NCBI GenBank assembly: GCA_017427405.1
Contig: JAFRSV010000014.1
Location: 9,490 to 73,489, forward strand
From: Alphaproteobacteria bacterium
Lineage (GTDB): Bacteria > Pseudomonadota > Alphaproteobacteria > Rs-D84
Length of the DNA stretch: 64,000 nt
Direction: 5' to 3'
Part shown: positions 1-64,000 of the stretch, in pieces
Layout: every line of letters starts with the position of its first letter
How positions within the stretch are numbered: position 1 is the first letter of the stretch
Program-made: the position numbers and the translations under genes
The notes under the pieces: model-generated
Databases searched by the model: none
Told to the model about the DNA's origin: nothing
The model's input: the letters and a program-made list of their open reading frames with translations, nothing else

Positions 1-279
1 GTCCAAAAATACGCGGACGATGCACCAAGGGTTGCACCAGTGACCACACCGACCTATGCGACCGGCGGTGTTGGTGTTCAATTTGGTGCGTTCGGCAGTA
101 TTGATTCCGCAAACGCGATGATTGCGCGTGTTAAAAATGCGACCGGTGCGACCGCGCATTTGGAACCGAACGGCGCGGGGCTTTATCGTGTGCGTGTGAC
201 GGGACTTTCCGAATCCGCGGCCCAAAACTTAAAAAATCGCGCATCGTCCGCGGGAATTGATTGCTATGTGTTTCATTGA
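1..279 (+). CDS. SPOR domain-containing protein, C-terminal part (5' end off window)
   Basis: Frame 1 is open from nt 1 with no stop before the listed ORF. The tail GVQFGAFGS...LYRVRVTGLSESAAQNLKNRASSAGIDCYVFH matches the SPOR pattern (xQxGAF ... YRVxxG ... A ... L ... G.dC.v). Confidence 0.6.
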   Translation, partial: VQKYADDAPRVAPVTTPTYATGGVGVQFGAFGSIDSANAMIARVKNATGATAHLEPNGAGLYRVRVTGLSESAAQNLKNRASSAGIDCYVFH

Positions 280-295
280 TTGATATTATACGGTT

Positions 296-892
296 ATGAA
301 TCCAAAGATTGAAAAGCTTATTAAACAATTTGCAAAACTGCCACGTGTCGGAAATCGGGCGGCGCAACGAATTGTGTTGGCACTGTTGCAGGATAAAACC
401 GGCCGCATTGAAAAATTGGTCGAAGCATTGGTTGATGCAAATGAAAACATACATGCGTGCCCGGTGTGTGGGGTGCTGACCGATAGGGGTGCGGAAAAAT
501 GCGAATACTGTCGCGATATGCGGCGTGCGAATAATATGCTGTGTGTGGTGCGTGATTTATCGGATGTTTGGACACTTGAAAAATCGGGCGTGTTTGGCGG
601 ACGTTATCATATTATTGGCGGGTTGCTTTCGGGTGTTGCGGGAATTGCGCCCGAAGATTTGAATTTGGCGAATTTATCGGCGCGAATTGCGGACGAAAAA
701 ATCACGGAAATTATTTTTGCGTTACCAAACACTATCGAAGGCAAAACGACCCAGCAATATATTATGTCGATAGTTGATAAAGAAAATATAAAGTTTTCCG
801 AACTTGCATCGGGCGTGCCGTTGGGTGGTGAACTGGATTACATCGATGACGGTACATTGTCGTTGGCATTTGGGGGGCGGCGCACAATATGA
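296..892 (+). CDS. recR: Recombination protein RecR
   Basis: 198 aa. N-terminal KLPRVGNRAAQRIVLALL helix-hairpin-helix, a C4 zinc finger (CPVCGVLTD...CEYCRD), then a Toprim-like region. Length is typical of RecR. Confidence 0.9.
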   Translation: MNPKIEKLIKQFAKLPRVGNRAAQRIVLALLQDKTGRIEKLVEALVDANENIHACPVCGVLTDRGAEKCEYCRDMRRANNMLCVVRDLSDVWTLEKSGVFGGRYHIIGGLLSGVAGIAPEDLNLANLSARIADEKITEIIFALPNTIEGKTTQQYIMSIVDKENIKFSELASGVPLGGELDYIDDGTLSLAFGGRRTI

Positions 893-1716
893 CGGATAAA
901 ATTTCATCTTTGCCACCGGTGTCGGAAATGATGCGTGACGCGGGATTGGAACCGAAAAAACAATTCGGCCAGAATTTTTTGTTTGACCTAAATTTAACCG
1001 GCCGTATCGCACGCGCCGTGCCAGATTTAGAACACGCAACAATTATTGAAATTGGTCCCGGCCCGGGTGGCCTTACACGGGCATTGTTACACGCGGGTGC
1101 GCGACGCGTAATTGCAATTGAAAAAGATAAAACCACCGAACCAATTTTGTCGCAAATCGAATCTGCCGCAAATGGTCGGTTGCGTGTTATCTATGATGAT
1201 GCGTTGCGTGTCGATATGAAAAAAGTTGCGGGTGGTGAATTTTCCATTTGTGCAAATTTGCCTTATAATGTCGGCACGGAATTATTGGTAAATTGGTTGC
1301 AAGATATTGCGAACGGCGCACCAATAAAATCAATGACACTAATGTTTCAACGCGAAGTTGCGGAAAGAATTGTCGCAAAAATGGGTGACGATGCGTATGG
1401 GCGTTTGGCGGTTTTAACGTCGATTGTTTCGGACGCAAAAATTTTGTTCGGCGTGCCATCAACCGCGTTTGTGCCACGGCCACGGGTGGAAAGCGCGGTT
1501 GTGCAAATAATTCCGAACGCCGCAAAGATAAAAAAAATTGGAAACATTTCGGCACTTGAAAATTTAACCGCGAAACTTTTTGGAATGCGACGCAAAATGA
1601 TTCGCGGAATTATGCGCGATGTTGATTGGGAAAGTTTCGGTTTATCGGGCACGGAACGCGCCGAAGATTTGACGGCGGAAAAATTTCTTGAACTTTCAAA
1701 AAAACTTGTTGCATAA
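889..1716 (+). CDS. rsmA: 16S rRNA (adenine1518/1519-N6)-dimethyltransferase RsmA/KsgA
   Basis: 275 aa. FGQNFLFD motif and SAM-binding EIGPGPGGLT. The start overlaps the recR stop (ATGA). Confidence 0.9.
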   Translation: MTDKISSLPPVSEMMRDAGLEPKKQFGQNFLFDLNLTGRIARAVPDLEHATIIEIGPGPGGLTRALLHAGARRVIAIEKDKTTEPILSQIESAANGRLRVIYDDALRVDMKKVAGGEFSICANLPYNVGTELLVNWLQDIANGAPIKSMTLMFQREVAERIVAKMGDDAYGRLAVLTSIVSDAKILFGVPSTAFVPRPRVESAVVQIIPNAAKIKKIGNISALENLTAKLFGMRRKMIRGIMRDVDWESFGLSGTERAEDLTAEKFLELSKKLVA

Positions 1717-1765
1717 ACACCGCAAATTTTTGCTATAATAAATCGCGAGTCGTACGGAGAGAGAA

Positions 1766-3475
1766 TTGTCTTTATCGGTCCTGATATTTTTTGCGATGAT
1801 TTTTGTGCTGGTGTTCTTGCTGCGCACGTTGCGTGTTGGGGCATTGGTTGCGTTCCTTGTCGCCGGTATGATATCGGGACCATATGTTTTAGATTTGTTT
1901 CAACTGAATTCTACATGGACATTTCTTGGTGACCTTGGGATTTTGTTTTTGTGGTTTAACATCGGATTGGAAATAAATATAAAGCGCCTTTGGCATATGC
2001 GGCGAACGATTTTTGGTTTTGGTGCGACCCAGGTTTTAATGGTTGCGATAATGTTATTTCCGATTCTGTTTGGCATTACCACTTGGTCGGTGATTGGCGC
2101 AATTACAATTTCGCTTTTGTTCGCGATGTCCAGTACGTCCGAAGACCTACAATTACTAACCGACCGTAACCAGTTAAACACGACAATGGGACATCAAACA
2201 TTTTCGATTTTGTTGTTCCAAGATTTGTTGTCAATTCCACTTCTTGCCATGTTGCCGGTGTTTGCCGGACGTTCATTTAACCTTGGGGCAACATTGATTG
2301 ATGTCACGGTGACATCGGTCACATTGATTTTGGGTGTTGTTGTAATCGGCCGTTTTGTTTTGAATCCGGTGTTAAAACGTGTGGCAAAATTAAAATCCAA
2401 AGAGGCATTTTTACTTGCCATCATGTTAAATATCGCACTTTGGGCGGTGTTGGTGAACCTTATGGGATTACCGACGGGGCTTGGTGCGTTTTTGGCGGGT
2501 ATGCTAATGTCTGAAACAATATACAGTCACCAAGTCCGCGCAGAAATCGACCCATACGCATTATTATTTTTATCGTTATTCTTTATATCGCTTGGGATGG
2601 GATTAAATCTTGAAGTGCTTGCACGGAATTGGTATTGGGTTATTGGCGGTATGGTTGGATTGGTCTTTATAAAATTCTTTGCGCTGTTTATGGTATCGCG
2701 TGTGCGGGGTGTCCCAATTTATGATGCGCGCCTTATTGCGTTGATATTAAGCCAGGGCGGCGAATTCGCGTTATTGATGTTTCAAACAATGAAAACCAGT
2801 GGAATTTCTGCCGTGCCCGCCGCGGACCAAGAAATTTTGACCGCTATAATAATCTTGTCGATGATGTCGACGCCATTCTTGCTATCGTTGCATGATAAAA
2901 TTTTTCGTTCAAAAACAATTTTTACACGTGCGCGTTCACGCCAGTTAAATGCAGGAAGCTCCGCCATAAAACCCGAAGTAATCATTTGTGGTTTTGGTCG
3001 TGTTGGGCAAATAATCGCGTTCGTCCTTGGGCGGCGAAAAATCCCATATGTTGCACTTGACTTGGATGTTGGTGCGGTGATGGTTGGACGTGAACGCGGA
3101 TACAACGTTTTTTATGGCGATAGCACCAACCCCGCGGTTCTGCGTGAATTTGGACTTGGGACGCGTCATGTGCGCGCGGTTGTTGTTGCACTTGATAATG
3201 CGGGCAATGCACGCAACGCGGTTTTGACGGTCAAAGGAATTGCGCCAAAGATGAAAATTTTTGCACGTGCACGTAATTTGTTAGAATCACGTGCATTGGT
3301 CAAAGAAGGTGTGGCCGAAGCATGGCCCGAAACGGTTGAATCATCATTGATGCTGGCGCACGGGGTTTTGGAAAAACTTGGTGTTGATGACGAGATTATT
3401 TCGCACACTTTGCAAGAAATGCGCGATGAAAATTATTCTGAACTTGATAACGCAATTACGGATAAAAATAAATAA
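1766..3475 (+). CDS. CPA2-family monovalent cation:proton antiporter (KefB/KefC-like) with C-terminal RCK/TrkA-N domain
   Basis: 569 aa. About 11-12 hydrophobic segments followed by a Rossmann motif (VIICGFGRVGQ). TTG start preceded by GGAGAG. Confidence 0.8.
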   Translation: MSLSVLIFFAMIFVLVFLLRTLRVGALVAFLVAGMISGPYVLDLFQLNSTWTFLGDLGILFLWFNIGLEINIKRLWHMRRTIFGFGATQVLMVAIMLFPILFGITTWSVIGAITISLLFAMSSTSEDLQLLTDRNQLNTTMGHQTFSILLFQDLLSIPLLAMLPVFAGRSFNLGATLIDVTVTSVTLILGVVVIGRFVLNPVLKRVAKLKSKEAFLLAIMLNIALWAVLVNLMGLPTGLGAFLAGMLMSETIYSHQVRAEIDPYALLFLSLFFISLGMGLNLEVLARNWYWVIGGMVGLVFIKFFALFMVSRVRGVPIYDARLIALILSQGGEFALLMFQTMKTSGISAVPAADQEILTAIIILSMMSTPFLLSLHDKIFRSKTIFTRARSRQLNAGSSAIKPEVIICGFGRVGQIIAFVLGRRKIPYVALDLDVGAVMVGRERGYNVFYGDSTNPAVLREFGLGTRHVRAVVVALDNAGNARNAVLTVKGIAPKMKIFARARNLLESRALVKEGVAEAWPETVESSLMLAHGVLEKLGVDDEIISHTLQEMRDENYSELDNAITDKNK

Positions 3476-3566
3476 AAAATAATTCGTTGCACGCGCGTAA
3501 TTTTTATGTTTGCTTTTATTTATCTATCTTGCTATATTGTGCAAAACCTTTACAAAGGAAAGAAAA

Positions 3567-4097
3567 ATGAAAAAATCACTGTGGGCAATTATCGCGATAA
3601 TCGCAATCGTTCTGGTTGACCAAATTACCAAGGGCACACTGCTGTATCTAATAACCGGTTCGGCATTTGTTTGGGGCGCGGCGTGGACCGTTGTTCCGGT
3701 GCCATATTTAATGCGGCACGTGACGAACTTTTTTAATGTTGTGTTCACATGGAATCCGGGCACGGCATTTTCGCTGTTTCGGAATTTTGGTGATAACTTG
3801 CCGGCAATAATGACAATTGCAACGGGTGCGATAATCGCGCTGATTTTGTATTATTTGTTTGCGCGCGCAAAGAATTACGAACGCGTTCCGCTGGTTTTAA
3901 TTGCGGGCGGGGCGCTTGGGAACTTTGTTGACCGTCTGCGTTTTGGCGCGGTGATCGATTTCTTGGACTTTCATATTGGTGGCGCGCATTGGCCGGCGTT
4001 TAATGTCGCGGACAGCTTTATCACCGTTGGTGTTTTGCTTTACATTTTGAATTGGTGGTTGGCGCGCCGTCGTTGTATGCGTAATTTAAAAGGATAA
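3567..4097 (+). CDS. lspA: Lipoprotein signal peptidase (signal peptidase II)
   Basis: Motifs NPGTAFSLF and FNVADSFITVG, with four TM segments. I chose the internal ATG at 3567 (MKKSLWAII), which has AAGGAAAG upstream, over the track start at 3510. Confidence 0.85.
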   Translation: MKKSLWAIIAIIAIVLVDQITKGTLLYLITGSAFVWGAAWTVVPVPYLMRHVTNFFNVVFTWNPGTAFSLFRNFGDNLPAIMTIATGAIIALILYYLFARAKNYERVPLVLIAGGALGNFVDRLRFGAVIDFLDFHIGGAHWPAFNVADSFITVGVLLYILNWWLARRRCMRNLKG

Positions 4098-4100
4098 AAA

Positions 4101-5681
4101 ATGGTAAAATTTCTTGATAACAATAATTCGGGTTTTGCGGCATGGAACGCAAATCGTAATGCAACCGCAAAGCCAAAATCAAAATTCGGCGGATTTTTGT
4201 GGTGGTTCATTTTGTTCATTGGTTCTTGGTGGCTAATAGGTATGTGGACATCGCCAAAGAGCGTGCCCGCACCAACCGATGCGGATATTGCAATTATTTC
4301 GGCACCTGCCACCGATACGCCGGCGCGCGAAATTTTATCGGATAAAATTGTTGCAAATGTTCGGGGACTGCGTATTTCAAATGTCGCACTGACGGACTTT
4401 GCAGCGACATCGGGTGTGGAATCCGAACGCGTAAAGTTGCTTGGTGCGGAAAATGATTTTTTGGAAATCGGGTTAAATGCAACCGGCACAACCGCGCCAG
4501 ATGTGAATACGGTTTGGCAAGACAGTGCGGGTAAAATGACATGGACCAATTCCGATGGTGTGGTGTTCACGCGCGACATAACGGTTGATGGATATTTGGT
4601 TACGATTACCGACACTGTTCAAAATAAAACCACGCGCGACATTTCGTTTGCACCCTATGCGCGCATTGTGCGTGGGCCCGCGCCTTCTTCGGCGGGCGTT
4701 GCAACGGGCGCGGTGACGAATACGAATTCGCGGGTGCGTTATGTGGATTGGGGCAAAATGGCCAAGAAATCTTATGTCTATTCCACGACAAATGGTTTTA
4801 TTGGGTTTGCAGACCAATACTGGCAAACAATCGCAAACATAAAATCGCCTGACCAAACGATGCGCGTGAAATCAATTGCGGATAAATATGTTGCGGATTC
4901 CACCGCGGCGCCGGTTATCGTTAAACCGAACGACACCGGTGTTTTCACAACGACGGTTTTTGCCGGCCCCCGTGAACAACGCGTTTTGGATACGGCGGAA
5001 ACAACGATTCCTGGAATTGGTGAAACATTGGATTACGGGTGGTTTTGGTTCTTTGCACGGCCATTGCTGTGGGCGTTAAACATTTTGAATTCGTTCGTGA
5101 TGAATTATGGTGTTGCGATAATTTTACTAACGATATTGTTGCGATTGCTGATGTGGCCACTTACGCGTAAATCGTATGTGTCGTCAATAAAGATGCAACA
5201 GATGCAGCCCGAATTAAAACGCATACAAAAACTTTACGCGAACGACAAAGTGCGTTTGCAAATGGAAATGATGAACCTGTATCGCACGCATAAAACTTCG
5301 CCGATGTCGGGGTGTTTACCGATGCTGATTCAGATTCCGATTTTCTTTGCGTTGTATAAAGCATTGCTTGTTTCGGTAAATATGCGGAACGCGCATTTCC
5401 TGTGGATAAATGATTTGGCGGCGATGGACCCATACTTTATTTTGCCGATACTTATGGGTTTAACAATGTGGTTGCAACAATACCTGCAAACCGGTCGTAC
5501 AAAGGCCGCGGATGCAAACGATGTTGCGGCACAAACGGGACGAATGATGAAATGGTTGCCAATTATCTTTACGATAATGTTCGCATGGATGCCGGCGGGA
5601 TTGGTTTTGTATTGGACGATATCAAACATTTTCGGCATAGTCCAAACATACATCATCAAACGCAGATTGAACGGGAAATAA
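4101..5681 (+). CDS. yidC: Membrane protein insertase YidC
   Basis: 526 aa. N-terminal TM, large periplasmic domain, and conserved C-terminal core (WPLTRKSY...MQQMQPELKRIQKLY...MNLYRTHKTSPMSGCLPMLIQIPIFFALYK). Confidence 0.9.
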   Translation: MVKFLDNNNSGFAAWNANRNATAKPKSKFGGFLWWFILFIGSWWLIGMWTSPKSVPAPTDADIAIISAPATDTPAREILSDKIVANVRGLRISNVALTDFAATSGVESERVKLLGAENDFLEIGLNATGTTAPDVNTVWQDSAGKMTWTNSDGVVFTRDITVDGYLVTITDTVQNKTTRDISFAPYARIVRGPAPSSAGVATGAVTNTNSRVRYVDWGKMAKKSYVYSTTNGFIGFADQYWQTIANIKSPDQTMRVKSIADKYVADSTAAPVIVKPNDTGVFTTTVFAGPREQRVLDTAETTIPGIGETLDYGWFWFFARPLLWALNILNSFVMNYGVAIILLTILLRLLMWPLTRKSYVSSIKMQQMQPELKRIQKLYANDKVRLQMEMMNLYRTHKTSPMSGCLPMLIQIPIFFALYKALLVSVNMRNAHFLWINDLAAMDPYFILPILMGLTMWLQQYLQTGRTKAADANDVAAQTGRMMKWLPIIFTIMFAWMPAGLVLYWTISNIFGIVQTYIIKRRLNGK

Positions 5682-5682
5682 C

Positions 5683-5711
5683 AAAATGCCCGTCGTTATG
5701 ACGGGCATTTT
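5683..5711 (+). terminator. Intrinsic terminator after yidC (symmetric, could act in both directions)
   Basis: aaaatgcccgtc-gttat-gacgggcatttt: a perfect 9-bp GC-rich stem flanked by an A-run and a T-run, 2 nt after the yidC stop. Confidence 0.65.
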
Positions 5712-5909
5712 CATTCCGAATAAACCCCGCCCTTGCGGCGGGGTCGATGCGACCAAAGCGATAGCGATGGTCAAATCGGGGGCGGGTAAAAATATCCATC
5801 CGTCTCGCCCACTTTTTTTTGCGAAACAAGGGAACAACCCGCCCCCCGCATCGCGCGAAATTTTTATTCGCGCTCTGCGGCCCCGCCGCAAGGGCGGGGC
5901 GATGTTTTT

Positions 5910-6245
5910 TCATTCCGATAACGCACGATACAGCGCATCAGGCGTTTGTATAAACGGTGCGCGCATTTTAATTGCATCCTTGGCCATATTGACACAGGTC
6001 CAATTTTTTCGCGGGAAATTTCGTGGTAAATCACATGGCACATAAACAAAGCACCAACCATATTGCCGCAACATTTTCATATCACGTGCGCCCAGGCTAA
6101 TTTTTTCGACACGTCCATGCGATACAAATTGATAGAGTATAAATCCAGCGCGCCCACGCACGATAACCGCACAGTGCCGAAATTTTTTACAAAATATATT
6201 TGGTAAAATTTTTGAAGACTTTTGTGCAAACCCAATAATAACCAT
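5910..6245 (-). CDS. Hypothetical protein, 111 aa (possible small permuted papain/NlpC-P60-like hydrolase; weak)
   Basis: ATG preceded by AAGGA at about 8 nt. Follows the 114-aa gene by 17 nt. His-then-Cys arrangement (FRHCAVIV ... WTCVNMAKDAI). No family recognised with certainty. Confidence 0.5.
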   Translation of the reverse strand: MVIIGFAQKSSKILPNIFCKKFRHCAVIVRGRAGFILYQFVSHGRVEKISLGARDMKMLRQYGWCFVYVPCDLPRNFPRKNWTCVNMAKDAIKMRAPFIQTPDALYRALSE

Positions 6246-6262
6246 ATTAGAATCCTTTTCAT

Positions 6263-6607
6263 TTATTCAACCCAACCTTTGGCACGCGCGGCCGCATCAA
6301 TAACGCGCATCGCCGAATCCCATACGGCGGCGGCATGATTTTCGCGCCAAATATATTGATGTGGGGCGCGCCGGCGATCGCCGAATTCTTTGATGACCGC
6401 TAATTGTTCGTCATTTAATTTCCCCGACAAATAAAGTTTTGTAATCATTGTTTCAACATCAACCAATTCGCACACGCGTCGTGTTGCCGCGTTCCCACGA
6501 TATTGCCCAATATCATTACGCACAGATTTCGAATACAGAAACCAAAACCATATTTGTTCTGCACTTTGAAATTTTTCCGGTGTTATATTAACTTGTGAAT
6601 TATTCAT
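6263..6607 (-). CDS. Hypothetical protein, 114 aa
   Basis: Internal ATG (MNNSQVNIT) with a strong AAGGAGAAATTATA-ATG RBS, so the track ORF is trimmed from 6694 to 6607. No recognisable motif. Confidence 0.55.
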   Translation of the reverse strand: MNNSQVNITPEKFQSAEQIWFWFLYSKSVRNDIGQYRGNAATRRVCELVDVETMITKLYLSGKLNDEQLAVIKEFGDRRRAPHQYIWRENHAAAVWDSAMRVIDAAARAKGWVE

Positions 6608-6844
6608 TATAATTTCTCCTTTTTTTCTAATTCCTTTTAATATATAAAGACCCGATTGAGTTCGGTAAATAACTACAACCATAAATTGAAACAAAGTGTG
6701 AATTAGCGATTCGTTCAGTGGTTATAAATTTTTATCTGCGAATCGATAAACTCTTGGTTTTTTGATAAAAGGCGATGCATACGCATCGCCTCTCTCGCTT
6801 ATGGCATAATGAATTTTTTTGCTATGTCATGTTAAAATCCTTTG

Positions 6845-6872
6845 GTTAAAAAAACCGCCATGCGGCGGTTTA
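6845..6872 (-). terminator. Intrinsic terminator immediately after virB10
   Basis: On the minus strand: aaaccgcc-gcat-ggcggttt followed by TTTTTTT, about 20 nt past the virB10 stop. A second hairpin plus T-run (ggcgatgc-gtat-gcatcgcc-tttta) lies at 6760-6790. Confidence 0.65.
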
Positions 6873-6890
6873 GTTCGTTTTTTATGTGCA

Positions 6891-9317
6891 CTAAAACACA
6901 ATCGGTGGGAAACAATCACCACCCGTATTCGGACAACAATTAAACCCTTGGTCACCCATATCGGTATATGTTTCACCCGGACAGCATCCATTTGCATCCG
7001 GATTAGCACCACCATCACATGTGATAACAGATGTATTTTGTTGCGCCGGCGCGGCGGGCGTTTCTTTCTTGAACGGATTCTTTATAGTGCCATCCGCATT
7101 ATATTCAAGTCCAAGAACCTGGGTATTATATTCAACGGTATTCGCACCTGTGGTATAATCTGTTTTCTGCACACCCATTTGTTGCTGATTTTGGAACACC
7201 GCTTCTTGCCGTGCATTATTGATTGCGGTATATGTCCCAAATGAACGGCAATAGAAATCAATGGTGGCAAAACTATACTGATTACACAATGGCTGACCAG
7301 CTTTCCCAGGGTCCATTTTAGGCGTGCAAGACATATTATCGGCACAATCGCAACAATCTTTCTGAATAGAAGATTGCATCAACGAACGAACCTGGCCAAT
7401 AAGTTCTTCCATATCTGTACTTGGGGTTATTTGATTTGCGGCTGTTCTCCAATTCGCGCGGTTCTCGCCACCTGTACCATCCGCTGCCTTGGTTTGGTAT
7501 GGTCTTATTGCACACGCCTTACCCGGTTGATCGCCACACGTCACGAATAAATCAACCGGCGAAAATACGGTAATACGTGTCCCCGCGGCAATTGAAAAAG
7601 GCGGTGTTGTATTGTTCATAACATCGACCAACAATTTTGTCGCAACATTATTCCACGCGGTGATAATTTCATTTTTGGCAAGTTCCGACGAACGCACAGT
7701 TCCACTTTGAACAACGGTATTATTATCCAAATCAATCTGATTCACAAATGCATCGGACACCGGTGCAATCAAATTCACCGCCGCCGGCACAATAGCGGTC
7801 AGCATTGGCATAATAAATTGTTGCAAATAATCCGTACTGCCGTGTCCGGGGACACCCTTGCGTCCTTGGGAATCCGCCGAAAACGGACGTTGGTTATCTT
7901 TTGTAAAATTAAACTCAACCCCATCGGGACGAATAAATTGATACCATTCTATTTGCATACGACCAACGGCCTTGTATGGTCCCGGTAATTCACCCGTCAC
8001 ATACCCCAGCATCAATGTCCCCGTTGGAATAATCACTGTGCGACCGTTATCGGAATAAACATTCCTATCCACCGTTGCGCGCACCGGAAGACCATTTTTT
8101 AACATCTCTGCATCCGCTTGAACATCCGAAACAATTGTCGCCGGAATTGGTTTATATTGACGCAACACAAATGTCCTATCATACGGCATAGATGAAAATA
8201 CACCGTCACTTGCACCAGACCCAAGATACGTTTCTTCTTTGACCTTGTTCGGTGTCAACTCCAGTTTTTTCATTCCGCCCGTACCACTTGATTGCCGCTG
8301 TGCAACCAAGGCGTTCAGTTCCGCATCCGTCAATTGCCGTGCCCGATTCCCGCGATTCTTTACCGACCGCACGCCCAATGCGGGTAATTGGTCCGTAATG
8401 GTCAAACGAATATGTTCCGCATCCGACCCAATACGCCGCGCCGGATTATTTATATCCATAATATAACCCGTATCCGGATTATAAATTCCGGTCGGCGTTT
8501 TACAATTCACATCGGAAAACGGGTGATAGTAATACGCACCCCCGTCGGGCCTTATCCAACCCGCATGCACGCCAGATATATTGTATCCTGGAAAAGAAAA
8601 TTCCGAACAACCCGTCCCCGTCATAGAACCGGTGGGTGCCATGGCAACCGTTGGATCCGGCCAATCATATGTCGGCATTTGCGTATTATTAAAATCAAAT
8701 TCCGGCGAAATATCGTCCACATCTTTTTCAAAGTCATACGTTGGTTCCGGTTCAAAAATCGGGTCCGGTTCATATATTGGTTCGGGTTCCGGCGCAGGTT
8801 GTATCTTTAACGGTTCACGCGCACCAATAACAATAGTAATTGCGTTTGGTTCGTCACGTTCCACGCCCGTGGCAAAGTCCGTCCATTTAATTGCAACATC
8901 AACATTGGTAATGGTAATCGGATGTTCAGGTTCGTATTTCAACCGTATCTTGCACGGCATATCCGCATCGATAATAGTATTTTCATTTGTGCATGTTTCG
9001 GTTGCCGAAATCCCCGCGGCATCGGTCGTATCACCATCAACCACAACATTTACATCCGTCACCTGAACACGGGTATTTGCCGACACAGTATATTCAATTT
9101 CGCGCGATTCCCCAACATCCGTATCGACCCAGTCAATCGGTTCGTTTGGCGACACAATCAGTTCCGGCGTGACCGCCACCGGTGAATCAACGATTTCAAC
9201 CTTTTTTGTATCCTTGCCCCGCGTCAGCATCACGAACAACGCAACCACAACAATGATTGCCACAATAAGCAAGAACCATTGCAATCCACGTGACGAAGAA
9301 TCATTTTCCATACTCAT
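6891..9317 (-). CDS. virB10: VirB10/TrbI-family type IV secretion core protein, expanded (808 aa)
   Basis: N-terminal TM (WFLLIVAIIVVVALFVML) and a Pro-rich stretch (PAPEPEPIYEPDPIFEPEPTY). TrbI domain at about aa 380-594 (VRATVDRNVYSDNGRTVIIPTGTLMLGYV...RMQIEWYQFIRPDGVEF...AGTRITVFSPVDLFV). ATG at 9317 has AAGGGGAA upstream; the track start at 9323 is TTG. Confidence 0.85.
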   Translation of the reverse strand: MSMENDSSSRGLQWFLLIVAIIVVVALFVMLTRGKDTKKVEIVDSPVAVTPELIVSPNEPIDWVDTDVGESREIEYTVSANTRVQVTDVNVVVDGDTTDAAGISATETCTNENTIIDADMPCKIRLKYEPEHPITITNVDVAIKWTDFATGVERDEPNAITIVIGAREPLKIQPAPEPEPIYEPDPIFEPEPTYDFEKDVDDISPEFDFNNTQMPTYDWPDPTVAMAPTGSMTGTGCSEFSFPGYNISGVHAGWIRPDGGAYYYHPFSDVNCKTPTGIYNPDTGYIMDINNPARRIGSDAEHIRLTITDQLPALGVRSVKNRGNRARQLTDAELNALVAQRQSSGTGGMKKLELTPNKVKEETYLGSGASDGVFSSMPYDRTFVLRQYKPIPATIVSDVQADAEMLKNGLPVRATVDRNVYSDNGRTVIIPTGTLMLGYVTGELPGPYKAVGRMQIEWYQFIRPDGVEFNFTKDNQRPFSADSQGRKGVPGHGSTDYLQQFIMPMLTAIVPAAVNLIAPVSDAFVNQIDLDNNTVVQSGTVRSSELAKNEIITAWNNVATKLLVDVMNNTTPPFSIAAGTRITVFSPVDLFVTCGDQPGKACAIRPYQTKAADGTGGENRANWRTAANQITPSTDMEELIGQVRSLMQSSIQKDCCDCADNMSCTPKMDPGKAGQPLCNQYSFATIDFYCRSFGTYTAINNARQEAVFQNQQQMGVQKTDYTTGANTVEYNTQVLGLEYNADGTIKNPFKKETPAAPAQQNTSVITCDGGANPDANGCCPGETYTDMGDQGFNCCPNTGGDCFPPIVF

Positions 9318-9339
9318 TACCAATTCCCCTTAAAATACA

Positions 9340-10890
9340 TTACTGTATGCGAACCACCTGGCAACTGGCGCCACTGAACTTTAACAACTGGTCACACAAT
9401 TGTTGCGCGGTATCAATATCCGGCATTGGCCCAATACGCAACCGATACAAACGCGCCGCCGAAGATTTCGCCCCAAGTTCGCCAACGCCTTCTTCATCCA
9501 CGGCATAGAACACGCTGTCTTTATATTTATTCAATAAACCTTTGCCGTCATTACCACTGAACCGTGCAACCAATCCGGCCCAGTATTCATCCAACGCCTT
9601 GACACTGCTGTCGGAACGCAATTCAACGGCGACACCACCTTGGTTGCTGGTAATAAGTGGTATATTCGAATTCGGCAAATAAGACCCCGCGGTCACGCGT
9701 TCGGTTGGCATCATACTTATGCCACGTGTGCCATTGCCCAGGGCGGGCGCATCATATGTGCCATACATCATCGCCCCCGTATTCATCGGCATCGCCGGCA
9801 TGGTCGGCAACACCGCGGCATTTGGCACATTGCCAATATACGTCGGACTTGCGGTAAGGTTTTCGTACCCCGCGTTTATCGCGGTCATATTGTCGTTATA
9901 AATCATATTGTTCAGTGAATTTCCCGACATCATACTTTGTGCAACATTTGCCTCGGCCAACGCCATCACACTTGCGGTATCGGCAACCAAGAACGGTTTT
10001 GCGCGCTTTTTAATACAAACAATGCGTTGCCCACTGCGCAGAACCATATCGCCCACGGCCTCTACAATAAGCAAACGACCGTCTTGACCATCGGTGCGGA
10101 ACCCGACCGGCGATTCGCCGCCTTCGACCAACAACGACACCACGGGGCGTTGCGTCATTGAAATAACCTTGTCGCCAAAGTCAATATACGTAAACACACG
10201 GTCACGCCACACGCGTTCCGGCGCAATTACATAGTCGTCCGGATTCGGCACAAAAATATCCAAATCGAAACGGAATTCCGACGGGTCAATTTTCATCGTT
10301 TTAATCCAATCGTAATCTTCGCCATCGACACCGATGCTGGTGCTTTTTGTATTTGTGTTTTTAAATATGGAATTCATCGCCCCACCACTTGGTGCGGTTG
10401 CCGCGCCCGCCATGGGCAAACGGGCGCCCCCATCCAAAACAACATCAACCTGGGAATAGGTAATTTCGGACGCGTTCGACGGTTCACTGCGCAGATAGAA
10501 AGTATAAACATTTCCCGACTTTCCCGTCACAATCAAATTTGTATCCGACCCCATATTGTCCGGCGCGGGTGTAATGTAAAGCGTCCGCCCGCCTTGATTT
10601 CCATTAATTTGAAAGAACCCTTCGTTTCCGACAACCGCGTCTTCAATCTGTTCGCCCTTTGGCAAGTTCACCATCGTCACCATACCATTACGCAACTTTA
10701 CCGGCAACACGGTCCCCGGTTCCCACGCAAGTTGCGCGTATCCGGGTTTCAAACTGCCACTTGTCATATTTGCGTTTGGGTTATCCCACGCGGCCTGAAC
10801 ACCCCAGTTTCCGTCCAACGGCGCCGCCCACGCACCCGACACGACAACACCTGCGCAAATTGCAAATCTAAAAATCCAAAGTGCTTTCAT
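9340..10890 (-). CDS. virB9: VirB9/TrbG/CagX-family type IV secretion core protein with C-terminal SPOR-like domain
   Basis: Signal peptide (...SGAWA/AP). VirB9 N-domain (VKLRNGMVTMVNLPKGEQIEDAVVGNEGFFQI...TNLIVTGKSGNVYTFYL) and C-domain (APERVWRDRVFTYIDFGDK...VGFRTDGQDGRLLIVEAVGDMVLRSGQRIVCIKK). M/N/P-rich linker, then RLYRLRIGPMPDIDTAQQLCDQLLKFSGASCQVV. RBS AGGAAGGGA. Confidence 0.85.
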   Translation of the reverse strand: MKALWIFRFAICAGVVVSGAWAAPLDGNWGVQAAWDNPNANMTSGSLKPGYAQLAWEPGTVLPVKLRNGMVTMVNLPKGEQIEDAVVGNEGFFQINGNQGGRTLYITPAPDNMGSDTNLIVTGKSGNVYTFYLRSEPSNASEITYSQVDVVLDGGARLPMAGAATAPSGGAMNSIFKNTNTKSTSIGVDGEDYDWIKTMKIDPSEFRFDLDIFVPNPDDYVIAPERVWRDRVFTYIDFGDKVISMTQRPVVSLLVEGGESPVGFRTDGQDGRLLIVEAVGDMVLRSGQRIVCIKKRAKPFLVADTASVMALAEANVAQSMMSGNSLNNMIYNDNMTAINAGYENLTASPTYIGNVPNAAVLPTMPAMPMNTGAMMYGTYDAPALGNGTRGISMMPTERVTAGSYLPNSNIPLITSNQGGVAVELRSDSSVKALDEYWAGLVARFSGNDGKGLLNKYKDSVFYAVDEEGVGELGAKSSAARLYRLRIGPMPDIDTAQQLCDQLLKFSGASCQVVRIQ

Positions 10891-10915
10891 TTTTCCCTTC
10901 CTTTTCTTTGCGTAT

Positions 10916-11623
10916 TTATTTTGATATCCAATTCAACGGATCGTTCCCGTTCAACACCGTGTATTCCCTGACTTTCAATCCCAACGGATTATTAAGGCGT
11001 TCGATCCAATCAATAATCCTGTCGTTATCCTTGGCCAAAACAACACGAATCTTATAGTCCTTTTTATTTGTCGGCCCGCTGTTTGATTCACAATAATATC
11101 GTATCGTCACGGTATATGTGTCTTCCTTTAATACCAATGGCGCACCAATAAATGTGACGGGGCATGTAAACGCAAAATCCGGATAGTCACCAATAATTGC
11201 GTTATACATATCGGTCTGGGTGAATGCCTTGTAAACCGCGGGCGTGGACCACATTGCAACAACGCCACCATCATTACCCCACTTGCGCCGCATAATTGAA
11301 GTATTGCGTTCCACTTCGTTCCGGGCGCGGACATATTCCATGACGAACGCCTTTTTATATTCGTCCACGTTTTCATCACTTGCCGGCAATTCAGTAATTT
11401 GAATACTTGATGAATTTGCGGGCTTGGTCGTGATAAAGAAAATTTCGGGTCGATTTAATGGAAACATTTTCCCCAGTGTCATAAACAATACAAACACCAC
11501 CACCGCCATTCCGGCGAATACAAATACAACCAATCTGGACAACAAAACAGGCGGTTCTATGCGGTGTTGCAAGGTTCCTCTCCTAAACGTTTTTTTTGAT
11601 TGTAGAAAAAATCTTGCAACCAA
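10916..11623 (-). CDS. virB8: VirB8-family type IV secretion protein
   Basis: A single N-terminal TM, then a periplasmic domain with the VirB8-like layout (VDEYKKAFVMEYVRARNEV ... NPLGLKVREYTV). The start is uncertain: TTG at 11623, or TTG at 11572 preceded by AGGAGAGG. Confidence 0.8.
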   Translation of the reverse strand: MVARFFLQSKKTFRRGTLQHRIEPPVLLSRLVVFVFAGMAVVVFVLFMTLGKMFPLNRPEIFFITTKPANSSSIQITELPASDENVDEYKKAFVMEYVRARNEVERNTSIMRRKWGNDGGVVAMWSTPAVYKAFTQTDMYNAIIGDYPDFAFTCPVTFIGAPLVLKEDTYTVTIRYYCESNSGPTNKKDYKIRVVLAKDNDRIIDWIERLNNPLGLKVREYTVLNGNDPLNWISK

Positions 11624-11676
11624 TGCAAGTAAAAAAATAGTGGTCAGTGCAAGTGGAAAGTGTTGGTGTAGTCAGT

Positions 11677-11705
11677 TATATATATGTTACCAATTTTGAT
11701 GACAA
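11677..11705 (-). promoter_or_regulatory. Candidate sigma70 promoter for the virB8-10 operon
   Basis: Minus strand reads TTGTCA-N17-TATATA, about 55 nt upstream of the first possible virB8 start. Confidence 0.35.
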
Positions 11706-11923
11706 GATTATCGGAATAATACAACAATTTCCGGAACGTCGTCGCCCCAACTAACCACTTACACCATCATTTCATACTAACATAAATTTTTTTTCTAAAA
11801 AATGAAAAAAAGCACTTGACCCGATTCGGTGAAATTTAGTAGCCTGAATACAAGTAAAAAATATATTCGTGTGCAAACGCACAGGAGCCGGGCATTCCGG
11901 GGCGAAAGGAAGGGAACGAAAAC

Positions 11924-14900
11924 ATGAAGTTTTTAACGTCGAGAGTAGTTGTTTTTGCGTTGATGTCGTTTTTGGTGTCGTTTGTGGCGCATGCCGAAGA
12001 CAAGGTTGTTGGTGATGGTGGCAAGACGGGCGATACGGGGGAAGTCGTGAAATCGGGTTCGACGCCGGCAATAGATTACAAGGTTGTCACATCCAAGGCA
12101 TATGTTGATGATGAAATCTCTAAGCTTGCCGCACACAAGGTTAATGGTGTTGCGATATCAAATGAAAACATCCAATTTTATGCAGTAGAAACTGCCAGAA
12201 ACAGTGGGGCTTCTGCAACAAAAACAGTTCAACTTAGTGGCGGGGACATGGATTCTGATGCTACAACCATACCGACGGGAATGATGCTTGTTATTAAGCC
12301 GGCTGAGACATCAACTGTTGTGCCAACAACGTTAAAGCTGAAAAGGACTAGTTCCGATACTACGGGAATATCTAAATCGTTACGTTACAACGGTGCGGCA
12401 ATTACAACCGATATGGCGGGCAAAGTGTGGAATGCGAACACCCCATCTATTTGGGTGTATGATGGAACGTATTGGGATTTTGCCGGTGGTGGCACGGTTG
12501 CGGACGGCCTGATTGATGGCCTTGCGTCACATACCGTAAATGGCGCGCCACTATCGAATTTGGCGAGTGTGTTTTTTGGACCCGGGGAGGGTTCTGATGG
12601 CGCCGACAAAAAGGTAACGATCGATTCTATTGCTTCAACGGAGGGGGGGGTGCCACCGACGGGATTAATAATTGTGACTCAACCAACCGACTCGGATAGT
12701 CATGGTAATTTTGCTCTTACTTTAAACCGTTTTAACAAAGCACCTGTGTTTTATAACGGCGCGCCTGTCAACGACAGAGATGCATCCGCAATATGGAGTA
12801 TTAAAAAGCCGTCTTCGTTTGTGTTTGATGGCACAAATTGGGTGTTTTTAGGAACTGTTGATACTGATACCAACACCGAGTATAGCACCATGTCTGTTGA
12901 CGAAGGAACCGCTGGGCAATCGCAAACGCAACGAGTATTGACGGCACAAAACCTTAAACCGATAATCCAGGGCACAACATTGACAGGTCTTAGTACAAGT
13001 ACTGCTAGTGTAATAACTACATCCGACACGGTAACAACTGGTATGGGTAAGTTACAGGCTCAAATTACGGCTAATGATGTTAGGACACATACGGTAAACG
13101 GTGCACCGTTATCAAATACAGCAAGTTATTTTTATGGCACAGGTGTCGGTGTTCCCGATAATGCTGCCAAAACAGTAGAGATAGACTCTATTTATTCCGT
13201 AATCGGTCAAACAACACCGAATGGACAAATGATTGTTGTTCAACCAGAGAAAACGGCAACGAAAGGTAATATCACATTACAGTTAAACAAGTTCAATGCT
13301 GCGCCAGTGTATTATAACGGAGACGTCTTGAATGATGACGATGTGTCAAAAGTCTGGAATAAGGGGTATCCATCGACATTTGTGTTTGATGGAACGAATT
13401 GGGTTTTTATGGGTAACGGACAATTCGATACTGATACCAATACCGAGTATAGCACCATGTCTGTTAACGAAGGAACCGCTGGGCAATCGCAAACGCAACG
13501 AACATTGACGGCACAAAACCTTAAACCGATAATCCAGGGCACAACATTGACTGGTGTTGACACAACGGCGACAACGGCGGTAACGGCATCGGATACGGTC
13601 ACAACCGGCATCGGAAAACTTCAAGGACAGATAAATGATTTATCGTCACATAAAATAAACGGTATGCCGCTTTCGGGCTTTACATCGAATGGCGATGCGA
13701 TGACCAGTATGTATTTTTATGGGACATCGGATGCGGCGGCGGCCGACGAAGTAAGGAATGTGACCATTGGCGGCATAACCGAACTTGCACCGGGGTTGAT
13801 GATTATTGTGAAACCAACGATAACCGCCGCGTACGGAAATGCGGATGCGGCGGCGGCGGCCAAATTGAACCTGAACGGTCTTGGTGCCAAGGGTATGCGG
13901 TATAATGGTGCCGCACTTACCACCACCAATGATGGATATGCGTGGAAGGCGAATACCCCGGGTTTATGGTTGTATGATGGGACATATTGGAATTTTGCCG
14001 GTTATGACGCAAATAACACATATAACGCTATGACCGATGGTGCCAGTGGTTCGTATAGTGGCCCGGCTGGGACAGCCACCACAAACACGGTGGTCAGTCC
14101 AAAGGTTTTAAAGAACACCGTTCTTGACGGTATAACCCTTACCGCGAATACCGGTCGGACGGCATTTGATAGCACAATCGCGAACACCCCAATTACCGCA
14201 AGTGATAAGGTAATAGAGGCATTTGGTCATGCCCAAGGACAAATTAATAACAAACAGAACAAGATTGATGCAACATGGATAGAAGTTTCGACATTAGATA
14301 ATAGTGACATATGGCAACTGCGTGGGATTGCCGCATCAAATAACGCCGCGACTGATATTAACGCCACCGAAATTGGTCTTATGACAAATAATGATGTATA
14401 TGCGATATTGTCATATAATAACGAGGGGCACGGTTTGGTTGATGCAAATTATGATTTTTTCCAGAGTATCGGTCAAACCGGTCGCTATGAAGAATTGGAA
14501 AATCTTGTTCCAACTGTTGCCGCGGTTGGTGAAGCGTTTGGTGAACTTCGTGCTTTTTCGTGGGATTCCACAAAACACCCCGTGGCGATTGACGCATACA
14601 GCACGACGTTCAGTAACAGTGCAACGAACGCATGGCCGGTGATGAACGAAACCAAGGCCCCAAGTGGCAGTGTCCTTGCCAACGCATTGGCATTAAAGCA
14701 AAATAAAATTGCCGCCGGCACTGCGGGTAATGTTGTGACATATAGCGGTACCGCGGGGCAATTTGGTACACCGCTTAGTATAATGGATGGTCTTAGTTCC
14801 TATGGCGAAGTTGCGGTACTTGATAATGCATATAATTTTGGGGATCCAGAAACATCACAAACCACTGTTTGGCCATTGGCAGAGGCAACCCAATTAATAA

Positions 14901-17900
14901 ATGGTCGCGCCTTTGCTGACGGTTTATCTTTGAAGCAAACTGTGTTACCGGTTACCAGCAATGGAATGGGCAACGGACCAAACTATGTTTACAATGCAAC
15001 GACAAACCCGACAGCGGACGGATCCGTTGTCACCACAACAACGACCGCCGGCACCGTGGGTCAGCGCGGTATTGCGACGGCACCAACGTATGATGCAAAT
15101 GATAATTTAACCAATGGTTCGTGGTTACCGACGATGAGTGCGGTTGAAAGCATGGTATCTGGGTCCGATGTTTCATCGCACAAGGTCAATGGCGCACCAT
15201 TATCAAATACGGCATCGTACTTTTATGGCGAAGGTGTTGGTGCGGCGGACACGGCAACCAAGACGGTTAGCATACCGTCAATAACCGGCACGCCCGCGGT
15301 TGGCCAGGTTATTGTTGTCAAACCGGCAACAACGAATACATCGTCAACAATAAATATAAATTTAAACAATACGGCGGCATACAGTGTTTTGTATAGGGGC
15401 AGTTCTAGCAATATCCCAAAGGATGTTTGGACGGCATATGTTCCATCGATATTTGTTCTTGATGAAACCAGTGGTGGAACAAAATATTGGCGGTATGTCG
15501 GAACTTCGCCGTCGTCGATGGCATGGGGGGCGACCGAAACCAATGCAACAAACGCATATAGTACGACATTTGACGGCACAACAAACAATTGGCCGGTGGC
15601 GGATGAAAATAAATACGTCAAGGGTGATTCATTTGCCCAAGGTTTGGCATTAAAACAAAATAGAATCACAACTAATTTGGTGTCGTTTAATGATACGCCA
15701 AATGGTGCAACATATAATGTTCCGGCACTTGTATCATATGGAACGGGTACAAATAATGCTGATGGGATACTTGGCAACAAAATCGGTATAGTGGGTTATG
15801 GAAATATTGGCGAAGATCTTGCAGATTATGAAGAAGTTGGAATGGATAATTATGTTCCGACCGTTTACGCCGTGGCAGCGGCTTTATCCGCCATTTGGGA
15901 GGGTATGCCATCACAATGGCAGGCGCTTTCTTGGAATGTGAACGGTGACAATGGTGCCAATCGCACAAATGCAATCAATGCATATAATACAACATTTGGA
16001 ACCGGCACAAACAATTGGGCGGGAACCAACACAAATTTGATAAATGGGCAATTTTTGGCAAATTCCCTTGCGCTGAAACAAAATAAAATCCCGGCGGGAA
16101 CAACCCCCGAAAATTTATACACGAACGGCAGTGTATTAACATATACCAATTCTGATGGGGTCGTTGGTGAAAAACATATTATAAATGGTCAAATGTTTGA
16201 GGATCTTGTTGGAGGTCGTGAAAACTGGACGAATGATTATCAAAATATGCTTGTAAATGCCGGTGATATCGGAACAATGTTGAAAAGGCTTGATTGGTCC
16301 AGTACCCAAAGCGCCGCAATCAATGCATATAACACAACATTTGGAACCGGTACAAATAATTGGACGGGAAATGACGGTAATTTAATAAACGGTCAATTTT
16401 TGGCAAATTCCCTTGCCCTGAAACAAAATAAAATTCCTGCCGGCACTGCGGGGGAAATCTTGACGTATAGTGGCACCGCGGGACAGCTTGGAACGCCATG
16501 GGCGGTTTTGTCTAGTTTGACTGGTGAGGATGGAGATGCAATAGAAAACTATAGCACAACGTTTAATGGCACAGATGGCAATTGGACAACAGGTTCCGCG
16601 GGTAAATTGATTACTACGAATGTCTTGGCGGATGGGTTAGCATTGAAACAAACAAGAATCTCAACCGGATTGGTGGAGTTTGAAGGAAATGAAGGTAATT
16701 ATCAATTGCCCGCAATCGTTAGAACGGATGCCTTGGGGGACTTATTAGATGGAACAAGTCTTGGTATATTTAATTTTGCAACATATCAGGCAGAAGATGC
16801 GTATCAAGCTTTAGCCGGGTATGCCGAAGGTGCTACCGCAGCCCAACTTGATAATTTCGTACCTACACTTCGTGTGGTGGCAGAAGAACTTAAAGCGATT
16901 GAAAGTAAACAAAACAAACTCCCAGCTGCATATGCAAGTACAACAGATCCCAGTAAAATGGCATCAATGGGTGGGGAAACGATTGCTTTGGGATCGTACG
17001 CGGGGAGCGTGAGTCAGCGTTATATCACCGCGGGTGGGTCACAACCACTTACCCAAAAAACTGGGGCAGATAATGTGATGTTATATATCAATGGAACAAA
17101 AACATTAGCCCAATTCCAAACATCGAACTTTGGTGCGACCGGCGGGACAGCAACCACCATTCAGGGGAGAATCAAAGAATCGTTGGTTAATTTGGAAACA
17201 TTGAAAGATGTGTATAGTGAATTACAAGAAAGTATTGAAAGTTCCGATGTTTCATCGCACAAGGTCAATGGCGCACCATTATCAAATACGGCATCATACT
17301 TTTACGGCGAAGGTGTTGGGGAGGCGGACACGTCAACCAAAACGGTCAGCATCCCATCAATAACCGGCACCCCCGCCGTTGGCCAGGTTATTATTGTCAA
17401 ACCGGCGACAACGAATACCGCATCAACGATAAAGATAAATTTAAACAATACGGCGGCATACAGTGTTTTATACAGGGGCAGCACAACCAATATCCCATCA
17501 GAGGCATGGACGGCATATGTTCCGTCGATATTTGTCCTTGATGAAACCAGTGGTGGAACAAAATATTGGCGGTATGTCGGAACTTCGCCGTCGTCGATGG
17601 CATGGGGGGCGACCGAAACCAATGCAACAAACGCATATAGTACGACATTTGACGGCACAACAAACAATTGGCCAACGGCGGATGAAAATAAATACGTCAA
17701 GGCTGATTCACTTGCGTATGGTTTGGCGTTAAAACAAAACGCTTTGCCGGCCCAGGCATCGGGTGCCCCGGTCACAATTCCGACATACCCGGCATATGGT
17801 ACATCTGATGGGGTGATTGGTAAAATGTATCTTGATACATCATCGCTTTATACGGCAAATGATGAACATTTCCCATCATCAAAATTGATTCGTACAACAC

Positions 17901-19279
17901 TTTCATCGTATGTGCCAAAGTCGTATGTACTTAATACCAATGATACAAATTCTTATTTGGCCGATGATAACAGCGCGCCATCATGGGCAACAACAAACGG
18001 CGTGGCAAGTTTATATCGTGTTCCGGGCGCGGCAAGTGGTTCAAATTGGGCCGCCACGGCCATGTCAAAGTGGGCCAATGATGAAAATGTTCCAACAATG
18101 GATACTTTGGCAAATTCACTTGCGGGACTTTATGATGCGGTTGGTGTTTCGGTTGAAGATCGAATTCTGAACTACGATGAAACCGGTTATAGTATTGTGG
18201 GTGAAAGTGTTCCCGTTCCGTCCCAGATTGAATATACCGGTGAATTAAAACTTAAAGATGGTAATCAATTGTTCTGGCTGCCACAATTGCAAAATGCGGG
18301 TGTGGAAGAAGCAACGAGATTACTGAAATCTTATTCGATGGACAAAATCGTCCCCAGTATGGATGAATTGGCATTTGCGTTGGATGGTGTTTTACAAACA
18401 CATGAAACCACCAGAGAATGGCAAGAAGTCGTGAATTTTTACAGGGTTCCATCAAGCTCTCTCTTTGAAGTTGCAAAGGAAATAGAGGCCTCTGAAGTTA
18501 ATGCAGTAGCGCTTTACAAAAGTGGTTATTTGCAAACCTTTGCCCCAAGTTTAGAGGCATTGATGAACGAATCCGCCGAGCTTGTACGACTTATAAACAG
18601 CAAACAAAACAAATTATCCGGTACCAGTGGCAACCTTATCACGTATGGCGCAACCGCGGGCACAACCGGGTCCAAGGAAATTGCAACCACCATAACAAAC
18701 AATGCCAACACGGTGCCAAATACACAGGCAGTTTACAATGCCGTAAATGCACGACAAAATGTAATACCGGTCGCTGGTAAATATCGTTCGTCAAACACGG
18801 CAACAAGTGACACACCCATATCTGATTGGACCGTCACAGATATCAAGGGGACCGCACTGGTGACCAAACCAACATCTTCGGATGGTGTTGTTGGCGAACG
18901 CAAGATTTTCGAGGCGGGTGACACATACACAGACGATACTAAAACAAATATACAAATTGCAACAATTGGTGCGGTTATGGAAAACACGTTTACAAAAACA
19001 TGTGTTGAATACGCCCCTGGGTCAACACAAAATGACACCACATGTTGGCTGTGGCAACTTACAAGCAACACCGTCACGTCAACGAGATGTAGCGCGAGTG
19101 GTGTAAGTTGCCGTTCAAGTACCGAATGTTGCAGTGGAATCTGTAGATCAGAGGTTTGTGCCGCCACACTTATCGCTTGCGGGGGCGAAGGATCATCATG
19201 TTCACTGATTGCTTGCTGCGATGGGTTGACCTGTGACAGCAGTAGCAATACATGTGTTAGAGAGGCTGGCCGTACATGA
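11924..19279 (+). CDS. Giant secreted repeat protein (2451 aa), tail-fibre-like modules, Cys-rich C-terminal cap
   Basis: Uninterrupted 7.36-kb ORF with RBS GGAAGGGA and signal peptide MKFLTSRVVVFALMSFLVSFVAHA/ED. Recurrent SHK/TVNGAPLSN, VPT-x3-V-x3-L and LALKQNK motifs. All Cys that I could see fall in the last ~95 aa. Confidence 0.85.
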   Translation: MKFLTSRVVVFALMSFLVSFVAHAEDKVVGDGGKTGDTGEVVKSGSTPAIDYKVVTSKAYVDDEISKLAAHKVNGVAISNENIQFYAVETARNSGASATKTVQLSGGDMDSDATTIPTGMMLVIKPAETSTVVPTTLKLKRTSSDTTGISKSLRYNGAAITTDMAGKVWNANTPSIWVYDGTYWDFAGGGTVADGLIDGLASHTVNGAPLSNLASVFFGPGEGSDGADKKVTIDSIASTEGGVPPTGLIIVTQPTDSDSHGNFALTLNRFNKAPVFYNGAPVNDRDASAIWSIKKPSSFVFDGTNWVFLGTVDTDTNTEYSTMSVDEGTAGQSQTQRVLTAQNLKPIIQGTTLTGLSTSTASVITTSDTVTTGMGKLQAQITANDVRTHTVNGAPLSNTASYFYGTGVGVPDNAAKTVEIDSIYSVIGQTTPNGQMIVVQPEKTATKGNITLQLNKFNAAPVYYNGDVLNDDDVSKVWNKGYPSTFVFDGTNWVFMGNGQFDTDTNTEYSTMSVNEGTAGQSQTQRTLTAQNLKPIIQGTTLTGVDTTATTAVTASDTVTTGIGKLQGQINDLSSHKINGMPLSGFTSNGDAMTSMYFYGTSDAAAADEVRNVTIGGITELAPGLMIIVKPTITAAYGNADAAAAAKLNLNGLGAKGMRYNGAALTTTNDGYAWKANTPGLWLYDGTYWNFAGYDANNTYNAMTDGASGSYSGPAGTATTNTVVSPKVLKNTVLDGITLTANTGRTAFDSTIANTPITASDKVIEAFGHAQGQINNKQNKIDATWIEVSTLDNSDIWQLRGIAASNNAATDINATEIGLMTNNDVYAILSYNNEGHGLVDANYDFFQSIGQTGRYEELENLVPTVAAVGEAFGELRAFSWDSTKHPVAIDAYSTTFSNSATNAWPVMNETKAPSGSVLANALALKQNKIAAGTAGNVVTYSGTAGQFGTPLSIMDGLSSYGEVAVLDNAYNFGDPETSQTTVWPLAEATQLINGRAFADGLSLKQTVLPVTSNGMGNGPNYVYNATTNPTADGSVVTTTTTAGTVGQRGIATAPTYDANDNLTNGSWLPTMSAVESMVSGSDVSSHKVNGAPLSNTASYFYGEGVGAADTATKTVSIPSITGTPAVGQVIVVKPATTNTSSTININLNNTAAYSVLYRGSSSNIPKDVWTAYVPSIFVLDETSGGTKYWRYVGTSPSSMAWGATETNATNAYSTTFDGTTNNWPVADENKYVKGDSFAQGLALKQNRITTNLVSFNDTPNGATYNVPALVSYGTGTNNADGILGNKIGIVGYGNIGEDLADYEEVGMDNYVPTVYAVAAALSAIWEGMPSQWQALSWNVNGDNGANRTNAINAYNTTFGTGTNNWAGTNTNLINGQFLANSLALKQNKIPAGTTPENLYTNGSVLTYTNSDGVVGEKHIINGQMFEDLVGGRENWTNDYQNMLVNAGDIGTMLKRLDWSSTQSAAINAYNTTFGTGTNNWTGNDGNLINGQFLANSLALKQNKIPAGTAGEILTYSGTAGQLGTPWAVLSSLTGEDGDAIENYSTTFNGTDGNWTTGSAGKLITTNVLADGLALKQTRISTGLVEFEGNEGNYQLPAIVRTDALGDLLDGTSLGIFNFATYQAEDAYQALAGYAEGATAAQLDNFVPTLRVVAEELKAIESKQNKLPAAYASTTDPSKMASMGGETIALGSYAGSVSQRYITAGGSQPLTQKTGADNVMLYINGTKTLAQFQTSNFGATGGTATTIQGRIKESLVNLETLKDVYSELQESIESSDVSSHKVNGAPLSNTASYFYGEGVGEADTSTKTVSIPSITGTPAVGQVIIVKPATTNTASTIKINLNNTAAYSVLYRGSTTNIPSEAWTAYVPSIFVLDETSGGTKYWRYVGTSPSSMAWGATETNATNAYSTTFDGTTNNWPTADENKYVKADSLAYGLALKQNALPAQASGAPVTIPTYPAYGTSDGVIGKMYLDTSSLYTANDEHFPSSKLIRTTLSSYVPKSYVLNTNDTNSYLADDNSAPSWATTNGVASLYRVPGAASGSNWAATAMSKWANDENVPTMDTLANSLAGLYDAVGVSVEDRILNYDETGYSIVGESVPVPSQIEYTGELKLKDGNQLFWLPQLQNAGVEEATRLLKSYSMDKIVPSMDELAFALDGVLQTHETTREWQEVVNFYRVPSSSLFEVAKEIEASEVNAVALYKSGYLQTFAPSLEALMNESAELVRLINSKQNKLSGTSGNLITYGATAGTTGSKEIATTITNNANTVPNTQAVYNAVNARQNVIPVAGKYRSSNTATSDTPISDWTVTDIKGTALVTKPTSSDGVVGERKIFEAGDTYTDDTKTNIQIATIGAVMENTFTKTCVEYAPGSTQNDTTCWLWQLTSNTVTSTRCSASGVSCRSSTECCSGICRSEVCAATLIACGGEGSSCSLIACCDGLTCDSSSNTCVREAGRT

Positions 19280-19296
19280 TTATAATCTTGCACTGT

Positions 19297-19326
19297 GAAA
19301 TTCCGCCTTTTGGCGGAATTTTATTT
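19297..19326 (+). terminator. Intrinsic terminator after the giant gene
   Basis: gaaattccgcc-tttt-ggcggaatttt followed by a T-rich tail, 18 nt after the stop. Confidence 0.7.
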
Positions 19327-19366
19327 GATTTGTTGCGTTTTGGATTTTTATACCCAATTTTTCCAC

Positions 19367-19395
19367 TTGCAAAAAGACACCAAAAAAATTATAAT
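19367..19395 (+). promoter_or_regulatory. Candidate sigma70 promoter for tRNA-Trp-secE-nusG
   Basis: TTGCAA-N17-TATAAT, exact spacing counted from the sequence. A weaker TTGATT-N17-TAACCT follows at about 19404. Confidence 0.5.
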
Positions 19396-19484
19396 ATTTA
19401 CGCTTGATTTTTCGTGATTTTGTTGCTAACCTATCGCGGAATATCGGAATGCTTTCGAACCAAAGTGGCGTATTTCGGGCACAA

Positions 19485-19558
19485 AGGGGCATGGTTCAAT
19501 GGTAGAACATCGGTCTCCAAAACCGCGGATGAGGGTTCGATTCCTTCTGCCCCTGCCA
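19485..19558 (+). tRNA. tRNA-Trp (anticodon CCA)
   Basis: Hand-folded cloverleaf. Acceptor AGGGGCA/TGCCCCT, anticodon loop cTCCAaa, T-loop GGTTCGATTCC, CCA end encoded. Canonical position upstream of secE. Confidence 0.9.
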
Positions 19559-19610
19559 ATAAAAAGGGCGGACATTGCGATAAAGTTGAACAATTAAACT
19601 GGTGCGTCTT

Positions 19611-19790
19611 ATGAAAAAATTTATGGAATTTATACGTGGGGTGCGGGCCGAATGGTTCAAAATTACATGGCCAACCCGGGCGGATGTCGTGCGTGCAACA
19701 ATCATGATTATTGTGTTTTCTGCAATCGCGGCATTATTCTTTTTTGTGGTGGACGCTATCTTAAACGCACTGGTTGGGTGGATTTTCTAA
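19611..19790 (+). CDS. secE: Preprotein translocase subunit SecE
   Basis: About 59 aa. MKKFMEFIRGVRAEWFKITWPTRADV followed by a single TM. Located between tRNA-Trp and nusG. The ATG at 19611 is preferred over the GTG at 19602. Confidence 0.85.
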   Translation: MKKFMEFIRGVRAEWFKITWPTRADVVRATIMIIVFSAIAALFFFVVDAILNALVGWIF

Positions 19791-19814
19791 AACAATTTGC
19801 CAAGGGGGCGCATA

Positions 19815-20348
19815 ATGGATGATAAAATGCAATGGTTTGTTGTAAATGTTCACACCGGCTGCGAAGACAATGTCGCGCGCAATCTGCGCGAACAAATTGA
19901 TAAACGCCGGCTGAACGCGCTTTTTGGCGAAATTATGGTGCCGACACGCGAAATTACCGAAATCAAGGGTGGCAAGCGGGTCAAGGTTGATAAGAAATTC
20001 TTTCCGGGCTATATCGTTGTGCAAATGATTATGAACAACGAAACATTTTCGTTGGTGAAATTGTTGCCACATGTAATCATGTTCCTTGGGGCGCGCCAAA
20101 AACCCATCGCGGTTAGTGAAGAAGAAGCGCGCCGTTTAATGAAACAGGTAGAAGAGGGCAGCACTGTTCCCGATGATATCACATACGATGTCGGTCAAGA
20201 AGTCCATGTTATCGATGGGCCTTTTGCAAACTTTAACGGTGTTATATCCGAAGTTGACAATGTAAAACAAAAAATGACCGTGAACATTTTGGTCTTTGGC
20301 CGCGAAACAAGTGTTGCGCTTGATTTCGAACAGGTCGAACGGGTTTAA
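19815..20348 (+). CDS. nusG: Transcription termination/antitermination factor NusG
   Basis: WFVVNVHTGCEDNV NGN domain and a C-terminal KOW (GQEVHVIDGPFANFNGVISEV). ATG at 19815 has AAGGGGG upstream. Confidence 0.9.
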   Translation: MDDKMQWFVVNVHTGCEDNVARNLREQIDKRRLNALFGEIMVPTREITEIKGGKRVKVDKKFFPGYIVVQMIMNNETFSLVKLLPHVIMFLGARQKPIAVSEEEARRLMKQVEEGSTVPDDITYDVGQEVHVIDGPFANFNGVISEVDNVKQKMTVNILVFGRETSVALDFEQVERV

Positions 20349-20453
20349 CCGGTTTTGTAAAACCGGCGGGCGTGTGCAAGGCGCGCAAAAAAAAACAAAT
20401 CGTGGTGGATGCGCCACATCGAACCACGAATCCAAAAACAAAAAGGATGAAAA

Positions 20454-20885
20454 ATGGCAAAAAAAGAACTAAAGGGGATTGTTAAACTGGTTGTCCCCGC
20501 AAAACAGGCAAATCCTGCGCCACCAATCGGGCCGGCGTTGGGTGCGGCGGGTGTGAATATCGCCGAATTCTGCAAACAATTTAACGATAAAACGTCTGAC
20601 AAAGAACCGGGTATGCCGATTCCGTGCATTATTACCGTCTATACGGACCGCAGTTTCGAATTCATTATGAAATTGCCGCCGGTTTCGTATTATATCAAAA
20701 AGGCGTTGAAATTGAAAATCGGTTCTCATAAACCGGGCCGTGATTTCGTTGGCACCATTACCAAGGCGCAAATCAAAGAAATCGCGGAAAACAAAATGCC
20801 GGATTTGAATTGCTCTACCATTGAATCTGCGATGAATATCGTTGCGGGTCAGTGCCGTTCAATGGGCGTCAAGGTGGAGGATTAA
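20454..20885 (+). CDS. rplK: 50S ribosomal protein L11
   Basis: 143 aa. [16 protein letters not shown]-type motif ([23 protein letters not shown]). Confidence 0.95.
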
Positions 20886-20888
20886 GCC

Positions 20889-21563
20889 ATGAGAATTACA
20901 AAAAGACAAAAAACGTGGGCTGAATTGGATACTGCAAAGGCGTATTCTTTTGCCGATGCAATTGAAGCGTTGCGGAAGTATTGTTCGAAAAAATTCGATG
21001 AAAGTTTGGAAATCGCCGTGCGTTTGGCCATTGATGTGACCAAGGCCGACCAAAATATCCGTGGTATGTTGTCATTGCCAAATGGTACGGGTAAAAAGGT
21101 GCGTGTTGCCGTTTTCACAAATGACAAGCAAGATGATGCGAAAAAGGCGGGGGCCGATGTCATTGGTGGCGAAGATTTAATTGAAAAAGTTGCCGCCGGT
21201 GAAATCAATTTCGACCGTGTTATCGCAACACCGGAAATGATGCCGAAAATGTCAAAGGTCGCGCGCGTCTTGGGTCCCAAGGGTTTGATGCCCAATCCGA
21301 AACTTGGAACGGTGACGAATGATGTCGCAACGGCGGTGGCGAATGCCAAGGCCGGGCAAATCGAATATCGTGCCGAAAAGAACGGTATTATCCACGCTGG
21401 GCTTGGCAAAATGTCGTTTGCAACCGATAAATTGGTCGAAAACGCAAATGCGTTGGTTGAACAATTGAAAAAGGTTAAACCGGCATCGGTCAAGGGTCAA
21501 TATATTGTTGGAATCGCGGTTTCAACAACCCAAGGTCCGGGCCTGCACGTGGATGCAAAATAA
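20889..21563 (+). CDS. rplA: 50S ribosomal protein L1
   Basis: 224 aa. Typical L1 sequence (RGMLSLPNGTGKKVRVAVF...LGPKGLMPNPKLGTVT). Confidence 0.95.
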   Translation: MRITKRQKTWAELDTAKAYSFADAIEALRKYCSKKFDESLEIAVRLAIDVTKADQNIRGMLSLPNGTGKKVRVAVFTNDKQDDAKKAGADVIGGEDLIEKVAAGEINFDRVIATPEMMPKMSKVARVLGPKGLMPNPKLGTVTNDVATAVANAKAGQIEYRAEKNGIIHAGLGKMSFATDKLVENANALVEQLKKVKPASVKGQYIVGIAVSTTQGPGLHVDAK

Positions 21564-21763
21564 TTATTGCGGTTTGGTGCGAATGCATCACACCGCAAAC
21601 AAAGATTTCTGTCCAAGACTGATGGTGCGGTAACGCTTAATTCCCATCATAGACAAAGAAAATTTCTTTGGGACAGGAAGTGGTCCCATCCCGGGGAAAC
21701 CCGGATGGAAAGTTGAATTGGTTCGTGCGATTTTCAATCGAACCAGAAGTAAGGGTAAGAAAG
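21564..21763 (+). promoter_or_regulatory. Long rplJ 5' leader (possible L10 autoregulatory leader)
   Basis: A 200-nt untranslated gap with hairpin potential precedes the rplJ ATG at 21764. L10(L12)4-binding leaders are known at this position in many bacteria. The structure was not verified here. Confidence 0.3.
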
Positions 21764-22243
21764 ATGAAACGCGAAGAAAAGTCAAACTTGATTTCTGCGT
21801 TGCAATCGTCCTTAGGACAGGCGAACGGCGTTTTCGTCGTCGAAAATCATGGCCTTAGTGTTCGGGAATTCGAAGGGTTGCGTAATGAATTGCGCCCATT
21901 GGTTTCCGTGTTCAAGGTTGTGAAAAATCGCCTTATGAAATTGGCATTGAAAGATACCGATTTCGAACCCGTATCCGAACTTATGAAACGTCCGACCGCC
22001 GTTGCCGTTGCAACCGACGGATTGGCCGTGACCAAGGTTTTGGTTAAATTCGCCGAAGAACATCCAAACCTTACCATCGTTGGTGGTAAAATGGATGCCG
22101 GCGTTTTGGGTGTGGACGATATTGTGCAATTATCCAAGCTTCCGTCGCTGCTTGAAATTCGTGGCACAATTGCGCGTATCTTGGTTGAACCGGGGTCGCG
22201 CCTTGCACGCGTTTCCGCAGAGTATGGAAAAAAGAATCAATAA
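21764..22243 (+). CDS. rplJ: 50S ribosomal protein L10
   Basis: Starts MKREEKSNLISALQSSL. The internal ATG at 21764 gives the canonical ~160 aa length. Confidence 0.9.
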   Translation: MKREEKSNLISALQSSLGQANGVFVVENHGLSVREFEGLRNELRPLVSVFKVVKNRLMKLALKDTDFEPVSELMKRPTAVAVATDGLAVTKVLVKFAEEHPNLTIVGGKMDAGVLGVDDIVQLSKLPSLLEIRGTIARILVEPGSRLARVSAEYGKKNQ

Positions 22244-22287
22244 TTATTGGAATAACTTTCCAGTAAGAAATCTTAAGGAGCAAAAAA

Positions 22288-22656
22288 ATGGCAGACATTC
22301 AAAAATTAGTTGAAGAATTGTCAAAATTGACCGTTTTGGAAGCCGTAGAACTTTCCAAAGCGTTGGAAGAAACATGGGGCGTTAGTGCCGCCGCCGCGGT
22401 CGCAGTTGCCGCAGGTCCGGCCGCCGGCCCAGCCGCCGAAGAAAAATCTGAATTCGACGTTGTTTTGACCGATGTCGGTGCAAACAAATTGGCGGTTATC
22501 AAGGCTGTGAAAGAAATCACAGGTCTTGGACTTGGCGAAGCCAAGGCGTTGGTTGAATCTGCGCCAAAGACGGTGAAAGAAGCCGTTGCCAAAGACGAAG
22601 CCGAAAAGATGAAGGCTTCGATAGAGGCCGCAGGTGCCAAGGTTGAATTGAAATAA
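22288..22656 (+). CDS. rplL: 50S ribosomal protein L7/L12
   Basis: 122 aa. Ala-rich hinge and [24 protein letters not shown]. Confidence 0.95.
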
Positions 22657-22793
22657 TTCACCCCGCGAACCACATGGTTCAAAAAACATTGTCCATGCCC
22701 GCACGGATAAAAATGTCTGTGCGGGCGATGGGCGAAAAAAAGTATATGTAATAGTTTCGTTTGCAAGATGCACAAAAAAAAGGATTGATACCC

Positions 22794-25700
22794 ATGGCAG
22801 TTATCCAAAAATTAAGAAAATCTTTTGGTAAAAGTTTTTTGCAAACTCCGCTTCCTGATTTAATAGAAATTCAATACAATTCCTATAAAGAGTTTTTGCA
22901 GGGCGACGTTGCGCCCCAAAACCGCAAGAACAAAGGGTTGCAAAGTGTATTTACTTCTATGTTCCCAATCAAGGATTATGCGGGGGCCGCCGAATTGGAA
23001 TTCGTGGAATACAATTTGGAAAAACCGGCGTATAACGTCAAAGAATGCCTTGCGCGGAAAATGACGTATTCAAGCAAGTTAAAACTGAAATTAAAACTGA
23101 TTTTGTGGGATGTCGCCGAAGACGGCAAAAAGTCTTTGCGTGATATCAAAGAACAAGAAATATTCATGGGCGAAGTGCCATTGATGACCGAACGGGGCAG
23201 TTTTATTGCATCCGGTGTCGAACGTGTTATTGTTTCGCAAATGCACCGTGCCCAAGGTGTCGTTTTTGCTACCACCAAAGAAGCCAAGGTCGCGGGCAAT
23301 CCTATTACATATACCGCGCGTATAATCCCCGAACACGGGTCATGGATTGATTTCGAAGAATCCAAGGGCATAATTTATGTTCGTATCGATCGTCGTCGTA
23401 AAGTTCCCGCGACGGTTTTGTTGCGTTGCCTGCCGTGTGCCGAAGACGAAAAGAAATGGAAAGACGAACCCCGCAAACCAACAATTCGTGGAATGTCGGA
23501 TACCGAAATACTGTCGTCGTTCTATAAACGTATCGCACTTAAAAACAATGGCAAATTGTGGGTTGGCGACACATCTGTGTTCGAAGGTTTGGATAAATAT
23601 CGTTTGAATTACGATTTGTTGAACCCCAAGGATAAAAAAGAATTGGCGGCCAAGGGTGACCGTTTGAACGCAAAACGTTTAAGCAAAATTATGGCGGCAT
23701 CGAAACAGTTCGGTATCTTGCCGGATGCGCTGGTTGGGGAATACTTGTTTGACCCGATTACATCGGCGGGCGAAGTTATTTATCCATCGGGCACAGAAAT
23801 CACCGAAGAAGTTTTGGCGGATATCGAAAAATTAGGTATCAAAGAAATATCGCTTATTTCGATTGACAACACGACGATAACCGCACATATGCGTAATACA
23901 CTTGTCGCGGATAAAACGGCAAATCGTGAAGATGCATTGATTGAAATCTATAACATTATCCGTCCGGGCGAACGCCCAACATTAGAGGCGGCAATCAACC
24001 TGTTCATGCGCCAAGGTTTCGAACCGGCATACTATGACCTGTCGGCGGTTGGTCGTTTCAAAATGAACAAGCGTTTGAAAATCGATTCTGGCAAAAAGCC
24101 CGAAGACGAACGTTTGCTTACCAAAACCGATTTTCTTGCGGTGTTGAAAACATTGACCAACATCATTGACCACAAAGACACAATTGACGATATTGATAAC
24201 CTTTCAAATCGTCGTGTTCGCACGGTTGGTGAATTGTTGGAACAAAATTTTCGCACCGGTATGGTTCGTATTGAACGTCTTGTCCGCGAAGCGTTGTCTT
24301 CGCCGAACATCGCAACAATGCAACCCCAAGATGTTGTGAATGTAAATCCGTTAATGTCGTTGGTCGCGGAATTCCTTGGAACAAGCCAATTGTCACAGTT
24401 TATGGATGCGTATAACCCGCTTTCGGAATTGGAACACAAACGTCGTATATCGGCATTGGGACCGGGTGGGCTGAATCGTGAACGTGCGGGTATCGATGTC
24501 CGCGACGTTCACCCGACACACTATGGTCGTCTGTGCCCAATCAACACACCCGAAGGTGCAAACATTGGTTTGATAAACCACCTTGCATCATATGCACGGG
24601 TGAATCCATACGGATTTATCGAAACACCGTACTATGTTGTCGAAAACAGCAAAATTACCGATAAAATGGTTTACCTTACCGCGGACGAAGAGTTGGGTCA
24701 CAAAATCGCCCAGGGTAATACCCCAACAAATGACAAGGGCGTTTTAACCGAAGAAATGGTGACGGCGCGTGTTGATGGCGAATTTACACGTGTTCCGCGC
24801 GATGAAATTGACCTGATTGACGTTGAACCGCGCCAAGTTGTGTCCATTTCAACCGGACTTATTCCGTTCGTTGAAAACGACGACGCGAACCGCGCGTTGA
24901 TGGGTTCAAACATGCAGCGCCAGGCCGTGCCATTGATGCGTGTGCAAACACCACTTGTTGGAACGGGCATTGAACGCGAGGTTGCACGTGATTCCCGTAC
25001 GGGCAAGGTTGCAAAGCACAGTGGTATTGTTGAATCAGCGGACGCAAATCGTATCGTTGTAAAATGTATGAACAGCCGCAACGTCGTAACAGGTGTGGAC
25101 ATTTATAACCTGGAAAAATATGAACGTTCGAACAATGATACAATTTTACATCAAAAACCGTTGGTGCATGCGGGTGACCGCATATCCGCGGGTGATATCA
25201 TCGCGGACGGTTCGTCAATGAACTATGGCGAATTAGCGTTGGGACGCAATGTGTTGGTCGCATTCGTGCCATGGCGCGGATATAACTATGAAGATTCCAT
25301 TGTGATTTCGGAACGTATTTCGCGTGATGACGTTTTCACATCTGTCAAAATTGTGGAAAAAGAAATCAAGGTTCGCGATACGCAATTGGGACCTGAAAGT
25401 TTGACGCGTGATATTCCAAATGTTAGCGAAGAAGCGTTAAAGAATTTGGATGAATCTGGTATTATCTATATCGGTGCGCGCGTAAAGCAGGGCGATATTT
25501 TGGTTGGCCATGTGTCGCCGAAATCTGAAACATTGCTTACCCCCGAAGAAGCGTTGCTACGCAACATCTTTGGTGAAAAGGCATTAAATGTCAAAGATAC
25601 ATCACTGCGCGTCGGCCCGAACGAAGAAGGAACCGTTATCGGTGTGAATATCCTTACGCGTCACGGTGTTAAAAAGGACGAACGCACCCAAATGATTGAA

Positions 25701-26930
25701 TTGGAAAAAATTGCGAAAATCAATAAAGACCGCGATGAAGAAGTTCAAATCATGGAAAAGGGTTTTGCCGATCAAATCTTCCAAATTGCCGAAGGTCATA
25801 CGATTGAATCTGGCACGGGCAGTTTGAAACCGTTTATCGGTAAAAAATTGAATCAGGAAGTGTTCGATGCAATTAAACCGTCGGACTTTAAAAAGATGGT
25901 TATTTCCGATAAAGAGGCCCAGACAAAAATCGAAGAAATTCGTGATGTGCACATATTGACACTGAAACAGTTGAACGAAAATGCCGACCGTGAAATCGAA
26001 AAGGCAACGGAAAGCAATTCATTGAACGCCGGTGTTTTGAAAGAGGTTAAGGTTTACATCGCGCATAAAATGAAATTGCAACCGGGCGATAAAATGGCGG
26101 GACGTCACGGGAACAAGGGTATCGTTTCACGCGTTGTTCCAATCGAAGATATGCCACATATGGAAGACGGAACACCGGTTGACCTTGTGTTGAATCCACT
26201 TGGCGTGCCAAGTCGTATGAATTTTGGTCAAATTTTGGAAACACACCTTGGTATGGCGGCGCGCACGCTTGGTGAACAAATCGGTGCCGTGTTGGATGCG
26301 GTTAAACAAAAACGTGCGGTGACGGACGATTTGCGTGCGGTCATGGGCAAGATTTATGGCAAAGATATGGCGGAAAAATTGGCCAAGATGACCGATACCG
26401 ATGTTCGTGCCAATGCCGCGTTGCTGCGCGATGGTGTGCCAATGGCAACCCCAACATTCGATGGCGCGAACGCCGAAGATATTCGCCGTATGTTGAGATT
26501 GGCGAATTTACCTGAAACGGGTCAGTTCACATTATATGACGGTGTGACCGGTGAAAAGTTTGCACGTCCGGTGACCGTTGGTGTGATGTATATGTTGAAA
26601 TTGCATCACTTTGTGGACGAAAAGATTCACGCGCGTTCAACCGCAAGTTATTCACTTGTCACGCAACAGCCATTGTCCGGTAAGGCGCACATGGGTGGCC
26701 AGCGTTTGGGTGAAATGGAGGTTTGGGCACTAGAAGCGCACGGTGCTGCGCACTTGCTGCGTGAAATGCTTACGGTAAAGTCGGACGATATTGTTGGTCG
26801 TAACAAGATGTATGAATCCATCATTTCCGGCAGTGACGATATCCAAACCGGCACGCCTGAGGCATTTAACGTGTTCGTTCGCGAATTGCGTGGATTGGGT
26901 CTGGCAATGACGCCAAAGAAAATCGATTAA
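22794..26930 (+). CDS. rpoB: DNA-directed RNA polymerase subunit beta
   Basis: About 1378 aa. Conserved blocks SQLSQFMD, GPGGL, NMQRQAVP, GDKMAGRHGNKG, MNFGQILETHLG. ATG at 22794 (MAVIQKLRKSFGK) is preferred over the track start. Confidence 0.95.
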   Translation: MAVIQKLRKSFGKSFLQTPLPDLIEIQYNSYKEFLQGDVAPQNRKNKGLQSVFTSMFPIKDYAGAAELEFVEYNLEKPAYNVKECLARKMTYSSKLKLKLKLILWDVAEDGKKSLRDIKEQEIFMGEVPLMTERGSFIASGVERVIVSQMHRAQGVVFATTKEAKVAGNPITYTARIIPEHGSWIDFEESKGIIYVRIDRRRKVPATVLLRCLPCAEDEKKWKDEPRKPTIRGMSDTEILSSFYKRIALKNNGKLWVGDTSVFEGLDKYRLNYDLLNPKDKKELAAKGDRLNAKRLSKIMAASKQFGILPDALVGEYLFDPITSAGEVIYPSGTEITEEVLADIEKLGIKEISLISIDNTTITAHMRNTLVADKTANREDALIEIYNIIRPGERPTLEAAINLFMRQGFEPAYYDLSAVGRFKMNKRLKIDSGKKPEDERLLTKTDFLAVLKTLTNIIDHKDTIDDIDNLSNRRVRTVGELLEQNFRTGMVRIERLVREALSSPNIATMQPQDVVNVNPLMSLVAEFLGTSQLSQFMDAYNPLSELEHKRRISALGPGGLNRERAGIDVRDVHPTHYGRLCPINTPEGANIGLINHLASYARVNPYGFIETPYYVVENSKITDKMVYLTADEELGHKIAQGNTPTNDKGVLTEEMVTARVDGEFTRVPRDEIDLIDVEPRQVVSISTGLIPFVENDDANRALMGSNMQRQAVPLMRVQTPLVGTGIEREVARDSRTGKVAKHSGIVESADANRIVVKCMNSRNVVTGVDIYNLEKYERSNNDTILHQKPLVHAGDRISAGDIIADGSSMNYGELALGRNVLVAFVPWRGYNYEDSIVISERISRDDVFTSVKIVEKEIKVRDTQLGPESLTRDIPNVSEEALKNLDESGIIYIGARVKQGDILVGHVSPKSETLLTPEEALLRNIFGEKALNVKDTSLRVGPNEEGTVIGVNILTRHGVKKDERTQMIELEKIAKINKDRDEEVQIMEKGFADQIFQIAEGHTIESGTGSLKPFIGKKLNQEVFDAIKPSDFKKMVISDKEAQTKIEEIRDVHILTLKQLNENADREIEKATESNSLNAGVLKEVKVYIAHKMKLQPGDKMAGRHGNKGIVSRVVPIEDMPHMEDGTPVDLVLNPLGVPSRMNFGQILETHLGMAARTLGEQIGAVLDAVKQKRAVTDDLRAVMGKIYGKDMAEKLAKMTDTDVRANAALLRDGVPMATPTFDGANAEDIRRMLRLANLPETGQFTLYDGVTGEKFARPVTVGVMYMLKLHHFVDEKIHARSTASYSLVTQQPLSGKAHMGGQRLGEMEVWALEAHGAAHLLREMLTVKSDDIVGRNKMYESIISGSDDIQTGTPEAFNVFVRELRGLGLAMTPKKID

Positions 26931-27010
26931 AGTGTTAGTGCAAGTGGTTAGTGGTTAGTAAAAAAATACTAACCATCACTAACCACTAACACTGACCACT
27001 AACCACTAAG
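26931..27010. repeat. Long imperfect hairpin of GTGGTTAGT/ACTAACCAC units filling the rpoB-rpoC spacer
   Basis: Left arm 26931-26959 (agtgttagtgcaagtggttagtggttagt), A7T loop, right arm 26968-26993 (actaaccatcactaaccactaacact), then two further direct CCACTAA units up to the rpoC RBS. Confidence 0.7.
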
Positions 27011-27026
27011 TAAGGAGCTTAGAAAA

Positions 27027-30000
27027 ATGGCAAATATGTTGCAAAAGATATTTGGGCAAATTGAAACAAGGGAACAATTTGATGCGTTACGCGTGACAAT
27101 CGCATCGCCAGAAGAAATTCTTTCTTGGTCACATGGCGAAGTCACAAAACCCGAAACCATCAATTATCATTCGTTGAAACCGGAACCGGATGGATTGTTC
27201 TGTCAAAAGATTTTCGGACCCGTCAAAGATTACGAATGTGCATGCGGAAAATATAAAAGAATCAAATTCCGCGGTGTTATCTGCGAACGTTGCGGTGTCG
27301 AAGTTGGATCATCGTCTGTTCGTCGTGAACGTATGGGCCATATCAAATTGGCAATGCCGGTCGCGCATACTTGGTTCTTGCGTGAAGGTAAAATTGCAAC
27401 ATTGTTAAATAACCTGTCACAAAAGAAATTGGAACAGGTTGTATCGTATGATGCATACATCGTTATTGAACCGGGCCTTACGAACCTTAAACAATACGAT
27501 GTTATTAGTGAAGATGAATATCGCGCCGCGGTCGAAGAATATGGTCCGGATGCGTTCCGTGTTGGTATCGGTGCCGAAGGCGTGCGCAGTATTATTGCAA
27601 ACCTTGATATGGGTGACGAAAGAACACGTTTGCGTGCGGAATTGGCGGAAACTAAATCCGAAGCAAAACGCAAATCTATTATGAAACAATTAAAGTTGGT
27701 CGAAGCGTTCTTGGATTCCAAAACCGAACCGCAATGGATGTTGCCGGATATTATTCCGGTTATTCCGCCAGATATGCGACCGCTTGTCACATTGGACGCG
27801 GGACATGTTGCGGCATCTGATTTGAACGATTTGTATCGTCGTGTGATTATCCGCAATAACCGTTTGAAACGGTTTATGGAAATGCATGCGCCTGAAATCA
27901 TCGTCCGTAATGAAAAGCGTATGTTGCAAGAAGCGGTCGATTCATTGTTTGACAATGAACACAAGGCGCGTCCGATGGTTTCACAAAATCGTCGTCCGCT
28001 TAAATCTTTGTCGGGTGCGTTGCATGGTAAATCTGGGCGTTTCCGTATGCATATGCTTGGTAAACGTGTGGATTATTCCGGGCGCAGTGTGATTGTGTCC
28101 GGCCCATCGTTAAAGATGCATCAGGTTGGCTTGCCCAAGGCGATGGCGTTGGAATTATTCAAACCATTTGTGTTTGCGCGCCTTATGGCGGGTGATTTCG
28201 CCAATACATTAAAGACTGCACGCAAAATGGTTGAAAACGGCGAACCGGTTGTGTGGGATATTTTGGAAAAGGTTATACATGAACATCCCGTTTTGTTGAA
28301 CCGTGCGCCGACGTTGCACCGTTTGTCACTTTTGGCATTTGAACCCGTTTTAATCGAAGGCAAGGCAATTCGTTTGCACCCGTTGGTCTGTGCGGGATTT
28401 AACGCCGACTTTGACGGTGACCAAATGGCCGTGCACGTTCCAATTTCATTAGAGGCACAGTTAGAAGCGCGCACATTGATGCTTTCGACAAACAACATTT
28501 TGTCGCCGGCAAATGGTCAACCAATGACCGTTCCGTCACAGGACATGGTGTTGGGTATTTACTATATTTCGTTGATTGACGGCGAACATACCGACAAATC
28601 GCCACGTTTCAGCGGTATGGACGAAGTCGAAATGGCGTTGGAAAACAAGAGTATCACATTGCATACGCCGATTGTCGCACGCATCAACGGTAAAATATAC
28701 AAAACAACCGCGGGTCGTATGATTATTGGTCAATTGCTGCCGAAATCCGATAATATGCCGTTCGATTTGGTGAACAAGGTTATGGGTCAACCGGATATCA
28801 AGGCGTTGTTGTCAACGACATATGAACGCTGTGGTGACAAGGCGATGATTTTACTTGCCGATGCATTAAAGAATACTGGATTTGAACAGGCGGCACGCAG
28901 TGGTATTTCAATCGGATACGAAGATGTCGTTATTCCCGAAGAAAAAGAACAAATGATTGCTGATACCGAAGAGGCCGCAAAAGATATTGAAGATCAATAT
29001 CAAAACGGTTTGTTGTCGGCGGGCGAACGTTATAATAAATTGATTGACCTTTGGTCGAAAACGACCGACCGTCTTGGTGATTTGTCGTTTGCGGCACTTG
29101 GTAAATCCGAAGGCGACAATTGGAATTCCATCTATATGATGGCTGATTCCAAGGCGCGTGGTTCTAAACGTCAGATTCAACAGCTTGCCGGTATGCGTGG
29201 TATGATGTCAAAGCCCGACGGTTCGATTATCGAAGTTCCGATTATTTCAAACTTTAAGGAAGGTTTGACCATGGCGGAATACTTTACATCAACGCACGGT
29301 GCGCGCAAGGGTCTGTCGGACACCGCGTTGAAAACGGCCCAGGCGGGTTATTTGACGCGTCGTTTGGTTGACTTGGCGTTGAATACCGTTATTACCGAAC
29401 ACGATTGCGGAACATCTGAATTTATTACCGCAAAACCTGTGTACCAGGGCAGTACACTGTCCGTTCCGCTTGGTGATGTCGTTTTGGGCCGCACCGTGGC
29501 GCATGACGTTATCCACCCGATTACCAAGGAAGTTATCGTCCCGGCCGGCGAATTGGTGACCAAGGCCGCTGCGCGCAAGATAAATGAATCCGGCTTGCCC
29601 AGTGTTGATGTGCGCAGTGTCCTTACCTGTTGCAGTGACGGTCTGTGCGCAAAGTGCTATGGTATGGACTTGTCGCGCCAGTCATTGGTTCATGTGGGCG
29701 AAGCCGTCGGCGTCGTTGCGGGTCAATCCATTGGTGAACCAGGAACTCAGTTGACATTGCGTACCTTCCACATCGGTGGTATTGCGTCGGGCGGAACCGA
29801 AAGTCACTATATCGAAGTTCCGGTCGCCGGCAAGATTAAATTGATTGGTGTGAACACAATTAAAAATTCTGCGGGCCGCGTGGTTGTTCTTTCGCGTAAT
29901 GGGAAAATCGCGGTTGAATCACCGTCTGGCGAAGAATTGTTTAGTTGCGGTTTGCCGTACGCATCTATGTTGATTGTGAACGAAGGCGACAGTGTCGAAA

Positions 30001-31136
30001 AAGGTGCCAAGGTTGCCGAATGGGATCCATATTCCAACACAATCATCGCGGAAAAAGACGGTATTGTGAACTTTAACGATTTGGTCGAAAATGTTTCGTT
30101 CCAAGAAGAAGTTGACGCAACAACCGGTATCGTTTCGCGCAAGGTTATAAATTGGAAACTGAACACGAAAAAGGCAATGCAACCCGCAATTCGTTTGGTA
30201 AATGACAAGGGCGATGTCCTTTCGCTTGGCGGGAAAAAGGTTGCGGAATACTTGTTGCCCATTCATTCGGTTTTGAACGTTGCAAATGGTGCAACGGTTG
30301 CGGCGGGTGATATTTTGGCACGCATCCCGGTCCAGGCAAAGCGTACGGGCGATATTACCGGTGGTTTGCCGCGGGTTGAAGAATTATTGGAAGTTCGTCG
30401 TCCGTCCAACCCGGCATTGCTTGCGGAAATCGATGGGACGGTCGAATTGGAAGATGCAAAATCAAAAATCATTATCCGTATTGAACCCGATGACGGAACC
30501 GCACCGGTCGAATATGCGGTGCCAAAGGGAACAAACCTGTTGGTGCGCAGTGGCGATGTCGTCAAAAAGGCGGATAAATTGGTCGATGGTGACCCCGTTC
30601 CGCAAGACATCTTGCGTATTTTGGGGCAAAAGGCACTTGCGACATTTATGGTTGAACAAATTCAACAGGTTTACCGGCTTCAGGGTGTGTCCATCAACGA
30701 TAAACACATCGAAATTTTGATTCGTGAAATGACGCGTCGTGTGGAAATCACCGACCCCGGCGACACAAGTTTCCTGACCGGACACGTTGTTGACCGCGTT
30801 GATTTCGAAGAAGAAAACGCGCGTGTTGTCCACGATGGTGGTCGCCCGGCGGTCGCGTCCCAGGTTCTGGTTGGACTTACCCGTGCATCGCTGACCACAC
30901 GTTCGTTCATATCGAACGCATCGTTCCAACAAACGACCAAGGTTTTGGTGGATGCGGCAATCAATGGTTCAACCGATAAATTGGTCGGTATAAATGAAAA
31001 CGTGATTGTTGGTCGTCTTATTCCGATTGGAACGGGCGCATACGTCCGTCGCGTGCGTGAAATTGCGCGGGCCGAAGAAAAGGCCGAACGCATCGCACGT
31101 GAAGGTGGCGAAAACCAACAATTGCTGGATTTGTAA
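27027..31136 (+). CDS. rpoC: DNA-directed RNA polymerase subunit beta'
   Basis: 1369 aa. Zn-binding CACGKYKRIKFRGVICERCGVEV, catalytic NADFDGDQMAVH, and conserved C-terminal blocks. Confidence 0.95.
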   Translation: MANMLQKIFGQIETREQFDALRVTIASPEEILSWSHGEVTKPETINYHSLKPEPDGLFCQKIFGPVKDYECACGKYKRIKFRGVICERCGVEVGSSSVRRERMGHIKLAMPVAHTWFLREGKIATLLNNLSQKKLEQVVSYDAYIVIEPGLTNLKQYDVISEDEYRAAVEEYGPDAFRVGIGAEGVRSIIANLDMGDERTRLRAELAETKSEAKRKSIMKQLKLVEAFLDSKTEPQWMLPDIIPVIPPDMRPLVTLDAGHVAASDLNDLYRRVIIRNNRLKRFMEMHAPEIIVRNEKRMLQEAVDSLFDNEHKARPMVSQNRRPLKSLSGALHGKSGRFRMHMLGKRVDYSGRSVIVSGPSLKMHQVGLPKAMALELFKPFVFARLMAGDFANTLKTARKMVENGEPVVWDILEKVIHEHPVLLNRAPTLHRLSLLAFEPVLIEGKAIRLHPLVCAGFNADFDGDQMAVHVPISLEAQLEARTLMLSTNNILSPANGQPMTVPSQDMVLGIYYISLIDGEHTDKSPRFSGMDEVEMALENKSITLHTPIVARINGKIYKTTAGRMIIGQLLPKSDNMPFDLVNKVMGQPDIKALLSTTYERCGDKAMILLADALKNTGFEQAARSGISIGYEDVVIPEEKEQMIADTEEAAKDIEDQYQNGLLSAGERYNKLIDLWSKTTDRLGDLSFAALGKSEGDNWNSIYMMADSKARGSKRQIQQLAGMRGMMSKPDGSIIEVPIISNFKEGLTMAEYFTSTHGARKGLSDTALKTAQAGYLTRRLVDLALNTVITEHDCGTSEFITAKPVYQGSTLSVPLGDVVLGRTVAHDVIHPITKEVIVPAGELVTKAAARKINESGLPSVDVRSVLTCCSDGLCAKCYGMDLSRQSLVHVGEAVGVVAGQSIGEPGTQLTLRTFHIGGIASGGTESHYIEVPVAGKIKLIGVNTIKNSAGRVVVLSRNGKIAVESPSGEELFSCGLPYASMLIVNEGDSVEKGAKVAEWDPYSNTIIAEKDGIVNFNDLVENVSFQEEVDATTGIVSRKVINWKLNTKKAMQPAIRLVNDKGDVLSLGGKKVAEYLLPIHSVLNVANGATVAAGDILARIPVQAKRTGDITGGLPRVEELLEVRRPSNPALLAEIDGTVELEDAKSKIIIRIEPDDGTAPVEYAVPKGTNLLVRSGDVVKKADKLVDGDPVPQDILRILGQKALATFMVEQIQQVYRLQGVSINDKHIEILIREMTRRVEITDPGDTSFLTGHVVDRVDFEEENARVVHDGGRPAVASQVLVGLTRASLTTRSFISNASFQQTTKVLVDAAINGSTDKLVGINENVIVGRLIPIGTGAYVRRVREIARAEEKAERIAREGGENQQLLDL

Positions 31137-31238
31137 AGTGTAAAGGTGGTTGGTGTGGTTCCCCTCTGGCTAGAGGGGTGCCCGAAGGGCGTGGTGTCGC
31201 TCTCTCACTAGCCACCAACACTTACACTAATCACTAAC
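31137..31238. repeat. Structured spacer after rpoC with a GC hairpin and CACTAAC-type repeats
   Basis: Perfect hairpin cccctct-ggct-agagggg (31161-31178) and gcccgaagggc, then cactagccaccaacacttacactaatcactaac, related to the repeats at 26931, 53831, 11749 and 42460. Confidence 0.55.
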
Positions 31239-31247
31239 AATTTTTCC

Positions 31248-31275
31248 TTGCAAATGGGCAAGAATTGGATAGAAT
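31248..31275 (+). promoter_or_regulatory. Candidate sigma70 promoter for rpmF-plsX
   Basis: TTGCAA-N16-TAGAAT, about 30 nt upstream of the rpmF ATG. Confidence 0.4.
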
Positions 31276-31305
31276 TAACAACTGTCGAATAAAAGGATAG
31301 AAAAA

Positions 31306-31455
31306 ATGGCAACGCCAAGAAGTAAAACAAGTAAAGCACGCAGCGCACAACGTCGTTCACATGATGCATTATCTGTGATGCCGTGCGGCGTGTGCAAAAC
31401 ATGTGGCGAAAAGAAACGTCCACATCACATTTGCCCGGCTTGCGGTGCAAAATAA
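31306..31455 (+). CDS. rpmF: 50S ribosomal protein L32
   Basis: Not in the ORF track (49 aa). Hand translation: MATPRSKTSKARSAQRRSHDALSVMPCGVCKTCGEKKRPHHICPACGAK. L32 signature and canonical position upstream of plsX. RBS AAAGGA. Confidence 0.85.
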   Translation: MATPRSKTSKARSAQRRSHDALSVMPCGVCKTCGEKKRPHHICPACGAK

Positions 31456-31512
31456 TAAACAAAATATATGCAGATTGGGCGCATTCGTGTGCCCTTCTGT
31501 ATTTCTAAAACA

Positions 31513-32571
31513 ATGTCCGACAACGATAAAAAAATTATTGCGATTGATGCGATGGGAGGCGACCGTGGGCCGGCCGCGGTGCTGGGCGGTATAAATCAGT
31601 TTTTGTACCAGCACGGTGAATCGCACACTGTTTTCCGTATCTTTGGCGATGAAAAATTGTTACGCAAATTGCTTGCGAAATATCCGCGTGTTGCGCGTAA
31701 TTCCACGGTGATTGATGCGCCGGATGTTATTCGTGGCACGGATAAAATTCGCGATGTAATCCGCCACGCGCAAAATACTTCGATGTATATGGCGATAAAG
31801 GACGTGCGCGAAGGGAACGCTGCCGCGGTGGTCAGTTCCGGGAACACCGGCGTTTTAATGTCGCTTTCGAAACTTGCACTAAAGACCGTTGATGGGATTT
31901 CGCGCCCGGCGATTACGACAATGTTGCCATCGGGTGCGGGCGATTCACGTGTGGTTGTGCTTGATTTGGGTGCAAACGTGCAATGCGATGCGGAAAACCT
32001 GTTTGACTTTGCCATTTTGGGCAGTGTTTATGCCGAAATCATCGGTAAAATGTCACGTCCGAAACTGGGGGTGCTAAATATCGGCGAAGAAGAAACCAAG
32101 GGCAACGAAACATTGCAACATATAAACAAATTGCTGACCGCGCACCGTGCGGAATTGCCGTTCGAATACCTTGGGTTTGTGGAACCGACGGACATCAGTG
32201 TCGGCCGGGTCCAGGTTGTAGTCACCGACGGATTTACCGGCAACATCGTTTTGAAAACTGTCGAAGGTACGGCGAAACTTATCAAACGCGTTATATCTGA
32301 AAATATGAAGAAATCGTGGCTTGCGATAATCGGTGCGTTTTTCCTGGTGCACGTGTTCAAACGGTTAAAACATAAAATTGATCCGCGTTCCTATGCGGGC
32401 GCGACATTTTTGGGGTTAAAGGGTTTTGTTGTTAAAACACACGGAAATTCGGATGCGCTGGCGTTCGCAAATGCGATACAATATGCGTCTGAATTCGCAA
32501 AGAAAGATTTGAACGATATCATCGGTGGCCGCGTTGCAAACCTTGCCCACATCCGTTCGGAATTACAATAA
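31513..32571 (+). CDS. plsX: Phosphate acyltransferase PlsX
   Basis: IAIDAMGGDRGP N-terminus, SSGNTG, and VVTDGFTGNIVLKT. Internal ATG at 31513 (MSDNDKKIIAID). Confidence 0.9.
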   Translation: MSDNDKKIIAIDAMGGDRGPAAVLGGINQFLYQHGESHTVFRIFGDEKLLRKLLAKYPRVARNSTVIDAPDVIRGTDKIRDVIRHAQNTSMYMAIKDVREGNAAAVVSSGNTGVLMSLSKLALKTVDGISRPAITTMLPSGAGDSRVVVLDLGANVQCDAENLFDFAILGSVYAEIIGKMSRPKLGVLNIGEEETKGNETLQHINKLLTAHRAELPFEYLGFVEPTDISVGRVQVVVTDGFTGNIVLKTVEGTAKLIKRVISENMKKSWLAIIGAFFLVHVFKRLKHKIDPRSYAGATFLGLKGFVVKTHGNSDALAFANAIQYASEFAKKDLNDIIGGRVANLAHIRSELQ

Positions 32572-32819
32572 TATTTCTGTTGAATTTTTACCCATCATTA
32601 TGTTAGGATACCACTGGTATCGGCGGTTGTCGTTACCTGGGGATTCCAAACCCATTACATAGATATCAGCGATGATATAAAAAATCTCCAACCGGTTGGT
32701 TGGAGTGTGTGAATATATCGAATAAGCACGACAATTTCTATGTATTGTCTTGGAAACTCCAACCCATTATTTTGCTTAATGGGTATTTTTATAACAAAAA
32801 ATAACCAAAGGAGAAAAAA

Positions 32820-33530
32820 ATGAAAAAATGTTTAATAATAACACCGGTTGTTTGTGCTTGTTTGAATTCGGCATTTGCAAAAAATAGTGCCCCGAATGTA
32901 AAACAATACAATGACGCCGACGTTTACTATGATGAGAATTATGTATATTACAATCGCCCCAGGGTAGATTATGCCGATTTATATAATGAAAAAAAACAAA
33001 AAAACGAAAGTGGTTCCGTGCGTGGATACTTGGGGGTCGGGTTCCTTGGTCAGGCTGTAAATGAAAAATTATATGTTAATGATATAGAATTTGCGAGTGC
33101 GGATATAAGTGGGGTTGGATTAAATCTTAACGGCGGTATAAAGACAAAATATTTTAGAATCGGTTTAGATGTGAGTTCAACAGTTGGTGAAGGTGAAACA
33201 GTTGGCGAAGGTGAAATGTCTGGATATTATTCTACGTTTGATGTTAATGTAGTGAAATATTCAATAGAATTAGCCGGAATAATAAAATGCGGTGAACATT
33301 TTGATTTGGAACTTGGGGGTACTATTGGTAGGGGCAGATTCCAGATAGAAGATGATTGGTCTGATTGGATGACACCATACGGTTTGATATTGGGGGCTAC
33401 TGTAAATTTCAATGCACATCATGCGTTGACACTAGCGTTAAAGGGGTATGGATATTCCTATGACGGAGATTATTATGAAGAAAAGGGTTCTGTTGGGGAA
33501 TTTGTTGTTGGGTACAGATATTCTTTCTAG
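32820..33530 (+). CDS. Outer-membrane beta-barrel protein (small OMP, Opa/OmpA-beta-barrel-like)
   Basis: Signal peptide MKKCLIITPVVCACLNSAFA, alternating amphipathic strands, and a C-terminal YRYSF aromatic terminus typical of BAM substrates. RBS AAAGGAG. Confidence 0.65.
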   Translation: MKKCLIITPVVCACLNSAFAKNSAPNVKQYNDADVYYDENYVYYNRPRVDYADLYNEKKQKNESGSVRGYLGVGFLGQAVNEKLYVNDIEFASADISGVGLNLNGGIKTKYFRIGLDVSSTVGEGETVGEGEMSGYYSTFDVNVVKYSIELAGIIKCGEHFDLELGGTIGRGRFQIEDDWSDWMTPYGLILGATVNFNAHHALTLALKGYGYSYDGDYYEEKGSVGEFVVGYRYSF

Positions 33531-33559
33531 GGATGTTTTGTAGAAATTTTCTATGGTTT

Positions 33560-33592
33560 ACAAAAAACATCGTCGGCAATTACTTGCCGACG
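33560..33592 (-). terminator. Intrinsic terminator (minus strand) after the 112-aa gene, possibly bidirectional
   Basis: cgtcggcaa-gtaa-ttgccgacg followed on the minus strand by atgTTTTTTg. The plus side is preceded by an A-run. Confidence 0.55.
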
Positions 33593-33631
33593 TGCTCTCC
33601 TTCCTTCCGGAAACCGGAAACTTTTTTGGGC

Positions 33632-33970
33632 CTATGCCGCCATTGCGACGGTGCCGTTTGATTTACCTTCGTCCGCGTCCATTATACGTTTTGCCTCTGC
33701 AAAGACCATTTCTTTGACGCGCAACGCCAAATCACGTGTTTCAAGCGATTCCGCGGCGACATCGAAATTGTCGGTTCGAATTTGCAATGACACATACGCA
33801 CCAATCAACGACGGGCGCGGCAAATCTTCAATCGAACGTGGTGCGTTGTTGTGACCGATTTGCAATTCATCGCTAAGCGAAATAATTTGCCGGTCGGCGT
33901 TTACCCACACGGTTGTGCTAAGCACTTTGTGCAGCGCAATCATGATTTCTTTGATGTTTTTTTGTTGCAT
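33632..33970 (-). CDS. Hypothetical protein, 112 aa
   Basis: Strong RBS (AAAGGAGGGA) 8 nt before the ATG. No recognisable motif. Confidence 0.55.
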   Translation of the reverse strand: MQQKNIKEIMIALHKVLSTTVWVNADRQIISLSDELQIGHNNAPRSIEDLPRPSLIGAYVSLQIRTDNFDVAAESLETRDLALRVKEMVFAEAKRIMDADEGKSNGTVAMAA

Positions 33971-34227
33971 GTGTGTCCCTCCTTTCTGGGTGTTTTATTT
34001 GAATCTTAGCCGGAATTTGTATTTACATCGTGTATTTACATTTTGCCGACAAAAAATTCCAAATTGTTCATTATTTTGCCCGAAAATCCGCGGTTTTTGC
34101 AAACTTTCGAACGATTTTCCTCTGGTCCCGTTGTCTATACAGTGATGATAGAATAAAAACGAATCGCCGGTCAAGCAAAAAAAATAAATAAATGAAAAAA
34201 AATTAAAAAATTTTTAACCGATTGTAT

Positions 34228-35808
34228 TCAGACGAATTTTTCCGGAATAATTTTTGCAATTGTTTTAAATGTGCGTCTAAAAATTGTCGTGTCGGGGTCG
34301 TGGTGATAAATTTTTGGGGTGTTATTACCGCTCCGAATTCCCATCCAAGTTGTGCGACCATCTTCAATCGTCACATGCCACGATGTTTTTGTATCGTCAA
34401 TAATCATATTGCGCAGTTTTTCCGCGAATTCCGCGCTTTCAAAGATTGCAACATTTTCGGTGTTGTAATACGCACTGCGCGGGTCAAGGTTGAAACTGCC
34501 TATCCATGAGATTTTGTCGTCGAACACGATTGTCTTGCTGTGCATGACGGAAAAACTTGATTGCTTGCGCATGCGGTCATGCCGTTTCCCGCGCCGATTT
34601 TCCGCCGAAGACATAAATTCGTAAACATCGACCCCGTCGCGAATAAGTTTGCGTCTATATTTTTCCCATTTGCCGAAAACGGTTGGCGCGTTCGTTGATG
34701 AAAGTGAATTCGTGACGATTGTGACATGCACGCCGGATTGTTCAATGTGTCGCATCATTTGCATTCCGCCACGCCCGGGAACAAAGTATGCGGCGGACAC
34801 ATAGGCGGACTTTTTTGTTGCGTTCCAAAGTTTATTCAATGTTCGCATAATTTGTCCGGTGTATTTTTCTTTTCGTGACATTGGCATTTGCACCTTGGCG
34901 GGCGCATCGGCAAGGAATTGCCCGCGACCCCACGAAAAATCAAAATTCTTGCGCCCGTATTCCCGCATAACCAGTGAAATGATGGTGTTATATCGTCTAA
35001 GGTTCCGCGTCCCTATTTGTTCTTGGCGCCGAAATTGTCGATTTAATTTTTGCATTGCGCGCGCGGAACATGCCTTTGGAATAACACCCGCCGGCACCGA
35101 CAATTCATAGTTCCAATATTCATTAAAACTTTTTGTTGCGTCATGCGTGATGTTTCCAATAAATAAAACATCAGTATCGGAAAAATTCGCCGCGGTTTCA
35201 GGCATGAAATAATTACTGCCTATGTTTCGGCCGCCGGTAATCAGCGCAACATTATCCACAATAAAAAGTTTATTATGCATGCGCGAATTTAACCGATTAA
35301 AATCCAACAGCATTTGCGGATAATACAGCAACCGCGACCGATGCTTTACGGCATTAAAAATTTTCACTTCGATATTCGGATGTTGGTTCAGCACGATAAC
35401 ATCGGCGATATCAGAATTTGTTCCATAATCGTCAATAAGGATTCGCACCTTTACCCCCCTATCGGCGGCGTTTTTAAGTTCGCTTATTAAAACATGTGCG
35501 GAAAAATCGTTGCTATATATATAGGTTTGCAAATCGATTGTTTTTGTCGCCATGCGCGCGAACGCGGCGCGAATGATAAATGCGGACAGCCCATCGTCAA
35601 TCAGTGTTGCGCCACTAACATTCGGCGCACCGCAAAGTTCTTTTTTATAAACCTTGGCGATTGGTGTTGCGATTGGATTATATTCAAAATCTTTTTCGGT
35701 GATTTTGGGTTCATAGTTTCGCAACCGTTTGTCCTTCATACTGGTTGGAATTGCGCAACCGAAAAAAGAAAACCGGGTCCACGGCAAAAATTTTTTTGTT
35801 TTTGTCAT
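34228..35808 (-). CDS. Phospholipase D / cardiolipin-synthase superfamily protein with two HKD motifs
   Basis: 526 aa. First HKD is MHNKLFIVDNVALITGGRNIG and the second is MHSKTIVFDDKISWIGSFNLDPRS. Confidence 0.8.
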   Translation of the reverse strand: MTKTKKFLPWTRFSFFGCAIPTSMKDKRLRNYEPKITEKDFEYNPIATPIAKVYKKELCGAPNVSGATLIDDGLSAFIIRAAFARMATKTIDLQTYIYSNDFSAHVLISELKNAADRGVKVRILIDDYGTNSDIADVIVLNQHPNIEVKIFNAVKHRSRLLYYPQMLLDFNRLNSRMHNKLFIVDNVALITGGRNIGSNYFMPETAANFSDTDVLFIGNITHDATKSFNEYWNYELSVPAGVIPKACSARAMQKLNRQFRRQEQIGTRNLRRYNTIISLVMREYGRKNFDFSWGRGQFLADAPAKVQMPMSRKEKYTGQIMRTLNKLWNATKKSAYVSAAYFVPGRGGMQMMRHIEQSGVHVTIVTNSLSSTNAPTVFGKWEKYRRKLIRDGVDVYEFMSSAENRRGKRHDRMRKQSSFSVMHSKTIVFDDKISWIGSFNLDPRSAYYNTENVAIFESAEFAEKLRNMIIDDTKTSWHVTIEDGRTTWMGIRSGNNTPKIYHHDPDTTIFRRTFKTIAKIIPEKFV

Positions 35809-35962
35809 AACCGCATTATATCAATTTGCATGTTTGCCCGCAAGTTAAAACACCAAAAGATATTATTCATAAAAAGATTTTTTTAGAACACGTACTCATT
35901 TTTCGCTTGCGTTAAAATTCTATAAAATGATAAACTTTTCGTAAAGGAAGGAAATTTTTACC

Positions 35963-38900
35963 ATGAAACGACTTGCTATATTTATTGGTGGACTGCTTGT
36001 AATGCCCGCATTTGCTGAGGTTGCACCCGTTTTCATCGACGAAAACGATGCGATTGAATATGCGGACGGCATGTACGATGAAAACGGTTTTTTTGTCGCG
36101 CCCGAGGAAATTGTTGAAACGGAAACCGAAGCGGACACGCAAAAAGTGCAGACGCCGGTAAAAATTTCGCGCGCACCCGTGAACGCAACACCGGTCGCGA
36201 ACCGAACGACCACAACGCGTGCAATGCCCGCATCGGCGGGCGCGACGACGGCGTCGGGTCGCGGGTCGGCAAATGGAAATTCATCGCGTGTTGTTGCGGC
36301 ACGAACAACAACCGCAACGCCACGCGCAACCGCATCGCGTACGGTCGCATCACGTGGAACGACGGCCACATCACCGCGTGCGGGCGCGACATCAACACGA
36401 ACCGCAACATCAACGGCGGCAACCCGCGCGGCGGCGGCAAGGACAACCGGCGGCGCAACACGTGCAACATCGGCGGCCACGGGTGCAACCGTTGCGCGGA
36501 CGGCGACATCTACTGGACGGACGACCGCGGCACGCACCGCGACGGCAACAACCGCGCGTGCGGCAACGGCATCGGGGCGTTTGTCGGTGGATCCAAATCG
36601 TAATGTTGGTACGGCACTAAAAAATGCGACTATTACTGCGGCAAATGGTACGGTCACATTGAATGATTCGGGTGGTACGCTTTACAACAAATCTGCATCA
36701 ATTCGTCGGACGCCAACAATTCGTATGTCATCATTGAACGGAATATCGGCGGAAACGACGGCGGTTTCCACCATGTCATTGGAAGATATGGACGACCTGG
36801 CGGAACTTACGGATTATTGCAAGGCGCAGTATGCAAACTGTATGGATAATTATTGCAATGTCTTGGATGATAACCAGGGCCGGTGCAGTTGCAGTGCGAA
36901 TTTGAAAAATTATGCGCGGGCCGAGGCGGCATTAAAAACCGCGACCGAAGAATTACAAGATGTCGCGCAAAAAATCCAATACATCGGCCTTACCACGCGT
37001 GAGGTTGAAACCCTGTTCACGGAAACGATTGCCGAAGAAACAATGCGCACCAAGGGTACGGACACCAGCCAACTTCAGGCGAGTTTGAACAAGATAAAAG
37101 ATATGATTATCGATGTGAAATCCGGCACCGCCACCAGCAGCGCCAGCAACGATATCCTGGGGTTAAACTTTGACCTTTCGGGGTTGCTTGAATTTTCCTT
37201 TGACAGCACCGGTTTCGACCTGGGCTCGCTCTTTGGCACCACAAACACGAACAGTGTTAGCAATCAACGCGGCGAAGAACTTTATAAAACCGCGGCGGCG
37301 CGTTGCAAATCATCGGTGTTAAAGGCATGCACGGCGCGCGGTGTTGACGCGTCACTTGTCACGAACGCGTACGATTTGGAAATCGACCGCGAATGCATGG
37401 CATATGAACGCAGTTTGAATGATTCTAACGACCAAATGTTGGCGACGGTTCGGAACGCGAAAAACGTTTTGCAAAAGGCGCGCCTTATGGTTGCGCAACA
37501 AAAGAACGCATACGACATGCGCGGTTGTATAAATGCGTTGGATGCCTGTATGCAGGATGAATTTGTCTGTGGTTCGGATTATGAAAATTGCCTTGACCCG
37601 ACGGGCCGTTATATCGTGAACGGTGAAATCGTGGTGGGCAGCCAACCCGGCCATGCCATCGACCCGGAAAGCCAATCGCGTGTGGCAAGTGTGATGACCA
37701 GTGACGTTTGCCGTGTGAACCTCTATCGGACATGGGATATGCCGGGTGAAACATGCCGTGCGCATAGTGGTAGTCCCGCGGCGAATTATGAATCTTATCC
37801 AACTGATTATCAGGGCAACGCCTGGGGCAGTGGCACCGAAGACACATTGTCGAAATACATTGAAAAAACTGTGATCGGTAATTACCCGGCCAAGACCAGT
37901 GAAAATATGTCACTGTATCTGCAAAACAAAATTGGGTATAATCAAAAAGACCGCAATTATGGTATGTGCATGTCGGTCCTTAACAAGTGCCAGGATTACA
38001 CATACACCCGCGGCACTGGCACATCCGCACAATACGAACCCGCGAACCAGGTTGTTCAACAATACCTTGCGCGCGTTTTGGTTCAGATCAAGGCGAAACA
38101 GGATGAAATCTTGGCCAACTATGCCGAAACATGCGTTAGTGACGTCACATCGTGCCTGGGGCAGAACGGTTATCCAACCGAAGATCCATCCGAATGGGAT
38201 TACAGTTCCACATATGGATACAGCACGTATACAACAAAAATGAATATCGCGGTCAACGCGTGCCGTGCACAAATCGTCACATGTATGTCGGTGAACGGAT
38301 ATTCAATCGAGACACCAACACCAACGGAAATGAATTGTTGGGTTCAGGGATTGTTATATAGTACATCCACAGACAAATGTATGCCTAATAACCTTAAACA
38401 AGATTGTGCCGATGGCCAAAAACTATGCAATGGGGAGTGCATAGATGAGAGTGAAATTTGCGAACAGCCGGTTCAGCAATATTATGTATCGTTGGAGTGT
38501 GGAAATGGGTGTAATGGGTCGAAAACCGTAAACGGTACTTTCGACCAAGGTTCGTCTGTCACTGTGCCATCGTGTGGCACAATTCAAAAACCGAATGTGA
38601 CGTGGACTTGTTCGGTTCCGTCCGGTTTAAGCATCAGTGGCGGAGCAACCATAACCGTGACAAACAAGATAACATGTTCCGCAACGTGTGACAGCAATCC
38701 TACGCCACCAACGCCCCAAGAATATGTGGTAAATATAAATTGCGGTTCTAACGGACAGTTTGTTTCAAAAACTGGTACTACCCCAGGTGGTAACGATTGT
38801 TCTTCCACGCAGTGTGGTACAGTAACGTTTACAGACGATTGCATAAATTTAAACGAGTATTGCAGCATAGATGGGGGGGAACAGCAGTATCAATGGAATT

Positions 38901-40300
38901 GTGCTGACTCTATAATTCTTGGGAATAATATTCAAACACAATATTGCCCCGCTGCTGCTTCGACATCGTGCGTCTTAACTTGGAAGGGGGGGCATGGCAG
39001 TTCTAATCCTGAATGGGTGACGGTTAACTTTAATTATGGAACCGCGACCGGCGTGACACCTGCGAATCCATCAAAGTTATATGTTGATGCCACACACCAG
39101 GCCTGCTACGATGCTTATGATACCACCGCAACTGTCGGTGGGGAAAAATGCCCGGCAAATATCGTGTATAACATTACTGTCCCATCTGCAACGGGGGTGG
39201 TATTTGATGGTTTTTATAATGGCAAAACTGAATACATTAATGAAAACGGCGTGATACAAAACGCGTTTTACAACATTGATGGCAATATCACCCTTACCGC
39301 ACATTGGAAATCCCCCGCCGCGGGTGGCATGCGTTATGTGCAAATAGAGGATAATGGTGGTGCGCGCACCAAACAAACCCGTGGAAATTCATGGGAACTT
39401 AAGACCGTATGGATTGACACCGACGGCAGTACGTGCCAGTATCCTGGTGTTTATATTGCCGACCCAAATACCAATATGGTTGTGTGCACTTCACCCGTGG
39501 ACACCATTGGTTGGTGGGTTAAACCCGGCAGTCGCAGTTCCGGTTTTTACATCGATGTCAATGGCGAAAAGGTTTTGTTCGCGCGTGAATGGGGTGAAAT
39601 TGTCACGGAAAACATTAGCAAATTTGCCGCGACCGACCCGGATACGACACTTGTTGCAACACCCACGGTATATGATACCAACGTTGGATATGTTTCGTTT
39701 GATGAAGAAAACAAAACTTGGACGGATACTTATTCAACTTCTCAGGTTGATCAGTACGCCTACCTTCACAACAAGTTTAATATAGATTTCTATCCAAATC
39801 GTCCAACCAGTAGTGGTTCACTACTACCATTAAGTTATACATACATCGAAGGTGACGGATATTATAAACAACCAGTTGGAATGAAAGTTACCGCCGCCCC
39901 AGTATTCGAAGAAAACGAAACAGGCTATACTTTCCGTGGATTTTATCCGGGGCCATTACCCGCGGTATCGAGCAATAGTTCAACCGGAATGGTTTGGCCG
40001 GCCACCACGGGCGGGATGAGTCCGGTGCCGTTATTAAATACAAAATGGGTTCTTGTGACGGATAATCCGGATTTCCAAACTTTGAACCTGTATGCCGCCT
40101 GGGCCAAGAATTGCCCAAGCCCACTTCCCGCCGGGATGAAAAAATGTAATTTGACAATCGGTACGAATGGTTCGGTCACATATGCCGTTGAATGTCAGGA
40201 TGGATATGAAATCCAAGGCGCGGGCGCCGATGCAAAATGCATAATCCCAGGCAGTAATTGGCGTTCCGTGATATTTGATGGTGCAACGGTCGCGTATTAG
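35963..40300 (+). CDS. Large secreted Cys-rich surface protein (1445 aa) with A/T/R low-complexity tract and InlB-B-repeat-like modules
   Basis: Signal peptide MKRLAIFIGGLLVMPAFA/EV. An ~140-aa tract built almost only of A, T, R, S and G (36185-36608). Cys-rich helical region starting CKAQYANCMDNYCNVLDDNQGRCSCS. C-terminal modules of the type GxxFxGFY...LxAxW. Confidence 0.8.
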   Translation: MKRLAIFIGGLLVMPAFAEVAPVFIDENDAIEYADGMYDENGFFVAPEEIVETETEADTQKVQTPVKISRAPVNATPVANRTTTTRAMPASAGATTASGRGSANGNSSRVVAARTTTATPRATASRTVASRGTTATSPRAGATSTRTATSTAATRAAAARTTGGATRATSAATGATVARTATSTGRTTAARTATATTARAATASGRLSVDPNRNVGTALKNATITAANGTVTLNDSGGTLYNKSASIRRTPTIRMSSLNGISAETTAVSTMSLEDMDDLAELTDYCKAQYANCMDNYCNVLDDNQGRCSCSANLKNYARAEAALKTATEELQDVAQKIQYIGLTTREVETLFTETIAEETMRTKGTDTSQLQASLNKIKDMIIDVKSGTATSSASNDILGLNFDLSGLLEFSFDSTGFDLGSLFGTTNTNSVSNQRGEELYKTAAARCKSSVLKACTARGVDASLVTNAYDLEIDRECMAYERSLNDSNDQMLATVRNAKNVLQKARLMVAQQKNAYDMRGCINALDACMQDEFVCGSDYENCLDPTGRYIVNGEIVVGSQPGHAIDPESQSRVASVMTSDVCRVNLYRTWDMPGETCRAHSGSPAANYESYPTDYQGNAWGSGTEDTLSKYIEKTVIGNYPAKTSENMSLYLQNKIGYNQKDRNYGMCMSVLNKCQDYTYTRGTGTSAQYEPANQVVQQYLARVLVQIKAKQDEILANYAETCVSDVTSCLGQNGYPTEDPSEWDYSSTYGYSTYTTKMNIAVNACRAQIVTCMSVNGYSIETPTPTEMNCWVQGLLYSTSTDKCMPNNLKQDCADGQKLCNGECIDESEICEQPVQQYYVSLECGNGCNGSKTVNGTFDQGSSVTVPSCGTIQKPNVTWTCSVPSGLSISGGATITVTNKITCSATCDSNPTPPTPQEYVVNINCGSNGQFVSKTGTTPGGNDCSSTQCGTVTFTDDCINLNEYCSIDGGEQQYQWNCADSIILGNNIQTQYCPAAASTSCVLTWKGGHGSSNPEWVTVNFNYGTATGVTPANPSKLYVDATHQACYDAYDTTATVGGEKCPANIVYNITVPSATGVVFDGFYNGKTEYINENGVIQNAFYNIDGNITLTAHWKSPAAGGMRYVQIEDNGGARTKQTRGNSWELKTVWIDTDGSTCQYPGVYIADPNTNMVVCTSPVDTIGWWVKPGSRSSGFYIDVNGEKVLFAREWGEIVTENISKFAATDPDTTLVATPTVYDTNVGYVSFDEENKTWTDTYSTSQVDQYAYLHNKFNIDFYPNRPTSSGSLLPLSYTYIEGDGYYKQPVGMKVTAAPVFEENETGYTFRGFYPGPLPAVSSNSSTGMVWPATTGGMSPVPLLNTKWVLVTDNPDFQTLNLYAAWAKNCPSPLPAGMKKCNLTIGTNGSVTYAVECQDGYEIQGAGADAKCIIPGSNWRSVIFDGATVAY

Positions 40301-40311
40301 TCCCGGCGCCA

Positions 40312-40468
40312 CCACCGTCATCCCGGCGCAGGCCGGGATCCGGTGGCCTCGGTCGTGAAGACAAGACCCCGCGTGAAATCGCCCACGCAAAACTTTGTTT
40401 TGCGCGGAGCCCGATACCGCGGGGTGACGGAAAAGGAATGATGGGATACCGCCCTGTGGCGGTATGAC
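40312..40468. repeat. REP doublet (GTCATNCC-hairpin units in inverted orientation) with an internal long-range stem
   Basis: gtcatcccggcgcaggccgggatc (40318-40341, +) and gataccgccctgtggcggtatgac (40445-40468, inverted). Between them accccgcg...cgcggggt (40366-40425) encloses cgcaaaac-ttt-gttttgcg. Confidence 0.6.
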
Positions 40469-40491
40469 GAATAAAAAAAAGGAAACATACG

Positions 40492-42324
40492 ATGAAACGT
40501 TTTTTGACATGTGCGTTGTGTTTTGTATCATTGCCGGCAATCGCCGTCACCCTTTATTACGAACAGGATGGCGCATGCCCGGGATTATACAGCAGCCAAC
40601 CTTTGGGGGGGTGTGGCGCATCCACTGTTGCGAAACTTAACGTGATACCGATAAATGGTACCGTTTTTAATGGTTTCTTTATTAATGGTCAAAAAGTCGT
40701 TAATGCCGACGGGACTTTTACGAACAATGCCTTGGACATACTGCGTGGCGCGGATTTGACATCTGGTGCCGAAATTCCACAAACATATACTTGTTCAAAT
40801 GGTGTAACCGAAACTGGTTATGGTGAATGTCAATCGGGTACCCCTTTGGTCACCGTTAAACTTGATACCCGTGGGGGCAGTATGGCCGCCCCAACACAGG
40901 TAAAGGTTGCGCATGGTGGAACCTTGACCGCATATGCCCCCGACCGCAGCAGTTTCGACGGCGCAATATTTGTTGGTTGGGCTAAATCAGGTCAACCAGA
41001 TTCATCCGCGGCAAAAAACGCGGTGGTTAACGATACAGTTGGTACAACGGTGACATACCGTGCGGTATATTCTTGCCCGGATGGTTATTACATGAATCAA
41101 TACAATGTTTGTGTATCCGATGGTGACGATTATTTTGATCGATATGGGAACGATGTCCCCGCGGGAAATCTGCAATGTTGGCGTCCAACCGGTCCAAACG
41201 GCACCTATCAAAATTATTGTCATTGGAATGTCAAAATCACATTTCACAATAATAACCAAGGTTTTAGTTTAACATCTGGGACACAAAATGACGGTATGGT
41301 GCTGACGTGCTATGGGGGACGTGGATGTGGTAAAAATAGTTTGTGTGCAAGTAACAACTCTAGTGAAACCTGTACGCATCTTTATCAACCAAAAGCGAAT
41401 GATTATTGGTTTAGGGGGTATTTTAGACTTAATGACAAAGAAGTCCAAAATCCAAGCATAGTAATTGTTGAAGAAAACAACGACAGGGCCGCGTACAATA
41501 ATTTTTATCCAAAGACAATGATGGGTAATACAATGAGTATTACAGGACATGCGGTCGTCGCAATGTCTGATAGTATAGTAGAATTGGATTGTCGACCTTT
41601 TGGACCGGGAACAACGGGTAACTGGATTACCAATCCAGACGGTACCACGTATTGTGATGGTATGGTAACAGATACAAATCAGTTCTCTCTCGACGTTTAC
41701 GGTGGGTGGGCGCATAAATGCGCGCAGAGTACTACACAGAACCCATTTTCTTGTCAAGAGGTAATCGGCACCGCCTATTATGCCAGCGAAGGTTTCTTAA
41801 AGGGGTACGTCAAATATAATACATCTTGCGAGGCCGGATACACCATGACCAGCGGTAATAACACATATTATCCACAGTGTACGAAAGAAAGTGGAACACT
41901 TGATATGACATATAACTTTGTCGATCAGTATGGGCTTGCTGTGAATGGGTGCAATGTATCCGGTACAACATGTGAAGTTCATAATACGTATTATCTCCCA
42001 CATCAAGCGGTTTGTGGTTCAAATAATACGTTAAAGTATCTGGATACATATGCAGGTTTATATACACCTAATCATCCCGTCACATGCAGCAGTAATGTGT
42101 TCGGTAACGAACCTCGCGTTGTAACTGGCTATGTATGCAGGTATTCTTGTGAATTGGGTCAAACGGTACCTAATGGAACCTGTGTCCAGGCCTATCGGTC
42201 CGGGGGTACTGTTAATGGCAACGAATATGTTTCGAATATATACGAAGGTTGTAACGCTATAACATGTCGTTCTGGTTACAAAATAACTTTGACGGGTAAT
42301 GGTATAGAATGTATTCAGCAATAG
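40492..42324 (+). CDS. Secreted Cys-rich protein (610 aa) with InlB-B-repeat-like and C-x-x-G-Y modules
   Basis: Signal peptide MKRFLTCALCFVSLPAIAV. 30 Cys by my count. VKLDTRGGSMAAPTQVKVAHGGTLTAYAPDRSSFDGAIFVGWAKSG resembles the Listeria-Bacteroides repeat. Modules CPDGYYMNQYNVC, CEAGYTMTSGNNTYYPQC and terminal CRSGYKITLTGNGIEC. Confidence 0.8.
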   Translation: MKRFLTCALCFVSLPAIAVTLYYEQDGACPGLYSSQPLGGCGASTVAKLNVIPINGTVFNGFFINGQKVVNADGTFTNNALDILRGADLTSGAEIPQTYTCSNGVTETGYGECQSGTPLVTVKLDTRGGSMAAPTQVKVAHGGTLTAYAPDRSSFDGAIFVGWAKSGQPDSSAAKNAVVNDTVGTTVTYRAVYSCPDGYYMNQYNVCVSDGDDYFDRYGNDVPAGNLQCWRPTGPNGTYQNYCHWNVKITFHNNNQGFSLTSGTQNDGMVLTCYGGRGCGKNSLCASNNSSETCTHLYQPKANDYWFRGYFRLNDKEVQNPSIVIVEENNDRAAYNNFYPKTMMGNTMSITGHAVVAMSDSIVELDCRPFGPGTTGNWITNPDGTTYCDGMVTDTNQFSLDVYGGWAHKCAQSTTQNPFSCQEVIGTAYYASEGFLKGYVKYNTSCEAGYTMTSGNNTYYPQCTKESGTLDMTYNFVDQYGLAVNGCNVSGTTCEVHNTYYLPHQAVCGSNNTLKYLDTYAGLYTPNHPVTCSSNVFGNEPRVVTGYVCRYSCELGQTVPNGTCVQAYRSGGTVNGNEYVSNIYEGCNAITCRSGYKITLTGNGIECIQQ

Positions 42325-42343
42325 TGTATAAACATAAAAAACA

Positions 42344-42373
42344 GGCGCGGTACAAAACCAACGCGCTTTTTTT
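42344..42373 (+). terminator. Probable intrinsic terminator after the 610-aa gene
   Basis: A short gcgcg...cgcgc stem followed by TTTTTTT. The stem is weak and the loop is long. Confidence 0.4.
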
Positions 42374-42377
42374 GCTG

Positions 42378-42447
42378 TCATTCCGCCGAAAGGCGGTATC
42401 TCGTCATCACATTTGAAACCACAAGCCCCCGCGTTTCCGCGGGATGA
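42378..42447. repeat. Second REP doublet (GTCATNCC-hairpin units, inverted pair)
   Basis: gtcattccgccgaaaggcggtatc (42378-42401, +) and cccccgcgtttccgcgggatgac (42426-42447, inverted: GTCATCCCGCGGAAACGCGGG). Confidence 0.6.
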
Positions 42448-42471
42448 CAACGAAACGCCCACTAACCACCA

Positions 42472-42759
42472 TCACGTCTTTGAAACCCGGGCGCGGAATT
42501 CCGCACAGGGACGGAACGAAACAACGCGCCGTGCGGTTACAATCGCCATTTCACCGGTCTTTGGATTGCGGCCAACGCGTGCCGATTTATCCAGAATCTT
42601 GAAAGTGCCGAATCCGGCGAACTTTACTTCTTCACCGTTAATCAGCGATTCGCATATTTCATCGAATATTGAATCAATCAGTTTTCCCGACTGTGCCGCC
42701 GTAAAACCAAAATCATCACGCAATATCGTTGCCAAATCATTTCTTGTTATTGTTGCCAT
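42472..42759 (-). CDS. ihfA: Integration host factor subunit alpha
   Basis: 95 aa. HU/IHF fold signature GFGTFKILDKSARVGRNPKTGEMAIVTARRVVSFRP. Lies immediately downstream of fabH, as in many alphaproteobacteria. Confidence 0.85.
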   Translation of the reverse strand: MATITRNDLATILRDDFGFTAAQSGKLIDSIFDEICESLINGEEVKFAGFGTFKILDKSARVGRNPKTGEMAIVTARRVVSFRPCAEFRARVSKT

Positions 42760-42762
42760 TTT

Positions 42763-43728
42763 TTACACCCTTATTAATGTTGCACCCCACGTCAGCCCGG
42801 CGCCAAACGCGGGATAAAGCACCAGTTGCCCGTGCCGTATTATGTTATTATCGAACGCATACGCCAACGCCAGTGCGCCGGATGCGCCACTGGTATTCGC
42901 ATGTTTGTCCACCGTTATCAAAATCTTTTCTATTGGAAAACCAAGGCGCGCCGCACACGATTCGATAATCCTTATGTTTGCCTGGTGCGGGACAATCCAA
43001 TCGATGTCATCTTGGGTAATACCGGCGTGTTCCATGATATATCGCGCCGCGTCCGGCATCAATGATACCGCCATTTTGTATGTTTCCGGCCCGTTCATAA
43101 CGATTTTATGGTCATTCGACCCGTGCAGCATATCAAATTTTTTCCCATCCGACATAACCACTGTATCGATTATCCCGGAATAACTTGATGTTGACCGTTC
43201 AAATATCAACGCCGCCGCACCGTCACCAAACAGAACCGCCGTAGACCGGTCTTTCATATCAATAAATCGCGACATCTTTTCCGCGCCGATAATCATAATG
43301 CGTTCGTGCATGCCCGCGGTAAAGAATCCGCGCGCACAGTGCAGGGCGTATATATATCCCGTACACGCACCGCGAACATCGAACGCCGGCATATTATTCG
43401 TCGCACCCAAACGCCCCGCAATTTGCACCGCAACCGACGGAAAATCGATTTCTGGTGTGGTTGTCGCAACAATTATCATATCGATATCGTTAATCGAAAG
43501 ATTTGCCTTTTTTAATGCCGCACGCGCCGCGTTTGTCGCCATATCTACAACGGTTTCTTTTTCGTCCGCAAAGTGCCGCGCCCGAATGCCCGTACGTTCA
43601 ACAATCCACGTGTCCGTCGTGTCCATCACGCGTTCCAAGTCCACGTTCGTCACAACGCGCGACGGCAAATAAGAACCATATCCGACAAGTTTATTTCCCA
43701 TTTCAAATCTTCCTAAATCAATGTCCAA
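42763..43728 (-). CDS. fabH: 3-oxoacyl-ACP synthase III (FabH)
   Basis: 321 aa. Active-site region ACTGYIYAL, HQANIRII and GNTSGAS. Confidence 0.9.
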   Translation of the reverse strand: MDIDLGRFEMGNKLVGYGSYLPSRVVTNVDLERVMDTTDTWIVERTGIRARHFADEKETVVDMATNAARAALKKANLSINDIDMIIVATTTPEIDFPSVAVQIAGRLGATNNMPAFDVRGACTGYIYALHCARGFFTAGMHERIMIIGAEKMSRFIDMKDRSTAVLFGDGAAALIFERSTSSYSGIIDTVVMSDGKKFDMLHGSNDHKIVMNGPETYKMAVSLMPDAARYIMEHAGITQDDIDWIVPHQANIRIIESCAARLGFPIEKILITVDKHANTSGASGALALAYAFDNNIIRHGQLVLYPAFGAGLTWGATLIRV

Positions 43729-43790
43729 ACATTATACAGATTTTAATATAACTTGCAATATCAAAATCAAAGATTAAAATATAATCTCGT

Positions 43791-43866
43791 GTCCCCATAG
43801 TTCAATCGGATAGAACAAGTTCCTCCTAAGAATTAGATGTCGGTTCGATTCCGGCTGGGGATACCA
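43791..43866 (+). tRNA. tRNA-Arg (anticodon CCT)
   Basis: Hand-folded. Acceptor GTCCCCA/TGGGGAT (G1-U72), D-arm GTTC/GAAC, anticodon loop CTCCTAA, T-arm GTCGG-TTCGATT-CCGGC, CCA encoded. Confidence 0.85.
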
Positions 43867-43871
43867 AAGAA

Positions 43872-44213
43872 ATGGATTTTATTATGAAAAATCGCGCTGT
43901 TAAAATTGGAATTATCGCCGGAATTTTGCCGCACTTGTTTTGTTGCGTGTTGCCGGTGGTGTTGGGCCTGGTTGGGTTGGTCGCGCCGGGTGCGTTGGAA
44001 AATGACTTTATTCCCGAAAGTGCGGAAATATGGTTGTTCGTGTTTTCGGGACTTATGTTGTGCTTGTCGTGGATTATGTATTTTGGCAATCGCGATTGTA
44101 ATTGCGACCACTGTGGCGCGACGCATCATCATCGCGTGCAAATGATAATTTTAATCTGTATCACAATTTTGACCGTCGCCGGAATTGCGGCGCACTTACT
44201 TTTGCATCACTAA
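43872..44213 (+). CDS. Small membrane protein with MerT-like vicinal-Cys motif (putative metal-ion binding or transport)
   Basis: 113 aa with three hydrophobic segments. HLFCCVLPVVLGLVG resembles the MerT TM1 CC-x-x-P motif. The loop CNCDHCGATHHH is rich in metal ligands. The start could be 43884. Confidence 0.4.
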   Translation: MDFIMKNRAVKIGIIAGILPHLFCCVLPVVLGLVGLVAPGALENDFIPESAEIWLFVFSGLMLCLSWIMYFGNRDCNCDHCGATHHHRVQMIILICITILTVAGIAAHLLLHH

Positions 44214-44219
44214 AAATTT

Positions 44220-46208
44220 TTACCACAAACGTGTCCGCTTTTCGGGTGCAAGATACATTTTGTCGCCGGGTTTTACACCAAACACATCGTACCACGCATC
44301 AATATGCGGCAAAATCCCATTTACGCGCCAACGCTGTAATGAATGTGGGTCGGTTTTTGTCCGGACCAAAACTTGTTCGGGACGAATGTTTCCCGCCCAC
44401 GCGCCCGCATATGCGATAAAGAACCGCATGTCCGGCGAAAGGTTTTGCACCGTTTCTGACGCTTTACCAAAATTTTTATATGCCGTGTATGCAATCGTCA
44501 CGCCACCATAGTCCGCCAAGTTTTCACCCAATGTAAATTCGCCGTTTGCATGCGTGTCGGGCGCAACCAATATGCCATCAAAATAATTCCGCATAACATT
44601 TGCGCGCGCGGTGAATGCGTCCGAATCCGCATCTGTCCACCAATCGCGCATATTTCCATGTTCGTCAAAGTGCCGCCCCGAATCGTCAAACCCATGCGTC
44701 ATTTCATGCCCAATTATCGCGCCAATCGCACCATAGTTAAACGCATCATCCGCGTTCATATCAAAGAACGGCGGTTGCAAAATTCCGGCCGGAAAACAAA
44801 TTTCGTTCGTGGTCGGGTCATAATACGCATTGATTTCGTGCGCATTCATATACCAAAGCGTTGGGTCTTTTTCTTTGCCGATTTTTTCCAACCAAAATTC
44901 ATCTTCGAATTTTGCGACACGCATCATATTTTCAAACAAACTTTCGCCCTTTTCCAAACTCAGTTTCGAATAATCGCGCCATTTGTCCGGATACCCAATC
45001 TTTGCACGAAAGGCATTTAGTTTTCGCAACGCATTTGCGCGCGTTTCATCCGACATCCAATCAACCTTTTGAATACGTGCGGCATACGCCCGACGCAGGT
45101 TTTCCACCAATTCCTGCATACGTTTTTTCGCGGCGGCCGGAAAATATTTTGACACATAAAGCCGCCCGATTTCTTCACCAATTGCGCCGTCAATCATACC
45201 AACCGCGCGTTTCCACCGTGGTTTTTGTTCACGCTGGCCCGACATTTCACGATTGAAAAAGTCAAATGATATTTCATACGTGTCATCATCCAACAACGAA
45301 TCGGCCGCCAAAATAATTTGATATTTCAAATATGCCTTTATTAAACCAAGGTCGGTATCATTTATAATTTTTATTGATTCTTTTATCGCCTCTGGCTGAC
45401 CAACATCGATAAATTCTGCGGCGTTCGCACCACGCGCATCGAAATATGTTTTCCAATCGAATCCGTCATATTCACGCATAAAATCATCGCGCGATATTTT
45501 ATGATAGTTTGCATGCGGGTCGCGCAATTTTTCTTTTGGGTAAAAAGACCGTGCCATGCGTTCTTCGAATTCATAGATTTTTTTCGCGTCCGCATCCACA
45601 CCGAAATTTTTTAATTGTTTTGCAATAAATTCGATATATTTTTTGCGAATGTCTTTTGTGCGTGCATCATCATCAAAATAATAATCGCGCGGTAATCCAA
45701 TTCCCGCCTGGTTCAGGCCATATATAAAATGTTCGCTGTCGCCGGCATCGATTCCAACCGTGTCACCCCAAAAGCCGGAAAAATACGCATGACTTTTACC
45801 AAGGTATTTTGGTAAATCAGATTTTGATTTTATAGCATCGATTTTTTCAAAATATGGTCTTACAGGATTCGTTTTGTCGGCGTTTAATTTTTCCGCGTTC
45901 ATCGCAACACTGTAAAGCAATCCGATTTTTCCATCGTCTTTTTCGGCAATTTCGCGCACGCGGTTAAGGTTTGTGTCAATCAAAACCTCAAACACACCAT
46001 ATCGGGTGTAATCGTCAGGAATCGGATTTGCGCGCCGCCAACGCAATGTCACATAGTCAAAAAAATCATCCGTCGGATTTATTGAAAAATCTATGTTATT
46101 CATATCTATACCAATGCCCATTTTTTTACCCCCTTTGATTTGTATTGCAAACATTACCGCAAAAGCCACGGCGATAATTCCAAAAATGTTTAATAAAGTA
46201 TGTCGCAT
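44220..46208 (-). CDS. M13-family zinc metallopeptidase (PepO / endothelin-converting-enzyme-like)
   Basis: 662 aa. N-terminal anchor, NAYY, HEMTHGFDD (HExxH) and GENLADYGG motifs. Confidence 0.85.
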   Translation of the reverse strand: MRHTLLNIFGIIAVAFAVMFAIQIKGGKKMGIGIDMNNIDFSINPTDDFFDYVTLRWRRANPIPDDYTRYGVFEVLIDTNLNRVREIAEKDDGKIGLLYSVAMNAEKLNADKTNPVRPYFEKIDAIKSKSDLPKYLGKSHAYFSGFWGDTVGIDAGDSEHFIYGLNQAGIGLPRDYYFDDDARTKDIRKKYIEFIAKQLKNFGVDADAKKIYEFEERMARSFYPKEKLRDPHANYHKISRDDFMREYDGFDWKTYFDARGANAAEFIDVGQPEAIKESIKIINDTDLGLIKAYLKYQIILAADSLLDDDTYEISFDFFNREMSGQREQKPRWKRAVGMIDGAIGEEIGRLYVSKYFPAAAKKRMQELVENLRRAYAARIQKVDWMSDETRANALRKLNAFRAKIGYPDKWRDYSKLSLEKGESLFENMMRVAKFEDEFWLEKIGKEKDPTLWYMNAHEINAYYDPTTNEICFPAGILQPPFFDMNADDAFNYGAIGAIIGHEMTHGFDDSGRHFDEHGNMRDWWTDADSDAFTARANVMRNYFDGILVAPDTHANGEFTLGENLADYGGVTIAYTAYKNFGKASETVQNLSPDMRFFIAYAGAWAGNIRPEQVLVRTKTDPHSLQRWRVNGILPHIDAWYDVFGVKPGDKMYLAPEKRTRLW

Positions 46209-46209
46209 T

Positions 46210-47268
46210 TTATTTCACCAACCTTTCGATTAAATTATCAAGAATCAAAATCCCCGCATCGGTTGCGCGAATTCGATTGTCGGGTCTAAACTCTATCACA
46301 TCGGGATTTGATTTTGCAAATTCTATATCAATTATTTTTTTTATCGCGTCATCAACAAAAACACCACGCCGTGTCCGCATGCCGGTTATAACGCGTTCCG
46401 TTGCGCGCGCGGAATCAGATAACGATTCGAATAATTTTCCATCACCCATTTGTTCATACCACATATTATCTATCAAAATTCGTCCCGCCGCACCATCACC
46501 GATTCCAATATAGGGTGCGCCATCCCAAACATTTTGATTGTGCCGGCATTCCGCACCATCCACCGCATAGTTCGAAACTTCATAACGATTTAATTTTAAT
46601 GTTTTCGCAATCGCCATATACATTTCCGCCATTGTTTCATTAGACGGCATTTGCAAATTCATTTTTCCAAATGGCGTGTTTGGTTCAATCGTCAATTCAT
46701 ACATCGAACAATGCGAAAGTCCGATTCTGTTTATTGCATCACATGTTTTTATTACATCGTCAACAGTGTCCGATGGCAATCCATAAATAAAATCGGCCGA
46801 AACATTTTTAATTTGCGACATTGCAATATCAATTAGTCGCCGCGCATCATCGGCATTGTGTGCCCGCCCAAGAAAAAGCAGTTTTTCATCATCAAAAGAT
46901 TGCACCCCAATTGAAACCCGATTCGCGCCCGCATCACAAAATTCACGTAATCGCACCATATCAAGTGTTTTTGGATTTGCCTCTATCGTGATTTCTGCAT
47001 TGTCCAATAGATTAAAATTTTCATAGGTTGCATTTATTATTTTTGCAAAAATTTTTGTTGGCAAAAGTGACGGTGTTCCACCACCAAAGAAAATTGTTGG
47101 CACCGAAATCCGTCCCAATATATCATGCCAATGTTTTATCTCTGTGATAATTTTTTTTGCATACGATTCCCAATCCGGGTTCGCACACGCGCGCGAAAAA
47201 AAGGCACAATAGTTGCACTTTGAAATACAAAACGGAACATGAATATAAATGTTGTGCGGCGCGTTCAT
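46210..47268 (-). CDS. hemW: Radical SAM HemN-family protein (heme chaperone HemW-like)
   Basis: YIHVPFCISKCNYCAFFS (CxxxCxxC) and GGGTPSLL. Internal ATG at 47268 (MNAPHNIYIH). Confidence 0.85.
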   Translation of the reverse strand: MNAPHNIYIHVPFCISKCNYCAFFSRACANPDWESYAKKIITEIKHWHDILGRISVPTIFFGGGTPSLLPTKIFAKIINATYENFNLLDNAEITIEANPKTLDMVRLREFCDAGANRVSIGVQSFDDEKLLFLGRAHNADDARRLIDIAMSQIKNVSADFIYGLPSDTVDDVIKTCDAINRIGLSHCSMYELTIEPNTPFGKMNLQMPSNETMAEMYMAIAKTLKLNRYEVSNYAVDGAECRHNQNVWDGAPYIGIGDGAAGRILIDNMWYEQMGDGKLFESLSDSARATERVITGMRTRRGVFVDDAIKKIIDIEFAKSNPDVIEFRPDNRIRATDAGILILDNLIERLVK

Positions 47269-47376
47269 AACCCCGATATTACAACGGGTATAAAAATCTG
47301 CAACAAAAAATGCAAATAGCATAAAATAGTTGTTTACAAAATAATGTCGATGTTATAATATCGCATTGAAAGGAAA

Positions 47377-48909
47377 GTGATGAAACGGGGAATAATATCG
47401 TTTTTGCCGGCAATGTTGATACATTGTGCCGCATTCGCGGTGAATGAAGGCGTGCCGTCTTATTACCAAGATGCCCCAACGGTAAACACAAACCAATCAA
47501 ATTATGGCGCGTATGCCAACAATGGTTATACAAAATATATCGGTAAAACCGGTGAAAAGCAGGTTGTCGGAACACGAACGTATTCATACACAACCGAAAG
47601 ACGTAATCGTCCCGTTCCAACAATCGAAGAATATTCTGAAAATTTAACATATGCCACCGCGGGCACCATGACGGTAAATGGTCTTGGGTTGGATCCGGAA
47701 ATGGAACCATCAACATATCTTTATGCGGGGTATTCACGCCGTTTCGCAAATTTCGAATTCAAGACGGGCGTAAATTCGATACTTAAATGGGACGATATGA
47801 TTTTTGACGAAATAAATGTCGGCGCGCGTCACGTGTTTTCATTTGGTAATTTTGATGTGTTTGCTTTTGCTGATTATGCATACGGCAAAATGTCAAGTGG
47901 TGGACTTTCTATGGACTATGATTTGGAACCGTATGATTGGTCGGAACCCGAATACGGAATATTTACGATTTCGATGGGTGGGCAATCTGGGGATTCGCAT
48001 CATTTGCGCCTTGGGATTGGGGCAAAACATATTTGGAATATTGGCGGGTGGAAAGTGTCGCCGGTCATTGGTTATGAAATTTTCAAACACAATTTGGAAA
48101 TGTCTGATCACCTGTATCCGAACCAGGGGATATATTTACCACTTATGACAAATTTGGGCGAATATGTCTATGGGGATGAGGAGGGTAATTATTATTCGTT
48201 GCCGATTGATGTGTTGCCGCCTGAAACCTGGTACCAGGTTTGCATGGGTCCCGAAGATATCAAGGTTGTAAATCAAAACGGTTCATCAACGGGGTATGTC
48301 ACATACCTTGGTGATGTTTTGCAAACAATGGATTACAACGAACAAACAATGGGTAATTTGCCATGGGGGGTGTATGCGGGTGACTGTGTCATCATTGGTG
48401 GTGACGGACCGATAAGGGTTGGTGGTCTTACGCACATTTATAACACAACGTGGGGTGGTTTCTACTTTGGACTAGAGGTTGAAAAGCAAATGACATTGGC
48501 GGACAAATTGCGTTTGTATTTTCAGGTTGGTATGCCAAAGTATTCATCCGAAGGTATTTGGCCCAATCGGACGGATTGGCAACAAAACCCAAGTTTTTTG
48601 GACGAAGGAACAAATGGTTCATACACATACGCGGCCGAAATGGAATATGATGTCCGTGTTGCGTCGCGGTTGCAATTGGCAATAAAGGTTGACACGAACT
48701 TTTTCCATGTTGGAAAAATACCTGGGAAACTTTATATTGCCGAATATACCGAATTTGTATTGGATGAAAACGGACAATATGCGGTTGATGAAAATGGGTT
48801 GCCATATCTGCAAACGGTTCCGGCGCACACCGAAAATGTGAGCGAGTCATTAAAATACGCCGATTGGCAATCGTTTGGTGTTCACCTTGGGTTCAAATAT
48901 ACATTTTAG
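47377..48909 (+). CDS. Outer-membrane beta-barrel protein (porin-like), unknown family
   Basis: Signal peptide MMKRGIISFLPAMLIHCAAFA, abundant aromatic/Gly strand pattern, and a C-terminal GFKYTF. Confidence 0.6.
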   Translation: MMKRGIISFLPAMLIHCAAFAVNEGVPSYYQDAPTVNTNQSNYGAYANNGYTKYIGKTGEKQVVGTRTYSYTTERRNRPVPTIEEYSENLTYATAGTMTVNGLGLDPEMEPSTYLYAGYSRRFANFEFKTGVNSILKWDDMIFDEINVGARHVFSFGNFDVFAFADYAYGKMSSGGLSMDYDLEPYDWSEPEYGIFTISMGGQSGDSHHLRLGIGAKHIWNIGGWKVSPVIGYEIFKHNLEMSDHLYPNQGIYLPLMTNLGEYVYGDEEGNYYSLPIDVLPPETWYQVCMGPEDIKVVNQNGSSTGYVTYLGDVLQTMDYNEQTMGNLPWGVYAGDCVIIGGDGPIRVGGLTHIYNTTWGGFYFGLEVEKQMTLADKLRLYFQVGMPKYSSEGIWPNRTDWQQNPSFLDEGTNGSYTYAAEMEYDVRVASRLQLAIKVDTNFFHVGKIPGKLYIAEYTEFVLDENGQYAVDENGLPYLQTVPAHTENVSESLKYADWQSFGVHLGFKYTF

Positions 48910-48911
48910 TG

Positions 48912-49937
48912 ATGAAATTTGTGTTTAGTATAATTTTTACAGGATTCTTTTTTTGCGCGGCATTCGCGGACAGTGGCGAATTTGATATGGCACGTTGGAA
49001 GGGAATAATGGATGATGTTCGCGCGCGTGCAACCGCACAAAATATATCAGAATCAACAATAAATGATACGTTGCGTTCGCCCGCGTTTATTCCGTCAATT
49101 GTAAAAAGTGATAAAAATCAATCCGAATTCAAATTGACATTGGACGAATACCTTAAACGCACGGTCAATTCAACACGGATTTCGCGTGGTCACCAAATGA
49201 AGGCAAAATATCCAACATTGCTTTCGCGGGTTGAAAGTGACTATGGTTTGCCCCCGCATGTAATACTTGCATTTTGGGGCATGGAATCAAACTATGGCGA
49301 AGTAAAAGCACGCCATCGTTTGGTTGATGCGTTCTTTACATTGATGTATGATGGCCGGCGTGAAAAGTTCTTTGGTGACCAATTGTTGGCGCTAATGAAA
49401 ATTGCAGATAAAAATTCATTGGATATAAATAAAATCAGTGGCAGTTGGGCGGGCGCCATGGGTCATTTTCAATTTATTCCAACAACACTTGCATCGTATG
49501 GTGTGGACGGAAATGGCGACGGACGGGTCGATATTATCAATAGTGTTGGCGATGCGATGGCCAGTGCGGGAAATTACCTGAACAAACTTGGGTGGAATAA
49601 AAATGAAAAAATCGTGCGTCGCGTGATTTTGTCGGCGGATTTTGATACGTCGCTGATGGACGGCAAAACAAAAAAAACATTGGATGAATGGGCGCGTATG
49701 GGGGTGTTGAACCCGGATGGAACCAAAATCCCGACTGGTAAAATGGTGGCGGGTTTGGTTGCGGATGTGGCGAATTTGCCGGAACCCACATTGGATGAAA
49801 ACCCGGATTCCGACATTGCACCACGTCCGGTAATAACGGCATATCTGACCTATCCAAATTTTTATCGTATCAAGAAATGGAATAATTCAAATTGGTACGC
49901 GATTGCGATTGCGGAACTTTCGGACAAATTGAAATAA
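48912..49937 (+). CDS. mltB: Lytic murein transglycosylase (MltB family)
   Basis: Signal peptide MKFVFSIIFTGFFFCAAFA. Motifs FWGMESNYG, GSWAGAMGHFQFIPTT and WNNSNWYAIAIAEL. Confidence 0.8.
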   Translation: MKFVFSIIFTGFFFCAAFADSGEFDMARWKGIMDDVRARATAQNISESTINDTLRSPAFIPSIVKSDKNQSEFKLTLDEYLKRTVNSTRISRGHQMKAKYPTLLSRVESDYGLPPHVILAFWGMESNYGEVKARHRLVDAFFTLMYDGRREKFFGDQLLALMKIADKNSLDINKISGSWAGAMGHFQFIPTTLASYGVDGNGDGRVDIINSVGDAMASAGNYLNKLGWNKNEKIVRRVILSADFDTSLMDGKTKKTLDEWARMGVLNPDGTKIPTGKMVAGLVADVANLPEPTLDENPDSDIAPRPVITAYLTYPNFYRIKKWNNSNWYAIAIAELSDKLK

Positions 49938-50030
49938 TTTTCCCAAAAAAAAATTAAAAAAATAAAAAGATTGCACCGGCATCTTTTGTTTGGTATTCTT
50001 AGAAATGATTCTTAAAGCAAGGAATTTATT

Positions 50031-50987
50031 ATGGCTATCAAGGTTCGTGATTTCGAAGTTCGTTTAACACACACCAAAGAAGAACGGCGCATGGTGCGCG
50101 CGTTGCGCTATGATGTTTTTGTCGAAGAAGAAGGTGCAACCCCGACACCCGAACAAAAAGAATTGCACGAAGAATTTGATGAATTTGATAAATATGCCGA
50201 ATATATGGCGGTGTTTCATAACGGGAAAATTGTTGGTACCTATCGTATTATTGATAAAAAGGCCGCGGACAAAATGGGCGGTTTTTATACCGAAACTGAA
50301 TTTAACATTTCAAAAATAAAAAAGGCATCTGATAACATCGCGGAAATGTCGCGTGCATGCGTGGCGCGTGAATATCGCGAAAATGCGTTGGTTATGCGTA
50401 TGCTGTGGGCGGGACTTAGTGAATATGTCTTGCGCCGGCGCATTGCGGTTTTGTTTGGTGTTGCATCTTGGGTTGGACAAAAGCCTGTTGAATCGGCCCA
50501 GGCGATATCGTATCTGTATTACAATTACCTTTCGCCACTGCGTTTGCGCGCGCGTGTGATTCCCGAACGGTTTGCGGACGGTGTTGACCAACGTATGTCG
50601 AAAATGAACATTTTGCCACGCGCCTTTGTGGACGAAGAAATTGCAAAAAAGCAAATGACCCCACTTATCAAGGGGTACCTGCGTATGGGTGCCACATTTG
50701 GTCAGGGTGTATTTATTGACAAACCGTTTAACACATACGATGTCTTTGTTATGTTGCAAACGAAAAATATGGATGCCGCGTATCAAAAGCATTTTTATGG
50801 TCGTGAAAACGCATTGGAACATTTGGATGTAAAACGTCGCCCGATTCAAACGCTGGGCAAAATAATGCTTATGCCGATAACGGGGTCGTTAAATGTTCTT
50901 GGCGCATTCTTTGAATTTTTATTGCGCGAAGATGCGGCGGACGCGGAATTTATCGAAGAATCACAAAATCCGGACGAAGAACAATAA
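50031..50987 (+). CDS. olsB: GNAT-type N-acyltransferase, ornithine-lipid synthase OlsB-like
   Basis: 318 aa. DEFDKYAEYMAV...VGTYRI, EMSRACVAREYR and IKGYLRMGATFG. Followed directly by an acyltransferase gene (olsB-olsA arrangement). Confidence 0.7.
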   Translation: MAIKVRDFEVRLTHTKEERRMVRALRYDVFVEEEGATPTPEQKELHEEFDEFDKYAEYMAVFHNGKIVGTYRIIDKKAADKMGGFYTETEFNISKIKKASDNIAEMSRACVAREYRENALVMRMLWAGLSEYVLRRRIAVLFGVASWVGQKPVESAQAISYLYYNYLSPLRLRARVIPERFADGVDQRMSKMNILPRAFVDEEIAKKQMTPLIKGYLRMGATFGQGVFIDKPFNTYDVFVMLQTKNMDAAYQKHFYGRENALEHLDVKRRPIQTLGKIMLMPITGSLNVLGAFFEFLLREDAADAEFIEESQNPDEEQ

Positions 50988-50988
50988 A

Positions 50989-51822
50989 ATGACAATGGTA
51001 CGCAGGCAAAATTTTTCCAATACGATTACGGGCGCACTACGCTTTATGGTGTTTTGGATAATGGTCTTTTTGCAATTGCCAATACTTTTGGTATTGCCGG
51101 CGCGGAAAAAGATAACCGTAAAGTATATGTCCATCTTTATGCGGATTTTCTTGTTTATCGCCGGCGTTAAAATTGTAAAGCATGGGACATTATCGCCGCG
51201 GCGGCCACTGCTGGTTGCGGGTAATCATATTTCCGTGTTTGAAATCGCAACTTTCCCGGTTATGTTCGGCGGAACATTTATTTCGAAAAATGATGTCCGC
51301 AATTGGCCACTGGTCGGATGGATTGCGAACAAGTTCGGTGTTGTATTCATTGACCGTCGACCGTCGCATGCGGCCGAAGTCCTGGCCCAGGTGCAAAAAG
51401 AAATCATGAACATCGATTGGCCACTTTATGTTTTCCCCGAAGGAACAACAACCAACGGCGCGTATGTGAAGGATTTCAAAAGCCCGCTGTTCAATGTGGC
51501 CGAGGGCGCCGATGTCACCGTTCAACCAGTTGTCGTTCAATATTGTTATCGTGATGGCACGCCGATAAACGATGCGGACTTGGCGGAACACTATGCGTAT
51601 TTCGATAACGCGAAACAGACCGCAGGCCCCAAGTGTTCCCGCGAACGCAGTGCATTTGGTCAAATCTTTCACATCATGGTCTTGGGCGGATTCCGCGTGA
51701 ACGTTTATATGTTGCCGCCACCGCCATTGGCGGGACAAGACAGAAAACAAATCGCAGAAACAATGTACGAAATAATTTCAAAAAAATATATGGAACTTAA
51801 AAGGGATAAAAATGAGAATTGA
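50989..51822 (+). CDS. olsA: Lyso-ornithine lipid O-acyltransferase / PlsC-family acyltransferase (OlsA-like)
   Basis: AGNHISVFE (HxxxxD/E block) and FPEGTTTNG. The ATG at 50989 lies 1 nt after the olsB stop, so the track ORF is trimmed. Confidence 0.7.
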   Translation: MTMVRRQNFSNTITGALRFMVFWIMVFLQLPILLVLPARKKITVKYMSIFMRIFLFIAGVKIVKHGTLSPRRPLLVAGNHISVFEIATFPVMFGGTFISKNDVRNWPLVGWIANKFGVVFIDRRPSHAAEVLAQVQKEIMNIDWPLYVFPEGTTTNGAYVKDFKSPLFNVAEGADVTVQPVVVQYCYRDGTPINDADLAEHYAYFDNAKQTAGPKCSRERSAFGQIFHIMVLGGFRVNVYMLPPPPLAGQDRKQIAETMYEIISKKYMELKRDKNEN

Positions 51823-53104
51823 AAATTTATGTGTAAAAAGACAAATTGGTGATGTTGCGGGTGCAACTACGCGTGGCCATAAAATGGCGGTCCGGGGCGG
51901 ATATATCTATCAAACTTTTCAAGGAGGATATACACTAACGCCGACCGGTTGGCGCGTTGTTCATAAAATTGAAAATATTATTCGCGATGAAATGGATAAA
52001 ATCGACGGCCAAGAAATCCTAATGCCGGTCGTATGCACTGCGGATTTGTGGCGCGAAACCGGTCGTTATGATGCGATGGCGGTGCTTGCAAAATTCAAAG
52101 GTTCATCGGGTGCGGACTATGTGATATGTCCAACACATGAAGAGGTTGTGACTGATTACGCGCGTTCTGTCATTGGTTCTTATCGTCAGTTGCCGTTTAT
52201 GCTGTATCAAATTCAAACAAAGTTCCGTGATGAATTGCGCGTGCGTGCGGGTTTGATTCGCACCCGTGAATTTATCATGAAGGACGGTTATTCTTTCCAT
52301 GAAACCCAAGAAGACCTGGAACGGTATTATAAACTTTGTTTTGATGCGTATTATCGCATATTCCGTCGTTGTGGATTAAAGAATATTGTTGACGTTATGT
52401 CGTCAACGGGTGATATGGGCGGTGCGGTCGCGCATGAATTCCAATTGGTCAACGAAATGGGCGAAGATACACTTTATATCTGTGATTGTGGTTTTCGCGC
52501 GAACAAAGAACTGGAGGATCAACAGGGCGGTGGCGAAAACGCCGTTTGCCCAAAGTGTGGTAAACCGATGCAAAAGGTTCGTGGTATTGAAATCGGAAAT
52601 ATTTTCCAACTTGGGAAAAAATATACCGATTCAATGCACATGACCTATACCGCGGCGGACGGCACGGAAAAGACACCGATTATGGGTTGCTATGGCATCG
52701 GTGTTGGTCGCACCATGGCGGCAATTTTGGAAGAAAGCGCGGACGACAACGGCCCGATTTGGAATATGGAAACCGCACCTTTTGCGGTAGAGGTTATCGG
52801 CCTTGTTGACAAAGAAAACAAAACTTTGCCGATGGCGGAAAAAATTTATAATGAATTGAAAAATGCGGGCGTTGATGTATTGCTTGATTCGCGTGATATC
52901 CGCGCCGGTGAAAAATTTGCGGATGCGGATTTAATCGCGGCGCCAATTCGCCTAATTGTATCGGAAAAGAATCTTTCGCGTAATGTGATTGAGGTTAAAT
53001 ACCGTGTTAACGATTTTGACACATCGTCGTTACCAAACGAATTCAAAATTGAAACTTGCGTTGCGGATACTTTGACCACAATACAAAAATTGCTATATAA
53101 ATAA
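51812..53104 (+). CDS. proS: Prolyl-tRNA synthetase (short form without the large editing insertion)
   Basis: 430 aa. Class II motifs YQIQTKFRDELRVRAGLIRTREFIMKDGYSFH and GIEIGNIFQLGKKYT, plus a Cys cluster CDCG...CPKCG. Confidence 0.9.
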   Translation: MRIENLCVKRQIGDVAGATTRGHKMAVRGGYIYQTFQGGYTLTPTGWRVVHKIENIIRDEMDKIDGQEILMPVVCTADLWRETGRYDAMAVLAKFKGSSGADYVICPTHEEVVTDYARSVIGSYRQLPFMLYQIQTKFRDELRVRAGLIRTREFIMKDGYSFHETQEDLERYYKLCFDAYYRIFRRCGLKNIVDVMSSTGDMGGAVAHEFQLVNEMGEDTLYICDCGFRANKELEDQQGGGENAVCPKCGKPMQKVRGIEIGNIFQLGKKYTDSMHMTYTAADGTEKTPIMGCYGIGVGRTMAAILEESADDNGPIWNMETAPFAVEVIGLVDKENKTLPMAEKIYNELKNAGVDVLLDSRDIRAGEKFADADLIAAPIRLIVSEKNLSRNVIEVKYRVNDFDTSSLPNEFKIETCVADTLTTIQKLLYK

Positions 53105-53123
53105 AAAAACAAAACATAAAATC

Positions 53124-53148
53124 AAAACGGGGATTTACCCCGTTTTTT
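53124..53148 (+). terminator. Intrinsic terminator after proS
   Basis: aaaacgggg-attt-accccgtttttt. Confidence 0.7.
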
Positions 53149-53204
53149 GTTTGTTGTTTTTGTGAAAATATGGTACAATACCTGCATAAAAAGGGGGTCA
53201 AATT

Positions 53205-53783
53205 ATGTTAAAATCGGAATTTGAAAAACGTCACGGTAAAATTCAGCCAAATTTTAGCCACTATTGGAATACTGCTATTGCAAAGAAATACGGTGTTTTG
53301 AAAACTTTTGATAGTAATGCTGATCAGCCAGCACATATTTGGCATATAATACAAAATAGTATGCCCAAACCGACCCCCGAAACAGTTCAAAACGTTTTTC
53401 AATATCTTACAAGTGAACCGCGCAAGGAAGTGCGTGATCTATTTCTTCAAAATTTAGATGGGTTTTATTTTGCAGATTATTGGGGATACTTTAGCCGGAA
53501 AGATCCGAAAGACTATGATGAAGAAGAAAAAAAGGAGTTTGTAAAAATTTTAAAGATTATAAAGAACGGTTTCAAAAAATATAAATATAGTTCAGGAACC
53601 ACCAGAACCCACTATATAGATAGACTTATTACCAGATATGGTGGTTATAAAAATTCCACAGCAAAGCAGGATTTCGCACGTGGTATAGAAAAAATCAAGA
53701 CTGCTAAAAAATTACCACGTAAATTAAAAAAAGAGGCTAAAAAACCGAGTTTCTGGGCGCGCTTTGGTGTGCGTTCGAAATAA
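53205..53783 (+). CDS. Hypothetical Lys-rich protein, 192 aa
   Basis: RBS AAAAGGGGG before the ATG. Visibly AT-rich. No motif recognised. Basic C-terminus (KKLPRKLKKEAKK). Confidence 0.5.
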   Translation: MLKSEFEKRHGKIQPNFSHYWNTAIAKKYGVLKTFDSNADQPAHIWHIIQNSMPKPTPETVQNVFQYLTSEPRKEVRDLFLQNLDGFYFADYWGYFSRKDPKDYDEEEKKEFVKILKIIKNGFKKYKYSSGTTRTHYIDRLITRYGGYKNSTAKQDFARGIEKIKTAKKLPRKLKKEAKKPSFWARFGVRSK

Positions 53784-53806
53784 ATCGTGCCATATATAAA
53801 AAACCA

Positions 53807-53830
53807 AAACGGGCGTGTTTGCGCCCGTTT
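53807..53830. terminator. Bidirectional intrinsic terminator between the convergent 192-aa gene and parC
   Basis: aaaacgggcg-tgtttg-cgcccgttt, flanked by an A-run and a T-run. Confidence 0.6.
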
Positions 53831-53860
53831 CACTAACCACTTACACTAACACTAACCACT
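53831..53860. repeat. CACTAACCAC-family repeat
   Basis: cactaaccacttacactaacactaaccact lies directly after the terminator and overlaps the parC stop codon by 2 nt. Confidence 0.6.
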
Positions 53861-56090
53861 ATCGCCCAAACTTCCCGCTTCGTGGGAATCCGACGGGAAT
53901 GGTGCGGCCCTGGGTTGCACGCCGGCCGACCCATGGTTTCCAATCGTCAAGTTTTGTTGTTCCGCGTCCCGTTGTCCAACCAAATCCATCCGCCGCATCA
54001 AAGAACATTACATCCAAAACATATGTCCGTTCGGCGTTGTATTTTTGTAAAATCACGCCCTTGCCACGAACCATTTCTGGAATTTCGGCCGCCGCGAAAA
54101 TCAAAATCTTGTCATTTGACCCTGACATCGCAACCGTGTCGCCCGTGACCCGAACACAGAACGTTGCGGGATTTGCGTCATCAACATTCATAACCTGTTT
54201 CCCAGTGCGCGTTTGCGCCAGGCAATTTTCACCCGCAACGATAAAGCCGTTCCCATGCCGCGACACCAACAGGTATTTTGCCGATGCATCCAAAACGAAC
54301 GCGTTTACAATCGCTTCTTCTGCGCCAATGTCAACCATCATGCGCACCGATTCACCAAACCCGCGCGCCGACGGCAAATCATTTGCGGCAATTGTGAACA
54401 TGCGCCCCGATGCCCCAAACAGATTTATTTTATCGGTTGACATCGCATGGAAAGCAAATTGCAATTCATCGCCTTCTTTGAATTTCAAATCGAGTGCGTT
54501 TAAATCCATATGTCCCCGCGCCGCACGAATCCAACCCATCGTTGAAAGGATAACGGTTAGCGGTTCTTTTTCGATAAAATCTTCGGCATTTACGGTGATT
54601 TCTTCGGTTTGTGCCGCCCAGGTCGTACGCCGCCGCCCAAGTGCGGTCTTTTTATCATATTGCTTTTTAATATCCGCAAACCACGCCTTTATTTGGTTGT
54701 TCTGAATTTCTTCACTTTCAAGCAGCGCAACCAACTGTTCCCGTTCCGCACGCAGGTTTTTATCTTCGCGCCGAATTTCCATTTCTTCCAATTTACGCAA
54801 CGCGCGCAGGCGGGTATTCAAAATCGCCTCTACCTGAACATCGGTCAATTTAAATTCCGCCATAAGTACCGTTTTTGGGTCATCTTCGGTCCGGATTATT
54901 TCAATTACGCGGTCAAGATTCAGATATACAATCAGCAATCCGCCCAAAATTTCAAGCCGTTTATCGATGTTTGCAAGTCGCCACCGTGACCGCCGACAAA
55001 GAACATTTTTCTGGTGCGTGATAAATTCATTCAACACATCGCGAATCCCCATCACGCGCGGCGCGCCGTTGGAATCGATAACATTAAAGTTCATATTAAA
55101 CCGATATTCCAAATCGGTCAGGGCGAACAAATGCGCCATCATTTTATCCGCGGGGACATTACGACTTTTGGGTGTGATGACAATGCGAACATCGGTCGTG
55201 GATTCATCAACGATGTCATCAACCAACGGCAATTTTTTTGCATCAATCATTTCGCCGATTTGTTCGACCAATTTGGACTTTATAATTCCATACGGGATTT
55301 CGGTAATTACAACCTGATACCCGCCGCGGTCAAGTTCTTCGATTTCATATTTTGCGCGAATCCGGAATGTGCCTTTGCCGGTTTCATAGTTTTTAACAAT
55401 CGTATCAAAATCATCAATTAAAACACCGCCCGTCGGAAAATCTGGCCCAATCATTTTCTTGCATATCTGTGCGGTCGTGGATTCAGGTTTGTCGACCATC
55501 AATGTCAATGCGTCGCAAACCTCTGCCACGTTATGGGTTGGAATGTTTGTTGCCATACCAACCGCAATACCCATTCCCCCGTTTGCGAGTAAATTCGGAA
55601 AGGCACCCGGCATAACCACCGGTTCAACCGTCGTCCCGTCAAAGTTCGGCATCATATCGACACTATCTTCGTCAATGCCGTCCATAATCAGCATTGCCGC
55701 TTCGGTCATTTTGGATTCAGTATAGCGGTATGCCGCCTGGGGGTCACCGTCGATATTTCCAAAATTCCCCTGGCCATCAATCAGTGGATATCGCACGGAA
55801 AAATCCTGGGCAAGTCGCACCATCGCATCATACACGGACGAATCGCCATGCGGGTGATAGTGCCCCAGTACGTCGCCAACCACCGTCGCACATTTGCGAA
55901 ACGCCGCCGCGGGCGATAACTTTTGCCGCAACATAGAATACAAAATACGGCGATGCACGGGCTTTAACCCATCGCGCACATCGGGCAGGGCGCGCGACAC
56001 AATCGTACTGACCGCGTACGACAAATACCGCGTGGACAGGGCGTCCGCCAATTGTTGTGAATCAATTCTTTCGACTATTTCTTTACTCAT
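53859..56090 (-). CDS. parC: DNA topoisomerase IV subunit A
   Basis: About 743 aa. [22 protein letters not shown] and [17 protein letters not shown]. The length fits ParC rather than GyrA, and I saw no GyrA-box. ATG at 56090 (MSKEIVERI). Confidence 0.8.
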
Positions 56091-56143
56091 AACGACATAA
56101 AACATAGAACATTTGAAAAAAAATAACAACCAAAAAACACGAA

Positions 56144-56422
56144 TTATTGGGCGATTTTATTTTTGATTTCACGAATTCGTGCCAAAATTTCGCGTAAATC
56201 GGCATCCGTCACACTTGGGGTGGGTTTGTTGCGCAACTCATCGGCCAGAACAATACAAACGGTGGCCAGCAACGAACTTTCCGGCAACGGCCCGATTTTA
56301 TCCAAAATTTGCCGCGCACGCGCATCCACCATTTGCCCCAGTTCGACCAGGCGCCCTTCTTGACCATCTTCGCAGCCCATAGGGTAATTTTTATTTACAA
56401 TCGGGATTGAAACGACACTCAT
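56144..56422 (-). CDS. zapA: Cell division protein ZapA-like
   Basis: 92 aa. [30 protein letters not shown] fits the ZapA N-terminal pattern. Start overlaps the upstream coiled-coil gene (ATGA). Confidence 0.65.
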
Positions 56423-56628
56423 TTCAGCCCCCCAAGAATTTCAATAGATTGGTCAATAAGTTCGGTCGCCCGCGCATTTTTCGCACGCAAATTTCGCACC
56501 TGTTGCGTTAAAATTGCAACCTCCAAATCGGTTTGTTTACTTGCATCAACCGCCGTCGCCCGCAGACGCGCGGTCGCGTCTTCAAGTTTTGATAGTTCCT
56601 GAAAAATTTGTTCCCTTATATCCGACAT
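56419..56628 (-). CDS. Small coiled-coil protein (DUF4164-like, ZapA partner position)
   Basis: 69 aa, heptad-rich. Sits directly upstream of zapA, as commonly seen in alphaproteobacteria. Confidence 0.5.
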   Translation of the reverse strand: MSDIREQIFQELSKLEDATARLRATAVDASKQTDLEVAILTQQVRNLRAKNARATELIDQSIEILGGLK

Positions 56629-56709
56629 ATTGTCATTTTAAGACATTTTTTATATGCGTTCAACCCTAAAATGTGATATAATCGTCCTGACGATGATTTC
56701 AAAAATGCG

Positions 56710-57552
56710 ATGGTGATGCAAATGAAGAAAAAGATAATTTATATTTCAGGCGCGGATTCTTTTAACCCCGATGAAGTGCGAACCGCGTTTGAAGAAGTTC
56801 GGTCTACACTGGGGCTGGATGCGGATACGGTTTTGTTCGGGGTTCCGGTGGACGATTTAATCGCGGTGGAAACCGCGCCAGTTGTCGCCGATTCGGTTGT
56901 CACGCCCACACCGGATGTGACCGAAGAACCGGTGGCAAAACCCAAAAAAACGGCGAAAGCAAAGAAGGAAAAGCCGGTCGAAAAAACAGTTGAAAAACCG
57001 ATCGCGGCGCCCGTTGTTCCGATTCTGTCGGTTTTGGGCGGTGGCGAAGAATCCGCGCCGGCCGCAGAACCCCCGGTCCAAGAAGTGGTTGCAGAAACCG
57101 TCACCGTCGAAACCGATGATGTGCCGGAATTTAACGATATTGGTGATATCGATGAAATGTTGCAAGACGATGTGCCGGATGCGCCACATGAAAAAACACT
57201 GGAAGAATTGTTGGAAACGATGACGCCACTGCGTGAAGATGCGCAACCGGACGAAGAAGATGTCGGCGAAACCCCGGAACCAGTCGCGGCGGATGAATCT
57301 TTGGATGATGCCGATGCAACACTTGCAAGTTTGGCGACCGAATTCGTCGATGTCCAAGATAAAATGCCAACATTTAGAAAAAGTCCTGAACGTGGGAAAA
57401 TCAGCAAGTTAAAAAGTATATTGCCATTTAAAAAGAAAAAAAGTGATGATACCGGAATTATGGGCGATTTGTTCGGTTGGGCGGGTGTCGCCGCAAATGA
57501 CGAAGATTTTTCCATACCGGGATTCTTTACGAATGTCGCATCGAAAAAATAA
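56710..57552 (+). CDS. Hypothetical highly acidic protein, 280 aa
   Basis: E/D/P/V-rich low-complexity centre. Followed after 6 nt by a same-strand gene. The start could be 56722 (MKKKIIYISG). Confidence 0.5.
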   Translation: MVMQMKKKIIYISGADSFNPDEVRTAFEEVRSTLGLDADTVLFGVPVDDLIAVETAPVVADSVVTPTPDVTEEPVAKPKKTAKAKKEKPVEKTVEKPIAAPVVPILSVLGGGEESAPAAEPPVQEVVAETVTVETDDVPEFNDIGDIDEMLQDDVPDAPHEKTLEELLETMTPLREDAQPDEEDVGETPEPVAADESLDDADATLASLATEFVDVQDKMPTFRKSPERGKISKLKSILPFKKKKSDDTGIMGDLFGWAGVAANDEDFSIPGFFTNVASKK

Positions 57553-57558
57553 AAGACA

Positions 57559-58596
57559 ATGAATGACATCGATACCATCAGAACAATGTTAGAAAACGTC
57601 GGTTTGCACGTGCGTGGTGTCGATGCAAATTTTTTTTATATCGAAGACCCGGCATGTATATTGCGTGGGTTTGAAAATTTCCTTTATTATGCATGGATGG
57701 TTTTGGGATTGTTTACCGCGGGCCTGGTTATCGGTTGGGGCATATCCATGATACGCGGTGCCAAAAATGATATCAAAGAAAATTTCAAAACATTGGTTTT
57801 AATTTTTGGAATCTTGACTGCGGTTTGGCCGATTTTAAATGTTATTTATGGTGGTGACATTTTGGCCATTGGGTGCAAGACAACGCGGATTTCGGTTGAT
57901 GGCGTAAATGAAATTTTGGCGACAAAAATTGCCGCGCGTGGCACGAATTCGATGCTTTATGAAGATATCGATATATACGATTCCGGAAGTGGAATTTTGC
58001 CAAACTATGAAATGCCAGAAACGAAAGATTTTCCGGATTTATCTGGTTTAATGAATTGGACACCGGACGGAAATATCACCGGTGGCGCAACAGGCCCGGC
58101 AAGTGTTCCGGTAAGTATTCCACCAATATCAACCGGTGGTCGAACGGCGGTTGCCGCAATCAATATAAACGTGGGCGAAATCACATATACCGCACCGGAC
58201 GGTTCAAAATATACACACCTCGGGGGCAGTTTGACCTGGCGTGCGAATAACCCGGGTGCACTTCGGTATTCAGATTTTACACGGCGTATGGGTGCCATAG
58301 GAAAAACGATAAACAATTTTGCAATTTTTCCAAACCCAGAGGTTGGTCGCCGGGCAAATATCGCCTTATTAAAAACCGAAAAGTATCAAAACAAAACGCT
58401 TGCGGAGGCAATTCATACCTATGCCCCATCATCGGACGGAAATAACCCGGCATCCTATGCGGCACGCCTTGCGCGGGCGATGGGTGTTCCGGTAAATATG
58501 TATTTGCGCGATATGTCCGATATCCAGTTGGAACGCATGGCCGAAGGTATTCGTCGCATCGAAGGTTGGCGCGAAGGAACCGTTCGAAATAATTAA
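57559..58596 (+). CDS. Membrane protein with C-terminal NNPGALR-motif domain, unknown function
   Basis: 345 aa. Two TM segments (YYAWMVLGLFTAGLVIGWGISMI and LVLIFGILTAVWPILNVIYGG) and a C-terminal ~130-aa globular part (TWRANNPGALRY...FAIFPNPEVGRRANIALL...IHTYAPSSDGNNPASY). Confidence 0.6.
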   Translation: MNDIDTIRTMLENVGLHVRGVDANFFYIEDPACILRGFENFLYYAWMVLGLFTAGLVIGWGISMIRGAKNDIKENFKTLVLIFGILTAVWPILNVIYGGDILAIGCKTTRISVDGVNEILATKIAARGTNSMLYEDIDIYDSGSGILPNYEMPETKDFPDLSGLMNWTPDGNITGGATGPASVPVSIPPISTGGRTAVAAININVGEITYTAPDGSKYTHLGGSLTWRANNPGALRYSDFTRRMGAIGKTINNFAIFPNPEVGRRANIALLKTEKYQNKTLAEAIHTYAPSSDGNNPASYAARLARAMGVPVNMYLRDMSDIQLERMAEGIRRIEGWREGTVRNN

Positions 58597-58608
58597 AAAG
58601 GAAATAAA

Positions 58609-59205
58609 ATGGAAAAAAATAATGGTTGGATAAAAATTATAATAATTCTGGCATTGATTGGGGTTGGTGTTTTTGTTTTTTATAAATTTAATAAACCACA
58701 TACCGAAACCAAATCAATAAGTGTAATGGTCGAACCAATTGTTGAAACCACGGGTGGGGCGGAATTTACTGATGGTTTGGAAAATCCGGTGTCCGTGCAT
58801 AACTTTGAACCCGATGAATTCGGCGAAGGCGTTGTCGAAGTTGCAACGTTTTCTTATGACATTGACGAAGATGGTCGCCCCGACCGAATTTCCCGCGCAC
58901 GTCGTGAAACCGGCACCGCACACTTTCAGTATATATATAAGGTTGAATTAAACAACGGCGAAAAAATGGTAAATATAACGCCGAAAGATTTCTTTACCGT
59001 CGAAGGCGCAGAATGCGCACATCAAAAGATTCAGTTTTCATTTAAACCTGATTTTTCAATAACAAAAATTTCGCGTCCCATGGGCGAAGATTGGGATACA
59101 CCAACACAATCAACAAAAACCGTTTACACATTGTGGAATAATAATTTGCATGTCGCCACAACATCGGAATATAAAACCGTGTGCGATGTGGCGGAATTAT
59201 TTTAA
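58609..59205 (+). CDS. Hypothetical membrane-anchored protein, 198 aa
   Basis: RBS AAAAGGAAA. N-terminal TM (WIKIIIILALIGVGVFVFY). DIDEDGRPDRI is a Ca-binding-like loop. Confidence 0.55.
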   Translation: MEKNNGWIKIIIILALIGVGVFVFYKFNKPHTETKSISVMVEPIVETTGGAEFTDGLENPVSVHNFEPDEFGEGVVEVATFSYDIDEDGRPDRISRARRETGTAHFQYIYKVELNNGEKMVNITPKDFFTVEGAECAHQKIQFSFKPDFSITKISRPMGEDWDTPTQSTKTVYTLWNNNLHVATTSEYKTVCDVAELF

Positions 59206-59883
59206 CCAGTGTTGGTCTTTCATTGAATATACAACCCCGCCCGATACGACAAAGTGATCATAAAGTTGTATGCGCACATTTAACAGGGCGTTTTTTAATT
59301 GTTCGGTGATGTCGATATCTTCACGTGAAAACCCAAGCCCAGGAATCGGATGATTGTGAACCAGTGCAACAAATTTCGCGCCCATATTTAGTGCGTTTTT
59401 AACAATTTCATTGTTATATAAAACCGTGCAATCGATTGTTCCCGTACTGTGCAGTTCGTTTTTTAATAAACGCAAATTTTCATCCATATATAAAACATGC
59501 ATTTCTTCGGTTGCGCGCCCACCAAGCATGATTCGTATATAATTATCAAACTGTTCCCGATTGTGCAGAACAGGTTTTTCTTCCGCTTCGGACCGGTATC
59601 CATCAATAATGATTTTTTGTATCGCCTTAATAAAAATTGCGGTGTTGTGCCCAAGCCCCGGAATCCGTTCCAAATCATCAATCGATGCACACAAAATTGG
59701 AAATGTCCCACCGAATTTTTTATACAGCATTCGCGCAATTGGGCGAACATCTTTGCGCGGAATTGCATATCCCAAAATCAATTCCATAATTTCATAATTC
59801 GCAAGTTCACCATCCAAGAATTTTTGGCGCAACCTGTCGCGATGTCCGGCACGCAAAGATAATTCCAACGATTTGTCTTTCAT
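59197..59883 (-). CDS. radC: RadC-family JAB/MPN domain protein
   Basis: HRDRLRQKFL, ELILGYAIPRKDV and the JAMM motif HNHPIPG. The ATG at 59883 overlaps the map stop (ATGA), so the track ORF is trimmed. Confidence 0.8.
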   Translation of the reverse strand: MKDKSLELSLRAGHRDRLRQKFLDGELANYEIMELILGYAIPRKDVRPIARMLYKKFGGTFPILCASIDDLERIPGLGHNTAIFIKAIQKIIIDGYRSEAEEKPVLHNREQFDNYIRIMLGGRATEEMHVLYMDENLRLLKNELHSTGTIDCTVLYNNEIVKNALNMGAKFVALVHNHPIPGLGFSREDIDITEQLKNALLNVRIQLYDHFVVSGGVVYSMKDQHWLK

Positions 59884-60647
59884 GCGTTTATCATTTTTTC
59901 CGTAAAGATTGTGACGCCGTCTTCGGTAATCCCCAGTGTGTGTTCCCATTGCGCCGAAAGCCCGCCGTCCACCGTGCGTGCCGTCCAACCGTCCGCATCA
60001 ATTTTACATTCGGGCCGTCCCGTATTTATCATCGGTTCAATTGTGAAAACCAATCCCGGCACCATTTTTACCTGGTCCCACATTTTATCATAGAAATGAA
60101 AAATTTGTGGATCGTCATGCATAACCTTGCCAATGCCATGCCCAACAAAATCGCGCGATATTGAAAAACCGTGCGGTTTAACAACGGCCTCTATCGTTTT
60201 GCCGATTTCGGAAAGTGGCACGCCCGGCGCACATACCGCAATCGCGGCGTTCAATGCGTCTTGGCATGTTTGCACCAATTCGCGCGCCTTGTCGGATACT
60301 TTGCCAATCATAAACATGCGCGACGCATCACCATGGAAACCCTTGTATTCCGCGGTCAAATCAACATTTACAATATCGCCGTCCTTTAAGATGACATCGT
60401 CACTTGGAATTCCGTGCACAATAACATCGTTCACCGAAGTGCAAATACTTTTAGGGTACCCCTGGTATCCCAAATCGGACGACCGCGCACCGTTTTCACG
60501 CAAAAATCCCGCAACCAAACGGTCAATTTCGCCGGTTGAAATTCCGGCTTTGACGCGCGGTGTAATATAATCGAAACAACGCGCCACCAAATCACCAACC
60601 ACGCGCAATCTTTTAAAATCTTTTGGTGCATACACAGATGATAACAT
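59880..60647 (-). CDS. map: Type I methionine aminopeptidase
   Basis: 255 aa. Metal ligands in VHGIPSD, DIVNVDL, GHGIG and FTIEPM. Confidence 0.9.
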   Translation of the reverse strand: MLSSVYAPKDFKRLRVVGDLVARCFDYITPRVKAGISTGEIDRLVAGFLRENGARSSDLGYQGYPKSICTSVNDVIVHGIPSDDVILKDGDIVNVDLTAEYKGFHGDASRMFMIGKVSDKARELVQTCQDALNAAIAVCAPGVPLSEIGKTIEAVVKPHGFSISRDFVGHGIGKVMHDDPQIFHFYDKMWDQVKMVPGLVFTIEPMINTGRPECKIDADGWTARTVDGGLSAQWEHTLGITEDGVTIFTEKMINA

Positions 60648-60649
60648 AA

Positions 60650-61639
60650 TCAGTTCCTTCGTTTAACAGACATTTTGTAAGTTTTTAATACCAATTTTAA
60701 CGCAAAATCGCGCAACAAAATTTCCGCCGGCATCCCGGTCGTGCGCATTTGCATTTCAAGTTCATTTAACCGCGTCAAAACCGCGGTTATATCATCGCCC
60801 CGCCATATTTTTGTGGCAAGGTTGAATTTATCCGCAACCTTCCAAAAAAGCCGTGGTAATTGACCGTCAACCACCGCGGTTAGCAACGATTTGAAATGCC
60901 GGTCCAACATTCGTACCAACATATTCGGTTCCGCATTGTCATACAACAACCGGTCAAGTGCAAGCATGGTTTGCTGAATATGTCCCGCCGTCAGTGAATA
61001 TAAAAAATCATCAGTATTTGCCGCCCCCGTGTCAGGCAGGCATTTTTCGACATCTTCTAATTCAATGGTTTTCTTGTCGTCGACATAGATTGTGATTTTG
61101 TTCAAAAATCCACGCGTAATTCCACGATCACCACCAAGATGGCTTGTCATATAAACCATCGCATCGGGCGAAATCTGTTTGATTCCGGCATTGGTAAAAA
61201 GTTCATTTCGAATAAGGTTTTCGAGTGTTTTTGCATCGTCACTATAACACGCTATTGCGGCGATTTTTTCGCCACCTTCGAACAAAGTGCGAAGTGATCC
61301 CCCCGAACGCAAATCGCCCGCCGTCACGATAACCATTGCATCCAACGACGGGTGTTCAACCAAATCGCGGATTGTTTTTGCGTCTGAATCGCCGGCGTTT
61401 GAAATAATAACCATCTTGCGACCACCAAACATGGACGGTGTGCACGCTTCGGCAAAAAGCGAATCTTGCTTGTCGCGCAATTCATTGGAATCCAGTGCAA
61501 ATATATTATCTTTTTCAATAGATAAAATATCGACCGATTTATCGCAAAGTTCATCAACCAATCCCGCGTCCGGTCCATAAATTAACACACCGCGAACATT
61601 GGTAATCCCTTTGGAAAAATCAGATTCTTTCCACTTCAT
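60650..61639 (-). CDS. holA: DNA polymerase III subunit delta
   Basis: 329 aa. N-terminal VLIYGPDAGLV pattern. Located downstream of lptE (conserved lptE-holA pair). Confidence 0.75.
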   Translation of the reverse strand: MKWKESDFSKGITNVRGVLIYGPDAGLVDELCDKSVDILSIEKDNIFALDSNELRDKQDSLFAEACTPSMFGGRKMVIISNAGDSDAKTIRDLVEHPSLDAMVIVTAGDLRSGGSLRTLFEGGEKIAAIACYSDDAKTLENLIRNELFTNAGIKQISPDAMVYMTSHLGGDRGITRGFLNKITIYVDDKKTIELEDVEKCLPDTGAANTDDFLYSLTAGHIQQTMLALDRLLYDNAEPNMLVRMLDRHFKSLLTAVVDGQLPRLFWKVADKFNLATKIWRGDDITAVLTRLNELEMQMRTTGMPAEILLRDFALKLVLKTYKMSVKRRN

Positions 61640-62106
61640 TTCTTTGCCATTTCACGTTCGTGTTTTGAAACATCGGCAATTGCACGCGTACCAATTTTAT
61701 CGGCCAAAACCGTAATAGTATTTGTGACCGCATTATTATACGATGCGTTTGCCGCAACCAAATACCGCACGAACGTGTATGATTCAGATGCCACCTCTGT
61801 TCCGGTGGAAATGGTTTTGCCACCCGCGGTTAAAACGTAATTCGCGGTCAGTTTTATTTCTTGCCACGTTGCGGCGCCGGTCGGTTCCAATGCTTTGTAT
61901 TTTGTTTGCGGTTCATTTAGTGTCACGGTCAATTTATATGGCGCGGTGCTTTCCTTTTGACCACCGAACTTTGTATTCAGTGCATTGCGCAGTTCAATTC
62001 CATTTATACCACTTATGACCGGAACATAAATATCAGTATTCGATTCAGAAAACATGGGGCTAAACCCACAACCACAAAGCAGTAATAAACCCAAATATTT
62101 TTTCAT
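61636..62106 (-). CDS. lptE: LPS-assembly lipoprotein LptE
   Basis: Lipobox LLLCGCGFSPMF. About 156 aa. Overlaps the holA start by 4 nt. Confidence 0.7.
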   Translation of the reverse strand: MKKYLGLLLLCGCGFSPMFSESNTDIYVPVISGINGIELRNALNTKFGGQKESTAPYKLTVTLNEPQTKYKALEPTGAATWQEIKLTANYVLTAGGKTISTGTEVASESYTFVRYLVAANASYNNAVTNTITVLADKIGTRAIADVSKHEREMAKK

Positions 62107-62189
62107 CGTTTTTTACCAAATAAAAATAATTTTTTCTTGAAATTCATCCATATAATACTTAGAATCTTATTGAATCGCAAGGGGGAATT

Positions 62190-63479
62190 ATGAATATTTT
62201 TCTTATAATGCTTATGTCTTTATTTATGGCGGGATACTATATGTTTTTTGCGCCAAATACACGTGTGGTTGAACAAGAAACTGATTATGCAATCGCCGTA
62301 TCTGATCTGCGTTCGATTGCTGAATGTGCGTTGGCGGTGCATAATGCAACAATTACCGGGAATACTTTCAACGACATATGTGTTGAACAAAATCAAATTA
62401 AAACAGAACACGTGTGTTTTGATTCACGTTTTTCTATTATGGATTGTTATTCTGACGGCGTAAAACGCCCAAGCCACAGTTTTATCATAACAACCACCGG
62501 CGCACTGGACACATCTGAATATAACGAAATGATGGATATTTTGGAAAAGAATTTTACAACGAACGGAACATTTGGAATATATCAAAACGATTTGATTATG
62601 ATTGCGGGGACCAGTACGAAACAAACATTACCCAAGGCGATGGTTGATAAACTTGGTCTTGAAAACGGACAACTTATATATATGACCAATTATGATATTC
62701 CGGATCCGGAACGCGTATTCACGGACCCCGGGGTGGAAGATGTAAACTGTCCCGCCGGCACGCAAAAGGTTTTTCGTTTTGGCCGGTGGCAATGCGCTAA
62801 TTATAATGTAAAGACAAGTTGTGGCGGTGACCAGGTTTGGGATGCATCGGCGATGGAATGTATCCCTGATGAATCGCGGCGACCGTTATGCGTTGGGGTT
62901 GAAACCGCGGTTATGGTTGATGGTGTTTGGGAATGTGTTGCGCCATTTGGTGAATACAAATGCCCCGGGGGGCAAATCGCACGCCTTAATTACGAAACAT
63001 TGGAATGGGAATGCACCCAAGATCCGAACAAGGCCACAAAACGCGGAAAATGTACAATGCCAACCCCCACGGTTATTAGGGGGCACAATGGTGCAACATT
63101 ACGTGTTGTCCCAAATGATTGTACGGATTGTGAAAAGGCGATAATCAATGAAGAAAATTGCACCATTACATGTGTTCCCGATTTAACTAAACTTTCATCA
63201 TCTGCGTGTTACCCGGGGCGGGTAAATGATTGTCGTGGTCCGTCCAAGGCGTTTTACTTTGGATTCCCCGATGCTGAATACGCTGATAAAGCGGGCGTCG
63301 TATCGGTTAAATCGATACCATTTGATTCCGAACATTCAAAAAATCGTCGTTTTAATTGTCTTGATTGTGGCAAGGAAACCGTAAATTCTTTACTGTCCAA
63401 GCATCCATTCGTTGCGGTTTGTGGGGGCGGATTGGGGATCATCAAAGAAAAAGAAATAAAAGATATTAAAAAAGAATAA
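62190..63479 (+). CDS. Membrane-anchored Cys-rich protein (429 aa) with four C-x2-G...W-x-C modules
   Basis: Strong RBS AAGGGGGAATT-ATG. N-terminal TM (IFLIMLMSLFMAGYYMFFAP). Modules CPAGTQKVFRFGRWQC, CGGDQVWDASAMEC, CVGVETAVMVDGVWEC and CPGGQIARLNYETLEWEC. Confidence 0.65.
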   Translation: MNIFLIMLMSLFMAGYYMFFAPNTRVVEQETDYAIAVSDLRSIAECALAVHNATITGNTFNDICVEQNQIKTEHVCFDSRFSIMDCYSDGVKRPSHSFIITTTGALDTSEYNEMMDILEKNFTTNGTFGIYQNDLIMIAGTSTKQTLPKAMVDKLGLENGQLIYMTNYDIPDPERVFTDPGVEDVNCPAGTQKVFRFGRWQCANYNVKTSCGGDQVWDASAMECIPDESRRPLCVGVETAVMVDGVWECVAPFGEYKCPGGQIARLNYETLEWECTQDPNKATKRGKCTMPTPTVIRGHNGATLRVVPNDCTDCEKAIINEENCTITCVPDLTKLSSSACYPGRVNDCRGPSKAFYFGFPDAEYADKAGVVSVKSIPFDSEHSKNRRFNCLDCGKETVNSLLSKHPFVAVCGGGLGIIKEKEIKDIKKE

Positions 63480-63833
63480 TTATATCGATTACTATTAATT
63501 TCCTAGCAAAAATATCAATGTTTTTGCTTTGGGAAACGTGTTTTTGGTCGTTTTCGATTCGATTAATACACATAACAATCTGTATTTAGGCAAATTTTAT
63601 ATATTTTTCTATATATGGGTGTTTTTATGTGCTTTTATAACTATATTTTGTGTTTTTTATAATTTTCGAATCGGTTTTGATTCGTTTTTTTATGTTTCTT
63701 TGACACAAAACAACCTTTGGTGTGCGAATCGGGCGATGACCAAATTCCTGAACCCCACGGAAAATGGGCTTTTTTAAATGTCCAGTAAAAAAATAAAAAA
63801 AATTGCATTTTATGTGTTGTATCTGAATCGAAA

Positions 63834-63882
63834 AAACTATATATTGTTGCTGAAATAACAAAAATGACACAAGATATTGTGT
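63834..63882 (+). promoter_or_regulatory. Two NrdR-box-like palindromes
   Basis: Box 2 acacaagatattgtgt (63867-63882) fits acaCwAnATnTwGtgt at every specified position. Box 1 aaactatatattgttg (63834-63849) fits the core CwAnATnTwG. Centres are 33 bp apart, just upstream of an ORF with an ATP-cone-like start. Confidence 0.45.
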
Positions 63883-63907
63883 TTTTGACAAAAATTGGAG
63901 TTTAATA

Positions 63908-64000
63908 ATGTCTGGGAACGAAAGAGAGGTTAAAATGCAAATTGCGCCAACATTTATATGTAATGTTATGAGTGTTAAGAAACGTTCTGGCGAAACGGTT
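63908..64000 (+). CDS. 5' end of a gene, possibly ribonucleotide reductase alpha subunit (ATP-cone start); 3' end off window
   Basis: Hand translation: MSGNEREVKMQIAPTFICNVMSVKKRSGETV. VKKRSGETV resembles the V-x-KRDG-x-x-E/V start of ATP-cone domains. GGAG and GAGAGG RBS candidates precede the first two Met codons. The start is ambiguous. Confidence 0.35.
   Translation, partial: MSGNEREVKMQIAPTFICNVMSVKKRSGETV

What the first reader, a model, noticed from the sequence alone, without database searches (positions are those of the whole stretch)
6891..11623. Isolated virB8-virB9-virB10 operon with no ATPase, pilin or coupling-protein genes nearby
Three tightly spaced minus-strand genes (gaps of about 25 and 22 nt) encode clear VirB8, VirB9 and VirB10 family proteins. 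The unit has its own promoter-like TTGTCA-N17-TATATA and two tandem hairpin/T-run terminators directly after virB10. It is therefore a self-contained three-gene transcription unit. Nothing in the whole 64 kb resembles VirB4, VirB11, VirD4, VirB2/3/5/6, a relaxase, an integrase or a transposase. The flanks are yidC-side housekeeping genes and a giant fibre-like gene. Known precedents for split systems are the Rickettsiales rvh cluster (virB8-9-10-11-D4) and the Helicobacter ComB DNA-uptake operon (comB6-10, without B11/D4). This cluster matches neither exactly. All three proteins also have non-canonical features (see separate findings). Three explanations are possible: a split T4SS, a ComB-like uptake machine, or a T4SS outer-membrane core complex repurposed as an envelope-spanning scaffold.
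Basis: partly seen in the sequence, partly recalled or inferred. Interest (0 to 1): 0.78.

Follow-up and report, generated by a model that had tools for sequence, protein, structure and literature searches.

The report
Lone T4SS core operon in Enterousia
Three genes for the envelope-spanning core of a type IV secretion system (VirB8, VirB9, VirB10) form their own operon among housekeeping genes in a tiny-genome gut bacterium (Candidatus Enterousia) and stay intact at the same spot in all 80 related species examined; it is most likely one island of a split secretion machine whose motor genes lie elsewhere, but that could not be checked here.

Summary
Window 6891-11572 (minus strand) encodes divergent VirB8, VirB9 and VirB10 homologues. 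No other T4SS gene lies in the 64 kb, in about 17 kb of added flank, or within 10 kb of the triad in 80 related species.

The window is chromosomal DNA of Candidatus Enterousia (Alphaproteobacteria, GTDB order Rs-D84, genomes under 1 Mb). The triad always lies between yidC and tRNA-Trp/secE/nusG. All three genes are intact and under purifying selection (dN/dS 0.04-0.26). A terminator-like hairpin follows virB10 in 73 of 75 loci.

VirB9 carries a C-terminal SPOR (peptidoglycan-binding) domain. No VirB7 gene is adjacent.

More distant uncultured relatives share this long VirB9 and have fuller rvh-like clusters (B6 array-B8-B7-B8-B9-giant B10-B11). In one such MAG, VirB4 lies in a separate islet, so a split layout is proven there. 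A Microvirga plasmid carries a complete conjugative version.

Most likely this is the core-complex island of a split, vertically inherited T4SS. I could not test whether Enterousia keeps VirB4, VirB11 or VirD4. A motor-less, repurposed core remains possible (about 0.2-0.25).

The parts
11599..11628 (-). Conserved sigma-70-like promoter of the operon: TTGCAT (11628-11623), 18-nt spacer, TACAAT (11604-11599), followed by an A-rich leader and a GGAG Shine-Dalgarno sequence
   Evidence: This block is invariant in 9 close relatives. TTGCNN-N18-TACAAT lies directly upstream of virB8 in 76 of 78 loci. There are only 92 matches in 2.87 Mb scanned on both strands, so the chance expectation is 0.007 per 230 nt. 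The consensus scan did not list it because the -35 hexamer matches only 3 of 6 positions.
10916..11572 (-). virB8-like gene (218 aa from TTG 11572). It has a short cytoplasmic tail, one transmembrane helix and a periplasmic VirB8 domain ending in the NPLG motif
   Evidence: Pfam VirB8 E 1.6e-10. The start codon was fixed from the conserved SD+TTG. The alignment with relatives shows the invariant NPLG motif, and an N-terminal tail much shorter than in the sister family. dN/dS is 0.06-0.15.
9340..10890 (-). virB9-like gene (516 aa): signal peptide, VirB9 N-terminal and C-terminal domains, variable linker, C-terminal SPOR domain
   Evidence: Pfam CagX E 9e-22 plus SPOR. Foldseek matches TrwF/VirB9 8rt6_B (E 1e-10) and X. 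citri VirB9 6gyb_B. It is intact in 80 of 80 loci. dN/dS is 0.04-0.11.
10426..10788 (-). VirB9 N-terminal beta-sandwich domain (aa 35-155), the I-layer domain of core complexes
   Evidence: AF2 pLDDT is above 90. Foldseek to the R388 I-layer VirB9 NTD 7o3t_B gives TM 0.78 and rmsd 2.6.
9931..10308 (-). VirB9 C-terminal (O-layer) domain region (aa 195-320), hyper-conserved
   Evidence: It is 94-100% identical to the window over 20-aa windows across the window and 80 species. The core motif IAPERVWRD...PVGFRT...IVC is kept even in relatives that are 33-44% identical overall. AF2 confidence is low here (about 40).
9343..9636 (-). SPOR-like peptidoglycan-binding domain at the VirB9 C-terminus (aa 419-516)
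   Evidence: Pfam SPOR 22.3 bits against a cutoff of 21. AF2 pLDDT is about 90 in most of the domain, with a beta-alpha-beta-beta-alpha-beta fold. Foldseek to the RlpA SPOR domain 6i09_A gives TM 0.74. PF05036 is precomputed for many homologues.
6891..9323 (-). virB10-like gene (810 aa; 808 aa from ATG 9317). It has an N-terminal transmembrane helix, a beta-sandwich domain, a Pro-rich linker, a small disulfide-type domain, a TrbI barrel with two long helices, and a 210-aa C-terminal extension with a conserved Cys-rich end
   Evidence: Pfam TrbI E 8e-16 (aa 387-587). PDB phmmer hits are CagY 9e-6, ComB10 6e-5 and TrwE 0.12. Conservation is 0.7-0.9 in aa 381-600 and 0.8 in the last 30 aa. The AF2 model is poor apart from the transmembrane helix and the aa 50-167 sandwich.
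7524..8183 (-). TrbI/VirB10 C-terminal barrel domain (aa 381-600), including the putative antenna helices (about aa 495-567)
   Evidence: Helices are predicted at 495-525 and 544-567, but at low confidence.
6852..6871 (-). Intrinsic terminator-like hairpin 1 (AAACCGCCGCATGGCGGTTT plus T-run), 20 nt after the virB10 stop
   Evidence: A hairpin plus T-run occupies this position in 73 of 75 loci, with different stem sequences.
6767..6790 (-). Terminator-like hairpin 2 (GGCGATGCGTATGCATCGCC plus TTTT)
   Evidence: Fifty of 75 loci have two hairpins between virB10 and the next gene.
6263..6613 (-). orf143 (real length about 116 aa, MNNSQ...). A conserved small cytoplasmic protein always downstream of virB10 in Enterousia. 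Whether it belongs to the system is uncertain
   Evidence: Present in 75 loci. It has 35 invariant residues across 13 diverse species. No Pfam, NCBIfam, PHROG or PDB match. It is not found next to the triad outside Enterousia.
5910..6245 (-). orf111. A conserved small protein (invariant C19, H24, C84) always following orf143 in Enterousia. Whether it belongs to the system is uncertain
   Evidence: Present in 72 loci. No family or PDB match. It is not found next to the triad outside Enterousia.

Best explanation
The operon encodes the VirB8-VirB9-VirB10 sub-assembly of a chromosomal, vertically inherited P-type (VirB-like, rvh-like) type IV secretion system. This sub-assembly is the outer-membrane core complex plus the periplasmic/inner-membrane VirB8 ring.

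Shown:
- The three proteins are VirB8, VirB9 and VirB10 homologues.
- They form one conserved transcription unit at a fixed chromosomal site in Candidatus Enterousia (order Rs-D84).
- They evolve under purifying selection like housekeeping genes.
- Their closest fuller relatives are rvh-like clusters of other uncultured small-genome Alphaproteobacteria, and a conjugative T4SS on a Microvirga plasmid.

Inferred from solved core complexes (R388, X. citri, pKM101):
- VirB10 is anchored in the inner membrane by its N-terminal helix, crosses the periplasm through the Pro-rich linker, and forms the outer-membrane ring and pore with its C-terminal barrel and two long helices.
- VirB9 is exported. Its N-terminal domain builds the inner layer and its hyper-conserved C-terminal domain the outer layer, together with VirB10.
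- The lineage-specific C-terminal SPOR domain of VirB9 pins the ring to peptidoglycan.
- VirB8 nucleates and links the ring to the inner-membrane part.

Also inferred, not shown: the inner-membrane motor and channel (at least VirB3/VirB4 and VirB6-like proteins, perhaps VirB11 and VirD4) is encoded in other islets of the roughly 0.85-Mb genome, as in Rickettsiales and as shown here for a sister lineage. The machine would serve contact-dependent exchange with a partner cell by this metabolically dependent bacterium. The substrate (protein, DNA or both) is unknown.
For: Family assignments come from Pfam and NCBIfam, from the Foldseek match of the VirB9 model to TrwF/VirB9 and X. citri VirB9, and of its C-terminus to the RlpA SPOR domain, and from the VirB10 barrel matches to CagY, ComB10 and TrwE.

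Taxon and lifestyle: 80 GTDB species loci are titled Candidatus Enterousia or Alphaproteobacteria MAGs. Their genomes are under 1 Mb and lack most biosynthesis (PMC12306168).

Fixed synteny recR-ksgA-NaH-lspA-yidC | orf111-orf143-B10-B9-B8 | nusG-rpl-rpoB holds in all 80 loci. ORFs are intact in 76-80 of 80. dN/dS is 0.04-0.11 for B9, 0.06-0.15 for B8 and 0.13-0.26 for B10, against 0.02-0.16 for neighbouring housekeeping genes. The promoter is conserved in 76 of 78 loci and the terminator in 73 of 75.

Ancestry: the sister family has B6-like array-B8-B7-B8-B9(SPOR)-B10-B11, and in one case VirB4 as well. The Microvirga pMVF16-3 cluster has a relaxase, VirB2-B4, B7-B11 and D4, with a 550-aa VirB9. 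The phmmer ranking of the window VirB9 is intermediate clade 376-420 bits, sister family 261, Microvirga 168, C. jejuni plasmid 12.7, Ti none.

Split layout proven in a relative: VirB4 P0498 (MBR5130626, locus tag IKV03_05325) lies next to ndk and the dcw cluster. B8, B9 and B11 of L082 are MBR5130070/71/73 (the B8 entry carries tag IKV03_02465), which places them in the same MAG.

Isolated [B7]-B8-B9-B10 groups among housekeeping genes occur in three further contexts, and a B9-B10 pair without adjacent B8 in a fourth. Archipelagos of vir islets are characteristic of Rickettsiales (PMC2653234).
Against: No VirB4, VirB11, VirD4, VirB2/3/6 or VirB7 homologue was found in the 64-kb window, in about 17 kb of added flank, or within 10 kb of the triad in 80 species. 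The rest of any Enterousia genome could not be read, so the partner genes are assumed.

Compared with the sister family, the Enterousia unit has lost the adjacent B7, the second B8, the B6 array and B11. Its VirB8 cytoplasmic tail is reduced to about 10 residues. In the R388 structure that tail contacts the VirB4 part (from my own knowledge of that structure, not tested here).

The only genome paper on the lineage does not mention a T4SS, which is weak evidence.

The JGI scan with a VirB4 alignment found no VirB4 attributable to Enterousia, but it used only two narrow peptide patterns.
Confidence: 0.6

Rival explanations
1. Motor-less remnant put to a new use. Enterousia lost all T4SS ATPases and channel subunits. 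It kept only a SPOR-anchored VirB8-9-10 ring as an ATP-independent envelope-spanning structure, for example an outer membrane-peptidoglycan-inner membrane tether, a large passive outer-membrane conduit, or a docking platform for surface fibres.
For: No other T4SS gene was seen in about 81 kb of this species or within 10 kb of the triad in 80 species. Adjacent B7, B8-II, the B6 array and B11 have been stepwise lost relative to the sister family (against 16 and 72). The VirB8 cytoplasmic tail is truncated. VirB9 has a peptidoglycan-binding SPOR domain and an extremely conserved C-terminal domain. The operon is embedded among envelope-biogenesis genes (lspA, yidC). It shows housekeeping-like selection in a genome with little room for useless genes (PMC12306168).
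Against: No functional T4SS-derived machine without VirB4 is known (from my own knowledge). The SPOR-bearing VirB9 also occurs in relatives that do have VirB4 and VirB11, so SPOR is not a sign of repurposing. A relative whose VirB4 is also absent from the 10 kb shown upstream of its cluster does encode it elsewhere, so local absence says little. Only about 10% of the genome was seen.
Confidence: 0.23
2. ComB-like DNA-uptake machine. The triad is the outer part of a competence T4SS (as in Helicobacter comB6-10 plus comB2-4) that imports DNA, here perhaps as a nucleotide source.
For: JGI names some homologues 'ComB9 competence protein'. The NCBIfam ComB10 model hits VirB10 at 2.8e-14 and PDB ComB10 at 5.6e-5. 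No B11 or D4 is adjacent, as in ComB. The lineage cannot make nucleotides (PMC12306168). dprA lies next to the triad in one intermediate-clade locus.
Against: The ComB10 score (53 bits) is far below its cutoff (300) and no better than the generic VirB10 model (61 bits). CagY scores better than ComB10. The window VirB9 scores 12.7 bits against an epsilonproteobacterial plasmid VirB9, but 168-420 bits against alphaproteobacterial systems that carry VirB11, and in one case a relaxase and VirD4. The JGI names are automatic. ComB also needs ComB4 (a VirB4), which is equally unseen here.
Confidence: 0.1
3. Decaying leftover of a lost T4SS or a fragment of a mobile element, without function.
For: Only three of about twelve T4SS genes are present locally. 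Similarity to the curated family models is low.
Against: ORFs are intact in 76-80 of 80 species. dN/dS is 0.04-0.26. The VirB9 C-terminal domain is 94-100% identical across the species set. The promoter and terminators are conserved. The chromosomal position is fixed, and no integrase, transposase or relaxase is present.
Confidence: 0.02

Closest known systems
Rickettsiales vir homolog (rvh) T4SS: islets virB8-virB9-virB10-virB11-virD4 and virB3-virB4-virB6 (PMC2653234)
   Same: Both are chromosomal, vertically inherited P-type T4SSs in reduced-genome Alphaproteobacteria. Both are scattered in islets with B8-B9-B10 co-operonic. The sister family found here has the rvh hallmarks: B8-B7-B8 duplication, arrays of B6-like genes, B11 after B10, and VirB4 in a separate islet.
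   Different: The Enterousia islet stops after B10, with no B11 or D4. It has a single B8 and no adjacent B7. VirB9 is twice the usual length, with a SPOR domain, and VirB10 has a 210-aa Cys-rich extension. The organism is placed in Rs-D84, not Rickettsiales. No Rickettsia sequence was compared directly.
Unnamed T4SS of uncultured gut Alphaproteobacteria (loci L081, L082, L088, L089; e.g. MAG with locus tag IKV03)
   Same: It shares the long VirB9 with the same core motifs and SPOR-like end (33-36% identity, 261 bits), the VirB8 paralogue next to B9, and a conserved small domain in VirB10.
   Different: It has a B6-like array, B7, a second B8 and B11 adjacent, and a giant VirB10 of 2265-2717 aa. 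VirB4 is demonstrated for it.
Conjugative T4SS of Microvirga sp. VF16 plasmid pMVF16-3 (NZ_CP069357.1)
   Same: It is the closest system in a cultured organism. Its VirB9 is 550 aa (168 bits to the window VirB9) and its VirB10 is 590 aa. Its VirB4 is 44% identical to the sister-family VirB4.
   Different: It is plasmid-borne and contiguous. It has a MobA/MobL relaxase, VirB2, B3, B4, B7, B11 and VirD4. It serves conjugation, judged from the annotation only.
Helicobacter pylori ComB DNA-uptake system (comB2-4 and comB6-10)
   Same: It is a split T4SS in which B8-B9-B10 homologues share an operon and no B11 or D4 is used. ComB10 is detectable by sequence.
   Different: The ComB operon includes B6 and B7. 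There is no specific sequence affinity, and no SPOR domain is known to me in ComB9 (memory, not tested).
Solved outer-membrane core complexes (R388 TrwH/F/E 8rt6 and 7o3t; X. citri 6gyb; Cag 6x6j)
   Same: The VirB9 N-terminal domain superposes on TrwF (TM 0.78). The whole-chain best hits are VirB9 chains of these complexes, and the VirB10 barrel aligns to CagY, TrwE and VirB10.
   Different: Those complexes contain a VirB7 lipoprotein, and none has a SPOR domain on VirB9. The stoichiometry and assembly of the Enterousia proteins are unknown.

Membership tests
P-type (VirB/MPF_T-like) type IV secretion system | VirB8 homologue (bitopic inner-membrane protein, NTF2-like periplasmic domain) | tested here: met
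   Pfam PF04335 at 41.6 bits against a cutoff of 23.2. The NPLG motif is conserved.
P-type (VirB/MPF_T-like) type IV secretion system | VirB9 homologue with N- and C-terminal core-complex domains | tested here: met
   Pfam PF03524 at 78.3 bits against a cutoff of 34.2. Foldseek to TrwF and X. citri VirB9 gives E 1e-10. The C-terminal-domain fold itself was modelled at low confidence.
P-type (VirB/MPF_T-like) type IV secretion system | VirB10 homologue (N-terminal transmembrane helix, Pro-rich region, C-terminal barrel) | tested here: met
   Pfam PF03743 at 58.9 bits against a cutoff of 35. The transmembrane helix and Pro-rich stretch are visible in the sequence. PDB hits are CagY, ComB10 and TrwE.
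P-type (VirB/MPF_T-like) type IV secretion system | VirB4 ATPase, the universal T4SS signature | tested here: inconclusive
   It is absent from the window, about 17 kb of flanks, and within 10 kb in 80 species. The rest of the genome is not readable with the tools left. A relative with the same local absence encodes it elsewhere.
P-type (VirB/MPF_T-like) type IV secretion system | VirB7 lipoprotein partner of VirB9 | tested here: not met
   No lipobox ORF lies within 900 nt upstream of virB8 in 80 loci. No hit to B7 references in the window. It could be encoded elsewhere.
P-type (VirB/MPF_T-like) type IV secretion system | VirB2/VirB3/VirB5/VirB6 channel and pilus subunits, VirB11, VirD4 | tested here: inconclusive
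   None occurs in the regions examined. The whole genome was not examined.
Rickettsiales vir homolog (rvh) | Islet virB8(-B7-B8)-virB9-virB10-virB11-virD4 | tested here: not met
   The operon ends at conserved terminators after virB10. The next genes are orf143 and orf111, not B11 or D4.
Rickettsiales vir homolog (rvh) | Components scattered in several chromosomal islets, with duplicated B4/B6/B8/B9 | not testable with these tools
   This needs a whole Enterousia genome. It is met for the sister family.
Rickettsiales vir homolog (rvh) | Host lineage is Rickettsiales | tested here: not met
   The records are Candidatus Enterousia. NCBI places it in Alphaproteobacteria incertae sedis and GTDB in order Rs-D84. 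A few MAG titles say 'Rickettsiales bacterium'.
ComB competence T4SS | comB6-B7-B8-B9-B10 operon composition | tested here: not met
   No B6 or B7 homologue is adjacent.
ComB competence T4SS | Specific sequence membership (NCBIfam T4SS_ComB10 equivalog) | tested here: not met
   53 bits against a cutoff of 300, which is lower than the generic VirB10 model (61 bits).
SPOR-domain proteins (peptidoglycan binding) | SPOR fold (beta-alpha-beta-beta-alpha-beta) recognisable by sequence and structure | tested here: met
   Pfam PF05036 at 22.3 bits against a cutoff of 21, matching only half of the model. AF2 pLDDT is about 90 in most of the domain. Foldseek to the RlpA SPOR domain gives TM 0.74. Binding to denuded glycan was not tested.

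The most novel reading that the evidence does not exclude
Enterousia, and perhaps the wider clade with isolated B8-B9-B10 triads, has discarded every T4SS ATPase. It retains a SPOR-anchored VirB8-VirB9-VirB10 ring as an essential, ATP-independent, envelope-spanning structure. It would then be, to my knowledge, the first T4SS core complex shown to work without a VirB4 motor, for example as an envelope tether or a passive conduit in an epibiotic or parasitic bacterium.
Probability: 0.22. Interest if true: 0.8.

Novelty: new variant of a known kind. Interest (0 to 1): 0.45.

Why it matters
Candidatus Enterousia (Rs-D84) is a widespread, uncultured gut and rumen lineage with genomes under 1 Mb. 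It cannot make most building blocks and is thought to live off other cells, yet nothing is known about how it contacts them. A T4SS core kept as carefully as ribosomal neighbours, in every species examined, is a prime candidate for that interface.

For T4SS biology the family offers three things: a VirB9 fused to a peptidoglycan-binding SPOR domain, core operons without an adjacent VirB7, and sister systems with VirB10 proteins of 2,300-2,700 residues. None of these was found described in the literature searched.

If the genomes truly lack VirB4, the finding would show that a T4SS core complex can be retained for a motor-independent role. If they have it, this is one more split, rvh-like system, useful mainly as a marker and an entry point for studying the lineage's lifestyle.

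Tried and rejected
1. Looking for VirB4 in Enterousia.
- The JGI metagenome scan with a VirB4 alignment used only two narrow patterns and returned 16 loci.
- The VirB4 islets at 63-68% identity (L096-L100, L107) looked like candidates. L099/L107 were traced by NCBI locus tag IKV03 to the sister-family MAG that carries L082, not to Enterousia. L096-L098 and L100 were left unassigned.

2. Tetranucleotide and GC matching cannot separate Enterousia from the sister family. For example, L107 correlates 0.961 with L082 and 0.955 with Enterousia L073.

3. A contig-length coincidence (438,511 against 438,547 bp) suggested that VirB4 and an Enterousia VirB9 shared a contig. No shared record supports this, and the 438,511-bp VirB4 belongs to the sister-family MAG IKV03.

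4. Extending the window contig by one look-up at each end found only housekeeping genes.

5. orf143 and orf111 as system components: there is no family or PDB match even with profiles, and no homologue next to triads outside Enterousia. They are left as conserved neighbours of unknown role.

The shallow-alignment model is too poor to use (mean pLDDT 36).

7. HMMER against PDB sequences finds no VirB9 relative, even with a 125-sequence profile. Only the fold comparison does.

8. Literature: nothing was found on T4SS in Enterousia or Rs-D84, or on VirB9-SPOR fusions. The 2023 Enterousia paper is not held.

9. The giant fibre gene as a partner is rejected as a core part, because it is absent from most species.

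Full report
WHAT IS THERE

The window carries three tightly spaced minus-strand ORFs. ORF 10916-11623 matches Pfam VirB8 (E 1.6e-10). ORF 9340-10890 matches CagX/VirB9 (E 9e-22) and, at its C-terminus, SPOR (E 1.7e-4). ORF 6891-9323 matches TrbI/VirB10 (E 8e-16, aa 387-587). NCBIfam gives the same names, but with scores far below the equivalog cutoffs (VirB9 55 against 218, VirB10 61 against 220, ComB10 53 against 300). These are therefore divergent members.

Pfam scans of all ORFs of at least 150 aa in the 64 kb show ordinary chromosomal genes. They include recR, ksgA, a Na/H exchanger, lspA, yidC, nusG, rplA, rplJ, rpoB, rpoC, plsX, fabH, parC, map and holA, together with several large Cys-rich secreted proteins that match no family.

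I also ran phmmer against every six-frame ORF of at least 30 aa in the window. The queries were VirB2, B3, B4, B6-like, B7, B11, VirD4 and relaxase from the closest fuller systems found later. Only the three genes were hit.

WHOSE DNA IT IS

VirB9 has more than 1,400 homologues in the protein collection. The best 120 are 68-100% identical and about 510 aa long. A scan of one genome per GTDB species returned 108 relatives. The 80 kept are MAGs titled Candidatus Enterousia, Alphaproteobacteria or proteobacterium, from rumen, gut and faeces. One is a 716,531-bp complete chromosome.

Enterousia belongs to GTDB order Rs-D84. Its genomes are below 1 Mb, lack most biosynthetic pathways, and are thought to depend on other cells (PMC12306168).

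COMPARATIVE ANATOMY

All 80 loci show the same order: recR-ksgA-NaH-lspA-yidC | orf111-orf143-virB10-virB9-virB8 | (variable slot) | nusG-rplK-rplA-rplJ-rpoB. The genes are intact in 79 (B8), 80 (B9) and 76 (B10) of the 80 loci. The remainder are cut by contig ends.

VirB9 is the best conserved of the three. Residues 195-320 are 94-100% identical across the window and 80 species. In the most distant species RpoB is only 81-85% identical. Against close relatives, dN/dS is 0.04-0.11 for B9, 0.06-0.15 for B8 and 0.13-0.26 for B10. Flanking housekeeping genes give 0.02-0.16. The unit is therefore functional and vertically inherited. It is neither a mobile element nor a decaying remnant.

TRANSCRIPTION UNIT

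Two hairpin plus T-run terminators follow virB10, at 6852-6871 and 6771-6790. At least one such hairpin sits between virB10 and orf143 in 73 of 75 loci, and two in 50 of them. The stem sequences differ between species.

An invariant block follows it: TTGCAT-N18-TACAAT (11628-11599), an A-rich leader, GGAG and a TTG start at 11572. The pattern TTGCNN-N18-TACAAT occurs upstream of virB8 in 76 of 78 loci. Chance expectation is 0.007 per region, and 76 of the 92 matches in 2.87 Mb are these sites.

So virB8 is 218 aa, and the three genes form a self-contained operon.

The giant 2451-aa gene is transcribed divergently from a variable slot next to tRNA-Trp. It is absent from most species and is not part of the unit. 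orf143 (about 116 aa) and orf111 always follow the operon in Enterousia. They match no family or solved structure and are missing next to the triad outside Enterousia.

PROTEINS

An AlphaFold model of VirB9 was built from a 125-sequence alignment. It is confident for the N-terminal beta-sandwich (aa 35-155, pLDDT above 90) and for most of aa 419-516, but not for the hyper-conserved aa 195-320.

Foldseek puts VirB9 chains of solved core complexes on top: R388 TrwF 8rt6_B (E 1e-10), X. citri 6gyb_B, and the I-layer chain 7o3t_B (TM 0.78). The C-terminal domain matches the RlpA SPOR domain (TM 0.74).

VirB10 has an N-terminal transmembrane helix, a beta-sandwich (aa 50-167), a Pro-rich stretch and a conserved small two-Cys domain (aa 237-300). 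These are followed by the TrbI barrel (aa 381-600, 70-90% conserved) with two long predicted helices, and a 210-aa extension ending in a conserved Cys-rich motif. Its barrel aligns to CagY (9e-6), ComB10 (6e-5) and TrwE (0.12) in the PDB. The VirB10 model itself is too poor to interpret.

No VirB7-like lipoprotein ORF lies upstream of virB8 in any of the 80 loci.

RELATIVES OUTSIDE ENTEROUSIA

A search of 1.84 billion representative proteins found full-length relatives at 36-44% identity that share the VirB9 core motifs and the SPOR-like end. Their contexts fall into three groups.

(a) A sister family (33-36% identity to the window VirB9). It has a B6-like array, then B8-B7-B8-B9, a giant VirB10 of 2265-2717 aa, and VirB11. 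VirB4 is adjacent in one case (L081). This gene order is that of the Rickettsiales rvh system (PMC2653234).

(b) An intermediate clade (about 41% identity). Three loci hold [B7]-B8-B9-B10, with B10 of 623-758 aa, alone among housekeeping genes. A fourth (L085) holds B9-B10 (B10 663 aa) without an adjacent B8. All four chromosomal contexts differ.

(c) A complete conjugative system on Microvirga sp. VF16 plasmid pMVF16-3. It has a relaxase, VirB2-B4, B7, B8, a 550-aa VirB9, B10, B11 and VirD4.

phmmer scores of the window VirB9 rank as follows: intermediate clade 376-420 bits, sister family 261, Microvirga 168, a C. jejuni plasmid VirB9 12.7, and Ti VirB9 none. The Enterousia VirB8 corresponds to the paralogue next to VirB9.

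IS THE REST OF THE MACHINE ELSEWHERE?

This is the key question, and I could only answer it for a relative. A JGI scan with a VirB4 alignment found VirB3-VirB4 islets in housekeeping contexts.

One of these VirB4 proteins (P0498, MBR5130626, locus tag IKV03_05325) lies next to ndk and the dcw cluster. It belongs to the same NCBI MAG as the L082 cluster, whose B8, B9 and B11 are MBR5130070, MBR5130071 and MBR5130073 (the B8 entry carries tag IKV03_02465). So a lineage with the same kind of VirB9 has a proven split T4SS, and VirB4 was equally invisible in the 10 kb shown upstream of its B6-B11 cluster.

For Enterousia itself no VirB4 was found. The regions searched were the window, about 17 kb of added flank, and 10 kb either side of the triad in 80 species. 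That is only about a tenth of a genome. The tools that could read whole genomes were exhausted.

Some points speak for real reduction. The adjacent B7, second B8, B6 array and B11 are gone. The VirB8 cytoplasmic tail is cut to about 10 residues.

INTERPRETATION

The operon encodes the core-complex and VirB8 module of an rvh-like, vertically inherited T4SS. The mechanism of the module is inferred by homology to solved complexes. VirB10 would span from the inner membrane to an outer-membrane pore. VirB9 would form both ring layers. Its SPOR domain would tie the ring to peptidoglycan. VirB8 would bridge to the inner-membrane part.

I put 0.6 on the module working with VirB4 and partners encoded in other islets. 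I put about 0.2-0.25 on a motor-less, repurposed core, and about 0.1 on a ComB-like uptake role. The ComB-like role has no specific sequence support. A non-functional remnant is essentially excluded.

NOVELTY

NCBI already annotates the genes as a TrbG/VirB9 family protein, and split T4SSs are well known. Three things are new relative to the literature I could search: the order-wide conserved three-gene operon at a housekeeping locus, the VirB9-SPOR fusion family, and the lack of an adjacent VirB7. I rate this a new variant of a known kind, of moderate interest. Interest would be high only if whole-genome searches show that VirB4 is absent.

Noticed in passing
L081:11611-19764, L082:11825-18889, L088:11545-18393, L089:11818-18615: In the sister family the gene after virB9 encodes a giant VirB10 of 2265-2717 aa. 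The TrbI domain sits near its C-terminus, and Pfam shows faint Bflower/DUF3659 hits upstream. Only CagY (1927 aa) comes to mind as a comparably enlarged VirB10.
   Followed up: partly
window 11924-19279 (+): A 2451-aa ORF with a signal peptide, internal repeats (300-nt copies 89% identical, 2079 nt apart) and a Cys-rich C-terminus. It matches no Pfam family. It is divergently transcribed from virB8 and sits in a variable slot next to tRNA-Trp (19485-19558). Most Enterousia species lack it, and the close relatives that have it share only 33-62% identity.
   Followed up: partly
window 9931-10308 (VirB9 aa 195-320): This VirB9 segment is 94-100% identical across the window and 80 species, which is more conserved than RpoB. 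AlphaFold nevertheless models it at pLDDT of about 40. It may fold only in the assembled ring, as reported for the X. citri VirB9 C-terminal domain with VirB7 (memory). This is unexplained.
   Followed up: partly
window 5910-6245 and 6263-6613 (-): Two small conserved genes of unknown function always follow the operon in Enterousia. orf143 has an invariant EKFQ..EQ.WFWF motif. orf111 has invariant Cys19, His24 and Cys84, suggestive of a small thiol enzyme. Neither matches any family or PDB entry.
   Followed up: partly
window 57559-58596 (+): A 345-aa protein with two N-terminal transmembrane helices. Its C-terminal domain (aa 228-337) matches phage endolysin and tape-measure PHROGs (E 3e-15 and 1e-14). 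It is possibly a membrane-bound cell-wall hydrolase. Unannotated ORFs flank it (56710-57552, acidic and Pro-rich; 58609-59205).
   Followed up: no
window 35963-40300, 40492-42324, 62190-63479 (+): Several large secreted proteins (1445, 610 and 429 aa) are rich in cysteines and match no Pfam family. Together with the Cys-rich ends of VirB10 and the giant ORF, they point to a disulfide-rich surface or periplasmic proteome.
   Followed up: no
L096:1760-8545 and 9107-11542: In one uncultured relative, the orphan VirB4 gene lies next to type IVb-pilus-like genes (PilO accessory protein, secretin, TcpQ) and to holC, thyX and dnaE. The lineage was not identified.
   Followed up: partly
L085:6835-9535: In the locus of the nearest outgroup VirB9 (P0124) no virB8 is adjacent. 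The two upstream ORFs (463 and 435 aa) begin with prepilin-like N-termini (GGTLIETIVALSLF...).
   Followed up: no
L072 (OZ246409.1) and L030 (CAZJGX010000027.1): Two public records titled 'uncultured Muribaculaceae bacterium' carry the Enterousia synteny and VirB9 (68-70% identity). One of them is a 716,531-bp 'chromosome 1'. The taxonomic labels look wrong.
   Followed up: no
L087:8629-9741: In one intermediate-clade genome, dprA (DNA-processing protein of natural transformation) lies just downstream of the triad, after one 116-aa gene, on the opposite strand. This may be coincidence, but it bears on the DNA-uptake idea.
   Followed up: no

What the first reader, a model, noticed from the sequence alone, without database searches (positions are those of the whole stretch)
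6894..7541. VirB10 homologue has a 216-aa, 14-cysteine C-terminal extension beyond the TrbI barrel
The TrbI/VirB10 domain ends at AGTRITVFSPVDLFV (about aa 594). Canonical VirB10 proteins stop within a few residues of this point. Here 216 more residues follow, with 14 Cys by my count. They include vicinal pairs and clusters: CCDCADNMSC, and a terminal CDGGANPDANGCCPGETYTDMGDQGFNCCPNTGGDCFPPIVF. In solved core complexes, VirB10 contributes the outer-membrane-spanning helical antenna. A disulfide-rich appendix could therefore be periplasmic, or conceivably surface-exposed. The CC-containing tail echoes the Cys cap of the neighbouring giant protein.
Basis: partly seen in the sequence, partly recalled or inferred. 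Interest (0 to 1): 0.62.

Follow-up and report, generated by a model that had tools for sequence, protein, structure and literature searches.

The report
Cysteine-rich tail on gut-bacterium VirB10
A secretion-machine protein (VirB10) of an uncultured, tiny-genome gut bacterium carries a real, conserved 216-residue cysteine-rich tail. The tail ends in a previously undescribed 42-residue six-cysteine mini-domain that many other exported proteins of the same lineage also carry.

Summary
ORF 6891..9323 (minus strand) encodes a VirB10/TrbI protein whose barrel ends at aa 594. After it come 216 residues with 14 Cys (window 6894..7541).

The tail is not an artefact or a separate gene. Four independent metagenome runs assemble it identically, and 117 full-length homologues (46-94% identity) from Candidatus Enterousia / order Rs-D84 gut MAGs keep it in frame. 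Five canonical VirB10/ComB10 proteins end 0-22 residues after the barrel.

The tail has three parts:
- a Cys-clamped loop;
- a VirB10-specific helical region holding a mosaic cassette in four allelic classes;
- a terminal mini-domain, C-x10-CC-x14-CC-x6-C-FPPI, with dN = 0 among close strains.

The tail Cys count is always even (10, 12 or 14), which argues for disulfides outside the cytoplasm. The mini-domain also ends about 75-aa membrane-anchored miniproteins, secreted proteins with 1-3 copies, and a roughly 700-aa bitopic family. It matches no Pfam, NCBIfam or PDB entry.

Most likely it is a disulfide-knotted docking or anchoring module displayed 14 times around the T4SS outer-membrane core. 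This function is inferred, not shown. The supposed echo of the giant neighbour's Cys cap is not homology.

Verdict: new variant of a known kind.

The parts
   Evidence: Homologues are 795-855 aa with 95-100% coverage.
9219..9290 (-). N-terminal transmembrane helix (aa about 12-35)
   Evidence: AF2 helix 10-33 in 808-aa numbering; hydrophobic run WFLLIVAIIVVVALFVML.
8808..9170 (-). Extra Ig-like beta-sandwich domain (aa about 52-172) with invariant Cys111-Cys124
   Evidence: AF2 pLDDT 80-86. Foldseek matches Siglec-like SrpA/Hsa and PapD-like domains at E 1e-5 to 6e-4. The Cys are invariant in 117 sequences.
8616..8807 (-). Pro-rich spacer (PAPEPEPIYEPDPIFEPEP...), typical of VirB10/TonB-like proteins
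   Evidence: Sequence; AF2 disordered over 173-234; weak TonB hit.
8418..8600 (-). Second extra beta domain (aa about 242-302) with invariant Cys239-Cys274
   Evidence: AF2 pLDDT 84-88; 72-75% column conservation and invariant Cys.
7542..8186 (-). TrbI/VirB10 barrel with two-helix antenna (aa 380-594)
   Evidence: Pfam PF03743 and NCBIfam VirB10/ComB10 domain hits. Foldseek matches TrwE, CagY, Xanthomonas VirB10, TraF and ComB10 at E 2e-8 to 2e-4. AF2 helices 495-528 and 543-569. dN/dS 0.05-0.12.
6894..7541 (-). The 216-aa Cys-rich tail (aa 595-810)
7509..7541 (-). Cys596-x7-Cys604 loop directly after the barrel; both Cys invariant
7179..7418 (-). VirB10-specific helical region (aa about 636-715), including invariant GQVRS and the YCRS (Cys692) motifs
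   Evidence: AF2 helices 51-70, 98-110 and 114-133 of the tail model. This region is found only in VirB10-length proteins or their fragments.
7254..7373 (-). Mosaic cassette (aa about 651-690). The window carries the 5-Cys 'CCDC' allele.
   Evidence: Four allelic classes with 5, 3, 1 or 1 Cys occur at every backbone-divergence level. dN is 0.8-1.3 with saturated dS between strains whose N-terminal dS is about 0.13.
6894..7019 (-). Terminal six-Cys mini-domain C769-x10-CC-x14-CC-x6-C804-FPPIVF
   Evidence: dN = 0 at dS about 0.2. AF2 pLDDT 83-91 with a beta-hairpin. Shared with many non-VirB10 exported proteins. No Pfam, NCBIfam or PDB match.
9340..10890 (-). virB9 (516 aa): CagX domain plus a roughly 220-aa extension ending in a SPOR-like domain
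10916..11623 (-). virB8 (start codon uncertain)
   Evidence: Pfam VirB8, E 1.6e-10; synteny.
6263..6607 (-). Conserved 114-aa ORF directly downstream of virB10, in no known family
   Evidence: 70% identical to the syntenic ORF of L031; no Pfam or NCBIfam hit.

Best explanation
SHOWN. The tail is a genuine, vertically inherited part of the chromosomal VirB10 of Candidatus Enterousia (Alphaproteobacteria, order Rs-D84). These are animal-gut bacteria with genomes under 1 Mb and a partner-dependent lifestyle. The tail is modular:
(i) a Cys596-Cys604 loop;
(ii) a VirB10-specific helical region in which invariant Cys692 faces a swappable cassette carrying 1, 1, 3 or 5 Cys;
(iii) a P/A/Q-rich linker;
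(iv) a 42-residue six-Cys mini-domain under extreme purifying selection, which also ends many other exported proteins of the lineage.

INFERRED. All tail cysteines form intramolecular disulfides outside the cytoplasm. Because the tail leaves the periplasmic VirB10 barrel, and VirB10 is 14-fold in solved core complexes, about 14 tails would hang from the O-layer of the T4SS core. The terminal mini-domain would act as a small knotted docking or anchoring module. It would bind a common envelope ligand, or other module-bearing proteins, and so staple the core complex into the envelope. That is the kind of job VirB7-type accessory subunits do elsewhere, and it parallels the SPOR-type peptidoglycan-binding end on the neighbouring VirB9. 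The allelic cassette would tune or diversify an interaction surface.
For: Real and fused:
- Contigs from four independent runs are identical across 6000-10000.
- 117 full-length homologues and 26 genome loci keep the tail in frame.
- 'Tail-only' proteins are contig-edge or N-gap artefacts.
- Synteny virB8-virB9-virB10 between rpoB/nusG and yidC is conserved.

Atypical: canonical proteins end 0-22 aa after the barrel.

Disulfide and extracytoplasmic:
- Tail Cys counts are 10, 12 or 14 and never odd in 117 sequences. Each cassette class plus Cys692 gives an even number.
- Every other periplasmic Cys of the protein is an invariant pair.
- Other signal-peptide ORFs of the window are also Cys-rich.

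Module:
- dN = 0 and confident AF2 hairpin.
- The spacing 10/14/6 occurs in 97 of 164 copies, and 144 of 164 lie within 5 aa of a C-terminus.
- 100 of 138 small carriers have a hydrophobic N-terminus, meaning a signal peptide or membrane anchor.
- Carriers include IM-anchored miniproteins, a lipoprotein-like protein, secreted proteins with 1-3 copies, and a roughly 700-aa bitopic family whose Pro/Glu-rich periplasmic spacer gives it a TonB-like layout.

Envelope-anchoring theme: VirB9 carries a conserved SPOR-like end.
Against: - No binding partner, ligand or localisation was tested, so the function is inference from architecture.
- No fold or sequence relative is known: Foldseek best E is 3.4 and PDB profile searches return nothing.
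- Only virB8, virB9 and virB10 are in the window. I could not show that the genome has VirB4, VirB11, VirD4, VirB2 or a VirB7.
- Published analysis says Rs-D84 lacks respiratory chains (PMC12306168). That raises the question of how a DsbB-type oxidase would be re-oxidised; no Dsb gene was looked for genome-wide.
- A mosaic cassette is more usual in surface-exposed than in periplasmic segments.
- AF2 confidence for the middle of the tail is only 50-88 and pTM is 0.32.
Confidence: 0.45

Rival explanations
1. Surface-exposed recognition or adhesion element. The tail, or at least its cassette, reaches the cell surface and contacts partner or prey cells, host immunity or phages. The allelic cassette would provide antigenic or specificity variation, as proposed for the repeat region of CagY.
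For: Four cassette classes persist across backbone identities of 50-95%. Both dN and dS are saturated between otherwise near-identical strains, which indicates recombinational allele exchange. The lineage is predicted to depend on other cells (PMC12306168). The N-terminal extra domain resembles Siglec-like adhesin folds.
Against: By established structural knowledge (pKM101 3JQO, R388, Xanthomonas complexes hit), the VirB10 barrel from which the tail emerges lies under the outer membrane. The same terminal module sits on about 75-aa inner-membrane-anchored miniproteins whose linkers of about 10-20 aa cannot reach the surface. A clearly periplasmic linker of the same protein (aa 331-379) is also mosaic.
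Confidence: 0.25
2. The cysteines coordinate metal (Zn or Fe-S) or stay reduced rather than forming disulfides. The tail would be a metal-binding or redox-sensing appendix suited to a strictly anaerobic, non-respiring gut bacterium.
For: Vicinal CC pairs and many Asp, Asn and Gly around them. Rs-D84 genomes lack respiratory chains. No Dsb gene lies in the window.
Against: Strict even parity of Cys number across three cassette sizes is what pairwise bonding predicts, not metal sites. Invariant isolated Cys pairs occur in the Ig-like and beta domains and in the VirB9 SPOR domain. There are no His or other typical co-ligands in the invariant columns.
Confidence: 0.1
3. The terminal module is a C-terminal sorting or attachment tag, for example recognised by an export or sorting machine, or cross-linked to peptidoglycan through its last residue, rather than a binding domain.
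For: 144 of 164 copies lie within 5 residues of the C-terminus. 89 of 169 non-VirB10 carriers end in Lys or Arg (...CFPPIK), reminiscent of the C-terminal Lys of Braun's lipoprotein (the Lpp analogy is from my own knowledge).
Against: Internal tandem copies exist, for example P0128 with three and P0142 and P0146 with two. VirB10 tails end in L, F, M or Y in 117 of 134 cases, not Lys. A compact disulfide-knotted fold is unlike known C-terminal sorting signals.
Confidence: 0.12
4. The tail is an assembly or annotation artefact, or a separate gene product fused by mis-assembly or a frameshift.
For: Some database entries are tail-only proteins of 130-200 aa beginning with Met.
Against: Those entries start 46 nt from a contig edge with the reading frame continuing upstream, or follow a run of 10 N in a scaffold. 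Four independent runs give identical contigs without joints. 117 homologues and 26 loci keep one ORF. Purifying selection acts on the tail in frame.
Confidence: 0.02

Closest known systems
Canonical VirB10 / TraF(pKM101) / TrwE(R388) / ComB10
   Same: N-terminal TM helix, Pro-rich spacer, and a TrbI beta-barrel with a two-helix antenna. The gene follows virB8-virB9. Structural matches have E 2e-8 to 2e-4.
   Different: The canonical proteins are about 370-460 aa and stop 0-22 aa after the barrel. This one is 808 aa, with two extra N-terminal beta domains and a 216-aa Cys-rich tail. Sequence similarity is low: it scores below the NCBIfam equivalog cut-offs, and PDB phmmer E-values are only about 1e-5.
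Helicobacter pylori CagY (Cag7)
   Same: A VirB10 homologue greatly enlarged by lineage-specific regions. From my own knowledge, its middle repeat region contains conserved Cys and is remodelled by recombination, which modulates T4SS function. The Enterousia tail also holds a Cys-containing, recombining cassette.
   Different: CagY's additions lie N-terminal to the VirB10 domain, which ends the protein; here the addition is C-terminal. There is no sequence similarity outside the barrel.
Lineage-specific extensions of other core subunits in Xanthomonas X-T4SS (VirB7 N0 domain, VirB8 AQGP tail)
   Same: A chromosomal T4SS whose core subunits carry C-terminal extensions that are absent from conjugative homologues and of unknown or accessory-ring function (PMC6536674).
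   Different: Different subunits (VirB7 and VirB8, not VirB10), different composition (not Cys-rich), and no homology.
TonB-type layout (IM anchor, Pro-rich spacer, small C-terminal docking domain)
   Same: The roughly 700-aa module-bearing family and VirB10 itself share this layout. The module sits where TonB has its receptor-docking domain.
   Different: The module has no similarity to the TonB C-terminal domain. Energy coupling was not tested.
Granulin / other CC-ladder mini-proteins
   Same: Short beta-hairpins stapled by vicinal CC pairs. Human granulin C appears in the Foldseek list.
   Different: The match is not significant (E 7, 26 columns). The spacing differs, with no sequence similarity. 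This is a lead only.

Membership tests
VirB10/TrbI (PF03743) | TrbI beta-barrel domain scoring above the family threshold | tested here: met
   Pfam 58.9 bits against a cut-off of 35, aa 387-587. NCBIfam VirB10 and ComB10 domain models hit at E 8.5e-17 and 2.8e-14, but below their equivalog cut-offs.
VirB10/TrbI (PF03743) | Fold match to solved VirB10 C-terminal domains, including the antenna helices | tested here: met
   Foldseek matches 8rt6/7o3j TrwE, 6x6k/6odi CagY, 6gyb, 3jqo TraF and 2bhv ComB10 at E 2e-8 to 2e-4. AF2 helices 495-528 and 543-569 have low monomer pLDDT.
VirB10/TrbI (PF03743) | Bitopic topology: N-terminal TM helix followed by a Pro-rich periplasmic spacer | tested here: met
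VirB10/TrbI (PF03743) | Encoded next to virB8 and virB9 | tested here: met
Complete type IVA secretion system | Presence of VirB4 (and VirB11/VirD4) ATPases, VirB6, VirB3, and the pilins VirB2/VirB5 | not testable with these tools
   None is in the 64-kb window. Whole genomes of the lineage could not be scanned here.
Known Cys-rich or C-terminal domain families (Pfam-A, NCBIfam) | Profile match to the tail or to the 42-aa module | tested here: not met
   No family at E <= 0.01 (Pfam) or <= 0.1 (NCBIfam) for the tail, a 75-aa carrier or a 3-copy carrier. The roughly 700-aa carriers have no Pfam domain.
Granulin / knottin folds | Significant structural or sequence match and matching Cys spacing | tested here: not met
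   Foldseek best E is 3.4 and granulin C has E 7. The PDB profile search of the module returns 0 hits at E <= 10.
Same domain as the giant neighbour's Cys cap | Sequence similarity or the same Cys spacing | tested here: not met
   Spacing differs: C-x6-C-x5-CC-x3-C-x4-C twice, against C-x10-CC-x14-CC-x6-C. BLASTP gives no alignment over the Cys regions.
Disulfide-bonded extracytoplasmic domain | Even Cys number conserved through indels and allele swaps; location after an export signal | tested here: met
   117 of 117 sequences have an even count (10, 12 or 14). Carriers have signal peptides or anchors. The bonds themselves were not observed.

The most novel reading that the evidence does not exclude
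The six-Cys module is a lineage-specific envelope 'address' or docking domain. It gathers a defined set of proteins into one cell-contact organelle: the VirB10 ring, a TonB-like 700-aa bitopic protein, lipoproteins, and secreted and anchored miniproteins. Through this organelle, these sub-1-Mb gut Alphaproteobacteria would attach to and exploit partner cells. The recombining cassette in the VirB10 tail would set partner specificity or evade phages and immunity. This would be a new principle for building accessory layers onto a T4SS core.
Probability: 0.15. Interest if true: 0.8.

Novelty: new variant of a known kind. Interest (0 to 1): 0.55.

Why it matters
VirB10 is the subunit that spans both membranes and gates type IV secretion. 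All solved systems end it at the barrel, so a conserved, disulfide-rich, partly hypervariable C-terminal appendage is an unexplored way of elaborating the core complex.

It occurs in Candidatus Enterousia / Rs-D84, an abundant but uncultured gut lineage of ruminants, horses, birds and termites. This lineage has genomes under 1 Mb and is predicted to live off other cells. The published genome descriptions I could search do not mention a T4SS. A strongly conserved chromosomal virB8-9-10 locus with unusual extensions is therefore a concrete candidate for the partner-contact machinery.

The 42-residue module defines a new small domain family: about 190 clusters at 50% identity in 1.84 billion representatives. 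It would merit a Pfam entry, and it is small enough for direct structural and binding studies.

Tried and rejected
- Foldseek of the tail model against the PDB gave nothing significant: best E 3.4, granulin C at E 7.
- PDB profile searches with the tail (A1) and module (A2) alignments gave 0 hits for the module and only hits at E > 1 for the tail.
- Pfam and NCBIfam scans of the tail, the module carriers and the roughly 700-aa family gave no family.
- Homology between the tail and the giant protein's Cys cap was rejected.
- 'Tail-only' database proteins as evidence of a separate gene were rejected. They are contig-edge truncations or an N-gap.
- I looked for further module copies in the window and in the ±10-kb flanks of 26 orthologous loci. 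The only copy found was in virB10.
- I looked for T4SS genes next to module-bearing miniproteins, the 3-copy protein and the 700-aa family. The contexts are housekeeping: recN/uvrD, lolCDE-like/ftsQA and gcrA/acpS.
- RNA evidence is inconclusive. Metatranscriptome contigs from related strains cover parts of the tail at low depth, but none spans the barrel-tail junction.
- The profile search of the 5.8-billion-protein index with the module returned only short proteins, from 85 candidates. It could not be used to count architectures.
- No other T4SS gene is in the window.
Full report
**1. What is there**

ORF 6891..9323 on the minus strand translates to 810 residues counted from the first TTG. 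The likely real start is the ATG at 9317, preceded by AAGGGG, which gives 808 aa.

Pfam finds one domain, TrbI/VirB10 (PF03743), at aa 387-587 with E 8e-16. The motif AGTRITVFSPVDLFV ends at aa 594. Exactly 216 residues follow, spanning window 6894..7541, and they contain 14 of the protein's 18 cysteines. Cys is 6.5% of the tail against 1.25% in 29 other window ORFs, with binomial P = 8e-7.

**2. Organism and locus**

The gene is preceded on the same strand by virB8 (10916..11623) and virB9 (9340..10890). It sits among housekeeping genes: recR, ksgA, kefB, lspA and yidC on one side, and tRNA-Trp, nusG, rplKAJL and rpoBC on the other.

Relatives in GTDB genomes are MAGs named Candidatus Enterousia or 'Alphaproteobacteria bacterium', from rumen, other animal guts and a termite. 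The genus is placed in order Rs-D84. Its members have genomes under 1 Mb, no respiratory chain and a predicted partner-dependent lifestyle. That paper does not mention secretion systems (PMC12306168).

In a 59%-identical species the same order holds: secE-nusG-rpl-rpoB | virB8-virB9-virB10-114-aa ORF | yidC-lspA-kefB-ksgA-recR. The locus is therefore an old, vertically inherited chromosomal feature, not a plasmid or island. The giant 2451-aa ORF next door is absent from that relative.

**3. Is the gene model right?**

- Logan contigs from four independent DNA runs cover 6000-10000 with zero differences and no joints.
- A search of 5.8 billion proteins gave 893 hits. The best 120 are nearly all 795-855 aa and cover 95-100% of the query, down to 46% identity.
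- In an alignment of 117 full-length homologues the tail is present in all of them.
- 25 genome loci end with the same module and a stop codon.
- Short 'tail-only' database proteins turned out to be artefacts. P0124 starts 46 nt from a contig edge with the frame open upstream. P0127 follows a run of ten N in a scaffold.
- Codon-level analysis shows purifying selection in frame along the tail.
- Metatranscriptome contigs of related strains touch the tail but do not span the junction.

The DNA-level rival is refuted. Post-translational cleavage remains untested.

**4. Is the extension atypical?**

I ran tblastn with the barrel (aa 380-600) against 72,556 plasmids. It hit 411 records, and 322 of them cover at least 80% of the query. 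In five taxonomically spread hits the annotated CDS ends shortly after the position aligned to aa 594-600:

| Protein source | Residues after the barrel |
|---|---|
| Agrobacterium | 15 |
| Acinetobacter | 0 |
| Campylobacter ComB10 | about 15 |
| Xanthomonas | 20 |
| Bartonella | about 22 |

The ComB10 crystal construct likewise ends 15 residues after the aligned barrel. A 216-residue tail is therefore well outside the canonical range. The protein also has two extra N-terminal domains (see section 8).

**5. Anatomy of the tail**

Conservation, the AF2 model of aa 588-810 (mean pLDDT 71) and dN/dS divide the tail into these parts:

- (a) aa 595-605: an invariant Cys596-x7-Cys604 loop.
- (b) aa 606-635: a variable linker.
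- (c) aa 636-715: helices carrying the invariant GQVRS and F-Y-C692-R-S motifs. They flank a cassette at about aa 651-690.
- (d) aa 716-765: a Q-rich and then P/A-rich linker, with a conserved YN-x-QVLGL-x-Y-x-x-DG-x-I-x-NPF motif.
- (e) aa 769-810: C-x10-CC-x14-CC-x6-C-FPPIVF. This part has pLDDT 83-91 and a small beta-hairpin.

The module has dN = 0 at dS of about 0.2 among close strains. The barrel has dN/dS of 0.05-0.12.

The cassette differs sharply. Its dN is 0.8-1.3 and its dS is saturated, between strains whose N-terminal dS is only about 0.13. That is the signature of allele replacement by recombination.

The cassette falls into four classes: CC with 5 Cys (the window's allele), CC with 3 Cys, WC with 1 Cys, and F/YC with 1 Cys. 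All four classes occur among proteins at least 80%, 60-80% and 50-60% identical in backbone.

**6. Cysteine parity**

Across 117 homologues the tail has 10, 12 or 14 Cys (69, 21 and 27 proteins) and never an odd number. The cassette region aa 640-695, which includes Cys692, has 2, 4 or 6. The four Cys upstream of the barrel are two invariant pairs.

This parity is what obligatory pairwise disulfide bonding predicts. It places the tail outside the cytoplasm, as expected for anything that follows the periplasmic barrel. Other signal-peptide ORFs of the window are also Cys-rich: 48 Cys in 35963..40300 and 30 in 40492..42324.

**7. The terminal module is a shared domain**

I ran phmmer with the tail alone against 1.84 billion representatives. 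It gave 190 hits at E <= 1e-3.

The whole tail aligns only to VirB10-length proteins and their fragments; a TrbI HMM confirms this, with tails of 185-215 aa and 8-12 Cys.

The last roughly 45 residues also match many other proteins:

- about 75-aa proteins made of one TM helix plus the module;
- a lipoprotein-like 129-aa protein;
- signal-peptide proteins of 170-280 aa with a Cys-paired helical hairpin and one to three modules;
- a family of about 600-850 aa with no TrbI domain. It has a conserved cytoplasmic N-domain, a coiled coil, a TM helix near aa 500, a Pro/Glu-rich periplasmic spacer, the motif SKPAYNVSQNEKMFVA and the module.

Of 164 module copies, 97 have the exact 10/14/6 spacing and 144 end within 5 residues of the C-terminus. 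100 of 138 small carriers have a hydrophobic N-terminus. Their genes lie in housekeeping contexts of the same kind of genomes, not next to T4SS genes.

No Pfam, NCBIfam or PDB entry matches the module or the tail. The window holds only the VirB10 copy.

**8. The rest of the machine**

The full-length AF2 model (pLDDT 60.7) shows the following:

- a TM helix;
- an Ig-like sandwich at about aa 52-172, pLDDT above 80;
- a disordered Pro-rich spacer;
- a second beta domain at about aa 242-302, pLDDT about 85;
- the barrel with two long antenna helices;
- the tail.

Foldseek matches the barrel to TrwE, CagY, Xanthomonas VirB10, TraF and ComB10 (E 2e-8 to 2e-4). It matches the Ig-like domain to Siglec-like adhesin and PapD-like domains.

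VirB9 is also enlarged, at 516 aa. Its last 40 residues hit SPOR, a peptidoglycan-binding domain, at 22.3 bits against a cut-off of 21. The extension is conserved in 24 orthologues, as are Cys499 and Cys510 and an unpaired Cys292 at the end of the CagX domain.

**9. Interpretation**

Shown: a real, conserved, modular, Cys-paired C-terminal extension of VirB10. Its terminal module is a lineage-wide domain of exported proteins, and its middle is an allelic cassette.

Inferred:
- The cysteines are disulfide-bonded.
- About 14 tails hang from the O-layer. This rests on established knowledge of 14-fold VirB10 rings in the pKM101, R388 and Xanthomonas cores.
- The module docks to a common envelope ligand or to other module-bearing proteins, anchoring or decorating the core complex. 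This is analogous in role, not in ancestry, to VirB7-type accessory rings, and it parallels the SPOR end of VirB9.

I put 0.45 on this composite.

The main rival is surface exposure with a recognition or variation role (0.25). The mosaic cassette and the organism's lifestyle favour it. The periplasmic position of the barrel, and the presence of the module on short inner-membrane-anchored miniproteins, disfavour it. Metal binding (0.10) and a sorting or cross-linking tag (0.12) are less likely. An artefact is excluded (0.02).

**10. Comparison and novelty**

The protein passes the tests for VirB10 family membership: domain, fold, topology and synteny. Whether a full T4SS exists could not be tested.

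The closest analogue in spirit is CagY, an enlarged VirB10 with Cys-containing recombining repeats. Its additions are N-terminal and unrelated in sequence. Xanthomonas X-T4SSs show that core subunits can carry lineage-specific C-terminal extensions, but on VirB7 and VirB8 (PMC6536674).

I found no paper describing a C-terminally extended VirB10 or this module. The verdict is a new variant of a known kind, containing a new small domain family. Interest is 0.55. It is unusual and testable, and possibly central to how a widespread uncultured gut lineage contacts other cells, but its function is not established.

Noticed in passing
window 9340..10890 (-): VirB9 is 516 aa, about 220 aa longer than usual, and ends in a SPOR-like peptidoglycan-binding domain (Pfam 22.3 bits against a cut-off of 21). 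The extension, a Cys499/Cys510 pair and an unpaired invariant Cys292 at the end of the CagX domain are conserved in 24 orthologues. The odd Cys recalls the VirB9-VirB7 intermolecular disulfide of Agrobacterium (that comparison is from my own knowledge).
   Followed up: partly
window 11924..19279 (+): This giant 2451-aa ORF has a signal peptide, T/A/G/S/N-rich composition and no Pfam or NCBIfam hit. All 14 of its Cys lie in the last 92 residues as two knottin-like C-x6-C-x5-CC-x3-C-x4-C repeats. It is strain-specific: a 59%-identical relative has a 296-aa ORF at this position.
   Followed up: partly
window 35963..40300 (+) and 40492..42324 (+): Two further signal-peptide ORFs (1445 aa with 48 Cys; 610 aa with 30 Cys) have no Pfam domain. 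The first lies in a stretch of raised G+C (0.53 against about 0.45). Exported proteins of this organism seem generally Cys-rich.
   Followed up: no
window 6263..6607 (-): A 114-aa ORF directly downstream of virB10 is 70% identical in a distant congener and syntenic there. It has no TM segment and no known family, and may belong to the operon.
   Followed up: partly
window 8808..9170 and 8418..8600 (-): VirB10 also has two extra periplasmic beta domains N-terminal to the barrel, each with an invariant Cys pair. The first is Ig-like and gives Foldseek matches to the Siglec-like sialoglycan-binding domains of streptococcal adhesins SrpA and Hsa (E about 1e-5).
   Followed up: partly
window 8187..8333 (-), aa 331-379: The linker between the second beta domain and the barrel is also mosaic between close strains: dN 0.15-0.24 and dS 0.65-0.78, where flanking regions have dS 0.1-0.2. 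Recombination therefore affects more than the tail cassette.
   Followed up: no
L038 133..2373; L039 8653..10812 (other genomes): A family of about 600-850 aa ends in the same six-Cys module. It has a conserved cytoplasmic N-domain, a coiled coil, a TM helix and a Pro/Glu-rich periplasmic spacer, and has no Pfam domain. It is encoded next to gcrA and acpS.
   Followed up: partly
proteins P0121-P0310 (other genomes): Non-VirB10 module carriers mostly end in Lys or Arg (...CFPPIK; 89 of 169). VirB10 tails end in L, F, M or Y (117 of 134). The meaning of this split is unknown.
   Followed up: no
window 47377..48909 (+): This ORF matches the Pom family (Protochlamydia outer membrane protein, PF17251, E 1.5e-11), an unusual porin type for an alphaproteobacterium.
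   Followed up: no

What the first reader, a model, noticed from the sequence alone, without database searches (positions are those of the whole stretch)
11924..19279. 2451-aa secreted fibre-like repeat protein divergently transcribed from the virB operon
This is a single 7.36-kb ORF with a classical signal peptide. It is built from recurring modules. Module starts marked by (S)H(K/T)VNG(A)PLSN occur at about aa 71, 203, 389, 576, 1086 and 1779. At least seven copies of a (N/D)xVPTxxxVxxxL motif are present (VPTVAAVGEAFGEL, VPTVYAVAAALSAI, VPTLRVVAEELKAI, VPTMDTLANSLAGL, VPSMDELAFALDGV ...). LA(L)KQN(K/R)I punctuation and an N-terminal KAYVDDEISKL also occur. These motifs resemble phage tail-fibre and host-recognition proteins more than autotransporters or RTX proteins. 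I saw no beta-barrel translocator, LPXTG, T1SS GG-repeat or Por-type C-terminal signal. How such a protein would cross or attach to the outer membrane is unexplained. The only secretion-related genes nearby are virB8-10, 300 bp away on the other strand.
Basis: partly seen in the sequence, partly recalled or inferred. Interest (0 to 1): 0.72.

Follow-up and report, generated by a model that had tools for sequence, protein, structure and literature searches.

The report
Giant tail-fibre-like secreted protein, knottin-tipped
A tiny-genome gut bacterium that probably lives off other cells spends about 7.4 kb on one exported, fibre-like protein built partly from bacteriophage tail-fibre parts and ending in two spider-toxin-like "knottin" mini-domains, most likely a grappling fibre for attaching to its partner cell.

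Summary
The ORF (11924-19279, 2451 aa), its signal peptide and its repeats are real. It is the largest known member of an unannotated family confined to gut and rumen Alphaproteobacteria of the Candidatus Enterousia / Rs-D84 lineage, which has genomes under 1 Mb and is predicted to depend on a partner.

Family hallmarks:
- a Sec signal peptide
- an N-terminal TVTSKAYVD motif
- a variable modular shaft
- a two-cysteine beta-hairpin "cap" (C..C-W-L-W), followed by nothing or by swappable tips

Here the shaft holds six copies of a ~115-aa beta-sandwich. That domain is 54% identical to a segment of a metagenomic phage tail fibre and is fold-matched to many caudoviral tail-fibre proteins. The tip is two tandem inhibitor-cystine-knot (knottin) units.

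The tail-fibre reading is supported. The virB link is unresolved. A family member lies beside virB8 in 14 of 16 informative relatives, in two orientations and from 188 to 2451 aa. The slot is empty in two relatives. Terminator-like hairpins follow the gene in the four loci scanned, and most paralogues lie elsewhere.

Most likely function: a trimeric surface adhesin fibre, analogous but not homologous to Bdellovibrio MAT fibres. The route across the outer membrane remains unknown.

The parts
11924..19279 (+). Whole gene: 2451-aa secreted modular fibre protein, identical to NCBI MAG protein IJL21_03990
   Evidence: ORF list and translation. 100% match to P0001.
11624..11923 (.). 300-bp divergent intergenic region shared with virB8. 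It holds one weak sigma-70-like site.
   Evidence: The promoter count is no higher than in shuffles.
11924..11995 (+). Type I (Sec) signal peptide, aa 1-24, with an AHA|ED cleavage site
   Evidence: Read from the sequence. The same kind of leader occurs across the family.
12080..12127 (+). Family N-terminal motif KVVTSKAYVDDEISKL (aa 53-68). It resembles the SQKAVKAYVD start of small phage fibre proteins.
   Evidence: The motif is present in 148 of 194 collected family proteins.
12131..12493 (+). Module A copy 1 (aa 70-190): phage-type beta-sandwich
   Evidence: HMM i-E 4.5e-50.
12527..12859 (+). Module A copy 2 (aa 202-312)
   Evidence: 43% identical to phage P0007.
12863..13084 (+). Module C copy 1 (aa 314-387): TDTNTEYSTMSV..LTAQNLKPIIQGT..GKLQ linker
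13085..13423 (+). Module A copy 3 (aa 388-500), the copy that was modelled
   Evidence: core pLDDT above 90. (BFVD tail-fibre matches, best E 7.6e-10). 54% identical to P0007.
13430..13645 (+). Module C copy 2 (aa 503-574)
13646..14002 (+). Module A copy 4 (aa 575-693)
14003..14257 (+). Module C copy 3, divergent (aa 694-778)
14258..15175 (+). Family-specific shaft modules (aa 779-1084): YSTTF..LALKQNKI units, VPT motifs and a TTNPTADGSVVTTTT..LPTMSAV unit
15176..15508 (+). Module A copy 5 (aa 1085-1195)
   Evidence: Part of a recent duplication with copy 6 (86% aa identity; 300 nt at 89%).
15509..17254 (+). Family-specific shaft modules (aa 1196-1777)
   Evidence: An exhaustive phmmer search found only 120 representative proteins. 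93 of the 116 new ones carry the family's C..CWLW cap.
17255..17587 (+). Module A copy 6 (aa 1778-1888)
17588..18988 (+). Distal shaft (aa 1889-2355). It includes the conserved pre-cap region ...IKGTALVTK..GVVGERKIFE..NIQIATIGAV.
   Evidence: Alignment A2. 56-62% identical to the slot orthologues.
18989..19066 (+). Family cap: TKTCVEYAPGSTQNDTTCWLWQLTSN (aa 2356-2381), a predicted beta-hairpin with two invariant Cys
   Evidence: Alignment A3. AF2 strands 131-138 and 149-156, pLDDT 87-92. Present in 169 of 194 family proteins.
19088..19159 (+). Knottin-like unit 1 (aa 2389-2412): C-x6-C-x5-CC-x3-C-x4-C
19178..19255 (+). Knottin-like unit 2 (aa 2419-2444): C-x6-C-x4-CC-x4-C-x6-C
   Evidence: purotoxin-6. 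(profile hits to ICK toxins). (purotoxin-6: TM 0.83, rmsd 0.8 A).
19295..19324 (+). Terminator-like hairpin (13-bp stem followed by a T-rich tail), 16 nt after the stop codon
19485..19558 (+). tRNA-Trp, the downstream border of the slot, followed by nusG-rplKAJL-rpoBC
6891..11623 (-). virB8 (10916-11623), virB9 with a weak C-terminal SPOR match (9340-10890) and an 810-aa virB10 (6891-9323). These are neighbours, not shown to be part of the system.
   Evidence: Pfam hits to VirB8, CagX, TrbI and SPOR.

Best explanation
The gene encodes the largest known member of an unannotated family of exported fibre proteins. The family is specific to the Candidatus Enterousia / Rs-D84 lineage of gut and rumen Alphaproteobacteria.

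Proposed mechanism:
1. The Sec system carries the unfolded chain across the inner membrane and signal peptidase I removes aa 1-24. Shown only as sequence features.
2. In the periplasm the chain folds from its C-terminus. The two-Cys beta-hairpin cap (aa 2356-2381) and the two knottins use all 14 cysteines in disulfides. The cap is proposed to nucleate a parallel trimer, as the fibritin foldon does. This step is inferred.
3. The fibre ends up on the cell surface. The conserved N-terminus (TVTSKAYVD) lies near the cell and the variable C-terminus points outward. This polarity is inferred from which end is conserved and which varies.
4. Six phage-type beta-sandwich domains along the shaft and the double-knottin tip bind surface structures of the partner or host cell on which this metabolically dependent bacterium lives. 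This step is inferred.

Long direct repeats let the shaft expand and contract, and tips are swapped between paralogues. This gives fast variation of a host-contact protein. The route across the outer membrane is not identified.
For: Family and lineage:
- Only 6 full-length-type relatives were found among 5.8 billion clusters.
- 16 genome loci were recovered, all rumen or gut MAGs labelled Enterousia, Alphaproteobacteria or proteobacterium.
- A further 72 proteins came from the C-terminal profile search and 116 from the exhaustive phmmer search.
- Of 194 collected proteins, 169 carry the cap and 148 carry the N-terminal motif. Lengths run from 86 to 2451 aa with a median of 282.
- No Pfam or NCBIfam model matches any member tested.

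Phage tail-fibre modules:
- Module A plus C is 54% identical to aa 703-872 of P0007. P0007 lies on a phage-like contig, and its other parts match annotated tail fibre or minor tail proteins in 127 GenBank phages.
- 28 stand-alone A+C proteins were found, and the two contigs examined are phage-like. Four IMG/VR viral contigs also carry the module.
- The AF2 core has pLDDT above 90. Foldseek against BFVD gave 55 hits at E<=1e-3 (best 7.6e-10), the named ones mostly tail fibre, minor tail or receptor-binding proteins.

Polarity and tip swapping. After the cap, family members carry one of:
- 0-5 residues (95 proteins)
- a 6-25-residue tail, typically the 14-residue ..LSGTYMPQNQ tail (54 proteins)
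- knottins or other Cys-rich units (16 proteins)
- in L067 and L069, a 165-190-aa globular domain, with the cap in mid-protein
.

Knottins:
- The profile of 14 units hits only ICK toxins: Xt3a double-ICK at 4.2e-8 with both domains matched, cyriotoxin-1a at 1.5e-5 and asteropsin G at 6.8e-5.
- The AF2 tip has pLDDT 83-95 and superposes on purotoxin-6 at TM 0.83 and 0.8 A.

Fast modular evolution: slot orthologues whose VirB8 is 98% identical are 839 and 959 aa long and share only 56-62% identity over the C-terminal ~500 aa. DNA direct repeats are present.

Lifestyle: Enterousia genomes are 0.75-1.0 Mb, lack biosynthesis and respiration, and are judged obligate symbionts or parasites (PMC12306168).

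Precedent: Bdellovibrio MAT fibres are signal-peptide-bearing, phage-like trimers with variable tips that sit on the predator surface (PMC10769870).
Against: - No experiment or proteomic data places the protein on the surface.
- Trimerisation is untested. Only monomer AF2 was available, and the shaft modelled poorly (mean pLDDT 66).
- Module A has no significant solved-structure match, so its binding function is assumed from context.
- The cap profile did not hit foldon or any other PDB sequence.
- No anchor and no outer-membrane route was identified.
- The partner organism is unknown.
- Knottin E-values rest on cysteine-rich short motifs with high compositional bias.
Confidence: 0.58

Rival explanations
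1. The fibre is a component or cargo of the type IV secretion system. It either docks by its N-terminus on the VirB7/9/10 outer-membrane core, acting like a VirB5-type targeting adhesin, or it is a Sec-dependent periplasmic substrate pushed out by the T4SS as pertussis toxin is by Ptl. This is compatible with the adhesin reading but adds a specific link.
For: A family member lies next to virB8 in 14 of 16 informative loci:
- Large and divergent: window, L001, L003, L009, L010, L012, L062, L063.
- Small (188-347 aa), directly upstream and co-directional: L015, L020, L060/61, L071, L067/68, L069.

Adjacency survives an orientation flip. In L069 it also survives a change of the other flank, which is a serine-recombinase-like ORF (read from the translation) instead of nusG. 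The family is Sec-dependent and disulfide-rich, like the one known two-step T4SS substrate (established knowledge of Bordetella Ptl). Rickettsiales-type T4SSs lack VirB5 (own knowledge).
Against: - L066 and L070 keep nusG and virB8 about 560 bp apart with no fibre gene between them.
- A terminator-like hairpin follows the fibre gene in the window, L015 and L060, with a weaker one in L020.
- Most paralogues lie elsewhere with no virB gene within the 8-10 kb flanks examined.
- Gene order is collinear across these reduced genomes, so adjacency may be inherited synteny.
- The slot abuts tRNA-Trp, a plausible recombination hot spot.
- There is no similarity to VirB2, VirB5 or VirB7.
Confidence: 0.2
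2. The gene is a remnant or domesticated prophage, tailocin or gene-transfer-agent tail-fibre gene that integrated beside tRNA-Trp and still serves a phage-like particle.
For: Modules A and C are shared with phage tail fibres. The gene abuts tRNA-Trp, and the paralogue in L019 abuts tRNA-Arg.
Against: - A Sec signal peptide is incompatible with cytoplasmic virion assembly.
- No other phage gene lies in the 64-kb window. The flanks are yidC/virB and nusG/rpoBC.
- GC content matches the flanks.
- The same slot is occupied in many species.
- The bulk of the shaft (B/D/F modules) is family-specific and was not found in phages.
- Only 18 of 194 family members carry module A at all.
Confidence: 0.04
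3. The protein is mainly a toxin carrier. The double knottin is an ion-channel or receptor-blocking toxin aimed at a eukaryotic host cell (a rumen protist or gut epithelium) and released from the fibre.
For: The sequence and fold matches are to neurotoxic ICK peptides, including the bivalent toxins Xt3a and DkTx. Other family members carry different Cys-rich C-terminal units.
Against: - The ICK fold is a generic stable binding scaffold, and similarity is limited to the cysteine framework and a few glycines.
- No processing site or protease is evident.
- 95 of the 169 cap-bearing family members have no tip at all.
- A 2350-residue shaft is unnecessary for toxin delivery.
Confidence: 0.07
4. The protein belongs to a known adhesin class with a defined secretion route encoded elsewhere, such as a trimeric autotransporter, a two-partner-secretion exoprotein, an RTX/T1SS adhesin or a T9SS cargo.
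For: It is large, repetitive, Thr/Ala/Gly/Ser/Asn-rich and carries a signal peptide.
Against: - Pfam at E<=1 gives no YadA anchor, autotransporter barrel, TPS, haemagglutination, RTX, Big or cadherin domain, and no T9SS C-terminal domain.
- NCBIfam gives nothing.
- A PDB sequence search returns only knottins.
- The C-terminus is a knottin pair, not a barrel.
Confidence: 0.05

Closest known systems
Bdellovibrio bacteriovorus MAT (mosaic adhesive trimer) fibres (Caulton et al. 2024, PMC10769870)
   Same: Chromosomally encoded and multi-paralogue. They have a Sec signal peptide, a phage-tail-fibre-like modular shaft and swappable C-terminal tips. They are used by a bacterium that must attach to other cells, and their surface anchor is likewise unknown.
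   Different: - No detectable sequence similarity. A whole-protein PDB search, which covers the solved MAT fragments, found none.
- MATs share a conserved ~130-aa N-terminal domain, and many end in an S74 chaperone-protease.
- This family instead has a ~10-residue N-terminal motif, a two-Cys hairpin cap and knottin or Cys-rich tips.
- The host lineage is a genome-reduced alphaproteobacterium, not a predator with a large genome.
Caudoviral tail fibres, especially the uncultured gut-phage fibre P0007 and the small A+C fibre proteins P0008-P0033
   Same: They share the module A beta-sandwich and the module C linker at 40-54% identity. They share the (T/S)xK/QKAxKxYVD start motif and recurring VPTxxAV motifs.
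   Different: - The phage proteins have no signal peptide and lie among baseplate, lysis or recombination genes.
- The window protein is exported, stands alone among housekeeping genes, and about 70% of its length is family-specific modules not seen in phages.
T4 fibritin foldon (C-terminal beta-hairpin trimerisation unit)
   Same: A roughly 25-residue terminal beta-hairpin with an aromatic/hydrophobic W-L-W core sits at the end of a fibre shaft. The comparison with the foldon sequence is from memory.
   Different: A profile search of the PDB found no sequence similarity. Here the hairpin is stapled by two invariant cysteines and can be followed by further domains. Trimerisation is untested.
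Inhibitor cystine knot (knottin) peptides, including the double-knot toxins Xt3a and DkTx
   Same: The same C-C-CC-C-C framework and spacing, and a tandem arrangement. Profile E-values reach 4e-8, and the predicted fold superposes at 0.8 A on purotoxin-6.
   Different: Those are small secreted animal or sponge peptides. Here the units are fused to the end of a 2350-residue bacterial fibre. Disulfide connectivity and any channel activity are unknown.
Trimeric autotransporter adhesins (YadA, BadA)
   Same: Long modular surface fibres with repeated head- and stalk-like modules and a Sec leader.
   Different: There is no C-terminal YadA-type membrane anchor and no Hep_Hag or HIM repeats. In TAAs the C-terminus is the conserved anchor. 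Here the C-terminus is the variable end.
Bordetella Ptl T4SS exporting Sec-dependent pertussis toxin
   Same: The only well-established case of a T4SS exporting a periplasmically folded, disulfide-bonded protein. It is relevant as a possible route because of the virB8-10 adjacency (own knowledge).
   Different: No evidence here beyond gene neighbourhood. Only virB8, virB9 and virB10 are visible in the window.

Membership tests
Enterousia/Rs-D84 fibre family (unannotated; defined here) | Type I signal peptide followed within ~5-35 residues by the (K)TV(T/A)SKxYVD motif | tested here: met
   aa 1-24 and aa 53-62. The motif is in 148 of 194 family proteins.
Enterousia/Rs-D84 fibre family (unannotated; defined here) | Two-Cys cap K-x-C-x-(G/E)-(Y/W)...(D/E)-x-x-C-(W/L)-L-W at the end of the shaft | tested here: met
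   aa 2358-2377, KTCVEYAPGSTQNDTTCWLW. Present in 169 of 194 proteins.
Enterousia/Rs-D84 fibre family (unannotated; defined here) | Restricted to gut/rumen alphaproteobacterial MAGs of this lineage | tested here: met
   All 16 genome loci come from RUG or RGIG rumen MAGs or Candidatus Enterousia MAGs. The named proteins are 'Alphaproteobacteria bacterium'.
Phage tail fibre (virion component) | Homology of modules to bona fide tail-fibre proteins | tested here: met
   54% identity to P0007. BFVD fold matches at E down to 7.6e-10.
Phage tail fibre (virion component) | Encoded within a phage or prophage structural gene cluster and assembled in the cytoplasm (no signal peptide) | tested here: not met
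   The flanks are virB8-10/yidC and tRNA-Trp/nusG/rpoBC, with no phage genes in the window. A Sec leader is present.
Bdellovibrio MAT superfamily | Conserved ~130-aa beta-rich N-terminal domain after the signal peptide | tested here: inconclusive
   Small family members of 180-190 aa have no room for such a domain. In the window protein the first module A follows 45 residues after cleavage. No MAT N-domain sequence was available for direct comparison.
Bdellovibrio MAT superfamily | Sequence similarity to MAT shaft or tip structures, or an S74 chaperone-protease | tested here: not met
   The PDB phmmer search returned only knottins. There is no Peptidase_S74 hit in Pfam.
Bdellovibrio MAT superfamily | Intertwined trimeric beta-prism fibre | not testable with these tools
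   Only monomer AF2 was available, and the shaft pLDDT was low.
Inhibitor cystine knot (knottin) | Six Cys in a C-C-CC-C-C framework with typical loop lengths | tested here: met
   Two units in the window, and the six Cys are invariant across the 14 aligned family units.
Inhibitor cystine knot (knottin) | Sequence-profile and fold similarity to solved knottins | tested here: met
   hmmsearch: 8 ICK toxins at E<1e-3, best 4.2e-8. Foldseek: purotoxin-6 with target-normalised TM 0.83, rmsd 0.8 A, probability 0.99, although E=0.4 because the match is short. Pfam Conotoxin, Toxin_12 and Dickkopf_N hits are below their cut-offs.
Inhibitor cystine knot (knottin) | I-IV, II-V, III-VI disulfide connectivity with a threaded knot | not testable with these tools
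This needs mass spectrometry or NMR.
Trimeric autotransporter adhesin | C-terminal YadA-like beta-barrel anchor | tested here: not met
   No Pfam hit at E<=1. The C-terminus is a knottin pair.
RTX / T1SS adhesin | GGxGxD nonapeptide repeats and an uncleaved C-terminal T1SS signal, with no Sec leader | tested here: not met
   No HemolysinCabind hit. A Sec leader is present.
T4SS structural or pilus proteins (VirB2, VirB5, VirB7) | Similarity to the corresponding Pfam families | tested here: not met
   No hit for the window protein or for the small virB8-adjacent paralogue P0040.
T4SS-linked gene (operon membership) | Invariable adjacency to, and co-transcription with, virB8-10 | tested here: inconclusive
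   Adjacent in 14 of 16 loci and absent in L066 and L070. Terminator-like hairpins separate it from its neighbours.

The most novel reading that the evidence does not exclude
The fibre family is the targeting device of the Enterousia type IV secretion system. Trimeric fibres derived from phage tail fibres dock by their conserved N-terminus on the surface-exposed VirB9/VirB10 core, or are exported through it. Their swappable tips, here a double knottin, select the partner cell into which the T4SS then delivers or from which it extracts material. This would be a 'tail-fibre-guided T4SS', convergent with phage and contractile-injection-system targeting.
Probability: 0.12. Interest if true: 0.88.

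Novelty: new variant of a known kind. Interest (0 to 1): 0.62.

Why it matters
Candidatus Enterousia / Rs-D84 bacteria are common in ruminant, horse, chicken and human guts. Their genomes are under 1 Mb, and they are thought to live as obligate symbionts or parasites of unknown partners (PMC12306168).

- **Scale of investment.** A 7.4-kb gene is about 0.8% of such a genome. A large paralogous family of fibres with swappable tips is the most obvious candidate for the partner-recognition apparatus.
- **Experimental handles.** Tip domains can be expressed and used as probes to identify the partner cell.
- **A second example of a recent finding.** Besides Bdellovibrio, this would be an independent case of a cell-dependent bacterium re-using phage receptor-binding architecture.
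- **An unusual domain fusion.** It places tandem knottin domains, which to my knowledge are described almost only from animals, plants and fungi, at the tip of a bacterial fibre.
- **An open question made testable.** Its recurrent position beside virB8-10 turns "what guides Rickettsiales-like T4SSs that lack VirB5?" into a testable question.

Tried and rejected
- **Curated family libraries.** Pfam, PHROGs and NCBIfam on the whole protein gave nothing usable.
- **PDB sequence search with module A.** The best hits, LCI peptide and a CBM, had E above 0.3 and were rejected as chance.
- **Foldseek of module A against the PDB.** No significant hit. The top three were phage proteins but with TM about 0.2, so they are not used as evidence.
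- **Foldon hypothesis for the cap.** A profile search of the PDB found no foldon-containing chain. It is kept only as a structural analogy.
- **Paralogy with the second giant ORF (35963-40300).** BLASTP found no similarity.
- **GenBank phages with module A.** tblastn gave no match. The module is known only from metagenomic phages.
- **Viral-contig scan with alignment A1.** It was repeated with P0021.
- **C-terminal globular tips of L067 and L069.** Neither has a Pfam hit, and the L069 tip has no PDB sequence hit. The resemblance of their '..EEGSTATAYEPY' ending to phage receptor-binding domains is from memory only.
- **Cap as a C-terminal secretion or sorting signal.** Rejected because it can lie mid-protein, ahead of 34-190 further residues.
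- **Recent horizontal transfer of the gene.** Rejected because GC content matches the flanks and the slot is occupied across species.


Full report
**1. Observation**

The window contains one ATG-started ORF at 11924-19279 (+) encoding 2451 aa. It is identical to the NCBI MAG protein IJL21_03990 from 'Alphaproteobacteria bacterium'.

- The N-terminus MKFLTSRVVVFALMSFLVSFVAHA|EDK has the n-, h- and c-regions of a type I signal peptide. This was read from the sequence.
- The repetition is not a compositional artefact. Self-BLAST pairs reach E=1e-76.
- The VPT-type motif occurs 7 times, against 0.58 expected in shuffles.
- The DNA carries direct repeats of 300 nt at 89% identity and 139 nt at 94%.
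- Pfam, PHROGs and NCBIfam recognise nothing.
- All 14 cysteines lie in the last 92 residues.

**2. Genomic setting**

The gene sits in an ordinary chromosomal region:
- upstream, on the plus strand: recR, ksgA, a Na+/H+ exchanger gene, lspA and yidC
- on the minus strand: two small ORFs, then virB10 (810 aa), virB9 (516 aa, with a weak C-terminal SPOR match) and virB8
- a 300-bp gap
- the fibre gene
- a 13-bp-stem terminator-like hairpin at 19295-19324
- tRNA-Trp, then nusG-rplKAJL-rpoBC

. GC content does not differ from the flanks. No phage gene is present in the 64 kb, and no second family member is present.

**3. Organism**

The C-terminal profile retrieved 16 loci from species-representative genomes. 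All are rumen or gut MAGs, and two are named Candidatus Enterousia. Flanking proteins are 83-100% identical in the close relatives and 59-87% in the more distant ones.

Enterousia belongs to order Rs-D84. Its genomes are 0.75-1.0 Mb and lack amino-acid, nucleotide and lipid biosynthesis, the TCA cycle and respiration. The lineage is judged to be an obligate symbiont or parasite that obtains metabolites from other cells (PMC12306168).

**4. Architecture**

Three kinds of sequence make up the protein.

(a) Module A is about 115 aa and occurs six times, starting at aa 70, 202, 388, 575, 1085 and 1778. Three of the copies are followed by module C, about 70 aa (TDTNTEYSTMSV...LTAQNLKPIIQGT...GKLQ).

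(b) Family-specific shaft modules fill aa 779-1084, 1196-1777 and 1889-2355. They include YSTTF...LALKQNKI units, NxVPTxxAV motifs and others.

(c) The C-terminal end consists of:
- a conserved stretch IKGTALVTK..GVVGERKIFE..NIQIATIGAV
- the cap KTCVEYAPGSTQNDTTCWLW
- two units with the spacing C-x6-C-x4/5-CC-x3/4-C-x4/6-C

.

**5. Modules A and C come from the phage tail-fibre world**

- aa 391-568 are 54% identical to aa 703-872 of P0007.
- P0007 is a 1406-aa protein on a 40-kb phage-like contig that also carries lysozyme, NrdD, a nuclease and a run of large structural genes.
- Other parts of P0007 match annotated tail fibre or minor tail proteins in 127 GenBank phages.
- A profile of 27 A(+C) units found 28 small stand-alone proteins. 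The two contigs examined are phage-like. One carries baseplate J, wedge, sheath-initiator, holin, lysozyme, integrase and RecT genes. The other carries GH108 lysin, ERF and Gp157 genes.
- These small proteins begin with ...SD.TVASQKAVKAYVD. That is the same motif that follows the signal peptide in the bacterial family.
- Four IMG/VR viral contigs also carry module A.
- AlphaFold2 gives a confident beta-sandwich, with pLDDT above 90 over about 90 residues.
- Foldseek finds nothing significant in the PDB. In the BFVD viral library it finds 55 matches at E<=1e-3, best 7.6e-10. Core superpositions are 2-3.6 A over about 100 residues, and the named hits are mostly tail fibre, minor tail, hyaluronidase tail fibre or receptor-binding proteins.

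**6. The rest of the shaft is family-specific**

An exhaustive phmmer search of aa 1196-1777 against 1.84 billion representatives gave only 120 hits. Of the 116 new ones, 93 carry the C..CWLW cap. Only 18 of 194 collected family proteins carry module A. The phage-type domains are thus an addition to a lineage-specific fibre scaffold, not its basis.

**7. The family**

I collected 194 proteins of 86-2451 aa, median 282, many of them metagenomic fragments. The cap is present in 169, the N-terminal (K)TV(T/A)SKxYVD motif in 148, and both in 128. No member matches a curated family. Individual genomes hold several paralogues. For example, RUG774 has at least four loci. The window protein is the longest member seen.

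**8. Polarity and the cap**

What follows the cap varies:
- 0-5 residues in 95 proteins
- a 6-25-residue tail in 54, typically the 14-residue tail NVNxLSGTYMPxNQ
- 26-100 residues in 20; in all, 16 proteins have at least four Cys after the cap (knottins or other Cys-rich units)

. In L067 and L069 the cap lies mid-protein and is followed by a 165-190-aa globular domain.

So the cap is not a C-terminal sorting signal. It is a junction that closes the shaft and precedes swappable tips. With the N-terminus conserved and the C-terminus variable, the N-terminus is inferred to be cell-proximal and the C-terminus distal, as in phage fibres and MAT proteins.

AF2 predicts the cap as a beta-hairpin with pLDDT 87-92, and the two invariant Cys lie on opposite strands. 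I propose a disulfide-stapled trimerisation nucleus like the fibritin foldon. This is an analogy only. A PDB profile search did not hit foldon, and oligomerisation could not be tested.

**9. The tip is a double knottin**

- A profile of 14 units from the family hits only inhibitor-cystine-knot peptides in the PDB. These include Xt3a (itself a double ICK, both domains matched, E=4.2e-8), cyriotoxin-1a (1.5e-5), asteropsin G (6.8e-5), hainantoxins, purotoxin-6 and omega-conotoxins. Eight hits are below 1e-3.
- The AF2 tip has pLDDT 83-95.
- All the top Foldseek hits against the PDB are knottins. Purotoxin-6 gives target-normalised TM 0.83, 0.8 A over 29 residues and probability 0.99. The E-values of 0.4-1 reflect only the short length.
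- Caveats: cysteine-rich profiles inflate scores, the Pfam toxin families score below their cut-offs, and disulfide connectivity is untested.
- The cap (2 Cys) and the two knottins (6 + 6) account for all 14 cysteines. This fits oxidative folding after Sec export.

**10. The virB question**

I examined every relative in which the virB8 flank is visible.

- Eight loci have a large, divergently oriented gene of 839-2451 aa: the window, L001, L003, L009, L010, L012, L062 and L063.
- Six loci have a small paralogue of 188-347 aa directly upstream of virB8 on the same strand: L015, L020, L060/61, L071, L067/68 and L069. In L069 the other neighbour is an ORF that looks like a serine recombinase (read from its translation) rather than nusG.
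- Two loci, L066 and L070, have nusG and virB8 only about 560 bp apart with no fibre gene.
- Two loci, L064 and L065, are too short to judge.

.

Adjacency is therefore frequent, and it survives changes of orientation, size and tip. This is more than simple inherited gene order would require. Four points count against a link:
- Adjacency is not universal.
- In the co-directional loci a GC-rich terminator-like hairpin lies between the fibre gene and virB8. It is identical in L015 and L060 and weaker in L020. The window gene has its own hairpin.
- Most paralogues lie elsewhere.
- The slot borders tRNA-Trp, a plausible recombination hot spot.

I rate a specific T4SS role at about 0.2.

**11. Evolutionary dynamics**

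Relatives whose VirB8 is 98% identical carry slot genes of 839 and 959 aa, against 2451 aa here. Only the C-terminal ~500 residues align well, at 56-62% identity, while the flanking proteins are 87-100% identical. Together with the long direct repeats, this shows rapid expansion and contraction and diversification. That is typical of exposed host-contact or antigenic proteins.

**12. Mechanism proposed**

The proposed sequence is Sec export, then periplasmic oxidative folding and cap-nucleated trimerisation. The fibre is then displayed on the surface, N-terminus proximal. The A domains and the knottin tip bind the partner cell's surface. Variation arises by module duplication and tip exchange.

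- Shown: the sequence features, module homologies, predicted folds, family distribution and synteny.
- Inferred: trimerisation, surface location, polarity and adhesin function.
- Unknown: the outer-membrane route and the anchor.

**13. Comparison with known systems**

The closest functional analogue is the Bdellovibrio MAT superfamily (PMC10769870). The two share the overall logic but no detectable homology, and their conserved elements differ. The protein fails the tests for trimeric autotransporter, RTX adhesin, virion tail fibre and T4SS pilus proteins. I classify it as a new variant of a known kind: a bacterial surface fibre assembled from phage receptor-binding architecture. Its distinctive additions are the Cys-hairpin cap, the knottin tips and the recurrent position beside a T4SS core operon.

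**14. Verdict**

- The tail-fibre interpretation is supported.
- The virB link is unresolved.
- Interest is moderately high (0.62). The family is a concrete, testable candidate for how an abundant but uncultured, partner-dependent gut lineage recognises its partner. A bacterial double knottin on a fibre tip is unexpected.

Noticed in passing
window 35963-40300 (+): A second giant secreted protein of 1445 aa. It has a signal peptide, a long Ala/Thr/Arg-rich low-complexity N-terminal region and a cysteine-rich remainder. It has no Pfam hit and no similarity to the fibre. The local GC content rises to 0.53.
   Followed up: partly
window 40492-42324 (+): A 610-aa ORF directly downstream of the 1445-aa protein, with no Pfam family. 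It may belong with that gene.
   Followed up: no
window 9340-10890 (-) and 6891-9323 (-): VirB9 (CagX domain) carries a weak C-terminal match to the SPOR peptidoglycan-binding domain (E=1.7e-4, 22.3 bits). VirB10 is unusually long at 810 aa, with its TrbI domain only at residues 387-587. Both look like atypical T4SS core proteins.
   Followed up: no
window 5910-6245 (-) and 6263-6694 (-): Two small ORFs of 111 and 143 aa lie downstream of virB10. They have no Pfam family but are conserved at 58-97% identity, in the same position, in all relatives. They could be unrecognised T4SS accessory genes.
   Followed up: partly
window 47377-48909 (+): A 510-aa protein matches Pfam 'Protochlamydia outer membrane protein' (Pom, E=1.5e-11). 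This porin family is known from an amoeba endosymbiont.
   Followed up: no
L015 10623-10642 and L060 8578-8597: An identical GC-rich terminator-like hairpin (ATCCCGGCGAATGCCGGGAT followed by a T-rich tract) lies between the small fibre paralogue and virB8 in two different assemblies. A second inverted hairpin lies about 30 bp further on, on the other strand.
   Followed up: partly
L069 109-786 (-): In one metagenomic relative the ORF next to the fibre-virB8 pair begins ..IAYIRVSSNKQ.. and looks like a serine recombinase/resolvase (judged from the translation only, no domain search). It takes the place of tRNA-Trp/nusG, which hints at rearrangement or mobility of this region.
   Followed up: no
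L019 9066-9142 and 9596-10597; L015 9191-9264; L020 9107-9180: Several small family members lie directly beside tRNA genes: tRNA-Arg in L019 and tRNA-Trp in L015 and L020. The tRNA genes may act as insertion or recombination hot spots for the family.
   Followed up: partly
P0110, P0131, P0163, P0208 (hits): Four relatives of the shaft modules lack the CWLW cap. They end instead in a shared motif ...EYLAVPVTTSGTG.P.ANN.P.G.AAIWIE, which suggests an alternative C-terminal cap or tip.
   Followed up: no
window 34228-35808 (-) and 44220-46208 (-): A phospholipase-D-family protein and an M13 (neprilysin-like) metallopeptidase are encoded in the same window. Both are possible host-interaction enzymes in a reduced genome.
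   Followed up: no
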